A DNA stretch of 64,000 bases from an uncultured Candidatus Rokubacteria bacterium (GTDB lineage: Bacteria > Methylomirabilota > Methylomirabilia > Rokubacteriales > DASRDR01): the NCBI GenBank assembly GCA_963805625.1, contig CAWDVE010000016.1, positions 32,001 through 96,000 on the forward strand, given 5' to 3'. Each line of letters starts with the position of its first letter. The stretch's first letter is position 1. Under the pieces are notes generated by a model, which was not told the DNA's origin, made no database searches, and saw nothing but the letters and a program-made list of their open reading frames with translations. The translations under genes were made by a program, and so were the position numbers. Positions 1-64,000 of this stretch are shown piece after piece.

Positions 1-840
1 GAACTTGTGGGCGAGGTCGATGTTCGGCCGCCCCTTGACCACGGTGATGACGGCCTTCTGGCCCCAGGCGACTTCCTTCGGGTAGACGAACTGGACCGGC
101 ACGCCGGTGGCGGCCAGGTTCGCGACCCGGTCGATGTTCCAGGTCCCGATGACCGCCTGGCCCTGCTGGATGAGCGTCGGCGTCTCGCCGAACTTGTCGA
201 ACGTCACCACGTTCGGCGCCAGCTCCTTCATCCGGGCGAAGCCGGGATCCAGGTTCGTGTCGGTGCCGCCGGCGATCTTGTTCAGAGCGAGCAGGAGGTA
301 CAGGCCGTTGGCGTTACCGATGTTGTGGACGGTCACCTTGCCCTTGAGCTCGGGCCGGGCCAGGTCCGTCCAGGACGTGGGCGGTGCCCACTTGTTGTCG
401 GCGAAGGCCTTGGTGTTGTAGTAGAGCCCGTACACGGCCAGCCCGAAGCTGATGCCCATGTCGTTGGGCTCGAACGCCATGTCGTACAGCTCCTTGGCGC
501 TCGTGAGCTTGGAGCGATCCAGCTTCTCGACGAGCCCGAGGGCCACCGCCTGGCGGTGGGGCCCGTCGTCCATCATCGCGACGTCGATCTGTGGGTTGTC
601 CTTCTGCGCGCGGAGCTTCGCCAGGGTCTGCGTGGAGAAGCCCTGCACCCACACGACCTTCACGCCGTGCTTCTTCTCGAACGCCGGCACCAGCGACTTC
701 CGCCAGCCCGCCTCGTAGGGATCGCCCCACGCGGCGACCACGAACTCCTTCGTCTGACTCTGCCCCGCGCTCTGCCAGCCAATGACCAGCGTCAGGGTTA
801 GCAACGCCACGGATACGGGCACGAGTGCAATGCGCTTCAT
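1..840 (-). CDS. ABC transporter substrate-binding protein, PotD/PotF-like (runs off the left edge)
   Basis: Read manually on the minus strand: ATG at 840 after GGAGG; MKRIALVPVSVALLTLTLVIGWQSAGQSQTKEFVVAAWGDPYEAGWRKSLVPAFEKKHGVKVVWVQG... shows a signal peptide and an SBP N-terminus. Confidence 0.85.
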   Translation of the reverse strand, partial: MKRIALVPVSVALLTLTLVIGWQSAGQSQTKEFVVAAWGDPYEAGWRKSLVPAFEKKHGVKVVWVQGFSTQTLAKLRAQKDNPQIDVAMMDDGPHRQAVALGLVEKLDRSKLTSAKELYDMAFEPNDMGISFGLAVYGLYYNTKAFADNKWAPPTSWTDLARPELKGKVTVHNIGNANGLYLLLALNKIAGGTDTNLDPGFARMKELAPNVVTFDKFGETPTLIQQGQAVIGTWNIDRVANLAATGVPVQFVYPKEVAWGQKAVITVVKGRPNIDLAHKF

Positions 841-971
841 GACGACCTCCTCGCGTGTCGCGCGATGTGGCCCAGCGGCGCTGTCAGCCGGGCACGCGCG
901 CAGGGCCGGGAATGCCGCGGGTCCGGTGGATCGAGGGCACCGGTGACCTCGGGGACGGGAACTTTGCACTG

Positions 972-1090
972 TCTCTATAATCTTCACGCCGGAGCACTGT
1001 CAACGGGGCCTGCCGCCGCCTGTCGGGAGCACGCGATGACGGCGCGATTCGGGGCCGTTGACACCCGTCAGCCCGCCGATTATACAGAGA
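972..1090. promoter_or_regulatory. Divergent sigma70-type promoter pair with a shared GATTATAnAGA motif (possible GntR operator)
   Basis: Plus strand: TTGACA(1058-63)-N17-TATACA(1081-86). Minus strand: TTGACA(1003-998) followed by TTATAGA. Both -35 boxes are preceded by CCG and both -10 regions lie within GATTATA(C/G)AGA. Confidence 0.6.
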
Positions 1091-1097
1091 AAACACA

Positions 1098-1787
1098 ATG
1101 CGTGCCCTCCGGTCCTCCGTTTCCGCTGACCGCCGTCCGGGCGGTCGCTCGGAGCTCCCGAATGGATACCGCGTCGAAGAGGCGTACCGGTACCTGAAGA
1201 CGCGGATCATGTCGGCCGACCTTTCCCCGGGGGCCTCGCTCAACGAACTGGAGATCGCGGCCGCGCTGGGAACCAGCCGGACTCCGGTCCGGGAGGCCAT
1301 CCGCAAGCTCGAGCAGGAAGGGCTGGCGATGCGCTACCCGAACCGGGGAGCGATCGTCACCAAGCTCTCGATGACGGATGTCCTCGAGATCTGGCAGCTC
1401 CGGGAGATCCTCGAGCCGGCCGCGTGCCGGCTCGCCGCGGACCGCGTCGACCGCGATGCGCTCGCCCGGATCGAGCGCGCCTTCCTCGACCTCCGGGGGC
1501 GGGAGATGGGCCCGGAGGCGTACGACGCATTCCTCCGGGCGGACGTGGGTCTTCATGGCCTCATCGTCGACTCCACGGGAAACGGGACCCTCCGGCACGT
1601 GCTGGCGCTGCTCAACGAGCGCATCGTGCAAGTCCGGGTCGTCACGTCCCCGGCTCGATTCCGGCACGCGGTGGACGAGCACCTCGCGATCATCGCCGCG
1701 CTGAAGGTCCGCGACGCGCAGGAGGCGATGGAGGCCATGCGGCGGCACCTCGAGAGCGCGCGGCAGAGCCTCGTCCTGCTCACATGA
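1098..1787 (+). CDS. GntR-family (FCD) transcriptional regulator
   Basis: wHTH motif LNELEIAAALGTSRTPVREAIRKLEQEGL; FCD motifs D-x2-LH and EHLAII. Confidence 0.92.
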   Translation: MRALRSSVSADRRPGGRSELPNGYRVEEAYRYLKTRIMSADLSPGASLNELEIAAALGTSRTPVREAIRKLEQEGLAMRYPNRGAIVTKLSMTDVLEIWQLREILEPAACRLAADRVDRDALARIERAFLDLRGREMGPEAYDAFLRADVGLHGLIVDSTGNGTLRHVLALLNERIVQVRVVTSPARFRHAVDEHLAIIAALKVRDAQEAMEAMRRHLESARQSLVLLT

Positions 1788-2842
1788 CGTCCGGCCTGGG
1801 GTCGGCGGACCTTCGATTCGGTGCGGGCCTCCTGGGTCACTACTCCCGCGCCTACCCGGTCCGCCGGGTCGCCGAGCTGGGCGTGCTCTGCGAGCGGCTC
1901 GGGTTCGACTCCTACTGGATCGCCGACCAGCGCTGGATGCGTGACGTGTGGGTCAGTCTGACCGCGACGGCTATGCAGACCTCGCGCATCCAGCTCGGCA
2001 CCCGCGTCACCGATCCCTACGTCCGCCATCCCGCGCTCACGGCGGTGGCCGTCGCGTCGCTCGACGAGCTTTCCGGCGGGCGCGCCATCCTCGGCCTCGG
2101 CGCCGGCGGCTCGGGCTTCCGTGAGATGGCGATCGAGCGGAAGAAGCCGGTGACGGCCCTGCGGGAAGCGATCGAGCTGATCCGACGCCTCCTGGCAGGC
2201 GAGGAGGTCGACTACATGGGCGAGCTCGTGCGATTCCGGCGGGGCGCGCTCGAGTTCGCCACCCGGCGCGATATCCCGGTGGTCGTGGTGGCCCGGGGCC
2301 CCAAGATCCTGGAGCTGGGGGGGCGGATGGCCGACGGGGTCATGATCGCCAGCATGGCCTCGCCGGCCGCCGTCACCTGGGGTATCCAGCACGTCCGGGC
2401 CGGCATGCGACAGGCCGCACGGCCGGCGGGGGCGGTCGAACTGTCGTCGATGCTCTACACGTCCATCTCCGAGGATGGCCCCGCCGCGCGCTGGATCGTC
2501 CGGCGCGGTATCGCCGCCGCGCTCATGGGCAGCTTCCCGAACTACGACTTCCTGGCGGCCAGCGGCCTCACGGTGCCCCCCGAGCTCTGGACGCTCCTGG
2601 AGACGGGCAAGCCGGATTACCCGCGGCTCATGGCCGCTATACCCGACGTGTTCGTCGACCACCTGGGTCTGGCGGGCACCCCGGCCCAGTGCGCCACGCA
2701 GATCGAGCGGATCGTGGCGAGCGGGATCCGTCACGTGGTGCTCGCGCCGCTGCCGGTCGACGAGCTGCACGTGGAGTCGGTCATCGAGCCCTTTGCCCGA
2801 GAGGTCGTTCCCCGGGTGCGCGCCGCCGGCATCGTCGTCTAG
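1784..2842 (+). CDS. LLM-class flavin/F420-dependent oxidoreductase
   Basis: GTRVTDPYVRHPALTAVAVASLDELSGGRAILGLGAGG and ARGPKILELGGRMADG motifs; ATGA overlap with the gntR stop. Confidence 0.9.
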   Translation: MTSGLGSADLRFGAGLLGHYSRAYPVRRVAELGVLCERLGFDSYWIADQRWMRDVWVSLTATAMQTSRIQLGTRVTDPYVRHPALTAVAVASLDELSGGRAILGLGAGGSGFREMAIERKKPVTALREAIELIRRLLAGEEVDYMGELVRFRRGALEFATRRDIPVVVVARGPKILELGGRMADGVMIASMASPAAVTWGIQHVRAGMRQAARPAGAVELSSMLYTSISEDGPAARWIVRRGIAAALMGSFPNYDFLAASGLTVPPELWTLLETGKPDYPRLMAAIPDVFVDHLGLAGTPAQCATQIERIVASGIRHVVLAPLPVDELHVESVIEPFAREVVPRVRAAGIVV

Positions 2843-2869
2843 CCCAGAAGGGAGAGAGGGGACCTCGCC

Positions 2870-3892
2870 ATGTCGAGACATCTGAGCCGTTGCCGTTTTC
2901 TCCTGGCGTCCGTCGTTCTCGTGCTCCTCGTCCCGGCGATCAGCGTCCTTGCCCAGTCTCGCCACAAGCTCACCCAGGCGGGGTTCCGCGTCCTTTACAT
3001 GGCGCCCGCGTTCATCGCGCTGGAGAAGGGCTTCTTCGCGCAGGAGGGCGTCGACTTCACCTTCACCGAGCTGGACAGTGGCGCGCTTGGCGCGGCCGCC
3101 GTCATCTCGGGCAACGCGCAGATCTCGGACCTCGACCCTCTGGGCGTGGCGCGACTCCAGCAGGAAGGCAAGCCGATTCTGCTCTTCTACAACCTGGTCG
3201 GCCGGGTCACCCTGGACCTGATCCTGCGCACGCCGGTCGCCCAGCGCCTCGGGCTCACGGCGGAGACGCCGCTGCCCACGCGCTACGCGGCCCTCAAGGG
3301 CCTGACGATCGGCATTACCCGGCCGGGGGCTCCCACCGACGTCTTCGCGCGCTATTTCCTGGTGCGAGCGGGCCTCAACCCCGATCGCGACGCGACCCTG
3401 GTCCAGGTCGGCGGCGTGCCGGCCCTGGCTGCGGCCTTCAAGAGCGAGCGCATCGACGCGTTCCTCCTCTCGCCGCCCTTGCCGCAGACGCTCGAGCGTG
3501 AGGGGGTGGGGCGCATCGTGATCCGGAACACGGCCGGGGAGGTCCCGGAGCTCAGAGACACCACGTATGCCGCCATGTTCACCACGGCGGAGTACGCCCG
3601 ACGGAACGGCACCGCCCTCCAGGCGTACGCGCGGGCGCTCCGGCGGGCGACCGAGTGGCTTCAGGCGAACAAGGCGGAAGCCCTACGCATCCTGGGGGAG
3701 AAGTACTTCCGGGACACGCCGGCCGAGAGCCTGGCCATCTCGCTGGACGCGACCCTGCCCGCGATCAGCGTCGACGGGCGCTTCAGTCAGACCGGGGTCC
3801 AGAGATACCTCGACATCTTCAAGACCGTCGGCGAGAGCGTGAGCGCGAGCGCGGCCGAAGGGGTGCTGTGGACGAACGAGTTCGTCCGGTAG
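2870..3892 (+). CDS. NitT/TauT-type ABC substrate-binding protein
   Basis: Signal peptide; IALEKGFFAQEG and LKGLTIGITRPGAPTD motifs. Confidence 0.88.
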   Translation: MSRHLSRCRFLLASVVLVLLVPAISVLAQSRHKLTQAGFRVLYMAPAFIALEKGFFAQEGVDFTFTELDSGALGAAAVISGNAQISDLDPLGVARLQQEGKPILLFYNLVGRVTLDLILRTPVAQRLGLTAETPLPTRYAALKGLTIGITRPGAPTDVFARYFLVRAGLNPDRDATLVQVGGVPALAAAFKSERIDAFLLSPPLPQTLEREGVGRIVIRNTAGEVPELRDTTYAAMFTTAEYARRNGTALQAYARALRRATEWLQANKAEALRILGEKYFRDTPAESLAISLDATLPAISVDGRFSQTGVQRYLDIFKTVGESVSASAAEGVLWTNEFVR

Positions 3893-3921
3893 GACTGGCC
3901 ACGGTCGGTCCGGAGTCGCAC

Positions 3922-4740
3922 GTGCCGGCCGGGCGTGGACCGGCGCTCGAGGCCCGAGGGGTCTACAAGATCTTCGTCCCCCGCGGAGGCTCGAGGGCGC
4001 TGCCGATGACCGCGCTCCGCGACATCAACCTGGACGTGCGTCCGGGAGAGTTCCTCTCGCTGATCGGGCCCTCGGGCTGCGGCAAGTCGACCGTGCTCAA
4101 CATGTTCGCCGGGCTCACGGCGCCCACCGAGGGCCGGATCCTGCACGACGGCCGCGCCGTCGAGGACGTGAACACCCGCGTCGGCTACGTCACCCAGGAC
4201 GACAACCTCCTGCCGTGGCGCACGACGCTGGCCAACGTGGAGATCGCCCTCGAGCTGAAGCGCGTGCCCCGCGAGTCCCGGCGCGCCCGGGCGCTCGAGT
4301 ATCTGGGCCGGGTCGGGCTCCGGGGGTTCGAGCACCATTATCCCCACGAGCTGTCGGGGGGGATGCGCAAGCGCGCGTCGATCGTCCGGACGCTGATGGA
4401 CGAGAGCGTGAACGTCATCCTGATGGACGAGCCGCTGGGCCCGCTCGATGCCCAGACGCGGCTCCTCCTGCAGGACGAGCTGCTCCAGCTCTGGCAAGGC
4501 AGCGGCCGCACGGTGGTGTTCGTCACCCACGATCTGGTGGAGGCCATCGCCCTCTCGGACCGGATCGCCATCTTCACGAGCGCGCCCGGCCGCATCAAGG
4601 AGATCCGGGAGGTGAGGATCCCTCGGCCCCGCGACGTCTTCCACATCCACGAATCGCCAGGCTTCTCTGACATCTACGACGCCATCTGGAACGACCTGCG
4701 GGACGAGATCCGCAGGGCCCGCGAGGCCGGCCGTGTCTGA
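3922..4740 (+). CDS. NitT/TauT-type ABC ATP-binding protein
   Basis: Walker A GPSGCGKS, signature LSGGMRKR, ILMDEP; GTG start is approximate. Confidence 0.9.
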   Translation: MPAGRGPALEARGVYKIFVPRGGSRALPMTALRDINLDVRPGEFLSLIGPSGCGKSTVLNMFAGLTAPTEGRILHDGRAVEDVNTRVGYVTQDDNLLPWRTTLANVEIALELKRVPRESRRARALEYLGRVGLRGFEHHYPHELSGGMRKRASIVRTLMDESVNVILMDEPLGPLDAQTRLLLQDELLQLWQGSGRTVVFVTHDLVEAIALSDRIAIFTSAPGRIKEIREVRIPRPRDVFHIHESPGFSDIYDAIWNDLRDEIRRAREAGRV

Positions 4741-5572
4741 GCCCGATCGCGAGCGGGCGCTGCTGGTGCGGGAGGCCGACCGCGCGCGCCGGGCGGCGCG
4801 GACGGACCGGGTGCGCATTCTCGCCGGGCAGGCGCTGCTCCTCGCGCTCCTGCTAGGGGGCTGGACGTGGGCGTCCGGGCGCATCGTCGACCGCCTCTTC
4901 CTGAGCGACCCGGTGAGCATCGCCCAGGCCTTCTGGGCGATCCTCCTGAAGGGCACCCTCTGGTACCACCTGCGCTTCACCCTGACCGAGACACTGCTGG
5001 GCTACGTGATCGGCGCCGGCCTCGGCCTCGCCGGCGCGCTCGCAGTCTCGATGATCCCGGCCGGCGAGCCCGTCCTCCGCCCCTTCGTCCTGCTGGCCTA
5101 CGCCACGCCGAAGATCGCGCTGGCGCCGCTCATGATCATCTGGTTCGGCATCGGGATGCTGCCGAAGGTCCTCCTGGCCGCCACCTTCGTGTTCTTCGTC
5201 GTCTTCCTCAGCACGCTGGCCGGGGTGGGGACGGTGCCACCGCAGCTGGTCTCGGTGGTGCGCGTCATGGGCGCCGCCCCCCTGGCCGTCTTCCGGAAGG
5301 TGGTGCTGCCGAGCGCCCTGCCCTTCATCGTGACCGCGCTCCGCCTCACCATCCCGGCCGCCCTCATCGGCGCGATCATCGGCGAGTTCATCAGCAGCAA
5401 CCGCGGGGTAGGCTACCTCATCAATGCCGCCAGCTCCCGCTACAAGACCGCCGAGGTGTTCGCCGGCATCGGGAGCCTGCTGGTGCTCGTCCTGTGCATG
5501 AATGCGGGACTGTCTCTGCTCGAACGCAGCTGGTTCCGGTGGGCGCCCCGCGACGCGCCCGGGTCCCGGTAG
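4733..5572 (+). CDS. NitT/TauT-type ABC permease
   Basis: Hydrophobic helices; PKIALAPLMIIWFG and GAIIGEF motifs. Confidence 0.9.
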   Translation: MSEPDRERALLVREADRARRAARTDRVRILAGQALLLALLLGGWTWASGRIVDRLFLSDPVSIAQAFWAILLKGTLWYHLRFTLTETLLGYVIGAGLGLAGALAVSMIPAGEPVLRPFVLLAYATPKIALAPLMIIWFGIGMLPKVLLAATFVFFVVFLSTLAGVGTVPPQLVSVVRVMGAAPLAVFRKVVLPSALPFIVTALRLTIPAALIGAIIGEFISSNRGVGYLINAASSRYKTAEVFAGIGSLLVLVLCMNAGLSLLERSWFRWAPRDAPGSR

Positions 5573-5580
5573 GCGGCGGC

Positions 5581-6243
5581 ATGACGGAGGTGCTGACCTC
5601 TCTCGAGACGATCCTGGCGCCGGCGCGCTCGGCGCTCCTGGTGATCGACGTCCAGCACGACTTCATCCATCCCGACGGCTGGGCCGCGCGCCATCATCCG
5701 GGAGGCCCGTCGCTCCGTCACGTGATCCCGCCGATCAACCGGCTGATCCAGGCGGCCCGGGCCGCCCGGGTTCCGGTCGTCTACATCCTGATGGAGCATG
5801 GGCCCGCCATCGACCTCCCCAACTACCGGGCGCGCTACGTGGCGCGGGGGATGGAGGACGACATCCTGTGCGCCGCCGGGACCTGGGGGGCCCGCCTCGA
5901 CGGGGAGGTGACGGCGCCCGCTCCCGGGGATATCACGATCGTCCGCCACTCGTACGACGCGTTCGAGGGCACCCCGCTCCACGGTCTCCTCCGCGAGCGG
6001 GGCATCGAGTCCGTGGTGGGCACGGGCGTGGTCACGAACCTGTGCGTCCAGACCAGCGTCCAGCACGCGTTTGCCCTCGGCTACTACGTGGTGGTGGCGG
6101 AGGACGCGACGGCCGCCGCCGACCCCACCGTGCAGGCCGTCACCCTGGCCAACTTCCGTCAATATTTCGGACCGGTGGTGCCGAGCGAGACGATCGGCCA
6201 TCACTGGCATGACTCCCGATCCCGGGGCGCGGCCCCGGCCTGA
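5581..6243 (+). CDS. Cysteine hydrolase (isochorismatase/RutB-like)
   Basis: ALLVIDVQHDF and GVVTNLCVQTS (catalytic Asp and Cys). Confidence 0.88.
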   Translation: MTEVLTSLETILAPARSALLVIDVQHDFIHPDGWAARHHPGGPSLRHVIPPINRLIQAARAARVPVVYILMEHGPAIDLPNYRARYVARGMEDDILCAAGTWGARLDGEVTAPAPGDITIVRHSYDAFEGTPLHGLLRERGIESVVGTGVVTNLCVQTSVQHAFALGYYVVVAEDATAAADPTVQAVTLANFRQYFGPVVPSETIGHHWHDSRSRGAAPA

Positions 6244-6259
6244 CCCTCTGGAGGACCTC

Positions 6260-7417
6260 ATGACCCGTCCCATGCCGCTCGCGTTCAGCGACGCCGAGTT
6301 CGCCAGCCGCCTCCGCGACCTCCGCGCCCGGATGCGGACCGCCTCCCTCGATGCCCTTCTGGTGGTCGCGGCCGAAAACATCACGTACCTGAGCGGGTAC
6401 GAATCGATCGGCTACTCGAACTTCGGGGTGCTCGTCGTACGCCATGACGCGGAGCCGCTCCTGTTTGTCCGGGAGATGGAGCGCACGGTCGCGGAGACGA
6501 CGACCTGGCTCCGCGACTTCGAGACCTTCGCGGACGATCAGGATCCGCTCGAGCAGGCGGTGGCCGTGCTGCGGAAGCGCGGGTGGCTGGACGGGCGGGT
6601 CGGCGTGGAGCTCGGGGAGTCCTTCGTCTCGCCGGCGGTCATGGATCGGTTCCGGCGCCTCCTGGGTCAGCCGGCCGACGGCACGGGCCTCGTCGAGGCG
6701 GGACGCGCGATCAAGTCGGCGGAGGAGATCGCGCTCATCCGGCAAGCGTGCCGCATCACCGAGGCGGGCGCGACCGCCGCCCTCGAGGCGGTCCGGCCCG
6801 GGGTCACCGAGAACGCGGTGTCCAGCGCCGCCTACGCCGCGATGATGGCGGCCGGGTCCGACTTCTTCGCGGGCGACCCCATCGTGACCTCGGGGTGGCG
6901 GTCGGGAGTGGCGCACCTCACGTTCGGCAACCGGCGCCTCGAGGCCGGCGACACGATCCTCCTCGAGCTGAGCGGCTGCCGCCGCCGGTACTTCGGCCCC
7001 CTCATGCGGGGCGCCGTCATCGCGCCGGTACGCGACGAGGTCCGGCGGATGGCCGACGTCATCATCGGCGCGCTGCAGTCGGCCATCGGGGCCATCCGGC
7101 CGGGCGTGACCAGCGGCGCGGTGGACGCGGCGTGCCGGGAGCCGATCGAGCGTGCCGGGTTCGAGCCGAACTTCCGGAAACGCACGGGGTACTCGGTCGG
7201 CGTCGGCTACGCGCCGAGCTGGGGCGAGGGGCACATCGTGAGCCTCCGCCGGGACGACCCGACGCACCTCGAGCCGGGGATGGTGTTCCACATGCCGCCG
7301 GCCCTCCGCGTGCCGCGCCAGTACGGTCTCGGATTCAGTGAGACGGTTCTGGTGACGCCCACCGGCTGCGAGGTGCTCACGAATCACCCCCTTCGCCTCC
7401 ACGTGGTGGGGGGCTAG
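6260..7417 (+). CDS. M24 Xaa-Pro peptidase/creatinase-like hydrolase (DoeA-like)
   Basis: FSDAEFASRL, ENITYLSGY, IKSAEEI, RTGYSVG and LEPGMVFH motifs; GGAGG upstream. Confidence 0.85.
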   Translation: MTRPMPLAFSDAEFASRLRDLRARMRTASLDALLVVAAENITYLSGYESIGYSNFGVLVVRHDAEPLLFVREMERTVAETTTWLRDFETFADDQDPLEQAVAVLRKRGWLDGRVGVELGESFVSPAVMDRFRRLLGQPADGTGLVEAGRAIKSAEEIALIRQACRITEAGATAALEAVRPGVTENAVSSAAYAAMMAAGSDFFAGDPIVTSGWRSGVAHLTFGNRRLEAGDTILLELSGCRRRYFGPLMRGAVIAPVRDEVRRMADVIIGALQSAIGAIRPGVTSGAVDAACREPIERAGFEPNFRKRTGYSVGVGYAPSWGEGHIVSLRRDDPTHLEPGMVFHMPPALRVPRQYGLGFSETVLVTPTGCEVLTNHPLRLHVVGG

Positions 7418-7444
7418 CCCGGCGGGCAGGGAGCCCGGCACGTC

Positions 7445-9172
7445 GTGACGGTCCGCCCGAGCGCGTCGACGGAGCTTGCCACCGATGTCTTGGTGGTCGG
7501 CGGCGGCCTGGCCGCCCTCCGCGCGGCGTGGAGCGCCCGCCAGGCCGGCGCGCGCGTGCTGGTGCTGGTCAAGCGCAAGCTCGGCCAGAGCGGCTCCTCC
7601 GCCAACACGTCAGGCGGTTTCGCCGCGGCCTGTGACGATCTCGATCCCGCCGACGACCCGCGCCAGCACTACGCGGACACCGTCGTCGGCGGCGGGTTCG
7701 TCAACGAGCGCGTCCTGGCCCGGGCCCTCACCGAGGAGGCGCCGGCGCGGCTTCGCGAGCTGATCGCGATTGGCGCCCGGTTCCAGCGGCGGAACGGCGG
7801 CTACTATCTCTCGCCGAGCGGGGATCACCGCCATCCGCGGGTCCTTGTCCCGGAACACATCCGCGGTACCGATCTCACGTTCCCCCTCCGGGCCGCCGTC
7901 CTGGCCGCTGGTGTCGACGTGCTCGAGAACGTGCTGGTGATCGAGCTGCTGGTCGACGACGGCCGGGTCGTCGGGGCGCTCGGATATCGGCGAGACCGCG
8001 CCGAGCTGGTGCTGGTCCGGGCGGGGGCGACGGTCCTCGCCGCCGGCGGAGCCGGCCGCCTCTTCAGCGTGACCAGCAATCCGGTGGACGTGACGGGCGG
8101 CGGCTACGCGCTCGCGCTCCAGGCCGGCGCGGTTCTCCGCGACATGGAGTTCATCCAGTTCTACCCATGGCGTCTCATCCGTCCCTTCGGCTCGAGCCGC
8201 GTCCCCGTGCAGCCGTCGACGTTCGTGTCGGGCGCCCGGCTCTACAACGCGGCGGGCGAGCGGTTCATGGAGGCTTACGACCCCGTCCGGAAGGAAGCGG
8301 CCACGCGGGACGTCTCCGCCCGGGGTATCTTCGACCAGATCCGGTTCGGCAAGGCCGTGGACGGGGGCGTCGTCCTCGACGTGTCGGCCGTCCCCGACGA
8401 GGTGTTCCGCCACGAGAACAGCAAGGTGGTCGACCGCCTCGACCCGCACGGCATCGACTACCGCACGATTCCGCTGATCATCGCGCCCGAGGCCCACTTC
8501 GTCATGGGTGGGGTGCTGATCGACGAGTGGGGTGGCTCGAGCCGCCCTGGCCTCTACGCGTGCGGCGAGACGGCGGGCGGTGTTCACGGGGGCAATCGCC
8601 TGAACAGCAATGCGGTGCCGGAGACGCAGGTCTTTGGGCACCGCGCGGGCCAGGCCGCGGCGCGCCACGCCGGAACCGCGGCCCCCGGGATGGTCGACGA
8701 CGGGAGCCTCCGGCGATGGACGCGCCGGCTCGCCGCGCTCCGCGAGGAGAGCTCGGAGGTCTCGCCCGAGCTCAAGGCGGCGCTGACCGCCTTCCGGGAC
8801 GCCATGTGGCTCGGGCTCGGGATCGTCCGCACCGAGGCCGGGCTCAGCAAGGCGGCGGCGCAAGCCGGGGCGACCGAGGAGCACGCGGCCGGCATACGGC
8901 CCGAGACGCTGGGGGACCTGGTGGCCGCAGCCGAGCTCGGCCACCTCGCCGCTGCGGCTCGAGCGTCCGCGGCGAGTGCGCTGTTCCGGACCGAGAGCCG
9001 GGCCGCTCACTACCGGGAGGATCACCCCGACACCGATCCCGCCTGGGTCGCGACCGTCGTCTACGCGGGGGGGCAGGTGTGGCGGCGCTCCCTTGCCGTC
9101 GACCCCGGCGAGGCCCGCGAGCTGGCCCGGCCCGCCGCCCGGGCTCCCGGCGCCGACGAGTTCGTCGAATGA
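7445..9172 (+). CDS. FAD-binding oxidoreductase of the succinate dehydrogenase/fumarate reductase/L-aspartate oxidase flavoprotein family
   Basis: GGGLA, DMEFIQFYP, ATRDVSAR, HFVMGG, VHGGNRL and RTESRAAHYRED motifs; no Fe-S subunit adjacent. Confidence 0.88.
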   Translation: MTVRPSASTELATDVLVVGGGLAALRAAWSARQAGARVLVLVKRKLGQSGSSANTSGGFAAACDDLDPADDPRQHYADTVVGGGFVNERVLARALTEEAPARLRELIAIGARFQRRNGGYYLSPSGDHRHPRVLVPEHIRGTDLTFPLRAAVLAAGVDVLENVLVIELLVDDGRVVGALGYRRDRAELVLVRAGATVLAAGGAGRLFSVTSNPVDVTGGGYALALQAGAVLRDMEFIQFYPWRLIRPFGSSRVPVQPSTFVSGARLYNAAGERFMEAYDPVRKEAATRDVSARGIFDQIRFGKAVDGGVVLDVSAVPDEVFRHENSKVVDRLDPHGIDYRTIPLIIAPEAHFVMGGVLIDEWGGSSRPGLYACGETAGGVHGGNRLNSNAVPETQVFGHRAGQAAARHAGTAAPGMVDDGSLRRWTRRLAALREESSEVSPELKAALTAFRDAMWLGLGIVRTEAGLSKAAAQAGATEEHAAGIRPETLGDLVAAAELGHLAAAARASAASALFRTESRAAHYREDHPDTDPAWVATVVYAGGQVWRRSLAVDPGEARELARPAARAPGADEFVE

Positions 9173-10038
9173 ACGCTGCCGTCCCCGCCTCGCTCGGACC
9201 GACCACGCACGAGGCCGACCTGCTCGCGCGGACCGGCGCCGCCGAGACCGCGCGGGACCGGACTCGCCGCGTCGGGATCGCCGTCGGCCGCGCCGTGGTC
9301 CTCGTCGTCTTCCTCGGAGGCTGGGGCTTCGTCTCCGGCCGGCTCGTCGACGCCGAGTTCCTCAGCGATCCTGGTGGCGTCGCGGCGGCCTTCATCGCCC
9401 TGGTGACGTCCGGCCGCCTCTTTCCCCATCTCGGCCAGACGGTGATGGAAGTGCTGGGCGGGTACGCGATCGGCGTCCTCCTGGGCGTGGCGCTGACCGT
9501 CCTCGTCGCTGCGGTCGAGGCCGCCCACCGGGTGTTGCGCCCGTTTCTGATCGCCTTCTACTCCATCCCGAAGATCGCCCTCGCGCCCCTCATCGTCATG
9601 TGGTTCGGCCTCGCCACCGCGCCCAAGATCATCCTGGCTGCGGCGTTCGTCTTCTTCGTCGTGTTCATGAACATGGTGGCCGGGGTCTACACCGTGAACC
9701 CGCACCAGGCCAACGCACTTCGGGTCATGGGTGCCGGCCGCTTCGAGCTCCTCACGAAGCTGATCCTGCCCGGCACGGTGCCGTACCTGATGACCGGCCT
9801 CCGCCTTGCCGTGCCCGAGGCCCTGATCGGGGCCGTCGTGGGTGAGTTCATCTCGGCCAACCGCGGTCTGGGATACCTGGTCACCTCGGCCGCTGCGCAG
9901 TTCAACACCGCAGGGACGATGGCCGCCATCCTGGCGCTGCTCGTGATCGTGGCCGTCATGGACCTGGCCCTGAGCCTCGCCGAGCGGCGCCTCCTCCGGT
10001 GGTGTCCCCGCCCGGCAGCGTCGGTCGTGAGGGGGTGA
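9169..10038 (+). CDS. NitT/TauT-type ABC permease (second)
   Basis: PKIALAPLIVMWFG and GAVVGEFISANRGLG; paralog of 4733-5572. Confidence 0.88.
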   Translation: MNAAVPASLGPTTHEADLLARTGAAETARDRTRRVGIAVGRAVVLVVFLGGWGFVSGRLVDAEFLSDPGGVAAAFIALVTSGRLFPHLGQTVMEVLGGYAIGVLLGVALTVLVAAVEAAHRVLRPFLIAFYSIPKIALAPLIVMWFGLATAPKIILAAAFVFFVVFMNMVAGVYTVNPHQANALRVMGAGRFELLTKLILPGTVPYLMTGLRLAVPEALIGAVVGEFISANRGLGYLVTSAAAQFNTAGTMAAILALLVIVAVMDLALSLAERRLLRWCPRPAASVVRG

Positions 10039-10128
10039 GACACCACCCGTCCGCTGGCGGAGGAGTCCCCGGACATTCATCCAGCGGTCCCGGAGGTCCC
10101 GGGACCCACACAGAGGGAGAGTCAGCCG

Positions 10129-11145
10129 ATGAGAACGTGGAAGGTATTCGCGGCCGTGGCCGCGCTGCTGGCCAGCCTGACCGGCGCGCCCCCGTCGGAG
10201 GCCCAGACACCGGTCAAGGTGAAGCAAGCCGGCTTCAAGGTCATCGACCTAGCGGTGCCGTTCATCGCCAAGTCCGAGGGATTCTTCGGGAAGAACGGCC
10301 TCGACTGGGAGTACGTGGAGATCGACAGCGGCAAGCTGGGGGTGGCCGCGCTTCTGTCAGGGAACGCCCAGTTCACCGACTTCGCCGTGGATGACGTGGC
10401 CGCGCTCCAGAAGGAGGGCAAGGACCCGATTCTCGTCTACAGCATGGTCAACGCCCTGACCATGGACATGGTGGTGCGGAACGACGTCCTGGACCAGCTC
10501 AAGCTCACGCCGGCCTCGCCCCTGGGCGACAAGCTCAAGGCGCTCAAGGGGATGACGTTCGGGATCACGCGGCCGGGCGCGGTGACCCAGCTCTTCCCGT
10601 CCTACCTCCTGCGCAAGGGCGGGTTCGACCCGGAGAAGGACGCCACCTTCGTGCAGATCGGCGGCGGGCAGGCCCTGGTCGCGGCCATGAAGGCCAAACG
10701 GATCGACGCCTTCATGCTGTCGGCGCCGGCGCCGTACCTCCTCGAGCGGGACAAGGTGGGCACGGTCATGCTCAAGAACTCGGCCGGCGAGGGGCCGCCG
10801 GAGTTCGGCGACTTCGCGTTCGAGTGCATCGCCGTCCTCAAGTCCTGGGCGGAGAAGAATCCCCGGCTCGTCGAGGCGTACATCCGGTCGCTGAATCAGG
10901 CCTATGACTGGATGCTATCGAACCGCCCGGCGGCCCTGGCGCACCTGAAGAAGTACTTCGCGGAGACCGACGAGGCGACGCTCAAGATCTCGTTCGACGC
11001 CCTCATCCCCGCCATCCGGAAGGGTGGCCGGCTGACCCAGGCCGCGGTCACGAACCAGCTGAACGTCATGAAGGCGATCGGCGCGGTCGAGGGGACGCCG
11101 GACACGACGGAGGGCGTGCTCTGGACGAACGCGTATAATAAGTAG
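10129..11145 (+). CDS. NitT/TauT-type ABC substrate-binding protein (second)
   Basis: Signal peptide; paralog of 2870-3892 (GITRPGA, EGVLWTN). Confidence 0.88.
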   Translation: MRTWKVFAAVAALLASLTGAPPSEAQTPVKVKQAGFKVIDLAVPFIAKSEGFFGKNGLDWEYVEIDSGKLGVAALLSGNAQFTDFAVDDVAALQKEGKDPILVYSMVNALTMDMVVRNDVLDQLKLTPASPLGDKLKALKGMTFGITRPGAVTQLFPSYLLRKGGFDPEKDATFVQIGGGQALVAAMKAKRIDAFMLSAPAPYLLERDKVGTVMLKNSAGEGPPEFGDFAFECIAVLKSWAEKNPRLVEAYIRSLNQAYDWMLSNRPAALAHLKKYFAETDEATLKISFDALIPAIRKGGRLTQAAVTNQLNVMKAIGAVEGTPDTTEGVLWTNAYNK

Positions 11146-11248
11146 CGACCGGCACCGCGGGCAGGCGCCCGTAGTGTCCGAATATTCGGCCGGGGTACCC
11201 GATACGGACGGGCTCAGGCCAACGACGCATGTTGCTGACTGAAAATCC

Positions 11249-11515
11249 CTGGCCGAAAGGCCAGTGTGCACGTTGGGTGTATTTGATATCATCTCCAACG
11301 TCGTTTCGCCCTTGACCGGTATCCGCTAAGTAGCTAATCTGTAAGGACGAGGTCGTGGTGCAGCCTGGTTAGCACACTGGCCTGTCAAGCAGGCGGGCAG
11401 ATCAAGGCCCCTCGGTAAGTCGCGGACTTGCCGAGGGGTTTTTCTTTGGCTGCTTGGCTGGTGGTGGGTGATTTGGGGCCCGCCGAGGGCGGTCGCGGGC
11501 ATAGTTTCGAGCATA
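11249..11515 (+). repeat. tRNA-Asp 5'-half module, copy 1 (att-like site)
   Basis: Hairpin 11249-64; TTGACC-N17-TAATCT 11312-40; tRNA nt 1-42 at 11349-90 (41/42 identical to 45971-46012); terminator 11408-47; CGGGCATAGTTT-CGAGCATA at 11496-515. Confidence 0.92.
11408..11447 (+). terminator. Intrinsic terminator after the tRNA half
   Basis: CCCCTCGGTAAGTC-GCG-GACTTGCCGAGGGG followed by TTTTTCTTT. Confidence 0.8.
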
Positions 11516-11564
11516 CCGAAATCGACCGGGCAAGACTCGTTCGTCAGGAGTCTCGCGCTACCGA

Positions 11565-12641
11565 TCAAAACGCCGAGGCGGTTCCTCGGTGCAACCGGTC
11601 TCCGGCGGCGAGGCACCGCGGACAGGCGATGCCGCCGCCGTGAAGGCCCACCTCGTAAGTGAGGCCGTTGCAGCGGCCGCACCGAGCTGGCTCCCCCGTG
11701 CGCTCGACCGGATCCCAGGTCAGCGCGAGTGGCACCTCACGGCGTTTGTCAGCAAGCGTGCCGGCAAATACGACGCGCGGCAGATAGAGTCGGAGGACGC
11801 TCAGCAGCGAGAGCTCCGCCGACAGCCGATACTTCGCCCCCAGCTCGCCCAGCCGCCCGTCGCGCTCGCGCTCGATTGCCAGGCGCTTCGATCCGAGGGC
11901 GGCCTGCTCCGAGTTGTCGGGCGGCAGTGCGGCCCGCCGTCTCTCGAGCTCCCGGATCAGCTCGGTGTAGTAGGCCCGGGCTCGCCCGCTCTCGCGGGCC
12001 AGTCGTGCCTCGAACTCTCGCCGCCGGGATCCCAGCGGGGCGGAGAGACGCTGCTCGATCTCGCGCCGCGCCACCGCGTAGGCCTCGGCGGTGGGCCGTT
12101 CCGCCATCATGGGCCACGCCTCTACGGGGTCGCCAGCGACACCGTGGCGGTCGAGCGCATCTTGGAGGCGGCGCAGGAGGCGACCGTCGGTGAGGTTCAC
12201 CGCGACCTCTAGGAGGTCCTCCTCCCGCTCGTCCGAGAGATACCGCACCCGGAAAAGGAAGAGCCCGGTCGGGACCCACCAGGGTCGCCCGCCCTGCGGG
12301 GTCCAGGCGCTCTCGAAGAAGCGATAGGCACGCCGCAGCTGGTCAGCTGTGCTCGGCGTTGCGGTCACCGCACTGTCCAGGAACGCGCGTGCCACGCGCC
12401 CGGACGCCGTAGTGTCCCGAAGCAGACGCTCCAGGGTAGGGCTGGCGAACGACACCAGCTCGGCGTCGGGCATCTCGTCGAGCAGCTCGGGGTCGAAGGC
12501 GAGCTGGCGCACCGTCAGGTCCCCGGACCCGGGTTCCGGCCACAGGACCGTGTGGAGCCCGTCGGCCCTTCGCTCCACGACACCACCCGCCTGCTCGATC
12601 GCCGTGACGGCGAACGCCTCGACTCCGCCCGGCACCTTCAC
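11565..12641 (-). CDS. YqhG-like helicase partner with coiled coil and C-terminal CxxC...CxxC
   Basis: Overlaps the SNF2 gene stop; FRVRYLSDEREEDL...VNL motif; YYTEL coiled-coil segment; CGRC/CPRC. Confidence 0.65.
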   Translation of the reverse strand: MKVPGGVEAFAVTAIEQAGGVVERRADGLHTVLWPEPGSGDLTVRQLAFDPELLDEMPDAELVSFASPTLERLLRDTTASGRVARAFLDSAVTATPSTADQLRRAYRFFESAWTPQGGRPWWVPTGLFLFRVRYLSDEREEDLLEVAVNLTDGRLLRRLQDALDRHGVAGDPVEAWPMMAERPTAEAYAVARREIEQRLSAPLGSRRREFEARLARESGRARAYYTELIRELERRRAALPPDNSEQAALGSKRLAIERERDGRLGELGAKYRLSAELSLLSVLRLYLPRVVFAGTLADKRREVPLALTWDPVERTGEPARCGRCNGLTYEVGLHGGGIACPRCLAAGDRLHRGTASAF

Positions 12642-14722
12642 GACGGGCCCCCGGCGGCGAGTACGTCGCCAAATAGCCGGTCATCGAGCGCCTTGGCCTC
12701 GAGGTAGGCGGTCTTGGCCGCGAGCAGCTGATCACCGAGGGCCTGCATCTCGGCCCGGAGGGCCGAGGGGTTCGCGGACGCGAGCCACAGGTCGGTCACG
12801 AGCTCCTCGAAGTCCTGGTCGCTGGCGAGCTGGCCCAGGATCATGTCGATCTCGCCAATCACGAGTTCGAACATGTTGATCTTGGCGTCCAGCACGTCTA
12901 GCAGCATCTCCTCGATGGTGCCCGCGGCGACCAGGTTGAACACGTGGACGTCGCGCGTCTGGCCGACCCGGGATAGCCGCCCGATCCGCTGCTCGATCCG
13001 CATCGGATTCCACGGGAGGTCGTAGTTCACGAGCCCGTGCGCGAACTGAAGATTGCGACCCTCGCCGCCGGCTTCCGTCGAGAGCAGGATCCGGGCGGGG
13101 CCTTCGAACGCGCGAACGGCGGCGTCCTTCTCGACGCGGCGCAGCGCACCGTGATAGAGGGCGAGCGGCTCACCCGCCTCGCGCAGCATCCCGGCCAGAT
13201 ACTCCTGGGTCGCACGGAAGCGGGTGAAGACCAAAAGCTTGTCCGGCCATGTGCGCACCAGGCTGAGGAGGGCGCGGCTCTTGGCGTCGTCGCCGACCGC
13301 CCGCGCCTGCTCGTCGAACCGCCGCAACTCCTGGAGGAGGGGTCCCGGACGCGTCCCGTTGACGAGGCGCTCCAGCGTCGCGGCGGCGGCCCGGGGGCTC
13401 GAACCCAACTCCATCTGGAGGGTCTGTGCCATCATCCGGGTGACCTCGCCACCCGACCGGCAGCTCTGACGGAGGAACTCCGACAGCTCGGTGTACAGCG
13501 CCTGCTCGGCTGATGTTGGCGTCACGGTCACCGTCCTGGCCACCCGGCGCGTGAGCGCCACCGCGGTGGTCGCGCGACGGTTTCGGACCATGACGTCGGT
13601 GAGGAGGCGGCGGAGGCCCTCGGGGTCCCGGGGCTGTCGGCGGTCCCCCCGGGCCACGTGATCGCGGTGGAACGCCCGGAGTGTGCTGAGCTGACCGGGC
13701 TGGAGCAGCGTGACCAGGTTGAACAGCTCGTCCAGATCGTTCTGGACCGGCGTCGCCGTAAGGAGCAGGAGGTAGGTCCGGCGGAGCCGGTTCACGAACT
13801 GCCAGAGAACGGTGCGGGCGTTCCGCAGGTGATGGGCCTCGTCCACGATCACGAGGTCGTACGCGATTTCCTCGATCACGCGGGCATGCTCCGGCCGCTT
13901 GGCCGTGTGGAAGGAGGCGACCACGCGCTCGAAGCGCTGCCAGGCCTCCCGCCCCGCTTGCCGGAACGGCTCCGCGTCGTGGCTCACGAAGTCGAGGCAG
14001 GCTTTCCGCCGCAGCTCCTCTTGCCACTGAGTCACCAGCCCGGGCGGCGCCAGGACCAGCACGCGTCGCACCAGCCGCCGCCGCCAGAGCTCGGCCAGGA
14101 TGATCGTTGCCTCTACGGTCTTGCCGAGCCCGACCTCGTCGGCCAGCAGTGCGCGTCCCCGCATCCGGTTGAGCACCGTCCTGACCGCGGTGATCTGATG
14201 CTCGTACGGGATCACGTCCCGCAGGAAGGGGAGCGAGACCAGCTCGTCGAATCCCGGGGTCAGGGCGAGCGCGTGGCCCCAGCGGTTGAGCTGGTAGGCG
14301 GACAGCGGCTCCTCGTGCCCCTCGGCGAACGCCGCGAGCACCTCGGCATCGGCGGGATCGGTGCGGACGGGGACGGCCGCGATCTCGCGCGAGGCTTCTC
14401 CCCAGGCGAGGTTGAGCGACCGCTGGCCCAGCGGTCCCACGCGAAACCGAGGAGGATCCGCCGTCTCCACGTGCAGCTCCAGCCGCTGGCCAGGCCCGGC
14501 CGTCGGGCGGAGGTCCTGCAGGCGTGGCACCTCGAGCGCGCCATGTTCTCCGTCCCACCTACCCGCCACGACGCGCCCGGATTCCTCCAGGAACTCGACC
14601 GTGGTGGGCTCTCCGGTCGGCGACACGAGGTGGCGGAATCCCCCGTTCAGAGGGATGAGCCCCGCCTCCCACGCCTCGCGCGGAACGGGGAGCTCGAACC
14701 GGTCGCCGCGTCGTATCGGCAT
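12638..14722 (-). CDS. SNF2-family helicase (YqhH-like) with an N-terminal extension of about 100 aa
   Basis: LLADEVGLGKT, IVDEAHHL, LTATPVQN, STEAGGEGRNLQ and YDLPWNPMRIEQRIGR motifs. Confidence 0.9.
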   Translation of the reverse strand: MPIRRGDRFELPVPREAWEAGLIPLNGGFRHLVSPTGEPTTVEFLEESGRVVAGRWDGEHGALEVPRLQDLRPTAGPGQRLELHVETADPPRFRVGPLGQRSLNLAWGEASREIAAVPVRTDPADAEVLAAFAEGHEEPLSAYQLNRWGHALALTPGFDELVSLPFLRDVIPYEHQITAVRTVLNRMRGRALLADEVGLGKTVEATIILAELWRRRLVRRVLVLAPPGLVTQWQEELRRKACLDFVSHDAEPFRQAGREAWQRFERVVASFHTAKRPEHARVIEEIAYDLVIVDEAHHLRNARTVLWQFVNRLRRTYLLLLTATPVQNDLDELFNLVTLLQPGQLSTLRAFHRDHVARGDRRQPRDPEGLRRLLTDVMVRNRRATTAVALTRRVARTVTVTPTSAEQALYTELSEFLRQSCRSGGEVTRMMAQTLQMELGSSPRAAAATLERLVNGTRPGPLLQELRRFDEQARAVGDDAKSRALLSLVRTWPDKLLVFTRFRATQEYLAGMLREAGEPLALYHGALRRVEKDAAVRAFEGPARILLSTEAGGEGRNLQFAHGLVNYDLPWNPMRIEQRIGRLSRVGQTRDVHVFNLVAAGTIEEMLLDVLDAKINMFELVIGEIDMILGQLASDQDFEELVTDLWLASANPSALRAEMQALGDQLLAAKTAYLEAKALDDRLFGDVLAAGGPS

Positions 14723-14852
14723 GGCTCAGTGTCGGACGGACCCCCCGCTTCGCGCAATGTGTCGGGACCGTGTCGCTCGAGAGGTCGGGCGTCAGAGGGG
14801 AATGCGGCCCCCTCGACCGGGGCGCACTGGGTTGCTCCTGTTTGCCGCGCCC

Positions 14853-15146
14853 TCAGAGGCGCGACCGCCAGTAGCCTGGCCGCCGATGGAGGTGTGCGAC
14901 CGCGACGATGAGAATCCGTGACGGCTCGACGCGGTAGAGGAGGCCGTAGGGAAACCCTCGGACGAGGGTACGCCTGAGTCGACGGCCGAAAGGGCGACCG
15001 CTGTCCGGGAACTCGAGGATCTGTTCGTAGGCTCGCCGGACCGCAAGGATGAAGTCCAGACCTAAACTCTCGACGTGGCTCTCGAAGTACCGCGCGGCTG
15101 AGACGAGCTCGGCGTCCGCCTCAGGATGAAACTCGACCCTTCTCAC
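14853..15146 (-). CDS. RelE/ParE-family toxin
   Basis: VEFHPEADAEL...FPYGLLYR...AVAHLHRRPGYW. Confidence 0.88.
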   Translation of the reverse strand: MRRVEFHPEADAELVSAARYFESHVESLGLDFILAVRRAYEQILEFPDSGRPFGRRLRRTLVRGFPYGLLYRVEPSRILIVAVAHLHRRPGYWRSRL

Positions 15147-15370
15147 CGAAGCGTCGAACGGACCTTGTCGAGCACCTGCTCCGCAGGGATGCCGGCGACC
15201 TTGCCGGATTCGAGCTCGTCGAGTCTACGCTCGGCCTCCTCAAGCCAGGCCTGCTCCGCGTCGCGGTCGGACTCCGGGTCGAGGCTGGAGATGAGGCGTT
15301 GGGCGAGTTGAGCGCGCTCCTTGGGCGGAAGCTGCAGAGCCTTTGACTCGATCTCGCGCGGGTCACCCAT
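15143..15370 (-). CDS. Addiction-module antitoxin (TIGR02574-like)
   Basis: LPPKERAQLAQRLISSLD...AWLEEAERR; 4-nt overlap with the toxin. Confidence 0.88.
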   Translation of the reverse strand: MGDPREIESKALQLPPKERAQLAQRLISSLDPESDRDAEQAWLEEAERRLDELESGKVAGIPAEQVLDKVRSTLR

Positions 15371-15489
15371 GCCCGAACGATATCACATCTGGGTGCCCCT
15401 TGAACCCCCGCCGGGAGGTGGTGGGGCGGCGAGGGCCGTATGCAGGACGACGTCGCGTCAACTGTCCGTTTCTTGTCCGTGATGGCGTC

Positions 15490-15797
15490 GGTTCCGGGTC
15501 GATCCCGGCGATGAGGTTGTCGCCCATGCCGAGGCCCACGCCGTCCCGTTCCAGGGTTCGATGGATCTCGGCCGCCGCATCGGCACCCGGCTCGTCGGGT
15601 GGAAGACACGGCAAGGCGGCGAGGAGTTCACCGACGAGCTTCAGCTGGCGCGCAGTCTTCGCCCCGGCGAGCAGCTCGAAGCGCGTGATGACGGTGGTCC
15701 GGAGCTGACCACGGTCGAGCTCCAGGGAGACCCGATTCGCCGCCGGAGCTCGGCCCTCCAGGAAGTCGATGAGCACGTCGCTGTCGGCGACCATCAT
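15490..15797 (-). pseudogene. VapC/PIN toxin with a degenerate C-terminus
   Basis: MMVADSDVLIDFL, ITRFELLAG and GMGDNLIAGI, after which homology is lost. Confidence 0.7.
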
Positions 15798-16026
15798 CGC
15801 CAGGACCTCCGGAGCGCCTCGGCCGCATCTCGCAGCGATTTGCCCTCCTGGGACGGCATGGCCCCCTTCAGGAGCACGGCGCGCTTCCGTTGCGCCCGGC
15901 CTCCGCGCGCAGGTAGGCGTCGAGGGCCTCACTCACGAACTGCGAGAACCCCTTGGCACCACGGTGGGCCGCGAGTTCGAGCAGCTTGGCGCGATGCTCC
16001 GGTTTCATCTCGATCGTCGTGCGCAT
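15794..16026 (-). pseudogene. VapB-like RHH antitoxin (frameshifted)
   Basis: MRTTIEMKPEHRAKLLELAAHRGAKGFSQFVSEALDAYL; a frameshift is needed to reach the ATGA overlap with vapC. Confidence 0.65.
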
Positions 16027-16045
16027 CAGCAGTCCTCCGGGGACC

Positions 16046-16074
16046 ATTGTCATGCACGTGCATGCATGAGTAAA
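16046..16074 (-). promoter_or_regulatory. vapBC promoter with palindromic operator
   Basis: TTTACT-N17-GACAAT on the minus strand; perfect palindrome CATGCACGTGCATG (16051-64) lying almost entirely in the spacer. Confidence 0.6.
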
Positions 16075-16085
16075 TCCGAAGGGCA

Positions 16086-16338
16086 CTGGCCAAAGAGGCC
16101 AATGATCACCCGGGCATAGTTTGGCAGGGGCGCCCTTGACCCATGTGCGCTAAGTAGCTAATCTGCAATGGGGGTCGTGGTGCAGCCTGGTTAGCACACT
16201 GGCCTGTCAAGCAGGTGGGCGAAATAGAACCCCTCGGTAAGTCGCGGACTTACCGAGGGGTTTTTCTTTGGGTGCTTGGCTGGCGGTGGGTGATTTCGGG
16301 CCTGGGGAGGGCGGTCGCGGGCATAGTTTCGGGCATAG
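16086..16338 (+). repeat. tRNA-Asp 5'-half module, copy 2
   Basis: Hairpin 16086-102; extra CGGGCATAGTTT at 16111-22; TTGACC-N17-TAATCT 16136-64; tRNA nt 1-42 at 16171-212 (42/42); perfect terminator 16228-69; tandem repeat 16318-38. Confidence 0.93.
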
Positions 16339-16419
16339 CGAGAATCGGCCGTCCAGACTGACTCGCGAGACGTTCGCGCGACCGATCGATCCACAGCAAC
16401 GCCTGGCGCATCGGCCGGT

Positions 16420-16952
16420 TTACCCGAAGTACGCCTCGAGCCAGAGCGCGAGCGTCTGGTCGTGACGGGCGAGGTCCCCGATGATGATCGGTCGCAGCTC
16501 CGTCTCGTAGCGCTCGCGCAGGAGGACCGGGTCGAGCGGAACGGTGCGGGCCAGGCGGGCGACATCCTCACGGTCGATCGGACTGTTCCGGGCCAGCTTC
16601 GAGAGCGCCAGATCGTGCGCCTCCAGGGTGAGGAGGGCAAGGCGCGCGAACCGGCCGGGCCAGAGCGGGGTGAGCCGCTCCTCGTACCGATCAGGCAGGC
16701 TCGCGACGGTCACGTGCTGGAGGTGCACCCGGTGAGCGCGGGCCAGCGCGCTGCCCGGACCGGCGAGTCCTGGAGGCGCGCGGCGTGCCTCGCGGGGATC
16801 ACCTCGAGATAGTCGAGGTCGGCCGTCGGGCGCGAGAGGCCGTAGCGCACCGCGACGACGAATCCCCCAAGACAGTGGCGCCACGACCTCCGGCAGGCGG
16901 CGTCGAGCGCCGCCAGGAACTCGCGCCACGGGGACGGCGGCTCAGGCGCGAT
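16420..16952 (-). pseudogene. DUF6036-like nucleotidyltransferase, copy A (frameshifted)
   Basis: Near-identical to 36752-37288 but with small indels near 16770 and 16880; HDLALSKLARNSPIDRED motif. Confidence 0.75.
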
Positions 16953-17623
16953 GGCGCAGCGCCTCCGCCGTCCAGTCGGTCAGGAGATTCCAGTGGCGCG
17001 CGGCGGCCGACCGGTGCGTGTCGAGCCACCGTCGCTCGGCCTCCGTGAGCGTGGCGCGGCCCGAGGGTGTCCTCGCGCGCCAGCCGGCTCCGGTCGAGGG
17101 CGGCCTCGAGCGCGCGCAGGGCCCCGAGGCGCGACCCGTCGCCCTCGCGCTCGGCCACCTCGCGCGCCAGGCTCACGACGAAGCCGAGGCGGTTCTGGAG
17201 GTCGCGCACCTTGGCCTCGCGCACGAGCCACGCCGGGTCGAGGTTCCAGTAGCGGAGGAGCAACCAGGGCAGGGCCTCGACCACGCGCGCCTCGAGCTCG
17301 GGCTGGGCGAGGGCGGTGAGCAGCACCGCGCCGGGATGCTTCGCGACACCGGGCCGGCGCGCGAGGTGGGCGAAACCCGGATAGCCGAGGGCCGCGAGGT
17401 CCTGGGCAAGCGTCGCGGCGCCGACCCGCGGCGCCACCCGGGTGGGGGGCAGGACAGTCGGCGCCAGGCTGTAGATCCGCATCGCCCGCCGCGCCACGGC
17501 GGGTGTGAGCGGCCGCTGCCCAGTCTCGAGCATGGCGAGGTAGGGCTGGGAGACCCCGAGCCGGGCGGCGGCCCGGGCCTGGGTCCACCCCCGAGACTGC
17601 CGGGCGGTTCGCAGCTGGTTCAT
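16942..17623 (-). pseudogene. XRE-HTH protein, copy A (frameshift near the 3' end)
   Basis: LRTARQSRGWTQARAAARLGVSQPYLAMLETG; collinear with 37278-37955. Confidence 0.75.
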
Positions 17624-17767
17624 CGTGGCCTGAGTCTATCACAGAGCATGTAATATCATCGTCGTGGACTCGACCAGCGGACCGGGACGCGGCTCCGTCG
17701 GGACTTCGCACGGACCGATCGAGTTCCACCTGTCTGTTCTGTTTAACCATCCGGTTGCTCATGGATG

Positions 17768-19011
17768 TGTCCCGGTCAAGAACTCCATCTGCTGGTCGCG
17801 GCTGAACTTGCCTGACCACCTCCGCCCCTCATCCGATAGAGTCGGGCCTTAGCCGCCATACCTGATGCGGAGGGCCTGATGATTCTGCTGATACTGGGGA
17901 TCGGTCTCTGGACGTTCCTGCGCGCCGTCTCTACCGGTGCGGCCGCTGTCACGCTCGAGAATCTCGCGCTCCGCCATTAACTCCTAGACTAGTCCTCCAG
18001 CGATCCATTGGCCGACCACGCCTGGCGCGGCGGGATCGGATCCTGTGGGTCTGGCTGTCAGCTCCCCTGGCGGTGGAAGTCCAGCCCGAACCCGGTCGGG
18101 CGCCCAAAGCTCGCCGCCGAGCTTCGCCGTCTGATTCATCGGATGGCGCGGGACAATCCGACGTGGGGCCGGCGGCGGATCCAGGCGGAACTCGCCCTGC
18201 TCGGCGACGTGGTCGCCGAGCTGACCGTCAGCAAATACATGCACCGACCGTTCCCTCGATCCTCGCCGACTTGGCGCGCCTTTCTGGCCGCACATGCCCG
18301 GGAAATCGTGGGCGTGGACTTCTTCCTCGTGCCGACCCTGACCTTTCGCCTTCTGTTCGTGTTCGTCGTGCTCCGCCACGACCGCCGCGAACTCCTCCAC
18401 GTCAACGTCACGGAGCACCCCACGGCCAGCTGGACCGCCCGGCAACTCGTCGAGGCGTTCCGGGACGATTCCGCTCCACGGTTTCTGCTCCGGGATCGAG
18501 ACGCGATCTACGGCGAGGCGTTCGGGCGGGGAGTCACGGGTATGGGGATCCGCGAGATCCTCACCGCCCCACGCGCACCCTGGCCGAACCCCTTCGTGGA
18601 GCGGGTGATCGGCTCCATTCGCCGCGAGTGCCTGGATCACTTCCTCATTCTGAGCGACGCCCGTCTGCGCCGCCTCCTGCGCGCCTACCTCGCCTACTAC
18701 AACAGGTGCGGCCCCATCAGGCGCTCGACAACAACAGTCCATGGCCCCGCTCGGTGCAGCCCTCAACGCGCGGGCGTGTAGTGGCGATCCCGCAGGTCGG
18801 CGGGCTCCATCACCTTTACCAGCGTGCGTCCTGATCGCGGTCGATCGCCCGGCCCGGCACGCCGCGTGTGCCGGCGGGGCCGTGTTCCCGCGCGGCGGGC
18901 GTGGTCGGCGATCCGGATCGCAGCCGCCCCGGGCGCTCGCGCAAGCCTATGGCCATTACCGCACGCGGCGGAATCGAGACAGTCTGGCCGATGCGGTTTC
19001 TGACCGGGACA
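17768..19011 (+). mobile_element. IS481/IS3-like insertion sequence (TGT...ACA ends), decayed
   Basis: Terminal inverted repeats TGTCCCGGTCAAGAACTCCATC and TGTCCCGGTCAGAAACCGCATC (18/22 match); no clear target duplication. Confidence 0.75.
17879..18834 (+). pseudogene. Integrase-core (rve) transposase with a premature stop and frameshifts
   Basis: NPTWGRRRIQAEL, VDFF, LLRDRDAIYG, PWPNPFVERVIGSIRRECLDH and GGLHHLYQR motifs. Confidence 0.85.
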
Positions 19012-19188
19012 GGTGTCCGCCGCCTGACCCGCGCACGATCGCGCCCCCCACCGGGCGCCGCCGTCTCCGTCTGTTCGCGGACCCCAGAGGGGAGGGTTCC
19101 GGGCCCTCCGCTCCAAGCTCCCGATGCACTTGGCGGCCCCGGCGGTTGTCGGCGCCTCGGGCCGGGGTCTATGCTCGGGGACGGCGCG

Positions 19189-20355
19189 ATGCGGACACCG
19201 GTCGAGATCCTGATCGTGGGCGGCGGCGTGGTCGGCTGCAGCATCGCCTATCACCTGGCCCGGCGCGGCGCGCGCGGCGTCGTCGTGCTCGAGCAGGGAA
19301 CGGTCGGCTCCGGCTCCTCCGGCAAGGCCGTCGGCGGCGTGCGCCAGCAGTTCTCGACGCCGGTGTGCGTCCGGATGAGTCAGGTGAGCCTCGAGGTCTT
19401 CCGGCGCTTCGAGGCCGAGCTGGGCGCCGACCCGCTCTTCGACCCCTGCGGGTATCTCCTCGTCACGCGCGAGACGGACGAGATGGCGGCGTTCGAGCGC
19501 AACGTCCGGATGCAACAGGGCCTCGGGGTCGACGTGCGGCTCGTCACGCCGGCCGAGATCGGGCGGATCCACCCGTGGGTTGCCGTGGGCGATCTGGTCG
19601 GCGGGGCCTTCTGTCCGACGGACGGGGTCGCCGGGCCCGCCGAGGTCACGGCCGCCTTCGGACGCCGCGCCGCCGAACTGGGGGTCCGGATCCGCGAGGG
19701 CTGCCCGGTCACGGGGATCCGCATGCGTGACGGCCGGGTGGAGGCCGTGGAGACGCCCGCGGCCACGCTCGCCCCCGGCACGCTGGTCGTCGCCGCCGGC
19801 GCGTGGTCCGGCCGAGTCGGCGAGTGGCTCGGCGTGGACATTCCCGTCCGGCCGCTCAAGCGCGAGGTCTTCGTGAGCGAGGCGCTGCCGGACCACCCGC
19901 CGGCGACGCCGATGGTGATCGAGCCGGCGCGGTCGTGGTACTGCCGCCGGGAGGGGCCCGGCGTTCTCATGGCCGGCGGGCTCGGTCCCGGGTCGACGTT
20001 CGACACCGCGGTGGACTGGGCGAACCTCGCCACCTCCGCCGAGTGGGCGGTCCACCGCATGCCCCCGCTGGAGCACGCCGCGTTCACGCGGGCCTGGGCC
20101 GGCTCGCTCGACATGACGCCCGACGGCAACGCCATCCTCGGGCCCGTGCCGAATCTCTCGGGCGTGTACGTCGCCGCGGGGTTTAGCGGACACGGGTTCA
20201 TGCACAGTCCCGCCACCGGCCAGCTCATGGCCGAGCTGATCCTCGACGGGGCGGCGCGGACGGCAGACATCGCGCCGCTCGGGCTCGAGCGCTTCGCGCG
20301 CGGCGCGTGGCTGAGCGAGGCGCTGGTGTTCAGCCGGCCGCCGGAGGAGGGCTGA
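19189..20355 (+). CDS. FAD-dependent oxidoreductase (DAO/sarcosine oxidase beta-like)
   Basis: GGGVVG, GSGSSGKAVGGVRQQF, MTPDGNAILG and GFSGHGFMHSPA motifs. Confidence 0.9.
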   Translation: MRTPVEILIVGGGVVGCSIAYHLARRGARGVVVLEQGTVGSGSSGKAVGGVRQQFSTPVCVRMSQVSLEVFRRFEAELGADPLFDPCGYLLVTRETDEMAAFERNVRMQQGLGVDVRLVTPAEIGRIHPWVAVGDLVGGAFCPTDGVAGPAEVTAAFGRRAAELGVRIREGCPVTGIRMRDGRVEAVETPAATLAPGTLVVAAGAWSGRVGEWLGVDIPVRPLKREVFVSEALPDHPPATPMVIEPARSWYCRREGPGVLMAGGLGPGSTFDTAVDWANLATSAEWAVHRMPPLEHAAFTRAWAGSLDMTPDGNAILGPVPNLSGVYVAAGFSGHGFMHSPATGQLMAELILDGAARTADIAPLGLERFARGAWLSEALVFSRPPEEG

Positions 20356-22063
20356 CCGCGCGGAGCGCGGCGGTCGCATCGGCGTCGACGCGGCCGGCCA
20401 GGTCCACCGCCACCCGGTACACGTCCCGAGCGGCCGCCACCGAGATCTTCCCGTCGAGCGCGTCGCGCAGCACCGCATCCGGCTCGCGCTCGGCCGGTGG
20501 CCCCCAGCCGCCGCCGCCGGGGGTCTCCAGGCGCACGAGGTCCCCAGCCGCGATCGTGAGGTTCGTCGCCTTCGAGGGAAGCCGGACCTCCGTTCCGTCC
20601 GCGCGGACGAGCCAGTGGCGCGAGGGCGCGCCGTCGGCGCCGCCGAGGACCCCGCCCGGCGGGACCGTCTGGGCGTCGGAGCGGTTCGTGAAGTACCCGT
20701 CGCCGGACAGGTAGCGCACGTCGCGCCGGAGCCCGAGCCCGCCCCGGTGCCGGCCGGCCCCCGCGGAGTCCGCCAGGAACTCGTATCGCTCGACCCGGAG
20801 CGGGTACTCGAGCTCGAGCGCCTCGATCGGGACGTCGAGGCAGTTGGCCATCAGGCCGAAGGTCGCATCGAGGCCGTCGCCGGCCGGGGTCGCACCCCAG
20901 CCGCCGCCCAGGATCTCGAAGAAGACGTACGGCGTGTCGACGTCGGGCCGCCGTCCGGAGACCGAGAACGAGGTGAGGTGCGCGTGCCCGCTGCCGACCG
21001 CCCGGGTGCCGCGCGCCTGGTTGAACGCCATCACGATCGTGTTCGCGATCCGTTCGAGGGTGTGAAAGCGGCCGGAGAGCGGCGCCGGCGGCACCGGCTT
21101 GACGATGCTCCGCTCGGGGAGGACGACACGGATCGGGCGGTAGCATCCCTCGTTCTGCAGGATTAGCGGGTTCACCATGTAGCGGACGGCGCAGTACACG
21201 GAGGCGTACGCCGAGGAGAGGGCGCAGTTGAACGGGCCGCGGACCTGGGGGCTCGACCCGGTGAAGTCGACGGTCACGTCGCCGTCCTCCACCGTTACCG
21301 TCACCGCGATCCGGACCGGCGTGTCCGAGATGCCGTCGCCGTCCATGAATCCCTCGGCGGCATAGCGGCCGTTCGGATAGGCGCGGAGGTCCTCCCGCAT
21401 GAGCCGCTCGGAGTTGTCGAGGCTGGCCGCGACGATGGCGGCCAGCGGCTCCGCCCCGTGGCGCTCCGCCAGCTCGAGATAGCGGCGCTCGCCGACGGTG
21501 ACCGCCGCCACCTGGGCCCTCAGGTCCCCGAGCGTCTTCCGCGGCTCGCGGATGTTGCTGGCGATCAGGTCGAAGATCTCCTCGAAGAGGACGCCCCGCC
21601 GGTAGAGCTTCAGCGGCGGGATCATCAGCCCCTCCTCGAAGATGTCCCGGGCGTCGGTCGAGATGCTACCCGCCGCCCGCCCGCCGACGTCCAGGTGATG
21701 GCCGAGGGAGCCTGCTAGGGCGACCAGCCGGTCCCCGTGGAAGACCGGCTTGAAGATCATGATGTCCGGGTGGTGCGTGCCGCCCCGGTAGGGGTGATTG
21801 AGGATCACCACGTCGCCGGGCTCGAGGGGCACGGTCTGGAGGAGCGTCTTGGCGGCCAGGCTGAGCGTGCCCTGGTGGGACGGCACGTGGTCCGCCTGGG
21901 CGATGAGCTGGCCGGCGGGATCGAACAGCGCCGTCGAGCAGTCCATCTCCTCCCGGATCAGGGTCGAGTACGCCGTCCGCATGAGGGTGGTGCCCATCTC
22001 GCGGACGGCCGAGACCAGGTAGTTGCCGACCACCTCCAGCGTGACCGGATCCACCGCCGCCAT
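20330..22063 (-). CDS. Hydantoinase B/5-oxoprolinase family subunit
   Basis: DPVTLEVV, RTAYS, NHPYRGGTHHPD, SAGAGRHRGG and ETPGGGGWG motifs. Confidence 0.92.
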   Translation of the reverse strand: MAAVDPVTLEVVGNYLVSAVREMGTTLMRTAYSTLIREEMDCSTALFDPAGQLIAQADHVPSHQGTLSLAAKTLLQTVPLEPGDVVILNHPYRGGTHHPDIMIFKPVFHGDRLVALAGSLGHHLDVGGRAAGSISTDARDIFEEGLMIPPLKLYRRGVLFEEIFDLIASNIREPRKTLGDLRAQVAAVTVGERRYLELAERHGAEPLAAIVAASLDNSERLMREDLRAYPNGRYAAEGFMDGDGISDTPVRIAVTVTVEDGDVTVDFTGSSPQVRGPFNCALSSAYASVYCAVRYMVNPLILQNEGCYRPIRVVLPERSIVKPVPPAPLSGRFHTLERIANTIVMAFNQARGTRAVGSGHAHLTSFSVSGRRPDVDTPYVFFEILGGGWGATPAGDGLDATFGLMANCLDVPIEALELEYPLRVERYEFLADSAGAGRHRGGLGLRRDVRYLSGDGYFTNRSDAQTVPPGGVLGGADGAPSRHWLVRADGTEVRLPSKATNLTIAAGDLVRLETPGGGGWGPPAEREPDAVLRDALDGKISVAAARDVYRVAVDLAGRVDADATAALRAVSPPPAAG

Positions 22064-22065
22064 CC

Positions 22066-24129
22066 TCAGCGCTCCACCACGACTAGGAGGTTCCCCATGG
22101 CGTCGACGGTGCCGCGATGCCCGGGATACACGACCACGGTCGCCCCCGGCTCCTCCACGAATGCAGGGCCGGCCACCACCGCTCCCGCGCCCAGGCCGTG
22201 GCGCTCGAAGACGGGGCAGGGGAGCCACCCCGCGGCCCCGAAGTAGGCGTGGCGTTCGCCCTTGCGCACCGGGACGTCGCCGCTCGCTCCGCCCGTCAGC
22301 GGCGCGAGCTCGGCCTTCCGCACGATGCCGATGCCGGTCACCCGGAAGTTGACGAGCTCCACCGGCTCCCGCTCGTCCGCCTGGCCGTAGCTCCGCCGGT
22401 GCGCGGCGTGGAAGCCGGCCACCAGGGCGCCGACGTCCACGATGCTCCCCGGGCGGGATGGCGGCACGGGCACGCTCACCTCGTAGGCCTGCCCGTGATA
22501 GCGCATATCGCAGGCGCGCTCGAGCAGCATGCGGGCGGGCGGGATGCCCTCGTCCCGCAGCGTGGCGAGGAGCCGCGTCTCGAGCCCGCCGAAGAGGGTC
22601 TCGATGGCGGCGCCGTCCGCCGACGTGGCGGCGACCAGGCGCGTCACCACCCGGGTGTGCTTCACGTCGGTCATCAGCAAGCCGAGCGCCGACAGCACGC
22701 TCGGATGCACGGGGACGAGGATGCGGCCGATGCCCATCTCCTCGGCCACGCGCCCGGCGTAGAGCGCGCCCGCCCCCCCGAAGGGGAGGAGCGCGAACGC
22801 GCGCGGGTCGATGCCCTGCTCGACCGAGACCGCGCGGATGCCGCTCACCATGTTGGCAACCTGGACGCGGACGATCGCCTCCGCAGCGTCGGCCAGGTCG
22901 AGGCCGAGCGGTCGCGCGATGCGGTCGGCGATGCTCGCACGGGCGGCATCCGGCGCCAGGGCGAGGTCGCCGCCCAGGAAGTAGCTCGGGTCGATCAGCC
23001 CCAGCACGACGGCCGCATCCGTGCTGGTCGGCTCCGTGCCCCCGCGGCCATAGCAGGCGGGGCCCGGGTCCGCGCCCGCGCTCTCCGGGCCGACCTTCAA
23101 CGTGCCGCGGAAGAACCGGGCAACGCTCCCGCCGCCGGCGCCGATCGTGTGCGTGTCCACCTGCGGGATCTTCACGGGGAAGCCGCCGACGCGCCCCTCG
23201 GCGGCGAGTCCCACCCGACCGTCCCGGACCAGGCTCACGTCGAGGCTCGTCCCGCCCATGTCCATGGTGATGACGTCGCGGAGGCCGGCGGCGCCGGCGA
23301 CCGCGACGGCGCCGCCGACGCCGCCCGCCGGCCCCGAGAGCAGCGTCCGCACGGGCTCGGTCCGGGCCTGGACGCTCGACATCACCCCGCCGTTGGACTG
23401 CATGATCCGGAGGGGCGCGCGGAGGCCGGCCGCGGCCAGCTCCGCCTCGAGCCGCGCCGCCAGGTGGCGGACCTTCGGCATCACGTACGCGTTGAGCGCC
23501 GTGGTACAGGTCCGCTCGTACTCGCGGAACTCGGGGCAGACCTCCGACGAGAGCGAGACGTCGAGGCCCGGTGCCGCGCGCTCGATGGCGGCGCGCAGCC
23601 GCCGCTCGTGCTCGGGGCGGAGGAACGAGAAGAGGAGGGCGACCGCCACCGCCTCGACGCCGAGGATCGCCACCTCAGCGGCCACGCGCTCCGCCTCGGC
23701 GTCGGTCAGCGGCACCACGGTCGACCCGTCCGCCGCGATTCGCTCGTCCACCTCCCGCCGCCACCGGCGGGGGACGAGCGGCTCCGGCCGCTGCAGGGCG
23801 AGGTCGAACAGCCGGTGGCGCCACTGCCGCTGGATCTCCAGCACGTCCCGCGTGCCGCGCGTGGCGACGAGGGCGGTGCGCCCGCCCTTTCGCTCGAGCA
23901 CAGCGTTGGTCGCGACCGTGGTCCCGAAGATGAAGCGCTCGATCGCCGCGGGGCGGATCCCGTGCCGCTCCTCGAGCCGCGCCAGCCCGCGGGCGATCGC
24001 GCGCGCCGGATCGGCAGGCTCGGAGGCGACCTTGAGGGTGTGGATCGCCCCCGTCTGGACGTCCAGGGCCACGAAGTCGGTGAAGGTCCCGCCGGTGTCG
24101 ACCCCCACGTGGTGCGTGCGGCGCTCCAT
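22066..24129 (-). CDS. Hydantoinase A/5-oxoprolinase family subunit
   Basis: GVDTGGTFTD, LSGPAGGV, DMGGTSLD, IGAGGGS and GADPGPACYG motifs. Confidence 0.92.
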   Translation of the reverse strand: MERRTHHVGVDTGGTFTDFVALDVQTGAIHTLKVASEPADPARAIARGLARLEERHGIRPAAIERFIFGTTVATNAVLERKGGRTALVATRGTRDVLEIQRQWRHRLFDLALQRPEPLVPRRWRREVDERIAADGSTVVPLTDAEAERVAAEVAILGVEAVAVALLFSFLRPEHERRLRAAIERAAPGLDVSLSSEVCPEFREYERTCTTALNAYVMPKVRHLAARLEAELAAAGLRAPLRIMQSNGGVMSSVQARTEPVRTLLSGPAGGVGGAVAVAGAAGLRDVITMDMGGTSLDVSLVRDGRVGLAAEGRVGGFPVKIPQVDTHTIGAGGGSVARFFRGTLKVGPESAGADPGPACYGRGGTEPTSTDAAVVLGLIDPSYFLGGDLALAPDAARASIADRIARPLGLDLADAAEAIVRVQVANMVSGIRAVSVEQGIDPRAFALLPFGGAGALYAGRVAEEMGIGRILVPVHPSVLSALGLLMTDVKHTRVVTRLVAATSADGAAIETLFGGLETRLLATLRDEGIPPARMLLERACDMRYHGQAYEVSVPVPPSRPGSIVDVGALVAGFHAAHRRSYGQADEREPVELVNFRVTGIGIVRKAELAPLTGGASGDVPVRKGERHAYFGAAGWLPCPVFERHGLGAGAVVAGPAFVEEPGATVVVYPGHRGTVDAMGNLLVVVER

Positions 24130-24239
24130 GACCCCCCTTGCGTGCGGTGGCCTGCCTATACTACCTATCCTCCATACGCCCGTCGATCCGCCGGGCGGTC
24201 CCTCTCCAGGTGAGTGGCACACGCCACAAGGAGGCGAAC

Positions 24240-25316
24240 ATGGCGAAGGTGGATGGGGTCTCGCGACGTACCGTGCTGCGGGGTGCCGCCGGCGCAGTGC
24301 TGGGGGCGCCCCTGGTTCTCGTGTCGCGGAAGTCGGTCGCCCAGGGCAAGCGGATCGTCATCCGGGATCCGGGCGGGCCGTTCACGGTGGCGTTCGCCGA
24401 GGCGTACTACAAGCCGTTCCGCGAGGCCACGGGGATCGAGGCCGTGGGGGTGGCGTCCGCCCACGAGCCGACCAGCCAGATCAAGAGCATGGTCGACACG
24501 AAGACGTACACGTGGGACATGGCACTCCTGAGCCAGGCTGCCTCCGACCAGCTACTCAAGGAGGGCGACTACCTCGAGAAGATCGGGCTCGACCACCTGC
24601 CCGGGGTCCAGGAGCTCCGGCCCGAGTTCCGGGACGCCCACAACTACGGCAACGACGTGTACACGGCCGTCATCGGCTACCGGACCGACGCCTTCAAGGG
24701 CCGGAAGGTACCGGTCTCGTGGAAGGACCTCTGGGACGTCTCAGGCATCCCCGGGCGGCGGTCCATCCGCAAGCACCCCTTCGACACCATCGAGGAGGCG
24801 CTCCTGGCTGACGGCGTGCCGAAGGACAAGCTGTACCCCTGCGACATCGACCGGGCGTTTAAGAGCCTCGATCGCATCAAGAAGGACGTTGCCGTGTGGT
24901 GGACTGGCGGAGCGCAGGCCACCCAGATGATCAAGAGCGGCGAGGTCGACATGGTGCCAACCTGGAACGCACGCATCCAGGCCGCGATCGACGAGGGTGC
25001 GCCGGCCGCCATCTCCTGGGAGCAGGGCCTGTGGGCGGTGGAGGGCTGGTCCATCCTGAAGGGGACGCCCAACGCCGACCTCTGCCGGAAGTTCGTCGAG
25101 TTCTGCGCCGACCCGAAGCGGCAGGCGGCCTACACCCGGCACCTCTCCTACGGCCCGACGAACCCGAGCGCCTACAAGTTCGTGGACCCCAAGCGGGCGC
25201 CTGTGCTCCCGACGCACCCGGACAACTATGCCCGGACGATCAAGGTCGACTACAAGTACTGGGGAAGCAACAAGGACAAGGTCACCGAGCGGTTCAACGC
25301 CTGGCTGATCTCCTGA
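24240..25316 (+). CDS. PotD/PotF-like ABC substrate-binding protein with Tat-type signal
   Basis: SRRTVLRG signal; SWKDLWD and EEALLADGV motifs. Confidence 0.88.
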   Translation: MAKVDGVSRRTVLRGAAGAVLGAPLVLVSRKSVAQGKRIVIRDPGGPFTVAFAEAYYKPFREATGIEAVGVASAHEPTSQIKSMVDTKTYTWDMALLSQAASDQLLKEGDYLEKIGLDHLPGVQELRPEFRDAHNYGNDVYTAVIGYRTDAFKGRKVPVSWKDLWDVSGIPGRRSIRKHPFDTIEEALLADGVPKDKLYPCDIDRAFKSLDRIKKDVAVWWTGGAQATQMIKSGEVDMVPTWNARIQAAIDEGAPAAISWEQGLWAVEGWSILKGTPNADLCRKFVEFCADPKRQAAYTRHLSYGPTNPSAYKFVDPKRAPVLPTHPDNYARTIKVDYKYWGSNKDKVTERFNAWLIS

Positions 25317-25440
25317 TCGCCACTCCGCGGTCCCTAATCCTCGCGACCCACGACGTGCGCTCGGGGGGACGGTCCAGCGCCCCGTCTCCCCGGGACGCTC
25401 CCGGTGTCCGGGGAGCGGGACGCGCGGGACTCGCCGCCTG

Positions 25441-26520
25441 ATGCCGGACTCCAAGCTCGAGGTGCGCGACCTCCGGAAGGCCTACGGCGCCGTCGTCGCG
25501 GTCGCCGAGGCGAACCTGGACGTCCGCGAGGGCGAGTTCGTCACGCTCCTGGGCCCCTCCGGATCCGGCAAGACGACGCTCCTCATGATCGTCGCCGGCC
25601 TGATCCAACCCGACCGCGGTGAGGTGTGGATCGATGGGCGGCTTGCCACCTACGTCCCGAGCTTCAAGCGCGACATCGGGATGGTGTTCCAGAGCTACGC
25701 CTTGTTTCCCCACCTCACCGTGTTCGAGAACATCGCGTTCCCCCTCCGCATGCGCCGGATGTCGGAAGCGACCATCGCCCAGGAGGTGCGGCGCGTCCTC
25801 GAGATCGTGCGGCTCCCCGACGTCGGGGACCGCCTGCCCCGGGCGCTCTCGGGCGGGCAGCAACAGCGGGTGGCGCTGGCCCGCTGCATCGTGTACCGCC
25901 CCTCGATCGTGCTCATGGACGAGCCGCTGGGGGCGCTCGACAAGAAGCTCCGCGACCAGATGCAGCTCGAGATCAAGCACCTGCACACCGCGCTCGGGAT
26001 CACGGTCCTCTACGTCACGCACGACCAGGAAGAGGCCATGATCATGTCCGACCGGATCTGCCTGATGAACGACGGGCGCATCGAGCAGATCGGGTCGCCC
26101 CAGGAGCTGTACTTCAGGCCGCGGACGCTCTTCGCCGCCGACTTCCTCGGGGAGTCGAACATGTTGGACGCCACCGTTCTCGCGGTCGAGGGCGGCCTCC
26201 TCGTCCTCGGCGGGACCGCGGGCGCGGGTCTCCGCGCCCGGGCGGCGCCGAGCGTCCGGCTGGGCGATCGCGTCAAGCTGGTGGTCCGGCCGGAGCGCCT
26301 CGCCCTCCTCGGTCCCGGCGAGGAGGCGGAGAACGTGCTGGACGGTGTGCTCCGCGAGGTGATCCTGGTCGGCGGCGTGACGAAGTACTACGTCGTCGTC
26401 GGGGACGGGCGGACGGTGTCGGCGGCGCAGCTCACAGCCGGGCCGCCCGGGCGGATCGCCGCCGACGCCAAGGTGCGGGTGGGCTGGGCCACGGACAGCG
26501 GCGTGGTGCTGCCGGCGTGA
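25441..26520 (+). CDS. PotA-like ABC ATP-binding protein
   Basis: [29 protein letters not shown]; TOBE-like C-terminus. Confidence 0.92.
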
Positions 26521-26575
26521 TCCCCCGGGCCGAAGGCCGTCCGATCAGTTCCTCGAGCGGGGCCAGGGCCGCCTG

Positions 26576-28384
26576 ATGAGCTCGGGCGAGGCTGCGGTGT
26601 CGCGGCGGGCCCGCCGGCCGCCCCTCCGGCTGCCGTGGGCCCCGCTCCTGCCGGCGCTCGGCTTCCTGGCGGTCGTCTTCGTCTACCCGGTGCTCCAACT
26701 CCTGTGGCTCTCCGTTGTGGACCGGAGCGGCGCGCTGACCGGGGCCCACTACGCGCGCCTGGCGGCGACGCCGGTGTACGCCCAGGTGCTCCTCATCACG
26801 TTCAAGATCGCGGCCTGGACCACCGGGCTCTGCATCCTGGGCGGCTACCCGGTGGCCTACGTCCTGGCCACCGCCGGAGCCCGCTGGCGCGGCGTACTGA
26901 CCCTCTGCGTGCTGCTCCCCTTCTGGACGAGCTTCCTCGTCCGGACGTTTGCCTGGATCGTGCTCCTCGGGCGCAACGGCGCGGTGAACGGCCTACTTCA
27001 GGCGATGGGCGTGATCGACGCTCCGACCGAGCTGATCTACAACTTCACCGGCGTGATGATCGGGATGACGCACGCCCTCATGCCGCTCGGCGTGCTGACG
27101 ATGGTGGCGGTGATGGAGAGCATCGATCCGAACCTGGGCCGGGCGGCGGCGACGCTCGGTGCGCGCGGCGGGCAGGCGTTCTGGCGCGTCTATTTTCCCC
27201 TGTCGCTGCCCGGAGTGGCCGCGGCCGGCCTGCTGGTCTTCATTACCGCGCTCGGCTTCTTCATCACGCCCGCACTCCTGGGTGGCCGCCGCGAGACGAT
27301 GATCACGCAGATCATCATCGAGCAGGTCCAGGACCTCCTGAACTGGGCGTTCGCGGGAGCGATCTCACTCCTCCTGCTGGTCTCGGCGATGATCGTCTTC
27401 TACCTCTACGACCGGGCGCTCGGCATGTCGACGCTCGCCGGTGAGGCCCCGCCCGATCGCCGGAGCGGCCGCGGCAACTCCATCGGCCGGGTCGCCGCGT
27501 GGGCTGGCTGGCGCGTGGCGGGAGGGATCGGCTGGCTCGCCGATCGCCTGGCAGACGCCCGCGAGCGAGTGTTCCCGGCGCGCGCCGACCGTCCCGGCCG
27601 GCGGTGGGGGCGCGGCCTCCAGTGGGTCACGGCGCTCCTGGTCATCGCCTTCCTCGTGCTCCCGGCATTCTTCATCGTGCCCGTCTCGTTCACGACCGAG
27701 GCGTTCATCGAGTGGCCGCCGCGGGGCTTCACGCTCCGGTGGTACGAGGTCTACCTCGGGTCCCGGCAGTGGATCGGGGCGACCGTCCGATCGTTCGGGG
27801 TGGGGGTCGCCACCGCAGCCCTGGCGATGCTGATCGGCACGCCGGCCGCGTTCGTCCTCGCCCGGCGGAGCATCCCGGGGCGGACGGCGGCCCTGGCACT
27901 CGTCCTGTCCCCGCTCATCATCCCGCGCATGATCATCGCCGTCGCCCTGTTCTACCTTTACGCCCGCGTGGGGCTGGTCGGCTCGCCGCTCGGCCTGGTG
28001 CTCGGCCACACGGTGCTGGCCGTGCCCTACGTGATCGTCACCGTGATGGCGGTGCTGAAGACGTACGACGAGCGGCTCGATCACGCCGCCTGGAGCCTGG
28101 GCGCCAGTCGCCCGCGCACGATCTGGCACGTGACCTTTCCCCTGATCCGCGCCGGGCTGATCGCCGCCTTCCTGTTCGCGTTCGTCACGTCCTTCGACGA
28201 GCTGACGATCGCCCTGTTCGTGACCGGTGGGCTGGCCACCACGCTCCCGAAGCAGATGTGGGACGAGGCGCTCTTCAAGGTCACGCCGACCCTCGCGGCG
28301 GTGTCCGCTATCCTGCTCGTCTTCGTCACGGTGATGATCGTGCTCGCGGAGTACTTTCGCCAGCGCGCCGTCCGCGCGACCTGA
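26576..28384 (+). CDS. Fused double ABC permease (PotB-PotC-like)
   Basis: Two permease domains (PFWTSFLVRTFAW... and SFDELTIALF). Confidence 0.88.
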   Translation: MSSGEAAVSRRARRPPLRLPWAPLLPALGFLAVVFVYPVLQLLWLSVVDRSGALTGAHYARLAATPVYAQVLLITFKIAAWTTGLCILGGYPVAYVLATAGARWRGVLTLCVLLPFWTSFLVRTFAWIVLLGRNGAVNGLLQAMGVIDAPTELIYNFTGVMIGMTHALMPLGVLTMVAVMESIDPNLGRAAATLGARGGQAFWRVYFPLSLPGVAAAGLLVFITALGFFITPALLGGRRETMITQIIIEQVQDLLNWAFAGAISLLLLVSAMIVFYLYDRALGMSTLAGEAPPDRRSGRGNSIGRVAAWAGWRVAGGIGWLADRLADARERVFPARADRPGRRWGRGLQWVTALLVIAFLVLPAFFIVPVSFTTEAFIEWPPRGFTLRWYEVYLGSRQWIGATVRSFGVGVATAALAMLIGTPAAFVLARRSIPGRTAALALVLSPLIIPRMIIAVALFYLYARVGLVGSPLGLVLGHTVLAVPYVIVTVMAVLKTYDERLDHAAWSLGASRPRTIWHVTFPLIRAGLIAAFLFAFVTSFDELTIALFVTGGLATTLPKQMWDEALFKVTPTLAAVSAILLVFVTVMIVLAEYFRQRAVRAT

Positions 28385-28394
28385 GGAGGTGCCC

Positions 28395-29471
28395 ATGCCC
28401 CCGCTCCTCTCCGACGACGCCTGGCCGCTCGCGCGCCGGTCCACGACCATCGCGGGCCTGTGGGCGCTTCAGTACGCGGCCCTCCAGCTCACGCTCCTCC
28501 GGGAGAAGGGCGAACCCGCGCTGACCGAGTTCAAGTACCGGATCCTCCACATGCACCACAAAGCGCACTTCGTGGACGGCCTCCGGAAGCTCGGGATCGC
28601 CCGCGACCTGCCGCCGGCGGTGATCGCCGGGCGCTACCACTACCTGTCCAATCAGGTGGGTGGCCTCGGCATGGAGTACGTGGAGGAGTCGCCGCGGAAG
28701 GTCTGGATTCGCTACCTGGCGCCGTCCTGGGGATTCCCGGGCGCCGGGCTGTTCGCGGTGCCGGCGCGCTCCGCCCGCGCAGTGTTCGCCGGCTGGCACG
28801 CCCACAACGGGGCGTCGCTCGGGTGCCCCCGGCTCGGCTTCGTCCTGACCAAGCTCTACCAGGAAGGCGAGCCGTACGACGAGGGCTACTTCGAGGAGCA
28901 CGACCGCGACCTGGCGTCCGACGAGCGGCTCCAGTTCCGGACGGTCACGAGGTCGCCGGATTTCGATCCGGCCCGGGCGCCGAGGCTCGATCCAGCGGCC
29001 TGGCCGGAGGAGCGGCGCCACCGGGCCAACCGGAACTTCGCCCGGGGCTACGTCGAGGACGGCATCCGGACCCTGGTCGAAATGCTGGGCGTCCATGCTG
29101 GTTGCGCGATCGTTGCCCAGGCGCTCCGGGCCGTCGCCATCCAGACCCACCACGAGCTGATTGCCACGCTCGGGGCCGCGGGCGAGGGCGCTCGGGGGCT
29201 CGCCCGCTTCCTCGCGTGCCTCGCCGAACTGGCCGGCGAGGAGGTCGACTGCCGCGAGGAGCGACCGGGGCGCTGGGTGATCGAGCGCACCTCGCGGCTC
29301 CTCGCCGGCGGCGACGTCCCGGCCGAGGTCCATCACGCCCTCTTCGCCTTCCCAGCGATGTGCGCCAGGCTCCAGGGTGCCCGGGTCCGGCTCGCCGTGG
29401 CGGCGCTCCGGGCAGAGGGCGCGCCGCGCGACACGTGGATCGTGGAGGACGTCCGGGAGCGGCTCTTCTGA
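28395..29471 (+). CDS. Conserved hypothetical protein
   Basis: Long ORF with GGAGG RBS, translationally coupled within the operon; no motif I can name confidently. Confidence 0.75.
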   Translation: MPPLLSDDAWPLARRSTTIAGLWALQYAALQLTLLREKGEPALTEFKYRILHMHHKAHFVDGLRKLGIARDLPPAVIAGRYHYLSNQVGGLGMEYVEESPRKVWIRYLAPSWGFPGAGLFAVPARSARAVFAGWHAHNGASLGCPRLGFVLTKLYQEGEPYDEGYFEEHDRDLASDERLQFRTVTRSPDFDPARAPRLDPAAWPEERRHRANRNFARGYVEDGIRTLVEMLGVHAGCAIVAQALRAVAIQTHHELIATLGAAGEGARGLARFLACLAELAGEEVDCREERPGRWVIERTSRLLAGGDVPAEVHHALFAFPAMCARLQGARVRLAVAALRAEGAPRDTWIVEDVRERLF

Positions 29472-30553
29472 TGTTCCTCCTCGAGCACGAGGCGAAGACG
29501 CTCCTGGCGCGGTTCGGGATGCCGGTCCCGCGCGGGGTGGTGATGGTCGACCCGGCGGCGCCGCTTCCGCTGTCGCCGCCAGTCGCCGTGAAGGCCCAGG
29601 TGCCCACCGGCGGCCGCGGGAAAGCCGGCGGGGTGCGCCTCGCGGACTCCGCGGCGGAGGCGCGGGCGCACGTGACGGCCCTGCTCGGCTCAACGCTGCT
29701 GGGGCACCATGTTCAGAGCGTGCTAGTCGAGGAGCGCGTGCCGGCCGAGCGCGAGGGCTATCTCGCGATCGTCCTCGATCGCGCGGCTCGCGGGCCGGTG
29801 CTGGTCGCGAGCGACGCCGGGGGCGTGGACGTCGAGACGAGCGGCGACGCGCTGCGGCTCGCGATCCATCCGTTCCTGGGCGTGCAGTCCTACGCCGTGC
29901 GACGGGTGTCGACCCGGCTCGGCGCCCCGATGGGGCCCGTGCTCGAGGCGCTCTGGCGCTGCTTCACCGGGCTCGAGTGCGAGCTGGTGGAGGTGAACCC
30001 CCTGGCCCTCGGCCCCGGCGGGCGCGGGGTGGCGCTCGACGCGAAGATCGTCGTCGACGACCGCGCGCGGGCGCGGCACCCGGAGCTGCCGGCGGGTCGG
30101 GCGGGGCCCGACCCGTTGGAGGCGGCGGGCGTCCGGCTCGGCGTGTACCCCGTCCGGATGGACGGCGCCATCGCGGTGGCCACCACGGGGGCAGGACAGC
30201 TCATGGCTACGCTCGACTACGTGCAGGCGCTCGGGGGGACGCTCGCCGGCGGCCTCGATCTCGGCGGGATCGTCGGCCATCGCCCGGCCGAGCTCGCGGA
30301 GGCGCTCGGGCTCGTGCGCGAGTTTTCCCCGCGGGCGGTCCTGCTGAACTCCTACGTGCGGACCTGGAAGAACGACGTCATCGCCGAGGCCCTGGTGAAG
30401 GCGATCGGCGACCTCCATCCCGGGTGCCCGATCGTGGCCCGGCTGGGCGGCAACCGGGCCGCCGAGGGCGAGGCGATCCTCGGGGCCGCCGGAATCGCGG
30501 TGACCCGCTCATTGGTCGAGGCGTGCCGGCTGGTCGTCGACGCGGTGCGGTAG
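29471..30553 (+). CDS. Succinyl-CoA synthetase beta-like (ATP-grasp) subunit
   Basis: LEHEAK, KAQVPTGGRGKAGGV, EVNPL and ALDAK motifs; divergent from canonical SucC. Confidence 0.85.
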   Translation: MFLLEHEAKTLLARFGMPVPRGVVMVDPAAPLPLSPPVAVKAQVPTGGRGKAGGVRLADSAAEARAHVTALLGSTLLGHHVQSVLVEERVPAEREGYLAIVLDRAARGPVLVASDAGGVDVETSGDALRLAIHPFLGVQSYAVRRVSTRLGAPMGPVLEALWRCFTGLECELVEVNPLALGPGGRGVALDAKIVVDDRARARHPELPAGRAGPDPLEAAGVRLGVYPVRMDGAIAVATTGAGQLMATLDYVQALGGTLAGGLDLGGIVGHRPAELAEALGLVREFSPRAVLLNSYVRTWKNDVIAEALVKAIGDLHPGCPIVARLGGNRAAEGEAILGAAGIAVTRSLVEACRLVVDAVR

Positions 30554-31434
30554 TGGCGATCCTCCTCGACGGCCGGTCGCGGATCGTCATCCAGGGGATC
30601 ACCGGGAACATCGGCACCAACTTCGCCCGCGAGACCAAGCGCCTGTACCCGGACGTCTTGGTCGCCGGCGTGACGCCGGGCCGCGGGGGCCAGAGCGTGG
30701 CCGGCGTCCCGGTCTACGACGTGGTGGCCGACGCGGTCAGCCGCCACGGCGCCGATGCCGCGCTCATCTGCGTCCCGCCCGCCGCGGTGAAGGACTCCGT
30801 CATCGAGGCGCTCGACGCGAGCATCCGGCTCGTCGCCGTCTATGCGGAGGGCGTGCCGCTCCACGACGCGGTCCAGCTGGTCGCCTACGCGCGCGCGGCG
30901 GGCGCGCGCCTCCTCGGGCCCAACGCCGCCGGCGTCCTCTCGCCGGGCAAGGCCGGAATGGGCGAGATCACGGAGGGCTACTTCCCGACCCGCCCGGGGC
31001 GGCTCGGCATCGTGTCGAAGAGCGGGAGCATCATGTACGAGACGGTGGCGCTGACCACCGACATCGAGGGGCAGAGCACGATGGTGTGCCTGGGGGGCGA
31101 CCCGATCCTCGGGACGACGTTCGCGGACGTGCTCCCGTTGTTCGAGGCCGATCCCGAGACCCACGCCGTGATCCTGGTCGGGGAGATCGGCGGCCCCGAC
31201 GAGCTGGCCGCCGCGGACTACGTCCGCGGGATGCGGACGCCGGTGGTGGCCTACGTGTGCGGTCACGCGGCGCCCCCCGCCCGTAAGATGGGCCACGCGG
31301 GGGCGATCGTGAGCGGCGGACGCGACACCGCGGCCGCGAAGAGCGAGGCACTCCGGGCGGCCGGGGTGCGGGTCGCGCGGACCTTGCCGGAGGTGCCGGC
31401 GCTCGTGCAGGCCGCGCTCGCCGGGGCCTGCTGA
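30553..31434 (+). CDS. Succinyl-CoA synthetase alpha-like subunit
   Basis: [22 protein letters not shown] and KMGHAGA (phospho-His). Confidence 0.88.
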
Positions 31435-31443
31435 GGAGGGACC

Positions 31444-32202
31444 ATGTACCAGCACATCCTGTTCGAGCGAAAGGGCCGCATCGCGGTCGTCGCCCTGAAC
31501 CGCCCCCGGGTGCTCAACGCGCTGAGCGTCGCGCTCAAGACCGAGCTGTCCGACGCGCTCGGCCGGATCCGCGCCGACGACGGGATCCGCGCGCTGGTCG
31601 TCACCGGGGCGGGGGACCGCGCGTTCAGCGCCGGCCAGGACCTCAACGAGGCCAAGGACCTGGACGGCCCCGGCGCGGAGGAGTGGGTACGGGAGTACGA
31701 GCGCCTCTACGACGACTTCCGGGCGCTCGACATCCCGATCATTGCCGCGGTGAACGGGTGGTGCATGGGGGCGGGCTGTCAGCTCGCCCTCCTGGCGGAC
31801 ATCCGGATCTCGTCGGAGACGGCCCGGTTCGGGATGCCCGAGGTCCGCGACGGCATCCCCGCCATCTTCGGCCTCGGCCTCCTCTGGAACCTGATCGGGA
31901 TGAGCCGGAGCCTCTACCTCGTGCTGAGCGGTGACACGCTCGATGCCGAGCAGGCCCTGGCGGCCGGGCTCACCGTGAAGGTCGTGCCCCAGGCGCGGCT
32001 CCGGGAGGAGGCCGAGGCGATGGCGACCCGGCTGGCGGAGTTCGCCCCGCTGGCGATCCGGGCGGACAAGGCGTGGGCCCGGCGGCTCACCGAGGAGCAC
32101 TTCCGGGCGACGGCCCGCTTCTGCGTCGAGGCCCAGCACGCCTCGTTCGCGGCCGGCGATGCCCGGCGAGGGATGGAGGCGTTCCTCCAGAAGGCCCGCT
32201 GA
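31444..32202 (+). CDS. Enoyl-CoA hydratase/isomerase family protein
   Basis: LNRPRVLNAL, AFSAGQDL and AAVNGWCMGAG motifs. Confidence 0.9.
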   Translation: MYQHILFERKGRIAVVALNRPRVLNALSVALKTELSDALGRIRADDGIRALVVTGAGDRAFSAGQDLNEAKDLDGPGAEEWVREYERLYDDFRALDIPIIAAVNGWCMGAGCQLALLADIRISSETARFGMPEVRDGIPAIFGLGLLWNLIGMSRSLYLVLSGDTLDAEQALAAGLTVKVVPQARLREEAEAMATRLAEFAPLAIRADKAWARRLTEEHFRATARFCVEAQHASFAAGDARRGMEAFLQKAR

Positions 32203-32204
32203 CC

Positions 32205-33020
32205 GTGAGCTACGAGACGATCCTGTACGAGCGCCGCGGGCCGGTGGCGAAGATCACGCTGAACCGCCCGGAGGTGCTGAACGCGCTCAGCGTCGGGCTG
32301 ATCCGCGAGGTGCACCTGGCCTTCGACCGCCTCGAAGCCGACGACGAGGTCCGTGCGGTGGTGCTGATGGGCGCCGGCCGCGCCTTCTCGGCCGGCTACG
32401 ACCTCAAGGAAAGCGGCCGGCAGCCGGTCCAGGGGGTGGTGGCGTGGCGCCAGCGGCTCGAGCGCGACGTCCGCTTCACGCTGCGCGTGTGGGACTGTCC
32501 CAAGCCCGTCATCGCCGCGGTGCACGGCTACTGCCTGGCCGGCGCTTGCGACCTCGCCATGATGTGCGACCTCACCATCGCCGCCGCCGGCACGTTCTTC
32601 GGGGAGCCCGAGATCCGCTTCGGGAGCGGCGTGGTCACCCTCATCATGCCCTGGGTCATCGGCATGAAGAAGACGCGCGAGCTCCTCTACACGGGCTTCG
32701 ACCGCCTGACTGCCGAGGAGGCGCTGGCGCTGGGTCTGGTCAATCGCGTGGTCCCGCCCGAGCGGCTCGAGACCGAAGCGCTCGCGCTCGGCGAGGAGAT
32801 CGCCCGCAACGACCCGGAGGCCATCAAGCTGACGAAGATCGCGGTGAACCGCACCTACGAGCGGATGGGGATCAAGGACGCCCTTGCCATGAACCTGGAG
32901 CTGGACACCATCATGGAGGCCGCCGAAACGCCCATGCGCCGGGAGTTCAACCGGATCCGGGACGAGCAGGGGCTCCGGGCCGCCATCGCCTGGCGCGACG
33001 CTCGCTTCCGCCAGGCGTGA
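32205..33020 (+). CDS. Enoyl-CoA hydratase/isomerase family protein (second)
   Basis: LNRPEVLNAL, AFSAGYDL and AAVHGYCLAG motifs. Confidence 0.9.
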   Translation: MSYETILYERRGPVAKITLNRPEVLNALSVGLIREVHLAFDRLEADDEVRAVVLMGAGRAFSAGYDLKESGRQPVQGVVAWRQRLERDVRFTLRVWDCPKPVIAAVHGYCLAGACDLAMMCDLTIAAAGTFFGEPEIRFGSGVVTLIMPWVIGMKKTRELLYTGFDRLTAEEALALGLVNRVVPPERLETEALALGEEIARNDPEAIKLTKIAVNRTYERMGIKDALAMNLELDTIMEAAETPMRREFNRIRDEQGLRAAIAWRDARFRQA

Positions 33021-33081
33021 CGTCGCCGTCCGCGGCCGGGGTCCACGCCTTCCGCGAGCCGACTGATGGTGACCGCCGGGC

Positions 33082-34266
33082 TCACCAGAGACGAGAGCGG
33101 AAGCGGCCCAGGAAGCGCGCCCCGGCCTCCTCGATGACGATCTCGCGCTCGACGCGGACGAAGGCCTTGCCCGGGACCACGAAGCCGGACTCGAGGCAGA
33201 GGACCATGCCGGGCGCGAGGGGCATCCGCACCTCGCGCTCGAACCACGGGTTCTCCACCACCTCGAGGCCAACGCCGTGTCCCACAATGCTAAGCGCGGC
33301 GCCGAACCGCCGCGGCCGGAAGTGGTCGACGGTCTCGCCGACCCAGTCGCCGATCGGCAGCCCGGGCCTGGCGGTCTCGCGCATTCGATCGGTCAGGACT
33401 GCGCCCTCCTCGAGCAGGGCGCGCTGCCAGGCGTTCGGTTTGGGCACCGCCCAGCAGCGGGCCTCGTCCCAGACGTAGTTCCTGTACCAGCCGACGAAGT
33501 CGATGTAGATCATGTCCCCCGCGCGGACTCGGTTCGACGTGGAGAGGGGCCAGCGTCCCCACGCCACCATCTCCTTGCCGGCCCGGACGCGCACGCGGTC
33601 CACGCGGTCGGCGCCCGCCCGCATGCTCGCGGAATACGCCGCGTTGGCGATCTCCACCTCGCTGGCTCCCACCCGGCCCGCGCGCCACGCCGCCTCCAGG
33701 CCGGTGTCACACACGTGGGCGGCCTCCTCCAGGATGCGGACCTCGAACGGACTCTTCACGATGCGGAGCCCCTCGACGAGGTCGTCGGCCGGCTCCACCC
33801 GCAGATCGGGGAGTTCCCGCGCGAGCCGCGCGCCGTAGTACACTGGCATGACGTCGCTGCCGGCCAGCGCGATCCGGCCCCGGGCGAGCCCGGCGTCTCG
33901 CAGGGCCTCGCAGAGAAGCCGCGCCAGGTCGAATCCGGGACGCACGTCACGCACGACGGGCGCGATCGCCTGGCGATCGAACCGCGTTCCTGGGAGCAGG
34001 ATGGGTGGGCCGCCAACGGGCAGGACCACCGCGGCGAAGCCGAATCCGTTGTTGCGCTCGTTGAACGACCAGGGCGCGTTGGTGATCTTGTGGTTGGTGA
34101 GATAGCAGACGTGCCCGTCCTTGGCGAGGAAGCTCGCGAACGCGAGCAGGCCGTCGAATCCGGCTTCGCGCAGCGCGGCATGCGTGCGGTCGAGCCGGCC
34201 CTGGATCTCGCGCGGCGGCGGGCGGAAGCGACGGAACCTGGCTGCAGGCCCCGGTCGCGCCCTCAC
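33082..34266 (-). CDS. M24 Xaa-Pro peptidase family protein
   Basis: RIVKSPFE, GHGVGLEVVENP and GMVLCLE motifs; GTGA overlap with the upstream gene. Confidence 0.85.
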   Translation of the reverse strand: MRARPGPAARFRRFRPPPREIQGRLDRTHAALREAGFDGLLAFASFLAKDGHVCYLTNHKITNAPWSFNERNNGFGFAAVVLPVGGPPILLPGTRFDRQAIAPVVRDVRPGFDLARLLCEALRDAGLARGRIALAGSDVMPVYYGARLARELPDLRVEPADDLVEGLRIVKSPFEVRILEEAAHVCDTGLEAAWRAGRVGASEVEIANAAYSASMRAGADRVDRVRVRAGKEMVAWGRWPLSTSNRVRAGDMIYIDFVGWYRNYVWDEARCWAVPKPNAWQRALLEEGAVLTDRMRETARPGLPIGDWVGETVDHFRPRRFGAALSIVGHGVGLEVVENPWFEREVRMPLAPGMVLCLESGFVVPGKAFVRVEREIVIEEAGARFLGRFRSRLW

Positions 34267-35513
34267 GAGCGGGGGTCCCTGCCGAGGAACTCGAGGGCGC
34301 TCAGCGCGTGGACGCGGACCGTGTCGAGGAAGTCGACCACGGTGACGTGCTCGTCGGCCTGGCCCATCCCGTACGGCGTCGGCCCGAAGACCGCCACCGG
34401 GATGCCGACCCGCCGGAAGACGCGGGAGTCGGTGCCGGGGCTGGAGATGTTGAAGAACGGCGCCTCGCCGCGCACCCGCGTGACCGCCTGCCGGACGACC
34501 TGCATGAACGGCAGGTCGGGCGAGGTCCAGTTCGGCTCGCTCAGGTGGAGGATCTCGTACCGCATGCCGTGATGCTGCCGCACGACGCGGCCGACGTGGC
34601 GGAGGACGTCGCCGCTCGTCGCGCCGGGGGGCAGCCGGATGTCCACCTCGGCCTCGCAGTGGTCGGCGACCAGGTTCACCTTCGTCCCGCCCCGGATCAC
34701 GCCGACGTTGACGGTCAGGGAGGCGAGGGTGTCGCTGGCGCCGGGTCCGAGGAGGGCGTCGGTGGCCGCCCGCGCCTCGTCGATGCGCTGGGTGACCTCC
34801 CGCGGCACCGGCCACGCCACCGCCTCCAGCTCCCGGAGGTCCTGGAGGGCGGCCGCGATCGCCGCGATGGCGTTCCAGCCCGCGTGGGGATACGCGCCGT
34901 GCGCGCTCTGGCCGCGGCCGACCAGGCGCACCCACACCATGCCGCGCTCGCCGAAGCGCACCGTGCGCGGGGTGCTCGGCTCGCCGATGAGCGCCGCGTC
35001 CCCTCGGAGTCGCGGGTGCTGGTCGACGAGATAGTTCGCGCCCCACGGCCCCATGGTCTCCTCATCGGCCACGGCCGCCAGGGTGACGCGCCCGCTCCAC
35101 GCTGAGCGCCGCTCGCCCAGCAGGCAGAAGGCGGCGATCGAGGCCACCACGCCCGCCTTCATGTCGGAGACGCCCCGGCCGAAGATCCTGCCGTCGCTGA
35201 TCTCCCCTCCGTAGGGGTCGCGCGTCCACTCGGCGGCGCCGGTGACCGGGAAGGTGTCGAGGTGACCGTTCAGAATCAGGTGGCGGCCGGGACCGTTGTC
35301 GAGCGTCGCTAGGACGTTCGGCATGGTCTCCTGGCCCGAGATCACCTCGGCTCGATGTCCGCGGCGGCGGAGCTGCCCGGCGACGTAGTCGGCGGCCTCG
35401 CGGGTGTCGCCCGGCGGGTTTGGGCTGGGCTGCCGGACGAGTTCCGTGACAAGCTCGAGCCACTCGTCCTGCCGCGCGTCCACCGCCTTTAGGATTTCCT
35501 CGCCCGTCTCCAT
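34263..35513 (-). CDS. M20 ArgE/DapE-family amidohydrolase
   Basis: LNGHLDT, GRGVSDMKAG, ADEET, IGEP and ADEH motifs. Confidence 0.9.
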   Translation of the reverse strand: METGEEILKAVDARQDEWLELVTELVRQPSPNPPGDTREAADYVAGQLRRRGHRAEVISGQETMPNVLATLDNGPGRHLILNGHLDTFPVTGAAEWTRDPYGGEISDGRIFGRGVSDMKAGVVASIAAFCLLGERRSAWSGRVTLAAVADEETMGPWGANYLVDQHPRLRGDAALIGEPSTPRTVRFGERGMVWVRLVGRGQSAHGAYPHAGWNAIAAIAAALQDLRELEAVAWPVPREVTQRIDEARAATDALLGPGASDTLASLTVNVGVIRGGTKVNLVADHCEAEVDIRLPPGATSGDVLRHVGRVVRQHHGMRYEILHLSEPNWTSPDLPFMQVVRQAVTRVRGEAPFFNISSPGTDSRVFRRVGIPVAVFGPTPYGMGQADEHVTVVDFLDTVRVHALSALEFLGRDPRS

Positions 35514-35830
35514 GCGCCTCCTCCTTGGTGAATGGGTCTGCCAACGGGCCATTCGAGCCAGGCCACCACAGTAGGGCAGTCCCGGAGCCGCGATCAACGT
35601 CCCGAGTTGATGCCGCCGGCTCGGCGCTCAGCCGATGGGGGGTGGCAGATCGTGGCGCCACCGTCCACCACGAGGGTGGTCCCGGTGATCCAGTAAGCCT
35701 CGTCGGAGGCGAGGAAGGACGGACGCGGCGCCGAGAACGCCTACCCGGAAGATGCGCGTGGACTGTTGTGCATCGGCTTCGGCGCGGGCAACGCCCAGAG
35801 CATGGTCCAAAAGAAAGCCCGGCGACCAAT

Positions 35831-35925
35831 CACTGATGATCTCGTGCGCCCGCGCGAGGACCGCCGGCGGGATGGTAAGGCCAAGGGCTTTGGCGGTCTT
35901 GAGGTTCAACACGAGCTGGTACTAG
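35831..35925 (-). pseudogene. C-terminal relic of an ABC_sub_bind-type binding protein
   Basis: LVLNLKTAKALGLTIPPAVLARAHEII without the upstream gene body. Confidence 0.7.
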
Positions 35926-36287
35926 GTGAGCCTCAGCCGCCGCCTCACCGCCGTGTGGTCTCGCTTCCCAAGCGTAAGCCGGCTGCCCGGGTCAGTGCCG
36001 ACTGGGTGCCAAGCTTCTCCTCATCATGGTCCGGCCCTCGCCTATGCCCTATGCGTCTGCGCGGTGGGCGAACCGCGCCTGCCACGTGGACGTGCGGCCG
36101 ATCGTGGCGACGCATCGCGACGTGCGTGCGTGCGGCTATGGGCGAGGGCCGCTTCCAGGAGGACCATTACTGCCGGCTGTGGCGTGACGTGCTAACACCG
36201 TCCCGCCGCTCCGGCCGGGCTCGACGACTTGACCCTCCTCGTGGAGCGCGTGCGCCGCAGGTGCCGAGCAGCGGTGACTGAAGATCA

Positions 36288-36523
36288 TTGGCCACAAAGG
36301 CCAGCGCTCATCCGCGCTTGACCCATGCGTGCTAAGTAGTTAATCTACAAAGCGCGGGGTCGTGGTGCAGCCTGGTTAGCACACTGGCCTGTCAAGCAGG
36401 CGAGCGAAATAGAACCCCTCGGTAAGTCGCGGACTTGCCGAGGGGTTTTTCTTTGGGTGCTTGGTTGGCGGGGGGTGGTTCTGGGCCTGGCGAGGACGGT
36501 CGCGGGCATAGTTTCGGGCATGG
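36288..36523 (+). repeat. tRNA-Asp 5'-half module, copy 3
   Basis: Hairpin 36288-304; TTGACC-N17-TAATCT 36318-46; tRNA nt 1-42 at 36356-97 (42/42); terminator 36413-54; tandem repeat 36503-23. Confidence 0.93.
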
Positions 36524-36751
36524 CGATCGGGCAGCCGGAACTCGGTGTACACGGCGCCGCGGAGCCTCTGGGGTCGGCCGCTCGCGACCTACTCACCGTG
36601 ATCGAGAGCGCCGACACCTGAGCGCTTCCAGGCCTGGGGTGGCGCCCTACCGCCGTCAGCATGTCGCCCCCGGCGGCCGACGGCGCGATCATGTCGCTCG
36701 ACTGTTGGCGACGCTGGCAGGTTCAGCGGGCACAGGGGTTCGATCAGCCGG

Positions 36752-37288
36752 CTATTGGAAGTACGCCTCCAGCCAGAGCGCGAAGGTCTGGTCGTGGCGG
36801 GCGAGGTCCCCGATGATGATCGGTCGCAGTTCCGTCTCGTAGCGCTCGCGCAGGAGGGCCGGGTCGAGCGGAACGGCGCGGGCCAGGCGGGCGACATCCT
36901 CGCGGTCGATCGGGCTGTCGCGGGCGAGCTTCGAAAGCGCCAAGTCGTGCGCCTCGAGGGTCCAGAGTGCGAGACGTGGGAACCGGCCGGGCCAGAGGGG
37001 GGTGAGCCGCTCCTCGTACCGATCAGGCAGACTCGCGACGGTCACGTGCTGGAGATGGAGCCCGTGGGCGCGGGCCAACGCGCTGTCCGGGCCGGCGAGC
37101 TCCTGGAGGCGCGCGCCGTGCCTCGCGGGGATCACCTCAAGGTAGTCGAGATCGGCCGTCGGGCGCGGGAGGCCGTAGCGCATCGCGACGACGAACCCAC
37201 CAAGACAGTGGAGCGCCACAGCCTCCGGCAGGGCGGTGTCGAGCGCGGCCAGGAATTCGCCCCACGGGGACGGCGGCTCAGCCGCGAT
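36752..37288 (-). CDS. DUF6036-like (AbiEii-related) nucleotidyltransferase, copy B, intact
   Basis: NTase-fold motif CLGGF...RPTADLD and HDLALSKLAR...DRED. The frame extends upstream to an ATC at 37288 preceded by GGAGG; first canonical start is GTG at 37219. Confidence 0.75.
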   Translation of the reverse strand: MAAEPPSPWGEFLAALDTALPEAVALHCLGGFVVAMRYGLPRPTADLDYLEVIPARHGARLQELAGPDSALARAHGLHLQHVTVASLPDRYEERLTPLWPGRFPRLALWTLEAHDLALSKLARDSPIDREDVARLARAVPLDPALLRERYETELRPIIIGDLARHDQTFALWLEAYFQ

Positions 37289-37955
37289 GGCGCAGCGCCT
37301 CCGCCGTCCAGTGGGTCAGGAGATTCCAGTGGCGCGCGGCGGCCGACCGGTGCGTACCGAGCCAGCGCCGCTCGGCCTCCGGGAGCGCGGCGCGGCCCAA
37401 GGTGTCCTCGTACACCAGCCGGCTCCGGTCGAGGGCGGCCTCGAGCGCGCGGAGGGCCGCGAGGCGTGGCCCGTCGCCCTCCCGCTCGGCCACCTCGCGG
37501 GCGAGGCTTGCGACGAAGCCGAGGCGGTTCTGGAGGTCGTGCACCTTGGCCTCGCGCACGAGCCACGCCGGGTCGAGGTGCCAGTAGCGCAGGAGCAGCC
37601 AGGGCAGGGCCTCGACCGTGCGCGCCTCGAGCTCGGGCTGGGCGAGGGCGGTGAGCAGCACCGCGCCGGGATGCTTCGCCGCGGTGCGCCGCGCGAGGTG
37701 AGCGAACCCCGGGTAGTCGAGGGCCGCGAGATCCTGGGCGAGCGTGTCGGCGGTGACCCGCGGTGTCACCCCGGCCGCGGGTAGGACCGTCGGCGGTAGA
37801 CCGTAGACGCGCATCGCCCGCCGCGCCAGGGCGGGCGTGAGGGGCCGCTGCCCCGCCTCGAGCATCGCGAGGTAGGGCTGGGACACGCCGAGCCGGGCGG
37901 CGGCGCGGGCCTGGGTCCAACCCCGGGACTGACGGGCGGTTCGCAATGGGTGCAT
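37278..37955 (-). CDS. XRE-HTH protein with C-terminal domain (putative antitoxin/regulator), copy B
   Basis: WTQARAAARLGVSQPYLAMLEAG HTH; EALPWLL...QNRLGF; overlaps the NTase gene. Confidence 0.85.
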   Translation of the reverse strand: MHPLRTARQSRGWTQARAAARLGVSQPYLAMLEAGQRPLTPALARRAMRVYGLPPTVLPAAGVTPRVTADTLAQDLAALDYPGFAHLARRTAAKHPGAVLLTALAQPELEARTVEALPWLLLRYWHLDPAWLVREAKVHDLQNRLGFVASLAREVAEREGDGPRLAALRALEAALDRSRLVYEDTLGRAALPEAERRWLGTHRSAAARHWNLLTHWTAEALRHRG

Positions 37956-37964
37956 TGCGGCTCT

Positions 37965-37987
37965 TAGCTTATCACAGACTCTGTAAT
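37965..37987 (-). promoter_or_regulatory. Extended -10 promoter with inverted-repeat operator (counterpart at 17633-17654)
   Basis: ATTACAGAGTCTGTGAT inverted repeat overlapping TG-A-TAAGCT; copy A has ATTACATGCTCTGTGAT and TG-A-TAGACT; ATG lies 9-10 nt downstream. Confidence 0.6.
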
Positions 37988-38039
37988 GCTCATGCGAGCG
38001 ACCCTGCCATGAGCCTGCCTGGTTCGGGGACACGGACCC

Positions 38040-38320
38040 TGCAGCCTAGCAGCGCCCGGGCGGCCGTCAGGTCCGGCGTCTCGAATCCCTCGGTGAACCA
38101 GCCGTACACGCCGGCCACCAGGTCGCGCGCTTCCCCGGTACGCTCCTGAGCCTGCCAGCGGCGGGCGAGGCTCAGCGCGACGCGCAGCTCGAACGACTTC
38201 GCGCGCTGCTCGCGGGCGATCTCGAGCCCGCGGCGCATGCTGGCCTCCGCCGCCTGCACGTCGCAGCCAAGCGCGGCGAGCAGCTCGCCGCGCAGGCAGT
38301 GCAGGAGGGCGTCGACCTCA
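38040..38320 (-). pseudogene. C-terminal TPR relic of an adenylate-cyclase/ATPase family gene
   Basis: AKSFELRVALSLARRW...VYGWFTEGFETPDLTAARALL. Confidence 0.7.
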
Positions 38321-38382
38321 AGGGCAATACGTTGGAACTCCGCGGGAGCGATGAGGATGCACTGCGGCACACCCCGGCGAGG

Positions 38383-38686
38383 TGCACTGTTTTCTGTGCA
38401 CCCTGCCCTGATTTGTGTGCACTCCCCCCACGGTCGCCGCTCCGCGCATCGGCGCGCCGATGATCTCGGCGGATTCAGGCCCGAGGAATGTCGTCGTGCC
38501 GCGATCTTGGCGCGCGCCGTCCTCCTCAGGGCGGTCCGTGGAACCCAGGGTGCCCACGTCCGCGATCCGCGCCAGCTCGCGCACGAGGTGCACTGATTTG
38601 TGTGCAGTCACATCGCCGCGGCGACTGACTCCACGCGGCAAGTGCCCGTCACGACATGCGTGGGCCGATTTGGCGTGCCGCTTGCG
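38383..38686 (+). promoter_or_regulatory. sigma54 promoter with three upstream enhancer-like palindromes
   Basis: TGGCGTGCCGCTTGCG (GG-N10-GC) at 38671-86; TGC(A/C)C-N8-GTGCA at 38383, 38404 and 38589. Confidence 0.65.
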
Positions 38687-38836
38687 AGTCATCGCAGGCC
38701 GATTCCGGGAACTGGGGCCGCCCCTCAACGCTCCGGGGGGCCGAGACGAGGTGTCTCGGTCTCCCGTCCGCCGCGAAGGGAAGCCGGCCCCGTCGGCCGG
38801 GACCACCGTCCACACGACCGTCTGGGAGGGATCGCG

Positions 38837-40171
38837 ATGTCCGAGGCCGACAGACCAACTGCCGCTGTGGCGCGTCGACGGCCGGTCAGCCGCGAGGGCA
38901 AGGGGTGGGCGATGTCTGCACGGGCTCTCCGGTGCGCCGCGATAGCCGGCGGCCTGTCCGTCTTCGGAAGTTCCTGGGCACAAGGCTTTGACGTGCTGAT
39001 CTCCCGGAACTATGTTCGTGCGAAGGGAGAGCCCGTGGCGGTCACGGACTCGTTCACCGTCTGCGACACGGCCGGTCAATTCACGCTGGCCGTCGAGAAC
39101 GGCCCGGGCGGCGAGCCGCGCGTGAGCAGTGGCACGGTCCTGGTCAACGGTCTCGAGGTCATCCGCGACGCGGACCTCGGCCAGCAAGTCGGACGCCTCG
39201 AGCGGCCGCTCTCCGGACTGTCGGCGACCAACCGGCTCGACGTGCGGTTGGGGAGCCAGCCGGGAGGCACGCTCATCATCTCGATCCTTGGCCTTCAGTC
39301 CTGCGGCGGCGTCCGAATCACCGCGCCAGCCCCGGGGAGCACCGTTCGCGAGCCGGCGATCGTGGTTGAGGGGGAGCTGTCCCCGAGCTTCGCAACGGCA
39401 CTCAGCCTGACCGTCGGCGTGACCCTCGAGGGCCGCCTGATCGAGGTGCCGGTGCCGGTCCACGTCAACGACCGGCGGTTCGCCGGCTGGGTGCCCCTGG
39501 CCCCGGGGGAGGTCCGGCTGGTCGCTCGTGCGACCGAAAGGACCGGCCGAATCACCGAGGACTCGGTCACCTTCACGGTCGTCCTCGACTCGCCGGACGA
39601 ACGGGCCAGTCCACCCGAGGTGTCGCCGACGGTCGGGTTTGCCCCGCTGACCGTCACGTTCCGGGGTTCGGCCGCGGCGGATCCGTCGGTGACGGCCCTC
39701 GACCTCGATGCGGACAGCGACGGCCGGCCCGACTTCACGTTGACCGACTTCATGCCGCCCCCCCATGAAGTACCCTATGCCTACCAGACGGAGGGTCTCT
39801 ACGTCGCGACGGCGGTCGTCCAGGATCGAGCCGGCCAGTCTCGCACCTCGCGCGTCCCGATCAACGTCATCCCCGTGCCGGACCTGCCCGGTCTCTGGGA
39901 CGCCTTCCGCGCGAGCCTCTCGCAGGGAGACGTGGACGCCGCCCTCGGATTCGTCGCGCTCGAGGCCCGGGAGCGCTACCGACGGGTCCTGGAGGACCTC
40001 CGGGCGGATCTGGCCGCCATCGCCGCCGCACTCGGCGGCGTCACGCTCCACGTCGTCACGCCGGAGTACGCGACTGCCTCGATCACCCGCGTCCGCGACG
40101 GAGTCTCCGAGGGCTTTCTCGTCCACTTCGTCCGCGACGGTGATGGCGTCTGGCGCGTCGCGAGCATGTGA
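38837..40171 (+). CDS. Secreted protein with Ig/PKD-like domains and an NTF2-like C-terminus
   Basis: Signal-like segment; ITAPAPGS; GFAPLTVTF...DADSDG...YQTEGLY (PKD-like); FVRDGDGVWRVASM end. Confidence 0.7.
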   Translation: MSEADRPTAAVARRRPVSREGKGWAMSARALRCAAIAGGLSVFGSSWAQGFDVLISRNYVRAKGEPVAVTDSFTVCDTAGQFTLAVENGPGGEPRVSSGTVLVNGLEVIRDADLGQQVGRLERPLSGLSATNRLDVRLGSQPGGTLIISILGLQSCGGVRITAPAPGSTVREPAIVVEGELSPSFATALSLTVGVTLEGRLIEVPVPVHVNDRRFAGWVPLAPGEVRLVARATERTGRITEDSVTFTVVLDSPDERASPPEVSPTVGFAPLTVTFRGSAAADPSVTALDLDADSDGRPDFTLTDFMPPPHEVPYAYQTEGLYVATAVVQDRAGQSRTSRVPINVIPVPDLPGLWDAFRASLSQGDVDAALGFVALEARERYRRVLEDLRADLAAIAAALGGVTLHVVTPEYATASITRVRDGVSEGFLVHFVRDGDGVWRVASM

Positions 40172-40181
40172 GGGAGCGACC

Positions 40182-40931
40182 ATGTCGATCCACAGGGACC
40201 CGCCGCGCCGGGGGGCCCGGCCGCCGGTCCGCCTGGCGCTGTCCGTCCTCCTCGTCTTGCTTTTGCTTCTCGCGCTGAGGGGGCCGCTGGGGGCCCAGCC
40301 CGCCGAGTACTCGGCCGCCGAGATCCGCGGCCGGGTCGCCGACGCCGAGACCAAGCAGCCGCTCGACGGCGTCCACGTCGTGGCCCAGTGGATCCTCAAC
40401 ACGGGCCTCTTCATGTACAGCCGCCGAGTCACGCGGCTGCAGATCCTTGAGACGCGGACGAACGCGCAGGGTGAGTACCACCTCCCGGCGTGGGGGCCGA
40501 AGCCGCGGCCGCCCCTGTCGACGCTCGATTGGGGGTCGGACCCCATCCTGACGTTCTTCAAGCCGGGCTACCGCCCGCTCGATCGGAACAACTACAGCCC
40601 GCCGCCCGAGGACGAGGCCTCGCTTTCCCTGCGCTTCTCCCGCTGGAGCGGTCGGACGGTCGACCTCGAGCCTTTCCGCGGGAGCCCGGACGACTGGATC
40701 ACCGCATTGTCCGGGCTGCAGACACGCCTGGGATGGGCCGAACCCACCGACCATCCCGTGCCGACCATCAACGACAACTGGAAACACATGCCCGAGATGG
40801 TCGTGGCGGTCCACGAGGCGCGCCGTCTCGTGCCAGAGCGCCTCCGGCACTCCGTCCGAACCCTGGACGCATGGCGGACGTCCGAGGCCGAGCTCCACGC
40901 GCTCGTGCGGCAGAAGGGATCTTCCCCATGA
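40182..40931 (+). CDS. Secreted protein with a carboxypeptidase-regulatory-like domain
   Basis: Signal peptide; IRGRVADAETKQPLDGVHVV...TNAQGEY...FKPGY. Confidence 0.7.
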   Translation: MSIHRDPPRRGARPPVRLALSVLLVLLLLLALRGPLGAQPAEYSAAEIRGRVADAETKQPLDGVHVVAQWILNTGLFMYSRRVTRLQILETRTNAQGEYHLPAWGPKPRPPLSTLDWGSDPILTFFKPGYRPLDRNNYSPPPEDEASLSLRFSRWSGRTVDLEPFRGSPDDWITALSGLQTRLGWAEPTDHPVPTINDNWKHMPEMVVAVHEARRLVPERLRHSVRTLDAWRTSEAELHALVRQKGSSP

Positions 40932-42919
40932 GACTGAAGGAAGACGGCCTGACGTGCCTGGCCGTGATCTCCCTGGTGATCCTGCTGCGAACCGCCTCGA
41001 CCGGGTATGAGCTGCAGACCGACAGGGAGCTCTCGAGTGCCGCATTCCGGATTAGTGGCATCTCATCGACCCTCGAGACCCTCTACGGAATTCGGCCGAC
41101 GGACACGTTCGTTGGTCAGCGCTCACTCCTCCGTTCGGAGCGAATGACGCCGGAGGACTGGATCGCGGAGGGCGGCCGCGACGAGGATGAACCGCTCTGG
41201 CGCGTCCTCAACCACTTCTACGACCCGTACCACGACGAGCCCCTCGGGGTCCTGGGCGGCGCCCGCGCGCCGGACTGGGCGCTCGAGGATCGCGGCGACT
41301 TCCTGACGCAGCGCCACTCGTACAAGGACGCGCGCGTCGCCTTCTACCAGGGTCTCACCGCGTCAGCCCCGGGCAGTCGCGAGCACGCATGGGCCCACAC
41401 GTTCTACGCGCTGGGGCACGTCATCCACCTGGTCCAGGACATGGCCCAGCCCCAGCACGTGCGGAACGACGCCCACTTCTTCGTCGCGCCGGCCAAGAGC
41501 TGGATGGAGGCCTATGTCGACGACAACAGACTCCGGTTCGTCCTCACGGGTGCGGCGCTCCCGGCGGTGACTCGCGTCCGGGACCTCTGGGCGAGCGGCG
41601 GCGGCGCCGGGCTCGCGGAGCTCGCCAACGCCCACTTCGTGTCGGCCGGGACCAACTTCACGGCCCTCCGGACGGGGGCGACGGCCGAGCGCTTCCCCAG
41701 CCCGATCCTGGATCTGGCCGACACCAGCGCCCCCGGACCGGCCGACACCTGCAAGGACGGGACGCCCGCCCCCGGGGACGCCCAGCAGCCGCTGACGTTC
41801 TACGGCAACACCTTCGCCGATCCCGCCAGTGGCGCAACGCTGCGGAACGCGCGGATGACGACCCATTCGATCTTCGACCAGTACCTCCACGCGCGCGGGC
41901 TGGCCCCCATCTTCGCGCTGAACTGCTTCAACCTGGACGCCGCTGCGGACCTCCTCTTGCCGCGCGCCGTCGCCTACTCGGCCGCGCTCTTGCGCCACTT
42001 CTTCCGCGGCGATCTGGAGGTACGCACCGAGGCCGGTTCCGAGGGGTACGTCCTGCGCGTCACGAATCGCACGCCGGGCGAGGCGCTGAGCGGCGCCCTT
42101 ACCCTCCACTACGAGTCGTCCGACGGGACCCGCAAGCTCTGGCACCGCTGGGAGGCGCTGACCCTCGTGCCCGACCAGACGAGCGACCCCCTGCTCCTGC
42201 CCACCCCGCCACCGGATCAGGCCGAGCCGGGCCGCTACCTCCTCGTCTTCCGCGGCCAGCTCGGCGAGGAGCCCGGTGCGGTCGTGGCGCGCTGGATCGG
42301 CGTCGGCGTCTACTTCGTCGAGCTCTGGTACGACGACTACTATCGCCAGTACGACACCTCCTATCCGGCCGAGGGCGGCATCGTGGATTTCGTCCCCGTC
42401 CCGCTCCTGCCCTGGTGGGACAACGCGCTCTCCGTCACCGCGTACGCCTCCCACACCATGTGGCGCTTCTACTGCTGCGACGACGCGTATCACGGCGGCG
42501 GGGGCGAATCGCACGCCGCCGACGTAACCGACGTGCTCACGCCTCCCGGTCTCCTTCCCGGGAGCGCGGCCACCCTCCGCTTCCACGGCCGCTGCTACGG
42601 CGGCGGCGGGATCGAGCCGGTCGTGGCCGACCTGGTCGCGCTCGAGCTCCCGCGCGACCTCGCCGCGCTCGAGGCGCTCACCTGGTCCACGCAGCCTGCG
42701 GTGGCGAGGGTGCTCCACCGGGTCAGCAGCCTCGCCTGGGACTGGTCCGGCGCCGAGACGGCGACCGTCGACCTCGGCGGCGCGACCTTCCTCGGGCTCC
42801 GGTTGGTCAGCGTGCCGGTGGCGACCCCGCCCCCACCACCCACTCCGTTTCCGCCCTTCACGACCAGCTCCGCCGAGTGCCGGATGGACATGCGCATTCA
42901 GCCCCAGCCCCCGTCCTGA
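40928..42919 (+). CDS. Secreted protein with a Zn-dependent phospholipase C/S1-P1 nuclease-like domain
   Basis: Signal peptide; NHFYDP; LGHVIHLVQDMAQPQH. Confidence 0.7.
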   Translation: MRLKEDGLTCLAVISLVILLRTASTGYELQTDRELSSAAFRISGISSTLETLYGIRPTDTFVGQRSLLRSERMTPEDWIAEGGRDEDEPLWRVLNHFYDPYHDEPLGVLGGARAPDWALEDRGDFLTQRHSYKDARVAFYQGLTASAPGSREHAWAHTFYALGHVIHLVQDMAQPQHVRNDAHFFVAPAKSWMEAYVDDNRLRFVLTGAALPAVTRVRDLWASGGGAGLAELANAHFVSAGTNFTALRTGATAERFPSPILDLADTSAPGPADTCKDGTPAPGDAQQPLTFYGNTFADPASGATLRNARMTTHSIFDQYLHARGLAPIFALNCFNLDAAADLLLPRAVAYSAALLRHFFRGDLEVRTEAGSEGYVLRVTNRTPGEALSGALTLHYESSDGTRKLWHRWEALTLVPDQTSDPLLLPTPPPDQAEPGRYLLVFRGQLGEEPGAVVARWIGVGVYFVELWYDDYYRQYDTSYPAEGGIVDFVPVPLLPWWDNALSVTAYASHTMWRFYCCDDAYHGGGGESHAADVTDVLTPPGLLPGSAATLRFHGRCYGGGGIEPVVADLVALELPRDLAALEALTWSTQPAVARVLHRVSSLAWDWSGAETATVDLGGATFLGLRLVSVPVATPPPPPTPFPPFTTSSAECRMDMRIQPQPPS

Positions 42920-42986
42920 CATCACGGCGGCGGGGTTCGGCTGCCAGCGCACCGAGGCCGGCGCCGTTCGCGCACATGTCCAGCCC

Positions 42987-43350
42987 TCAGCCGCGTTCTT
43001 TTGGCGACTCCATCGTGCGATCGAGGAGGCGGTGCCAGAACGTCGGGACGTCGACGCCGGGGGCGCCCTCCACCGTGCCCAGGCTCAGGAGATCGTGGTC
43101 GGCGGTGACGAGCCATTCCGCCGCCCCGGCGACGGCGCACTCCAGGAACTTGTCGTCGTCGGGGTCTCGGCTCCCCCGGATTCGCCTGGATGGCGTCACG
43201 AGCGTCGCTCGCCGGCGGAGCAGGGCCATCAGGGCGCGTGCCTCAAGGACGGTGATCTGAAGCTTGCGGAGCACCTCCGGCCGCCGCAGGACGGCGTCGA
43301 CCTCGGCGAGGATCGGTTCCGACGCAAGCAGAGTGAACCGGCCGTCGACG
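42987..43350 (-). pseudogene. PIN-family toxin (TIGR00305-like) lacking its N-terminus
   Basis: SEPILAE...RDPDDDKFLECAVAGAAEWLVTADHDLL; the N-terminal DTN motif is absent. Confidence 0.75.
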
Positions 43351-43501
43351 GTGCCCACGAAGCCCGTCCCGGCGAGCAGGCAGCCCGTCCGGCTCTCGAC
43401 GTTCGGCCGGGGCAACTCGCTGGCTGGCTCGACGATGTGCGCTCTGTCAACGGGTGCTGATGCCCGCGCCGGTGAAGCTCCTCTTCGTGGAGGGCTAAAT
43501 T

Positions 43502-45803
43502 CAGGGCTCCTGACATGAGCCTCGCATGAGGTCAATTTTCCTGGGCTCCCGTGAGACGATGCGTAATAATACGTGCATCCTCTCAATGGGAGGTGACCGA
43601 TGCCGACCCAGTTGCACCTGCCGGTCCAACCCGCTGGGGCTCGGGAGATCAATGCTGTGGTCGCGATGGTCGAGCGGGACGAGCAGGTCGCGTACTTCGC
43701 CTCGGGCGTGCCGCTGTTCATCCATCGGGCCGATGACCCCGTCGGGCGCCGCGTGGCGGCCGGCCAGATGATCGCGTTGGGCCTGGCGCGGCAAGACGAA
43801 CTCAGTGCGGTGCTGCACGTCAATCGCACCACGCTCTACCGGCAGCAGCGCCGGCTCCAGGCCCACGGGGTGCTGGGCGTGGTCGACGGCCAGCGCGGGC
43901 CGCGCGGCCCGCATCGGTTCACCGCCGAGAAGCGCCAGCGCGTGGCGGCGTTGCTCGAGGCCGGGCGGTCGATCCGGCGCGCCGCGGAACAGGTCGGCGT
44001 GACCGAAGGCACGATTCGCCATGCGTTGCGCCGGGGCGAGCTGCGAGGGGCGCCGCCACCCGCCGCGCCCTGTACTGGGACCGCGGACGCGGAGCGAGCG
44101 GGCTGTGCGGGCCGCTGGCGGCGTGGCCGTCCAGCGCCACACCGAGCGCGCCCTGGCCCGGCTGGGCCAGTTGACGGAAGCGGCACCGCGCTTCGTCGCG
44201 GCCGAGGCGGTGCGCTCTGGCGGGGTCATGCTGGCCCTGCCGGCCGTGCTCACGCTCGGGCTGCTGGACGCGGGGCAGCAGGTCTACGGGGCCTTGAAGC
44301 ACGGCTTCTATGGGCTGCAGGCCACGCTGCTGTGCTTGACCTTCATGGCGCTGCTGCGGATTCGGACCCCCGAGCAACTGCAGGGGCAGCCCCCCGGGGA
44401 ATTGGGCGATCCTGCTCGGCCTCGACCGGGCGCCCGAGGTCAAGACCTTGCGGCGCAAGCTCGGGGAGTTGGCGGCCCGCCGGCAGGCCACGCCGTTCAG
44501 TCAGCGGCTGGCCGAGCGCTGGGTCCGCGACCAGGCGGACGCTGTCGGGCTCCTCTACGTCGACGGCCATGTGCGGCCCTATCACGGGACCACCCATACG
44601 CTGCCGGAGACATACGTGACGCGTCGCCGCCTTTGCATGCCGGCGACGACCGACCTCTGGGTTCAGCAGCAGGATGCCCAGCCGCTGTTCGTGGTGACGG
44701 CGCCGGCCAACGACGATCTCCTGGCGATGCTGCGCACGCAGATCCTGCCCGAGGTCCGCCGCCTGGTGGGCGAGCGCCGCGTGACCGTCTGCTTCGATCG
44801 CGAGGGCTGGAGTCCGAAGTTCTTCCGCGAGTGCCACCCGCAAGGCTTTGACGTCCTCACCTATCGGAAAGGCCCCTACGCCGCCTGGCGCCGCGCGCGC
44901 CTTCCGGCCGATCACGGCGACCGTGGACGGGCGCGAGATCCGCTACACCCTGGCCGAGCGGAGCGTGGAGGTGCTGCCGGACTTCCGGATGCGCGAGGTG
45001 CGCCGCCTGTGCGACAACGGGCACCAGACGGCGATCCTGACCACGCGGCAGGATCTGCCCATCGCGGTCGTGGCCTATCGGATGTTCGAGCGGTGGACGC
45101 AGGAGAACTTCTTCCGGTACATGCGGCAGCACTTCGCGCTGGACGCCCTGGTGACGTACGCGGTGGAGCCGGCAGACCCCGACCGCACGATCCCGAACCC
45201 CGAGCGCAAGGCGCTGCGGAAGCAGCTGACCGAGGGCCGGACGACCCTCAAGGCTCTGGAACAGGCGCTAGGGGCACGCGGCCCGGACGAATCCCGAGGG
45301 CCGGCGGCCGACCATGCGCGGCTTCAAGATCGCGCACGGCGCCCTCGGCCAGCAGATCCGCGCCCAGGCGCACGCGTGCCGAGCGCTCCAGGCCCGGATC
45401 GCGGCGCTGCCGGAACGCGTGCCGGTCAAGGCGGTGCGTGGAGGAGGCCGAGATCGTCACGCTCGCGCCGGAGGCCAAGCACCTGACCGACACCATCAAG
45501 ATGGTCGCGTACCGGGCGGAGACGGCTCTGGTGCGATGTCTCGCGCCGCACTACGCCAAGACCGAGGATGAGGGCCGGGCGCTCATCCGTGAACTGCTGT
45601 CGTCGAGCGCGGACATCGTCCCGGAAGCTCAGCGCCTGCGGATCCGACTGCATTCCCTGGCCAACCCTCGCAGCAACCAGGCTCTGGCTCACGTCTGTGC
45701 GACACTCAACGCCCTGGAGCTTCAGTACCCAGGAACGACGCTGACCCTGGTATATGAGGCCCCAGGCGTTGCATAGATTCCTACGCCCATGTCAGGAGCC
45801 CTG
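43502..45803 (+). mobile_element. Insertion sequence with perfect 16-bp terminal inverted repeats and 5-bp target duplication
   Basis: CAGGGCTCCTGACATG at both ends; AAATT duplicated at 43497-501 and 45804-08. Confidence 0.9.
43600..45776 (+). pseudogene. Large HTH + DDE transposase split by about 5 frameshifts
   Basis: Segments in alternating frames: YVDGHVRPY, FDREGWS, RWTQENFFRY and IKMVAYRAET. Confidence 0.8.
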
Positions 45804-45970
45804 AAATTAGTAGGAAGAGGAGGGTCTAGCCGGGCCGACAGATGGGCGAGGCGGCGCCGCGACTTCTAGCGCACGGCCGTCCGGAATCTGGTAGAGTCGG
45901 GTGTCCCGCACGGCAGGCTTGCGTGGCGGATGGCGCGTGGGACGAGCGTAAGCGCTCGAAAAACCGCATC

Positions 45971-46048
45971 GGGGTCGTGGTGCAGCCTGGTTAGCACACT
46001 GGCCTGTCAAGCCAGAGGCCGCGGGTTCAAGTCCCGTCGACCCCGCCA
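45971..46048 (+). tRNA. tRNA-Asp(GTC), intact, with encoded CCA
   Basis: Acceptor stem GGGGTCG/CGACCCC, anticodon arm CTGGC-CTGTCAA-GCCAG, T-loop GGTTCAAGTCC, 3' end GCCA. Confidence 0.97.
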
Positions 46049-46052
46049 TTTG

Positions 46053-46090
46053 AAACCGCCGGGTTAGCGGTCCCGGCGGTTTCATCTTTC
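46053..46090 (+). terminator. Hairpin terminator after tRNA-Asp
   Basis: AAACCGCCGGG...CCCGGCGGTTT followed by CATCTTT. Confidence 0.7.
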
Positions 46091-46925
46091 TAGCCGGTGC
46101 CCAAATGGTGCCCATCGCGCAGGGCGAGAATAGCCCCGTGATGCCGATCATGACCCCTCCCCAAAGGAGCCGGACCCCTCGAAGGGCCCGCCAGGCCCCA
46201 TCGGTCCCTCTAATTACGTTCTGCAACCGGCGTCGGGGGTGCTACAGATATCTCCGAGCTATGTCAACCTGACAACGTCGACCGGCCCGCTAGCCAGCAT
46301 TCCCGAACAGTACCAACCAGCCAAGTCGGCTCCTCAGAAGCCGGGCCTCACCGCAGAGGAACAGCGCCTGGTTAGCTTTCTTCAGCCTACAGTGGCGGCG
46401 AACGCCGGAGTTGCACTCGCCCGATCGGGAAACTCCGAGCCCCCTTTCGTGCCGACACATGCGAAACATTCATTCTGGCGGCAGACTTGCGGCGCTCAAC
46501 GGACTTGATGCTCAAGGCTACCTCTCCGAATGCGTTCGGCACATTCATAGCGGACATAGCGGAGCTCATGGAGGGTTTGCGCAAGGTCATCGTCGGAAAT
46601 CATGGTGTGCTGGACAAATTGCTGGCACCGGGGACAGTGCACCCTGAGCGTCTCGCGATTCCGGATTAGGTCTGGCCGGCCAGGATCGGCGTCCCGGCAC
46701 CCTGGGGCCGCCGCCGGAGCTGGGCATCCCGACGTCCTCCGGGGAACCCGGCCATCCTGACCCTAGCAGGAAGGCGGTCACGCGCGCCAGACGGGTCCTG
46801 GGTTCGCTGATACACTGAAGGCGCCCGATGTTCATTCTCCCAATGCTCAGCACCACCGTCGGCGACCCATCCCGCCCCGAGCTCCGACCCCCTTGGGCCG
46901 GCGGGTTTGAGACGTGGCGAGGCTT

Positions 46926-47678
46926 ATGACCCATCGGACTCGCTGGCTCGTGGGGGGAATCGCGCTCACCCTCGGGGTCGCCATGGTCGGCCTCACCCTC
47001 TGGGTCCGTCTCGCCGACAGCCCAAGCGTCCGCATGCTTCTGCGGCTCTGTCGGAATCCCGAGACCTTGCGAGCGGCCCTCCAAGGCTGGGGCGTCTTCG
47101 CCCCGCTGGTCTTCATCGGGATTCAGGCGCTGCAGGTCCTGATCTCGCCCATTCCCGGGGAGTTCACCGGATTCCTCGGCGGGTTCGTCTTCGGTGAGTG
47201 GCTCGGCCTCGGCTACTCCATGCTCGGTCTCACGGCGGGCTCGCTTCTCGCGTTTGGCGTGGGCCGGTGGCTCGGGGCGGCCTTTGTCCAGCGCCTGGTG
47301 AGCCCGGCGGCCTGGGTGCGCCTGGGGTTCGTTGTCGAGGCGGAAGGCGCCATCCTGTGCTTTCTCCTCTACCTGATCCCAGGACTTCCCAAGGACCTCC
47401 TGTGTTACCTCTTCGGCCTCAGTCCGATGCCGTTCTGGCTGTTTGCCGTGACCTCCACCCTCGGACGTTTGCCTGGGACCTGGGTTCTCTCGGCCGAGGG
47501 CGCGACGACCGCGACCGGGCACTATGTGGAGATGGCGTTCGTCATGGGGATCGTCGTGGCGATGGGTGTGCCGCTCTACGCGGCCCGGCATCGCATCCTG
47601 GCCCGATGCAGCCGTCGCCTGGCTCCGTCCACCGCCCGCGGAGACCGGTCAATGACGGGCGCCGAGACAAAACACTAG
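46926..47678 (+). CDS. TVP38/TMEM64 (DedA/VTT) membrane protein
   Basis: QVLISPIPGE...GGFVFG and LIPGLPKDLLCY motifs. Confidence 0.88.
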   Translation: MTHRTRWLVGGIALTLGVAMVGLTLWVRLADSPSVRMLLRLCRNPETLRAALQGWGVFAPLVFIGIQALQVLISPIPGEFTGFLGGFVFGEWLGLGYSMLGLTAGSLLAFGVGRWLGAAFVQRLVSPAAWVRLGFVVEAEGAILCFLLYLIPGLPKDLLCYLFGLSPMPFWLFAVTSTLGRLPGTWVLSAEGATTATGHYVEMAFVMGIVVAMGVPLYAARHRILARCSRRLAPSTARGDRSMTGAETKH

Positions 47679-47699
47679 GGCTCCCGCCCGCCGCGCGTC

Positions 47700-48043
47700 C
47701 TTAGACCGCTGAAGTCGCTCTGTACGTGGGGTCTGAGGGTTTCTGGAGGTGGGCTGCGGACCCGGCCGGACGCCGGCGCCGAGCCCCCATAAGCGCCGCC
47801 ACCGCCCAGAGCCTCCGGCGAGGATAGGGCCGCATTTCGCGCGCGCCCGTCTGCCATTGCCGGACCCCCGGCACCGCCCAGAGCCGGGCGAACAGGCGGG
47901 AGTGGTCCGTATAGACCGCGGGCATGGCGCCGTCGTGCCACTCGCCAATACCGGCCCGGGATGATCGGCCAGCCTTCGGCGTCGAGGCGGACCCGGTAGC
48001 GATGCGGGGACGCGAGCGCCGTCAGGGCCTGGCGGGGGGACAT
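47700..48043 (-). pseudogene. Frameshifted hypothetical gene (possible mobile-element cargo relic)
   Basis: Two protein-like segments in different frames (YRVRLDAEGWPIIPGRY and AVYTDHSRLFARLWAVPGVRQWQTG). Confidence 0.45.
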
Positions 48044-48309
48044 GGCGCGGACCGGTTAAGACCGCGAATGAAGGCTCCGGGGTGCACGATGGGTCCTGCG
48101 CGCGAACGATGCCCCGGGGGCGGGGTGTCCACGTCCCCGGGGGTCTCCAGGGGCCGGTGATCCTCGGGCGGCGCCCCGGGGTAGGGGTGGAGAGCCCCAT
48201 CCGAGGCGTTCGGTGCCGGGTGAACCGGCAGCCGCACAGTTGGCGCACACGCGGAGGACTCCGCCTCTAGTCACTGGTACTTGCGCCGGCCCACTGGATT
48301 CCCACGCCA

Positions 48310-48460
48310 GCGACCCTCGACGCCAGCCGGTCAGGTAGGCGAAGTCGAGCAAGTCCTGATAGTCAGGACGGAGATGCGCGCGGACGGCCAGATAGTCGCA
48401 GTGCTCGAAGAAACCCTGACGAGGTGGCGCCTCTTCAAGCTTCGCGATGTGCGGTTGCCA
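48310..48460 (-). pseudogene. Tyrosine recombinase (phage integrase) fragment
   Basis: Manual translation PHIAKLEEAPPRQGFFEHCDYLAVRAHLRPDYQDLLDFAYLTGWRRG matches the box I region. Confidence 0.75.
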
Positions 48461-48503
48461 GATGCCTAATGGAATCGGGGAGACGGCGACTTCGCGAGAA
48501 GGG

Positions 48504-49034
48504 TCAGGGTCGGCTGAGGTGCATCTCGAGGAGATTGCCGATGATCTCCGAGAGGCCGTAGACGAGCGTGAGTCGGTTCTGGACGTTCCCCGACTGAATG
48601 TCCAGGGCCGCGCGCTCTAGGGAAGTGAGCTCCTGCAAGGCCTCGTCGCCCGTAACCTTCCCCGAGACGGAGAGCTTCACGACCTGAGGCCCGGCCGCAG
48701 TGGTGATCTGGGTGGCGAACTTCGGATTGTTGACCGTGATCGCGCGGTTACCGTCGATCCGGGCGGGTAGGATGACGCCCAGGACCTGGAGCGATCCTTG
48801 GGGGGCGCGCAATACTTCCTGGTGCATCCTGAGCCACCCGGCCGTGTCGTAAATCTCCGCCACGAGGATGATGTCGACGTCGGGCAGATCAGACTTGGCG
48901 TACGCGGCTGACGCTCCGGCGAGAGATACGGCCATCACCGCCAGGAGGAGCGTGACGCGTCCTCGTCCCGTCAGTAGCGCGGCTGCCTTGCCGAAGTCGA
49001 GCCGGAGCGCGGGGGCCATGAAACGCAGGTTCAC
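48504..49034 (-). CDS. Hypothetical secreted protein
   Basis: GAGGAGG RBS, signal-like LLLAVMAVSLAGASAAYA, protein-like composition. Confidence 0.6.
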   Translation of the reverse strand: MNLRFMAPALRLDFGKAAALLTGRGRVTLLLAVMAVSLAGASAAYAKSDLPDVDIILVAEIYDTAGWLRMHQEVLRAPQGSLQVLGVILPARIDGNRAITVNNPKFATQITTAAGPQVVKLSVSGKVTGDEALQELTSLERAALDIQSGNVQNRLTLVYGLSEIIGNLLEMHLSRP

Positions 49035-49706
49035 TCACCTCCTCTCGGCACGCATGCAAGAGGAAGGCCTGCGTGGGAACGATTCGGAACCTACTGTCTG
49101 ACGCGGCCTGAGCCTGCCCTCCCGGCGATCGCCCCTCCGCGCGGCGCCCGATCGCTGACAATTTGCGGCACTCGTGTCACGCTAGCGTCACACGTCGGGC
49201 GTGGCCAGACAGGCGAGTCCTACGGCTGTTCAAGCGGCTGGGATCATCCCTTGGAACTGTCGGGTAAAGCGTCCCGGACCCGTCGGGGACACCAGCATCG
49301 GCGCGGGCCGCTGACTTCCGACGACCGGGGGCGGCAGCTCCAAGCGACGTCAAAGCAAGGGCGCCGATGCGGGCCGCCGGACCGGCCTGCAAGCTCTGCT
49401 TCTGACCGGAGCGGTGGTCGTCTCGTACCCGGGCCGGCTGCGGGCAGCCCCAGGCCGGCGCGTCCCGAGAAGTGTGACGTCCTGGTGGCAGGGCCCAAGA
49501 GTGTGGAGAGCGGTGCTGCTGAAGATCAGGACCTTGTGGGGAGCGGTCTAGGCTAATAGGTTGATTCCAAGACAGGAAGGGAGGTTCAAGACAGCCGCTC
49601 CAGGGCCCTCCAGCCTGCAACGGGCTATTTCCATCGAGGTCGGGCCGCTGCTCGTGCTGGCGGAGCGCCCCGCGTGGCCCGGGGGCTGGGGTCGGAGGGC
49701 TGTTGG

Positions 49707-50600
49707 CTACAGGCGCGAGCGAGCCATCGGGTCAAGCAGGTCGCGCAACCCGTCCCCGAGCATGTTGAAGCCCAACACGGCCAGGAAGATCATCGTCGCA
49801 GGTGCCAGCACGAACCACGGTGCGATCTCAAGATACTGAAAGCCGATCTGCACCATCGAACCCCAGGCGGGCGTGGGTGGCTGCGCCCCCAGGCCGATGA
49901 AGCTGAGACTCGATTCGATGATGATGGCGAAGCCGACGCCCAGCGACGCCTGCACGATCACCGGATCGACGACGTTGGGCAGAACGTGCCGCGCCAGGAT
50001 CAGCCGAGTCGGTACGCCCAGAGCGTGTGCGGCTTGGACATACTCGGTGTGCTTGACCGACAGCACCTGGCCGCGCACCAGGCGCGTGAAGATGGGCACC
50101 AGCACGATCGCGATGGCGATCATGCCGTTGATCAGGCCCAGGCGCAGCACGGCGGCGATGGTCAGTGCTAGCACCAGGGCGGGCAGGGCCATGACGCTGT
50201 CGAGCAAGCGCATCAGCGCCTCGTCCACCGTCGCGCCCAGATAGCCCGTGATCAGCCCCAATGGTACGCCGGCGGCCAGGGCGAGCAGCACGGACGTGAC
50301 GCCGATGCCCAGCGATACCCGTGCTCCGTGGAGCAGCCGGCTGAGAAGGTCGCGTCCGAGATCGTCGGTGCCGAGGGGATGCGCGGCGCTGGGACCGGCT
50401 AGCATCGCGCGGTAGTCGATGGCGTTGGGGTCGAACGGTGCCAGCCAGGGCGCGAACAAGGCCATCGCCAGTTCCACGATCACGAGGATCAACCCAGTGA
50501 GGGCCAGCCGATGACGCGCCATGCGACGCATCGCCCCGGCCGGAGGTAGTAGCCGGGTGGTCGTGCGCCTGGCTGGCCCGTCGGCAGCGATCCGCACCAC
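49707..50600 (-). CDS. Peptide/nickel ABC permease (DppC-like)
   Basis: HPLGTDDLGRD and ESSLSFIGLG...PAWG motifs. Confidence 0.9.
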   Translation of the reverse strand: MVRIAADGPARRTTTRLLPPAGAMRRMARHRLALTGLILVIVELAMALFAPWLAPFDPNAIDYRAMLAGPSAAHPLGTDDLGRDLLSRLLHGARVSLGIGVTSVLLALAAGVPLGLITGYLGATVDEALMRLLDSVMALPALVLALTIAAVLRLGLINGMIAIAIVLVPIFTRLVRGQVLSVKHTEYVQAAHALGVPTRLILARHVLPNVVDPVIVQASLGVGFAIIIESSLSFIGLGAQPPTPAWGSMVQIGFQYLEIAPWFVLAPATMIFLAVLGFNMLGDGLRDLLDPMARSRL

Positions 50601-50608
50601 GCTCCGCC

Positions 50609-51562
50609 TCACGCTTTGCGGATGCGCGGGTCGAGCACGCCATAGGTGAGGTCGACCAAGAGGTTGGCCAGTGTGACGGCCGCCGTAATGAACAGTACGA
50701 CCGCCTGCACCAAGGGATAGTCTCGGCTCAGGATCGAATCGACCATCAACCGACCCACGCCCGGCACGGCGAAAATCGTCTCGGTAATGACGGCGCCGCT
50801 GAACAGGGCGCCGAGCTGGATACCGAGGATCGTCACCACCGGCAGCATCGCGTTCTTGAACGCGTGCGACCGGATCACCCCGCCTTCGCTCAGGCCCTTG
50901 GCGCGGGCGGTCCTGATATAGGCGTGCTGCAGCACATCGATGAAACTGGCGCGGGTCTGGCGTGTGATCGTCGAGGCCAGCCAGAGCGCGAGCGTCAGCG
51001 CCGGCAGGATCGTGGTCTTGACGCTGTGCACCGGATCGATGAAGGGCGAGACGTACCCCGACGCCGGGAGCATGCGCCAGCGCATGGCGACGAAATAGAT
51101 CAACACCCCACCGGTCAGGAAATACGGCATCGCCGCGCCGACCAGGGATCCGATCGTCCCGAGCCAGTCCTTCCACGTACTCTGCTCGGCGGCGCTCACG
51201 ATGCCCACGGGCACCGCGACCAGGATCGCCAACGCCCAGGCGGTCAGCCCGATCTGAGCGGTCGGCAGGATGCGAGGCCGCAGCACGTCCCAGGCCGGCT
51301 GGCGGCTGATGATCGAGCGGCCCAGGTCGCCCGATAGAAGCTTGCCGATCCAGGCGAGGTATTGGAGGTGGATCGGCTGGTCGAGGCCATATTGCCGCCG
51401 CATCTGCTGGACCGCCTCGTTGCTCACGTCCGCGCTGGCCTGGTACACGATCATCAGCACCGGATCACCCGGCAGGAGACGCATCAGCAGGAAAACGATG
51501 ATGCTCGTGAGGAGGATGACGGGAATCGTGGCGAACAGCCGCTGGACGATGTATGTCGCCAC
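50609..51562 (-). CDS. Peptide/nickel ABC permease (DppB-like)
   Basis: LPGDP, GDLGRS, YIRTARAKGL and RDYP motifs. Confidence 0.92.
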   Translation of the reverse strand: MATYIVQRLFATIPVILLTSIIVFLLMRLLPGDPVLMIVYQASADVSNEAVQQMRRQYGLDQPIHLQYLAWIGKLLSGDLGRSIISRQPAWDVLRPRILPTAQIGLTAWALAILVAVPVGIVSAAEQSTWKDWLGTIGSLVGAAMPYFLTGGVLIYFVAMRWRMLPASGYVSPFIDPVHSVKTTILPALTLALWLASTITRQTRASFIDVLQHAYIRTARAKGLSEGGVIRSHAFKNAMLPVVTILGIQLGALFSGAVITETIFAVPGVGRLMVDSILSRDYPLVQAVVLFITAAVTLANLLVDLTYGVLDPRIRKA

Positions 51563-51581
51563 GCCGAGTTCCGCGCCGTGG

Positions 51582-51932
51582 TTATGGCACGGGCACTGGT
51601 TCGCAGCGGTCGCTGTCCGTGCGGGTGAACAGGAGAACCCGTCCCTGCGGAGTCTTCAGGTATACGCGCGTTTCCTCGCCCTCGTACTCCAGCGGCGGGC
51701 GGTCGGAGCTCCTGAGGAACCGATCCATATCGGCTTCCGACTTCCACGTCGTGATGCTGTACCCCTTCGACCGATCCTTCTTCGAGAACAGGATGGCCCT
51801 CGAGACGAATCCCTTCGCTTTGCGCGCCAGTTCAGTGTTCCTCTTGAGCAGCCACAGCGCCTGCTCGCGGTTGGCCTCGTTGACGATGTGCAGGGTGACC
51901 AGCGTGATCATCGGCTCTTCCCCGGCTGACAT
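51582..51932 (-). CDS. Antibiotic biosynthesis monooxygenase (ABM)-like protein
   Basis: KGFVSR...YSITTWKSEADM pattern. Confidence 0.65.
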   Translation of the reverse strand: MSAGEEPMITLVTLHIVNEANREQALWLLKRNTELARKAKGFVSRAILFSKKDRSKGYSITTWKSEADMDRFLRSSDRPPLEYEGEETRVYLKTPQGRVLLFTRTDSDRCEPVPVP

Positions 51933-52080
51933 CTCCTCATGAAGTGGTCCCGTCTCCGCTATCGCGGCGATGCGACGGCCCGCGATGCAATACCCCGGAG
52001 GGCGGCGCTACGAGCTGGAAGCGTGCAGTACCCGGCTGGCCGCCCTGGCCCGGGCTGTAGAGGTCTCCGGCGTGAGGCGC

Positions 52081-53637
52081 TCAGCTCTCCAGCCAGATCT
52101 CATCGAAGTGGGTGATGGCGTCCTGCGCGTGGACAAAGCCCTTCACGTTCGAATGCAGCCCCTTGAAGTCGGAGCTGTAGTGCCAGGGCACGTACACGGC
52201 GTCCTCGTTCATCAGCTCCGAGATCTGCCGGAACACCTTGCGACGCTCCGCCTCGGTGCGCGCCGCGCGTTCCGCGAGGATCAACTCGTCCATCTTCGGG
52301 TTGCTGTAGGAGTGGTACTTGGCGTAGGAGCCCGAAGAGTGGAGTAGGATGCCCAGGTACTGGTCCGGGTCTGGCCGATATCCCCACCAGCCGAACAAGT
52401 CGATGGCCATCTTTCCGGCGCGCAACTGGTCGCGATAGCCGGCGGAGTCGATCTGCTCGATGTTCACCTTGACGCCAAGCTCCGCGGCGGTGGCCTGGAA
52501 CAGCTGCCCCGCACGCTGTTTGACCGGGTCGGGCTGCAGGGGGGCCTGGATGGTGACGGGGGCGCCGATTCCCGACTCCGCGATCAGCTTCTTAGCCATG
52601 TTCAGGTCGCGCTTGAACGGCGTGTAGTTCGGGTCGTGGAACGGGCTGCCTGGCATGATGCCGTCGTAGCCGATCGAGCCCGTGCCGAAATACGCCACCT
52701 GGTGCAGCGCCTCGCGGTCGATCGCCCACTGGAACGCCTGTCGGAACTTCTTGGACCGACCAGGGTAGGCCTCGGCGAGATTGAAACCGAAGTACTCCCA
52801 GCGGAAACCGATCTTCTCGGAGACGACGATCTCCTTGGACTGGCGCAGGCGCTGCACATCCTGCAGCGGCAGCGCCTCGGCAAGTTGCACGCCACCCGCG
52901 CGCAGCTCGGCGAGCCGCGTGCTGTCGGTCGGGATCGGGCGCAGCACTACCCGGTCGAGATACGGCTTGCCCTTGTCCCAATAGTCGCCGTTCTTCTCGA
53001 GCACGGTCCGGTTGTCCTTGGCGTACTCCGCCATCCTGAACGGCCCGGCGCCTACCGGATGCAGACTGTAATCCGCGCCCCATCTCTGGAGCGCGGCCGG
53101 GGAGCCGACGCAGCCCGTCACGTCGGTGAACGGGAACAGGAACGCCGCGAACGGCGACTTCAGCGTCAACTTGACCGTGCGCGTGTCTACTACCTCAACG
53201 GTGTCGAGGGTGCTGATCTCGCCGGCGCGGATGCCACCGGCGGCGGTGGTCTTGGGGTCGCGGATGCGGTCGATGTTGAACTTGACCGCCGCAGCGTCGA
53301 GCGGCGTGCCGTCTTGGAACTTCAGGTTGGCCCTCAGCCTCAGCACGAAGGTCCTGTCGTCGGGCTGCTCCCAGGACTCGACCAGGCCGGGCGCGAGGCG
53401 ACCTTGGGCGTTCACGCGGAACAGCGTGTCGTGGATCGCACGCGTGGCAGCGCGGCCCTGGAGGTTGCCCGTGAAATGCGGGTCAAAGGTCAACGGATCG
53501 GCAAAGATTGCGGCCGTCAGTGTGCCGCCCCGCTTGACCGCCCCGGGGGCGACCTGCGCGAGACCGGCACGCGGAACCCACAAGGCGCTCGCAGCGCTGG
53601 CCGTCATGGCCTTGAGAAAGCCTCTCCTGGTTAGCAT
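52081..53637 (-). CDS. Family 5 ABC substrate-binding protein with Tat signal
   Basis: MLTRRGFLK signal; KFQDGTP and PVGAGPF motifs. Confidence 0.9.
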   Translation of the reverse strand: MLTRRGFLKAMTASAASALWVPRAGLAQVAPGAVKRGGTLTAAIFADPLTFDPHFTGNLQGRAATRAIHDTLFRVNAQGRLAPGLVESWEQPDDRTFVLRLRANLKFQDGTPLDAAAVKFNIDRIRDPKTTAAGGIRAGEISTLDTVEVVDTRTVKLTLKSPFAAFLFPFTDVTGCVGSPAALQRWGADYSLHPVGAGPFRMAEYAKDNRTVLEKNGDYWDKGKPYLDRVVLRPIPTDSTRLAELRAGGVQLAEALPLQDVQRLRQSKEIVVSEKIGFRWEYFGFNLAEAYPGRSKKFRQAFQWAIDREALHQVAYFGTGSIGYDGIMPGSPFHDPNYTPFKRDLNMAKKLIAESGIGAPVTIQAPLQPDPVKQRAGQLFQATAAELGVKVNIEQIDSAGYRDQLRAGKMAIDLFGWWGYRPDPDQYLGILLHSSGSYAKYHSYSNPKMDELILAERAARTEAERRKVFRQISELMNEDAVYVPWHYSSDFKGLHSNVKGFVHAQDAITHFDEIWLES

Positions 53638-53961
53638 GGTCGAGGACCTCCCGGGGGTGATGGGTCTTCGTTCAGGCGTCTCTCGCCATCGAACGCCACG
53701 CGGGCTGGCCCGCCGTGGCCGAGGCCGCGGATTCCGGTCGATTATATCAAGAGGCAGACTCGGGCGGCGGCCTTTCAACGATGGTTCTGCGACGCAGTTG
53801 ACCGAGCGGCGCTTTGCGAGATGCTAGACCGCGCGACTGAGATGTCTCGCTTCCGGCGGCCACCGCGGCGGTCTTACGACGGTCAGCCGGCGGTTCGGGG
53901 GGGGTTGCACGAAGCAAGCCGCTCTGACATGGGCCTGTCACACCGCTGCAGGTGGCGCGGG

Positions 53962-53977
53962 CGCAGGCGTCGTGCCA
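53962..53977 (-). promoter_or_regulatory. sigma54-like promoter for the ABC operon
   Basis: TGGCACGACGCCTGCG on the minus strand. Confidence 0.5.
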
Positions 53978-54130
53978 GGCGCCGCGACGCGCCGACCGAC
54001 ATGAGGGCAGAATCAGAGTAGTCCGTGGTCTCGGCACGCTATATCTTGGAGGCGGCGGTTTCCGGGATCTAACCCTTTTTCGCAGCACCTTGCGGCATGC
54101 GCTGCAGGGACCAGATGAAAGGATTACGCC

Positions 54131-54349
54131 ATGCCGGTCGTTCGTGTCGCCTTCTATCAGGGGCGTTCGGTCGAGAAGAAGCGAGCCATCGCCGAAGCTA
54201 TCACCGATGCGCTCGTCCGCATCGGCGGATCGCAGCGCAGCGGTGTACACGTGATCTTCGAGAACATCGCCAGAGAGGACTGGGTGATCGGCGGTGCGCC
54301 TGAATTCGGGAGCCCCGCGATGAAGTCCGAGCAGCCGACGACTGGGTAG
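54131..54349 (+). CDS. 4-oxalocrotonate tautomerase family protein
   Basis: N-terminal Pro; GRSVEKKR...VHVIFE...WVIGG. Confidence 0.9.
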   Translation: MPVVRVAFYQGRSVEKKRAIAEAITDALVRIGGSQRSGVHVIFENIAREDWVIGGAPEFGSPAMKSEQPTTG

Positions 54350-54375
54350 TTCAACGCCCGTTGCGCGGGGAGGAA

Positions 54376-55425
54376 ATGCCGGTGCGCCCGGTTCTCAGCG
54401 TCTTACTGAATGCCGAGTACTCCACCTCCAGGCTCGTCGATCTAGGGCGGGTCAGCGAAGACGTCGGGTATCACGGCCTGTGGTACACCGATCTCCGCTT
54501 CGCTCACGACTGCTTCATCGGGCTGGCGGCAATCGCGCCCAAGACCCGCAGGATCCTGTTGGGGCCGGGCGTTGTCGATCCCTACTCGCGCCATCCCTCC
54601 GCGATCGCGAGTGCCATCGCCACGTTGGACGAGATGACTGGCGGCCGCGCGATCCTGGGGCTCGGCGTCGGAGGTCAGGGCCTCCGGCAACTGGGCATCG
54701 AGCACAAGCTGCCTGTGGCGGCGATGCGCGAGGCGGTCGAGATGATCCGCGGCCTGCTCGGCGGCGCGGAGTACTCGGCGCAGGGCAAGGTGATCTCGCT
54801 GAGTCCGGCAAAGCTGTCGGTCGAGCCAGTGCAGAAGCGCGTGCCGATCTATTTCGCCACGCACGGAGCCCAGGTCACCAAGCTGGCCGGGGAGGTGGCC
54901 GACGGCGTGCTGATCGCTAACACGCTGAACCTGACGGCCTTCGACTTCTACGTGAAGCAGCTCGAGGCGGGAATGGCCAAGGCAAATCGCCCCGCCGGCT
55001 CGGTAGATGTGGGCTTACGGGTCGAGGCCTGCATCGCGGACGAAGACGAAGCTGCCTTTGCCATCATGCGTCGGCGCGTGGCCTCGCGCGTGCTGGCGCA
55101 GTATCCGCACTGGGAGTATCTCGACTCGATCGGCATCCGGCTGCCCGAAGCGTTCGTCGAGATCGCCAAGCGGCCCGATCGGGCCAAGGCGGATGCTGAA
55201 GCGGCGCCGCTGATGCCACGGGAGGTTGTGGAGTCAATGGTGCTGGCGGGCAATCCGGAACGGTGCGCCGAGCAGCTCGCCCGAGGGCTAGGCCCCAAGG
55301 TCACGCACCTGACCGTGCGCCCGCACGCCGTGCCCGGCCAGGACGTGGCCGACGTCATCCGCGCTTTCGCACAGGACGTTGTGCCGCGCGTCCTTCGGAT
55401 GAAGAGGACGGGTACCGGCTCCTGA
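54376..55425 (+). CDS. LLM-class flavin/F420-dependent oxidoreductase
   Basis: GPGVVDPYSRHP...TLDEMTGGRAILGLG and AGEVADG motifs. Confidence 0.9.
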   Translation: MPVRPVLSVLLNAEYSTSRLVDLGRVSEDVGYHGLWYTDLRFAHDCFIGLAAIAPKTRRILLGPGVVDPYSRHPSAIASAIATLDEMTGGRAILGLGVGGQGLRQLGIEHKLPVAAMREAVEMIRGLLGGAEYSAQGKVISLSPAKLSVEPVQKRVPIYFATHGAQVTKLAGEVADGVLIANTLNLTAFDFYVKQLEAGMAKANRPAGSVDVGLRVEACIADEDEAAFAIMRRRVASRVLAQYPHWEYLDSIGIRLPEAFVEIAKRPDRAKADAEAAPLMPREVVESMVLAGNPERCAEQLARGLGPKVTHLTVRPHAVPGQDVADVIRAFAQDVVPRVLRMKRTGTGS

Positions 55426-55533
55426 CCGGAACTCTGGTAGTGCGCGACGTCAGATCCTTCCGGGGGGTGGACGGACAACCCGCGGACGGTAAGGGATGAG
55501 TGTGTCACGCGCGGCGCGACCACCGGGAGCCAG

Positions 55534-57939
55534 TCAGGGATAGAGCAGGTACGGCGCCCGGCGCGCCTCGAACGCGACCTCGTCGGATTCGAGCCAGCGC
55601 CATACGCTGGCCATCGGGTCCCCGCGCAGGAAGGCCCAGATGGTGGTGCGGTTGACGAGGAGGTCCTGGATCGCCGCGGACCGGTAAGCCGAGTAGCGAG
55701 CCGCAAGCGTACGCCCGAGCACCAGGCCGAGCCGGACGGGCCGGAGCGTCTCCCGGTCCATGACGACGACGCGGACGCCGCCGATTCGCTGGCCCGCGTA
55801 CTCACTCGTCGTCGGCGTGAACCAGACGGGCTCGAACCGGACCCCGGGGAGACCGGCGGCCGACATAGCATCCGCAAGCGCCGGAGGATCCGTGATCCAG
55901 GGCGCCCCCACGAGCTCGAAGGGAGTCGCCGTCCCGCGGCCCACGGACACGTTGCTCGCCTCCAGGAGGCCGAGGCCCGCATAGAGGAGCGCCTCCCCGG
56001 GCGAGCGGATGTTCGGCGAGGGGTTCACCCACGGCAGTCCCGTCTGGTCGAACCACTGCTGGCGCCGCCAGCCTTCCAGGGCGACCACAGTCAGGGAAAC
56101 CGGCAGGTGGCGTTCGCCCGCGACGAGTCGCGCAAACTCGCCCATCGTCAGTCCCGTGCGGACCGGCACCGGGTGGGCTGCGGTGAATGAGCGCAGGTCG
56201 GGGTCCATCAGCGGCCCCTCGATGTACCGGCCGGTGATGGGATTCGGCCGGTCCAGGACCACGACCCTCACCCCCCGGCGACTGGCCTCCTCGAGGAGGT
56301 ACACGAGCGTCGTCAGGTACGTGTAGTAACGAACGCCGATGTCCTGAAGATCCACGACGACGGTGTCGACACCGGCCAGCATCGCCGGAGTGGGCCGCCG
56401 GTCGGAGCCATACAGGCTCCAGACAGGCAGTCCCGTGAGCGGGTCACGTCCATGCGGGATCGCGCGGTCCGCCGCCCCGTCGAGCCCATGCTCGGGGACC
56501 AGGATCGCCCGGAGCCGCACGCCCGGAGCGGCCGAAACGAGGTCGATCCCTCGCCGCCCGCTGGCATCGAGCCCGCTCTGGTTCGTGAGGAGCGCCACCG
56601 TCCGTCCGTTGAGAGAGCGGAAGCCGTCTGCGACGAGACGGTCCAGGCCTGTCCGGACCGCCTCCGGCTCGCCGACGGGGGCGGCGGTGGGCTCGGGACC
56701 TCCCGACCCGCGCGTGAGCGTCGCAGGAGGCGCGCTGCCGAACAGCGCGGCGCCGATTGCGCTGCTCGTCGCCCGCCGGAGCTCGGCGATCCGCCCCTGA
56801 CCGGCCGGATGGACGCGGCTCGTCAGCAGCACGAGATAGGTGCGGCTCGCGGGATCCAGCCAGAGCGCCGTGCCCGTGTAGCCGGTGTGCCCGATCGAAC
56901 CGGAAGGGAAGAATAGACCGAGCGTCCGAGCGTACGGCGAGGCCATGTCCCATCCGAGGGTCCGCGTCACCTCTCCGACGCTGTGTGGCTCGAACATGAG
57001 GCGCACCGTGCCCTCTTGCAGGACCCGGCGCCCGTCCAGGACCCCCCCGGCCAGGAGCATCCGGCAGAACCGTGCAAGATCATCCGCGGTGGCGAAGAGC
57101 CCGGCATGCCCCGCCACGCCTCCCAGCATGCGTGCGTGGGGGTCGTGCACCTCGCCGCGCAGGGACAGGCCGCGTACGCGCTCCGTCGGCGCGATCCGGC
57201 TGCGCCAGGCCGCCGGCGGCCGGAACGCCGTCGACCGCATCCCGAGGGGCTCGTATAGCCGACGGCGGGCGAACTCGTCGAGCCCGATCCCGCTGACCCG
57301 GCGCACGAGCTCTCCCAGTACGATGAACCCGGAATCGACGTACTGGAAGGTCTCGCCGGGTGGGGCCGTGGGAGCGAGGCGGGCAAGGGTCCGGAGGTAG
57401 CCGGCCAGGGTGAGCGGCGATTCGAGGCGCCCTGCCAGCTCGGGTAGGCCGGAAGTGTGGAGGAGCAAGCGTCGTGGCGTCACCCCCTTCCAGCCCGCCT
57501 CCGCGAGCTCTGGCACGTATCGACCGACCGGGGCGTCCAGGTCGAGTCGGCCCTCTTCCCAGAGAGCGAGCACGGCCGGGGTCGTCGCGACGACCTTGGT
57601 CAGCGAGGCCAGGTCGAACACAGAGTCCGGTGAGATCGGCTCGCGGGTGGGCTCGATCGCCCGCCAGCCTAGCGAGGCTCGATAGAGCACCCGGTCGTCC
57701 CGACCCACGACGAAGACGGCGCCGGGAATGTCACCCGCGACGAGGGCATCGCGGATCGCCGTATCCAGGGTCGCTGCGGGAAGGGCGGTGCTGTCCCGAC
57801 CGTCGTCGGCTCGCGCCGAGCCCACGACCCCGAGGCAGCCGGCCAGCACCCAGACAGGCCAGCGCGGGAAACCCGCCATACGCAGGATGCTACACTCCGG
57901 GCCCGATGGGGCCAAATCGAAGGTCCATACCCTGACCAT
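55534..57939 (-). CDS. Serine hydrolase (beta-lactamase fold) fused to DUF1343/NamZ exo-beta-N-acetylmuramidase
   Basis: FDLASLTK, HTSGL, GHTGYTG; then TNQSG, PEHG, DLQDIGVRYYTY, LDRPNP and PSPN; start approximate. Confidence 0.88.
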   Translation of the reverse strand: MVRVWTFDLAPSGPECSILRMAGFPRWPVWVLAGCLGVVGSARADDGRDSTALPAATLDTAIRDALVAGDIPGAVFVVGRDDRVLYRASLGWRAIEPTREPISPDSVFDLASLTKVVATTPAVLALWEEGRLDLDAPVGRYVPELAEAGWKGVTPRRLLLHTSGLPELAGRLESPLTLAGYLRTLARLAPTAPPGETFQYVDSGFIVLGELVRRVSGIGLDEFARRRLYEPLGMRSTAFRPPAAWRSRIAPTERVRGLSLRGEVHDPHARMLGGVAGHAGLFATADDLARFCRMLLAGGVLDGRRVLQEGTVRLMFEPHSVGEVTRTLGWDMASPYARTLGLFFPSGSIGHTGYTGTALWLDPASRTYLVLLTSRVHPAGQGRIAELRRATSSAIGAALFGSAPPATLTRGSGGPEPTAAPVGEPEAVRTGLDRLVADGFRSLNGRTVALLTNQSGLDASGRRGIDLVSAAPGVRLRAILVPEHGLDGAADRAIPHGRDPLTGLPVWSLYGSDRRPTPAMLAGVDTVVVDLQDIGVRYYTYLTTLVYLLEEASRRGVRVVVLDRPNPITGRYIEGPLMDPDLRSFTAAHPVPVRTGLTMGEFARLVAGERHLPVSLTVVALEGWRRQQWFDQTGLPWVNPSPNIRSPGEALLYAGLGLLEASNVSVGRGTATPFELVGAPWITDPPALADAMSAAGLPGVRFEPVWFTPTTSEYAGQRIGGVRVVVMDRETLRPVRLGLVLGRTLAARYSAYRSAAIQDLLVNRTTIWAFLRGDPMASVWRWLESDEVAFEARRAPYLLYP

Positions 57940-58033
57940 CCTGCCGGGGGAATGTGATCACCCACGCCGTCGTGGCGACACCGCGCTGGTCTTCGACGTG
58001 TTGCGCTATCCCCCGCCGCCAGGGACTAGCAGA

Positions 58034-58055
58034 AGTCCAAGTCTAGTCCAAGTCT
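58034..58055. repeat. Perfect 11-bp tandem repeat (arm-type-site-like)
   Basis: AGTCCAAGTCT x2, about 140 bp beyond the tRNA-Leu half. Confidence 0.7.
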
Positions 58056-58192
58056 GTAGCACGCTGAGTGAGACGCCGTGTCACTCAGGCCCGTAGTGCT
58101 GTCCCAGTCAACGAGCCCGAAGCGAGCATGGACACGTGCGATTCGTGACAGGAAGCGAGTAAGAGTGAGACGAAGTGAGAGGCACAGAACGC

Positions 58193-58233
58193 GATTCTGA
58201 ATCCGGCGCGTCCGCCAGTTCCGCCCATCCCGC
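58193..58233 (-). other. 5' half of a tRNA-Leu(CAG) (att-like relic)
   Basis: GCGGGATGGGCGGAACTGGCGGACGCGCCGGATTCAGAATC; ends 2 nt after the anticodon loop; no T arm follows. Confidence 0.7.
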
Positions 58234-58376
58234 CTCGCTGGTCCCTCTCCCGATGGTCCCCTGGTCCTTCTCGCCCCAGGGGCTGCTGGCGCCCCGCAGG
58301 CCACGATTTTTCACGCGCCCTCGGGAGCGTCCATCGGAGCGAGTGGCGCGCGGCGTGATCAGGACGGCCTACCACC

Positions 58377-58574
58377 TTATCTCTTCGGCCCCTGCTGGGC
58401 GCGGTACGCTTCGCCCTGCGCTCGGTCAGTCTCGTCGACATATTGCTCGGGGTGCGCGTCGAACCTTCGCTTGCACTCGGTCGAGCAGAAGTAGAAGGTC
58501 TGTCCCTCGTACTCGGATTGGGCTTCCGCCGAAGCGGGATTCACTTCCATCTTGCAGACCGGATCGAGCCCCAT
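58377..58574 (-). CDS. YHS-domain protein
   Basis: DPVCKMEV...YEGQTFYFCSTECKRRF. Confidence 0.9.
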   Translation of the reverse strand: MGLDPVCKMEVNPASAEAQSEYEGQTFYFCSTECKRRFDAHPEQYVDETDRAQGEAYRAQQGPKR

Positions 58575-58663
58575 GGTGTTCCTCCCTCGGGGATGGCCGT
58601 GGTAAACGGGGGCGCGGGCACCCGCGACGCCGCAGCGTCCGCGCCCCCTACAGGCAAGCGGAA

Positions 58664-59449
58664 TCAGCGTCGCGGTCGCTCCTCATCCCAGTACGTTGGA
58701 CGGCGGTAGTGGGCATAGAGGCGCGACTCCAGAACCCGCTCCAGCGGCGCGTTCGGGTCGTACTCCGGCGCCGTCTCCACCGCCTTGCGAAGCAGGTCGA
58801 CGTACACGCGGGAGTCGTCCCAGCTGACGGTCTTGATCCATCCTGGCGAGATCACGACCTTGCGCCCTGGGAGCCAGTTCCGCGTGTCGACCACGAGGTA
58901 TCGGATGGCCCACGTCCTGTCGTCGACTAGGAAGTCTTCCACGTGACCGACGTCATCGTCCGCAGCCTGCACGTAGTAGCCGATCACGTCCCGGGCACTG
59001 TGGAGATGGATGTCGGCGCTCTCCCGCTCTCGCGCGACGATCTCCTCCTCGACAGGGTCCGGACGTGGGACGGGCGGCGCCCCGATCAATGGATCCCAGC
59101 CTATTCCCCAGCGGGCCGGACCCGTCCAGTAGTAGGGGTAGTCGTAGTATCGCGAGTACGCAATCTCGTGCTGGCGAGACACCGGCTTGTCAGTGTCCCA
59201 GCTCGGCGCTTGCTCGATCTGTGCCTTGCTGAGACCCACGTTCAACCGATCGCCGACCACGTCGGCGGAGTTGTGCAGGGACATCGGCGAGACGAGCACC
59301 CGGCGACCGGACAGCCATGTGCCCGTATCGACGACGAAGTAGCGGACGGTCCAGTGCTTGGCATCGAAGTACACGTCGTGGACGCTCCCAATCTCACCGT
59401 CGATTGCGCCCACGGTCAGGCCCTTCAGGGTCGAGATCCCTCGCAGCAT
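58664..59449 (-). CDS. Tandem PRC-barrel domain protein
   Basis: Two repeats of G-x-V-x-D...W-x2-RY-x-VVDT-x2-WL-x-GR. Confidence 0.9.
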   Translation of the reverse strand: MLRGISTLKGLTVGAIDGEIGSVHDVYFDAKHWTVRYFVVDTGTWLSGRRVLVSPMSLHNSADVVGDRLNVGLSKAQIEQAPSWDTDKPVSRQHEIAYSRYYDYPYYWTGPARWGIGWDPLIGAPPVPRPDPVEEEIVARERESADIHLHSARDVIGYYVQAADDDVGHVEDFLVDDRTWAIRYLVVDTRNWLPGRKVVISPGWIKTVSWDDSRVYVDLLRKAVETAPEYDPNAPLERVLESRLYAHYRRPTYWDEERPRR

Positions 59450-59538
59450 AGCGTCCTCCATCATGGCGTCGGAGACACCCAGGCCCACGGGACGATCAGA
59501 CCTGCGCGGAGACCGTCGCCAGCCTCCACATGTCGCGC

Positions 59539-59554
59539 CGCAACTGTCGTGCCA
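59539..59554 (-). promoter_or_regulatory. sigma54 promoter upstream of the PRC-barrel gene
   Basis: TGGCACGACAGTTGCG, a near-perfect -24/-12 consensus. Confidence 0.7.
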
Positions 59555-59937
59555 CGAGATCCAGCCAGATCCCAGAGACCTGGGGCACACGCAGCCTAGC
59601 GGCCCCGAAGGTAAACCCTCAGTTTCGCGCGCCGTGTTGTGCCTGACAGAACCGACACCGTGTCGTGAGAACGTCATCCTGGCGAGCGAAACTCCCTGTG
59701 GCGTCGGCGCACGAGTGCGCCCGGATCACGTGCGGCGCTGCATGCGCGAGGGCCGCGCTAACGGTGGGCTGGGAATCCGCCGCACGGGCTGCGCCCGACA
59801 CGCACGGCCCTTGCGCGACGATGCTGATGCCGCCGCAGATCAGACGGACATGGCGTCGGATCCAGGGTGGCCTAGCGTGGCGCACTCGCCCTCCTGGTCC
59901 TCGGGAGCACTGTTGGTCTGCCCCTCGAGCGCGGCTC

Positions 59938-59994
59938 GCCCGTCAAGGCCGTGCGGTGGATGCAGGTCCCGTCGACCCCCCCTGAAACCCTCGG
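59938..59994 (+). repeat. Decayed 3' half of tRNA-Asp (attR-like relic)
   Basis: GCCCGTCAAG...CAGGTCCCGTCGACCCC...TGAAACC aligns with 46002-46057; 14-bp exact core GTCCCGTCGACCCC. Confidence 0.6.
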
Positions 59995-60070
59995 GACATA
60001 GAAGGTCGACGGCACCCCGCAGTCGCAGGGAAACCGCCGTCAAACCGGTGGCCGCCGGGGATTCCGACCG

Positions 60071-60811
60071 CTATCGTCGGGCGACCAACCGTCGGAACAC
60101 CGCTCCGTAGGTGAACCCGTAGCCCGCCGCTAGTTCGGCGGCCTGGCGCTTCACGCGCTCGCCGAGGGTGTCGCCGTCCGGCACGTTGAAGCCGGGTACC
60201 TGGCTCTCGTGACGGACGAGCGCCGCGATCTGCCGGTCGATCGAGTCTGAGACGTCCACGATCACGTCGGGCTGGTCCATGCCCCAGTACCACAGCTCGC
60301 AGACCTTGTGCGGCTCGAGGCCTTCCTCATCCACGTGCTCGGGGAAATGGAGGTGATCGCGGGCGAACGGGTAGATGGCGTCGGTCGTCACGATCCCCGC
60401 CTTCCGGTGATCGCGGTGCTGAAAGCTCTTCATGCGGTACGGATCGTGGACGAAGACGGTGTGCGGGCGGTAGCGCCGGATAGCCCGCACGACATCTCCG
60501 AGGAACTCACGGGTGTCCTCCAGACCGCCGTCCGGGTAGCCCAGCATGACGACGTGGCGGACCCCCATGAAGTCCGCGGCGGCCTGCTGCTCGTCGGCCC
60601 GGCGGGCCGCCAGCTCGGCGGGCGTCAGCGAGCGGTCTGCGGTGCCAGCTCCCCCGTTGGTGCAGAGCACGTAGGTGACCTCGCAGCCCGCGGCCACCCA
60701 CTTGGCCACCACGCCGCCCGAGCCGATCTCGGCGTCGTCCGGGTGAGCGAAGATCACCATGGCCCGGTCGGGCACCGCGGTCACGACCTCGAGCTTTTCG
60801 TCGCCGGACAC
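60071..60811 (-). CDS. PIG-L/LmbE-family deacetylase
   Basis: AHPDDAE, TNG, HRDH and HESQ motifs. Confidence 0.9.
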   Translation of the reverse strand: MSGDEKLEVVTAVPDRAMVIFAHPDDAEIGSGGVVAKWVAAGCEVTYVLCTNGGAGTADRSLTPAELAARRADEQQAAADFMGVRHVVMLGYPDGGLEDTREFLGDVVRAIRRYRPHTVFVHDPYRMKSFQHRDHRKAGIVTTDAIYPFARDHLHFPEHVDEEGLEPHKVCELWYWGMDQPDVIVDVSDSIDRQIAALVRHESQVPGFNVPDGDTLGERVKRQAAELAAGYGFTYGAVFRRLVARR

Positions 60812-61072
60812 CGTTCCTCCTGGCCTGGACTCTGGAGCGCTCCGAAGACCTGATTCTCCCGACGAGCGGTGCCAACGCTACTGACCGGCCCCAGCCGCGG
60901 CCGGCCGCCCGTCGATGGGCGACGGGCGAGCGAGAATCGACCGCTAGTGTAACGCGGGCCGGGACCGGACAAGGATGCCGGGGGCTCGGCCCCGTCCCTT
61001 CTCTTGCGAAGATCTTCGAAGAATGATGGATTGCCGGGTCGAGAGATCACGGCACGGCGCGCCGCCTGAGTG

Positions 61073-61150
61073 GATCACCTCGTCGGTACGGGCGAGCAGC
61101 GGCGCGGCAGATCGAGGCCGAGCACCTTGGCGACCTTGAGATTGATCATC
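61073..61150 (-). pseudogene. Second C-terminal relic of an ABC_sub_bind-type protein
   Basis: INLKVAKVLGLDLP/LLARTDEVI with a frameshift. Confidence 0.6.
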
Positions 61151-61356
61151 TGCCGGAAGAATCCAGGCACGGCAGAGCCGTCCCTGAACCCGGCATCGGC
61201 CGAGTCCCCCGCGAGCCGATTCCCGGGGATGGCCGGAGCGGAAGAAGCGTCAGGCGCACGGCTTGACGCACCGCGGCAAACAGGCTAGCGTACGGGCACC
61301 GACCCGCCCCGGCCATCGGGACGACGGTCGAGACGCTCTGCGACGGGAGACCAGCC

Positions 61357-62568
61357 ATGCACACACGGCGCCCCCTCCTCATCGGGCTCCTCGCCCTCAT
61401 CGCGGTCACGGCCCTTGGCCCCGGTCTGAGCCACGCCCAGGGCCCCATCAAGATCGGCTTGGTCCAGGGGCTGACCGGACCCTTCGAGGTCTACGCCAAG
61501 CAGGCGGTGACCGGCTTCAAGCTGGGCCTCGAGTACGCCACGGGCGGCAAGCTGGAGGCGCTCGGGCGCAAGATCGAGGTGCTGGTCGAGGACGATCAGC
61601 TCAAGCCCGACGTCGCCAAGCGGCTGGTTACCAAGCTCTACGGCGACGACAAGGTCGACCTCGTGGTGGGCACGACCAGCAGCGCCGCCGCCCTGGCCAT
61701 CCTCCCCGTCGCCGAGGAGTTCAAGAAGGTCCTGGTGGTCGAGCCGGCGGTAGCCGACAGCATCACCGGCGAGTCCTGGAACCGCTACGTCTTCCGGACC
61801 GGCCGGAACTCCGGACAGGACGCGATCTCCAACGCCCTCGCGGTGGCGAAGCCCGGGGTGCTGATCGCCACGATCGCCCAGGACTACGCCTTCGGCCGGG
61901 ATGGCGTGGCGGCGTACAAGGCGGCGGTCGAGAAGCTCGGTGCCAAGGTGGTCCAGGAAGAGTACACGCCGCGGGATGCGACGGACTTCACGGCGCCCAT
62001 CCAGAAGATCGTCGGCGCGCTGAAGGACAAGCCGGGTCCCAAGTACGTCTTCGTGATCTGGGCGGGCAAGGGTGGCCCCTTCGCCCAGCTCGTCGCGAGC
62101 CGCCTCGACAAGTTCGGCATCACGCTCACGACCGGCGGCAACGTGCTGGACGTGCTCAAGGCGATGAAGGCCCAGAACCTCGAGGGCCTGGTGGGCGGCG
62201 CCTACTACTACTACGAGATCCCCAAGAACCCCGTAAACGATTGGCTGGTTCGCGAGCACCGGAAGCGCATGAACGACGAGCCGCCGGACTTCTTCACGGC
62301 GGGGGGCTTCGCCGCGGCCATGGCCGTCGTCACCGCCGTCCAGAAGGCCGGGGGCACGGACACCGAGAAGCTGATCCAGGCGATGGAGGGCATGGACTTC
62401 GACACGCCCAAGGGGAAGATGACGTTCCGGAAGGAGGACCACCAGGCCCTCCAGGCTATGTACGCCTTCCGGCTGACCGCGCGCCCTGACGTCCCATGGC
62501 TCATCCCCCAGCTCGTCCGCGAGCTGTCGCCCCAGGAGACGGCCCCGCCGATCCTGAACAAGCGGTAG
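61357..62568 (+). CDS. Liv-type (HAAT) ABC substrate-binding protein
   Basis: IKIGLVQGLTG, EDDQLKP, EPAVADSITG and FRKEDHQALQ motifs. Confidence 0.92.
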   Translation: MHTRRPLLIGLLALIAVTALGPGLSHAQGPIKIGLVQGLTGPFEVYAKQAVTGFKLGLEYATGGKLEALGRKIEVLVEDDQLKPDVAKRLVTKLYGDDKVDLVVGTTSSAAALAILPVAEEFKKVLVVEPAVADSITGESWNRYVFRTGRNSGQDAISNALAVAKPGVLIATIAQDYAFGRDGVAAYKAAVEKLGAKVVQEEYTPRDATDFTAPIQKIVGALKDKPGPKYVFVIWAGKGGPFAQLVASRLDKFGITLTTGGNVLDVLKAMKAQNLEGLVGGAYYYYEIPKNPVNDWLVREHRKRMNDEPPDFFTAGGFAAAMAVVTAVQKAGGTDTEKLIQAMEGMDFDTPKGKMTFRKEDHQALQAMYAFRLTARPDVPWLIPQLVRELSPQETAPPILNKR

Positions 62569-62573
62569 CCCGC

Positions 62574-63392
62574 GTGCGGCCGGCGGAGCCCCAGCCACCC
62601 GGCGGCGACGCCGGCGCGGCGGCGGCGCCCGACCGGCCCCTCCTCCGGACCGCCGGGCTCACGCGGCGCTTCGGCGGCCACGTCGCGCTCGACCGCGTCG
62701 ATCTCGCCGTGCCCCGGGGTGCGCTCAAGTCGATCATCGGGCCCAACGGCGCCGGCAAGACCACGCTCTTCAACCTGCTCAGCGGGCAGCTCCGGCCGAC
62801 CGCGGGCCGAGTGGTCTTCGACGGGCGCGACGTCACCGCGCTCGGCCCGGCGGCGCGGACGCGTCTCGGGATCGGGCGCTCGTTCCAGCTGACCCACGTC
62901 TTCCCGACGCTGACCGTGATCGAGAACGTGCGCCTCGCTGTCCAGGCGCGCGCGGGCCGCGGCCTGGTGGCGTGGCGCGACGCCCATGCCTATCCGGAGC
63001 TAGAGAACGAGGCGCGCGCGATCCTCGGCACGGTTCGCCTCGACACTCGCGCCGCCGCGCCGGCTGGCACCCTGCCCCATGGGGACAAGCGGAAGCTGGA
63101 CGTAGGCATCCTCCTCGGGCTCGATCCGCGGCTCCTGCTTCTCGACGAGCCCACCGCCGGGATGGCGTTGGAGGAAGTGCCGGCCATCGTCGCGCTGATC
63201 GAGCAGATCCGGCGCGAGGGAACGCGGACGATCCTGCTCGTCGAGCACAAGATCGACATGGTGATGGCGCTCTCGGACTCGATCGCCGTCCTCCAGGACG
63301 GGCGCCTCATCGCCGACGACACCCCGGCGCGCGTGAGCCGGGACCCGGCCGTTCAGGCCGCCTACTTCGGCGGCGCCCGCCGGGCGGGGTGA
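62574..63392 (+). CDS. livG: Liv-type ABC ATP-binding protein (LivG-like)
   Basis: GPNGAGKTT, GRSFQ, LLDEPTAG, VEHK and VQAAY motifs. Confidence 0.88.
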   Translation: MRPAEPQPPGGDAGAAAAPDRPLLRTAGLTRRFGGHVALDRVDLAVPRGALKSIIGPNGAGKTTLFNLLSGQLRPTAGRVVFDGRDVTALGPAARTRLGIGRSFQLTHVFPTLTVIENVRLAVQARAGRGLVAWRDAHAYPELENEARAILGTVRLDTRAAAPAGTLPHGDKRKLDVGILLGLDPRLLLLDEPTAGMALEEVPAIVALIEQIRREGTRTILLVEHKIDMVMALSDSIAVLQDGRLIADDTPARVSRDPAVQAAYFGGARRAG

Positions 63393-63396
63393 GCCC

Positions 63397-64000
63397 GTGA
63401 CGGCGAGGTCCCACGCGGAGGACACGCCGCTCCTCGAGCTCCGGGACGTCCACGCCGACATCGGGCAGCACCACATCCTCCAGGGCGTGTCGCTGCGCGC
63501 GCGGCGCGATGCCGTCACCGTGCTCCTCGGGCGTAACGGCGCCGGCAAGACGACGACGCTCCGGACCGTGATGGGCTTGATCGCCGCGCGGCGCGGGGAG
63601 GTGCGGTTCGACGGCGAGCCCATCGCCGGGCGCGCGCCCCACCTGGTGGCGAGACTCGGGATCGGCTACGTGCCCGAGGGCCAGGGCATCTTCGGAACGC
63701 TCACGGTGGACGAGAACCTCCGGGTCGCCCAGCGGACGTTCGACGCCGCGGCGCCCGACCGCCTCCGGCGCGTCTTCGAGCTGTTCCCCGACCTCGGTCG
63801 GTTCCGGCACGCCCGGGCGGCAACGCTCTCGGGCGGCCAGAAGCAGATGCTGGCAATCGCGCGGGCCCTGGTCAATCCGAACCGGCTGCTCCTGATCGAC
63901 GAGCCGTCCAAGGGCCTGGCCCCGATAGTGGTCGAGCACCTCGTCGAGGCGCTCCGCGCCATGAAGCGGGACCTGACCGTCGTCCTCGTCGAGCAGAACC
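63397..64000 (+). CDS. livF: Liv-type ABC ATP-binding protein (LivF-like), runs off the right edge
   Basis: GRNGAGKTT, YVPEG, LSGGQKQML, DEPSKGLAP and VEQN motifs. Confidence 0.88.
   Translation, partial: MTARSHAEDTPLLELRDVHADIGQHHILQGVSLRARRDAVTVLLGRNGAGKTTTLRTVMGLIAARRGEVRFDGEPIAGRAPHLVARLGIGYVPEGQGIFGTLTVDENLRVAQRTFDAAAPDRLRRVFELFPDLGRFRHARAATLSGGQKQMLAIARALVNPNRLLLIDEPSKGLAPIVVEHLVEALRAMKRDLTVVLVEQN

Follow-up and report, generated by a model that had tools for sequence, protein, structure and literature searches.

Three sites in a 64,000-nt stretch of an uncultured Candidatus Rokubacteria genome (hereafter the window) carry, in the same order, a promoter-like motif, the 5′ half of a tRNA-Asp gene and a hairpin with a T-tract, which raises the question of whether they are small-RNA genes or traces of another process. 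The initial annotation had read them as self-contained genes for a tRNA-half RNA whose structure is under selection, possibly a decoy, regulator or antitoxin, and had offered as a fallback that the terminator insulates cargo from the promoter of an attachment (att) site. All parts that it described, namely promoter motif, tRNA half, GCCTG repeat and hairpin with T-tract, were found at the three sites (Table 1), and the fallback turned out to be the best-supported reading. We consider it very probable that the three sites are attP-like junctions of mobile blocks, stacked upstream of the sole tRNA-Asp gene by a tyrosine integrase working in an orientation that rebuilds its target from the 5′ side. 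This is probably a rare but known mode of insertion and not a new small-RNA gene, and the ~100-base RNA is probably a by-product.

Architecture of the three sites and their putative target

Table 1 Features of the three tRNA-Asp half sites, their putative target and the cargo blocks (window positions)
Feature	Position	Strand	Remarks
Site 1, upstream inverted repeat	11247..11266	.	arms resemble anticodon-stem core; 6-nt spacer
Site 1, predicted sigma-70-type promoter	11312..11340	+	putatively element-supplied; -35 TTGACC, 17 nt, -10 TAATCT
Site 1, tRNA-Asp 5′ half	11349..11390	+	single change, G2A
Site 1, anticodon loop	11382-11388	+	within tRNA half; putative crossover core
Site 1, 14-bp hairpin and T-tract	11408..11447	+	predicted intrinsic terminator; part of right att arm
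Site 1, right direct-repeat pair (GGGCATAG type)	11497..11516	+	putative integrase arm-binding sites; 108 nt past loop
Site 2, upstream inverted repeat	16084-16104	+	
Site 2, left arm repeat, single	16112-16119	+	
Site 2, predicted promoter	16136..16164	+	TTGACC-N17-TAATCT
Site 2, tRNA-Asp 5′ half	16171..16212	+	identical to intact gene
Site 2, hairpin and T-tract	16230..16269	+	
Site 2, right arm repeat pair	16319..16338	+	
Site 3, upstream inverted repeat	36286..36306	.	left arm repeats missing
Site 3, predicted promoter	36318..36346	+	TTGACC-N17-TAATCT
Site 3, tRNA-Asp 5′ half	36356..36397	+	identical to intact gene
Site 3, hairpin and T-tract	36415..36454	+	
Site 3, right arm repeat pair	36504..36523	+	
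Extended -10-type motif (TGGTAGAGT) of native-type left flank, predicted	45889..45897	+	differs from junction flanks
Intact tRNA-Asp(GTC)	45971..46048	+	putative target; sole one found in genome
Cargo block 1	11565..16086	-	358-aa unknown protein, SNF2 helicase, ParE toxin-antitoxin pair, PIN toxin with small partner ORF
Cargo block 2	16420..35597	.	DUF6036 nucleotidyltransferase and HTH pair, IS fragment (rve_3), metabolic and transport genes
Cargo block 3	36752..45776	.	second DUF6036 and HTH pair, unassigned ORFs, PIN_3 gene, Transposase_29 element in pieces

Promoter and tRNA half are 8, 6 and 9 nt apart at sites 1, 2 and 3, respectively. The 42-nt half matches the intact tRNA-Asp exactly at two sites and with one change at the other; identity spans bases 1-42, with the anticodon loop at bases 34-40, and stops 2 nt past the loop. 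The hairpin has a 14-bp stem and a 3-nt loop (11408-11438, 16230-16260 and 36415-36445), with TTTTTCTTT directly after each, and a single T-A/T-G pair is the sole difference in the stem among the three copies. Since the copies form a 171-nt repeat family with 89-100% identity, the feature exceeds chance. At all three sites the two members of the GGGCATAG pair stand 12 nt apart, at the same distance from the anticodon loop. The whole unit, which ends in this integrase-arm-type pair, spans ~240 bp and extends at both ends past the interval initially annotated; its span agrees with the ~250-bp attP given in the available part of PMC4383910. On the left side, no arm repeat was found within one mismatch at site 1, site 2 has one, and site 3 has lost them.

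Upstream of the promoter, most junctions have an inverted repeat, CACTGGC-N6/7-GCCAGTG. Apart from the spacer, its arms correspond to the sequence next to the anticodon loop, so that it looks like a second core site, and it was found with up to two mismatches in 3 of 1500 random 160-nt windows. A Val junction has a different inverted repeat at the upstream position. IHF binding is not claimed: the best site matches have 2-3 mismatches to the IHF consensus, and ~500 matches as good occur on the window's two strands.

The tRNA-Asp(GTC) gene is the sole one of its kind among the 63 tRNA genes called in the genome and lies 9.6 kb beyond the third site, with a native-type flank before it and an IS directly before the gene. 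All six tRNA-Asp fragments found in the genome are 5′ halves. Four of them stand upstream of the tRNA on contig C16, on the same strand, the fourth being 35 kb upstream of site 1; the remaining two are an inverted copy ~500 kb away, far downstream, and a copy on contig C22. For other tRNAs, among them Lys-CTT, Gly-CCC, Glu-CTC and Arg-TCT, the genome holds many 3′ fragments, so that the Asp halves mirror these common arrays.

The layout itself can be read directly at each site, and recombination, arm binding and transcription, as predicted from sequence, would produce it in the following way. Crossover would take place in the anticodon loop, in the orientation that restores the tRNA from its 5′ side. 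Integration would then cut the 3′ half of the host gene off from its promoter and 5′ half, which is why the incoming element would have to bring a promoter and 5′ half of its own. The displaced promoter and half would read into the other arm of the element, whose hairpin and T-tract would end transcription from the spare promoter ahead of the cargo genes. Later arrivals would push earlier joints upstream, each leaving another promoter-half-hairpin joint, from which an RNA of ~100 nt would arise as a by-product. As the blocks carry no integrase, they may have been moved in trans or may now be fixed. A simple single stack does not predict the native-type flank on the intact tRNA despite the upstream joints, and the dispersal of two of the six copies also fits it poorly.

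Several minor features were seen around these arrays. The Lys-CTT 3′ fragments number ~15 copies, many on contigs without the tRNA; 3′ fragment arrays occur for Lys-CTT on C7, C2 and C20, for Gly-CCC on C10 and C17, for Arg-TCT on C12 and C17, and for Glu-CTC on several contigs. Arm-repeat sites lacking a tRNA half were found at C22:28959, 29150 and 47397 and are probably decayed junctions; one of the three has an upstream inverted repeat and a -35 box. Just past the intact tRNA-Asp stands a second repeat pair (GGTGCCC twice, 46096-46113), and a short integrase remnant lies on the minus strand at 48311-48454, which together suggest that an ordinary 3′-type element used the same tRNA too. A tRNA-Ser(CGA) called by ARAGORN at 55552-55622 is inside a beta-lactamase/NamZ ORF, was missed by Rfam and is likely false.

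Junction flanks, integrases and other targets in relatives

We gathered 62 distinct tRNA-Asp sites, comprising 34 with a half plus hairpin, 24 intact genes and 4 others. Among the genome-derived sites of the family, all three recurring types of left flank precede both half-plus-hairpin sites and intact tRNA-Asp genes: 13 and 4 times, respectively, for the TTGACC type, 4 and 3 times for the TTGACAGG type, and 2 and 3 times for the native type. Matched flank pairs share 37-39 of their last 40 nt; for example, the 40 nt before the half of site 2 match those before the intact tRNA-Asp of genome G003 at 37 positions. An intact tRNA-Asp follows a junction-type flank at seven loci of relatives and an integrase-end flank at two more, none of them in this genome. 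If the preferred reading is true, the sole and presumably essential tRNA-Asp of many members of the genus runs on a promoter from mobile DNA. No conserved gene was found upstream of the native-type flank among eight such flanks.

The integrase-end flanks belong to G004 and G008, where the gene for a 361-aa PF00589 tyrosine integrase (residues H294-x-x-R297, H320 and Y329) terminates on the GGGCATAG pair, leaving 71 nt to the intact tRNA-Asp; in G004 a small HTH gene precedes it. These are the only array-bearing genomes of the genus with a close integrase at the tRNA. A cognate integrase was not found in this genome; the best match there shares 56% identity and falls among tRNA-Arg(CCT) integrases. 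No match to the hairpin pattern was obtained in viral contigs, and thus no phage carrier was found. At 30 loci of integrase homologs, an intact tRNA lies downstream on the same strand in 10 cases (Asp, Met, Arg, Val, SeC and one doubtful Leu) and is convergent in 11, while none was called in 9. The two orientations are interspersed on a quick tree, built without four short rows and two duplicates, and monophyly of the 5′-type integrases was not supported by it (7 changes for 8 rows, against a shuffled mean of 7.3). The family appears to have swapped between 3′ and 5′ restoration more than once, making it a tractable case for the study of orientation flips. Two pairs of integrases that are closely related on the quick tree (L064 and L065, L074 and L085) have opposite orientations to the tRNA, and one opposite-orientation pair uses the same tRNA-Arg(CCT), which suggests repeated flips of target orientation.

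The hairpin-plus-arm module is not confined to tRNA-Asp. It follows halves of Val-TAC, Val-CAC, Lys-TTT and Arg-TCT, and it also occurs after a reversed tRNA-Met 3′ fragment and at one non-tRNA target, so that no tRNA half need run into it. Stacks at other tRNAs were seen in G019 (Val-TAC) and G036 (Val-CAC), and identity likewise breaks off at the anticodon loop when the half is from Val, Lys or Arg. The distance from loop to hairpin is 19-20 nt in all 12 tRNA-derived rows, five further loci having yielded no row under the filter applied. Between hairpin and arm the distance varies from 86 to 92 nt and equals 89 nt in 28 of 36 sites, the repeat pattern having been widened to take in two divergent cases. 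That the spacing is constant in either orientation suggests a site of DNA recombination. Across 12 representatives the hairpin is the sole consensus structure, and two-sided changes were seen at 3 of its 17 pairs. In the reversed Met case the hairpin is followed by 3 T, compared with 5-7 elsewhere; although a single case, this would fit a hairpin that took on a terminator role where it faces transcription from a tRNA promoter. At the non-tRNA target (L149 and L071, G039 C85), the hairpin-and-arm module is accompanied by a related, stop-interrupted integrase.

Transcription, RNA structure and the D-stem variant

The pattern TTGAC-N18-TANNNT occurs 182 times in the 7.27-Mb genome and five times in the window, three of these being at the sites described here, and it stands upstream of 14 of the 63 tRNA genes. 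Positions 1, 2 and 6 of the -10 box are kept in 21, 21 and 22 of 23 distinct promoters; the patterns used for arms and promoters were in part adjusted to these same data. A generic scanner called neither the promoter (TAATCT matches the consensus at 3 of 6 positions) nor the hairpin at the sites, and at the Rfam gathering threshold the intact tRNA was the sole match in the window, with no RNA family at the sites. Judged from these motifs, promoter and terminator appear functional and a short RNA is likely made, and to this extent the small-RNA reading stands; the selection that it invoked is not supported by the evidence offered for it. A screen of sequencing runs gave 21 candidates, each with at most 0.15 of the query words. 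In the four runs examined, which consist of low-depth assembled contigs from relatives, transcript ends did not pile up, and some contigs cross the promoter or continue beyond the hairpin.

The predicted 99-nt RNAs fold more stably than shuffles (z -4.2 to -4.6). As the 52-nt half with its shifted hairpin but without the terminator folds no better than shuffles (z +0.46 and +1.07), the fold signal is that of the terminator hairpin. The claim that the stems vary only to G-U pairs holds among the three copies and fails among 32 distinct junction sequences, where three terminator cells are unpaired; the G-U changes taken as a sign of selection amount to two single transitions among three related copies. 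The terminator shows no two-sided change in these 32 sequences. Neither does the shifted hairpin, in which none of five pairs changed on both sides and one G-C became G-U in 2 of the 32, nor does it have a counterpart in modules with other tRNA halves. It is better explained as the tRNA's own GCCTG meeting the right core sequence of the element. Covariation beyond the terminator, which had been put forward as a check on homologs, was present in one D-stem pair.

In this pair, at the top of the D-stem, C13-G24 became G13-C24, the sole two-sided change in an alignment of 33 sequences. It raises the alternative that, in the swap-bearing lineage at least, the transcripts of the joints were co-opted and now function as a tRNA-half RNA, be it as decoy, regulator or antitoxin; we regard this as quite improbable, and it could coexist with an att origin. 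In its fuller form, joints in one Rokubacteria genus would have turned into promoter-driven, terminated tRNA-Asp 5′-half RNA genes with a D-stem allele of their own that the working tRNA does not take up, under selection as RNAs acting on neighbouring tRNA-directed toxins or on translation; we give this a similarly low chance. Of 20 genome-derived junction halves, 7 have the swap and one other has G24C alone, and the swap is in none of 14 intact family tRNAs, a distribution that also sits poorly with the att reading, under which every half may serve as a working tRNA. The variant had 22 metagenome matches, of which 19 continue into the hairpin, one is cut off, and two (one sequence) extend 9 nt into the native 3′ half before breaking, leaving no intact tRNA among them. 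Across 251 genomes of the phylum, searched with two patterns, no undamaged donor gene for the variant was found, the one full-length variant gene being damaged. Co-option would also suit the conservation of the -10 box noted above and the divergence per site, which is 0.035 in junction halves, 0.51 in the linker and 0.27 downstream. Against it, the swap is probably one inherited event, and its depletion behind TTGACC-type flanks (8 of 13 halves versus 0 of 4 intact genes) is not significant, with a Fisher p of 0.08 from non-independent rows. Among 13 viral matches, 7 with this D-stem were called intact tRNA-Asp genes by ARAGORN, which places the D-stem within tRNA cloverleaf space, and since the search pattern fixed positions 4-27 in 13 of the 20 variant rows, these cannot show conservation. 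Moreover, shuffled sequences fold as well as the halves (z -1.2 to +1.1), the tRNA targets have no common structure ahead of the hairpin, and no transcript ends were seen in the four low-depth runs from relatives. The predicted fold hides part of the anticodon in a stem, which would make the RNA a poor mimic for an anticodon nuclease.

Processed 5′ tRNA halves are cleavage products, and complete phage tRNAs, in the PARIS paper, are said to counter anticodon nucleases. The resemblance to both lies in a tRNA 5′ half beside PIN and other toxin genes; the half here differs in being encoded in DNA within an att site and in lacking a normal anticodon stem-loop. The D-stem swap is absent from the three window sites and from all 41 parsed short tRNAs of this genome. 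As a residual signal, it offers a concrete handle on whether by-product RNAs gain function. Swap halves (C13G and G24C, some with A28G) were recorded at G000 C16:7879 and C16:579709 and at L011, L012, L015, L046 and L055, and the copy at G000 C22:52785 has G24C alone.

Rival mobile-element readings, known islands and cargo

Two further readings concern how the blocks move. They might form an integron-like cassette system still in use, with integrase-free toxin-antitoxin and defence-like blocks excised and reordered by an integrase acting in trans, which is a variant of the att reading that differs in whether the joints stay active and which we hold to be unlikely. The three blocks, 4.8, 20.2 and 9.6 kb in size, contain no recombinase, and no integrase was found in them or near the sites; modules are reshuffled among the arrays of several genomes, right arms and their spacing are intact at all three sites, and a close integrase at the tRNA is confined, among array-bearing genomes of the genus, to the two noted above. 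The state of the left arm repeats described above argues against joints that still work, as do the large size and mixed contents of the blocks, which include IS pieces. Nor is this an integron cassette array with attC sites and IntI, as the joints are tRNA-derived and a related integrase scored 25.6 bits against TIGR02249 (cut-off 265). The scatter of the six copies, one of them inverted ~500 kb away and one on another contig, could instead suggest a self-spreading short repeat derived from a tRNA, similar to a MITE or SINE. We find this extremely improbable, since the sequences left and right of the anticodon loop combine independently of each other, the module changes tRNA identity, an integrase gene abuts the same repeats in relatives, and no terminal inverted repeats were seen in the six-copy alignment.

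Stacked att junctions, the preferred reading, have precedents in the available parts of the papers cited here. In Islander, a 5′ fragment was counted in 159 of 3919 tRNA islands, and tandem arrays are described (PMC4383910). As in those 5′-fragment islands, crossover here would occur at the anticodon loop, a co-oriented 5′ fragment lies upstream, arrays are in tandem and the att site is ~250 bp long; the integrase at the tRNA-Asp of G004 and G008 belongs, like those of the islands, to the tyrosine family (PMC4383910). Four of the six halves lie upstream of the intact gene and co-oriented with it, as 5′ fragments do there. The window differs in that its blocks have no integrase, four halves stand upstream on one contig with two elsewhere, and the intact gene has a native-type flank. 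Islander's integrase filter would reject such blocks; with an integrase per island present in G004 and G008 and missing here, they are integrase-free derivatives and not Islander members. If the preferred reading is true, the joints map an integrase-free island stack that is missed by island finders requiring an integrase. Recombination at the 5′ side is considerably less frequent, and arrays arise by site reuse (PMC6563490). According to PMC6563490 and PMC1635311, which cite it, the reverse-orientation element of Zhao and Williams (2002) recombines through the 5′ part of a tRNA gene, as proposed here, a type much rarer than the 3′ one. dusA islands likewise give their target a new 5′ end with putative -35 and -10 boxes, the old 5′ end marking the far boundary; unlike the window blocks, they use a protein-coding target and each carries its own integrase (PMC4482086). 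Tycheposons of Prochlorococcus stack at tRNA genes with partial tRNA copies between elements, as seen here, newcomers displacing older ones and relics accumulating; they differ in hosts and gene content, and the available part of their description has no promoter-half-terminator joint (bioRxiv 10.1101/2020.12.28.424599). A literature search that covered few subscription journals returned none that deals with this array or with tRNA-half RNAs from att sites. tRNA fragments derived from integration have been mistaken for genes (PMC9897764), and a unit of promoter, tRNA half and terminator can, as a caution, pass for a small-RNA gene.

The cargo genes are mostly oriented towards the site, and cargo modules adjoin such joints in other genomes, in other orders and at 84-96% identity. 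The SNF2 helicase region (11565-14722) resembles DISARM DrmD and BREX BrxHI below their cut-offs and, with the 358-aa unassigned partner of the helicase, may be a defence module; a 96%-identical piece of it adjoins a junction in G011. Long ORFs at 38318-43260 had no Pfam, NCBIfam or PADLOC match, and this region is 65% similar to C10:2010548-2013911, near another integrase. The HTH and DUF6036 nucleotidyltransferase pair, which resembles a toxin-antitoxin pair, occurs twice (16420-17623 and 36752-38033, 89% identical), each time directly after a junction, and also follows junctions in G003, G008 and G013.
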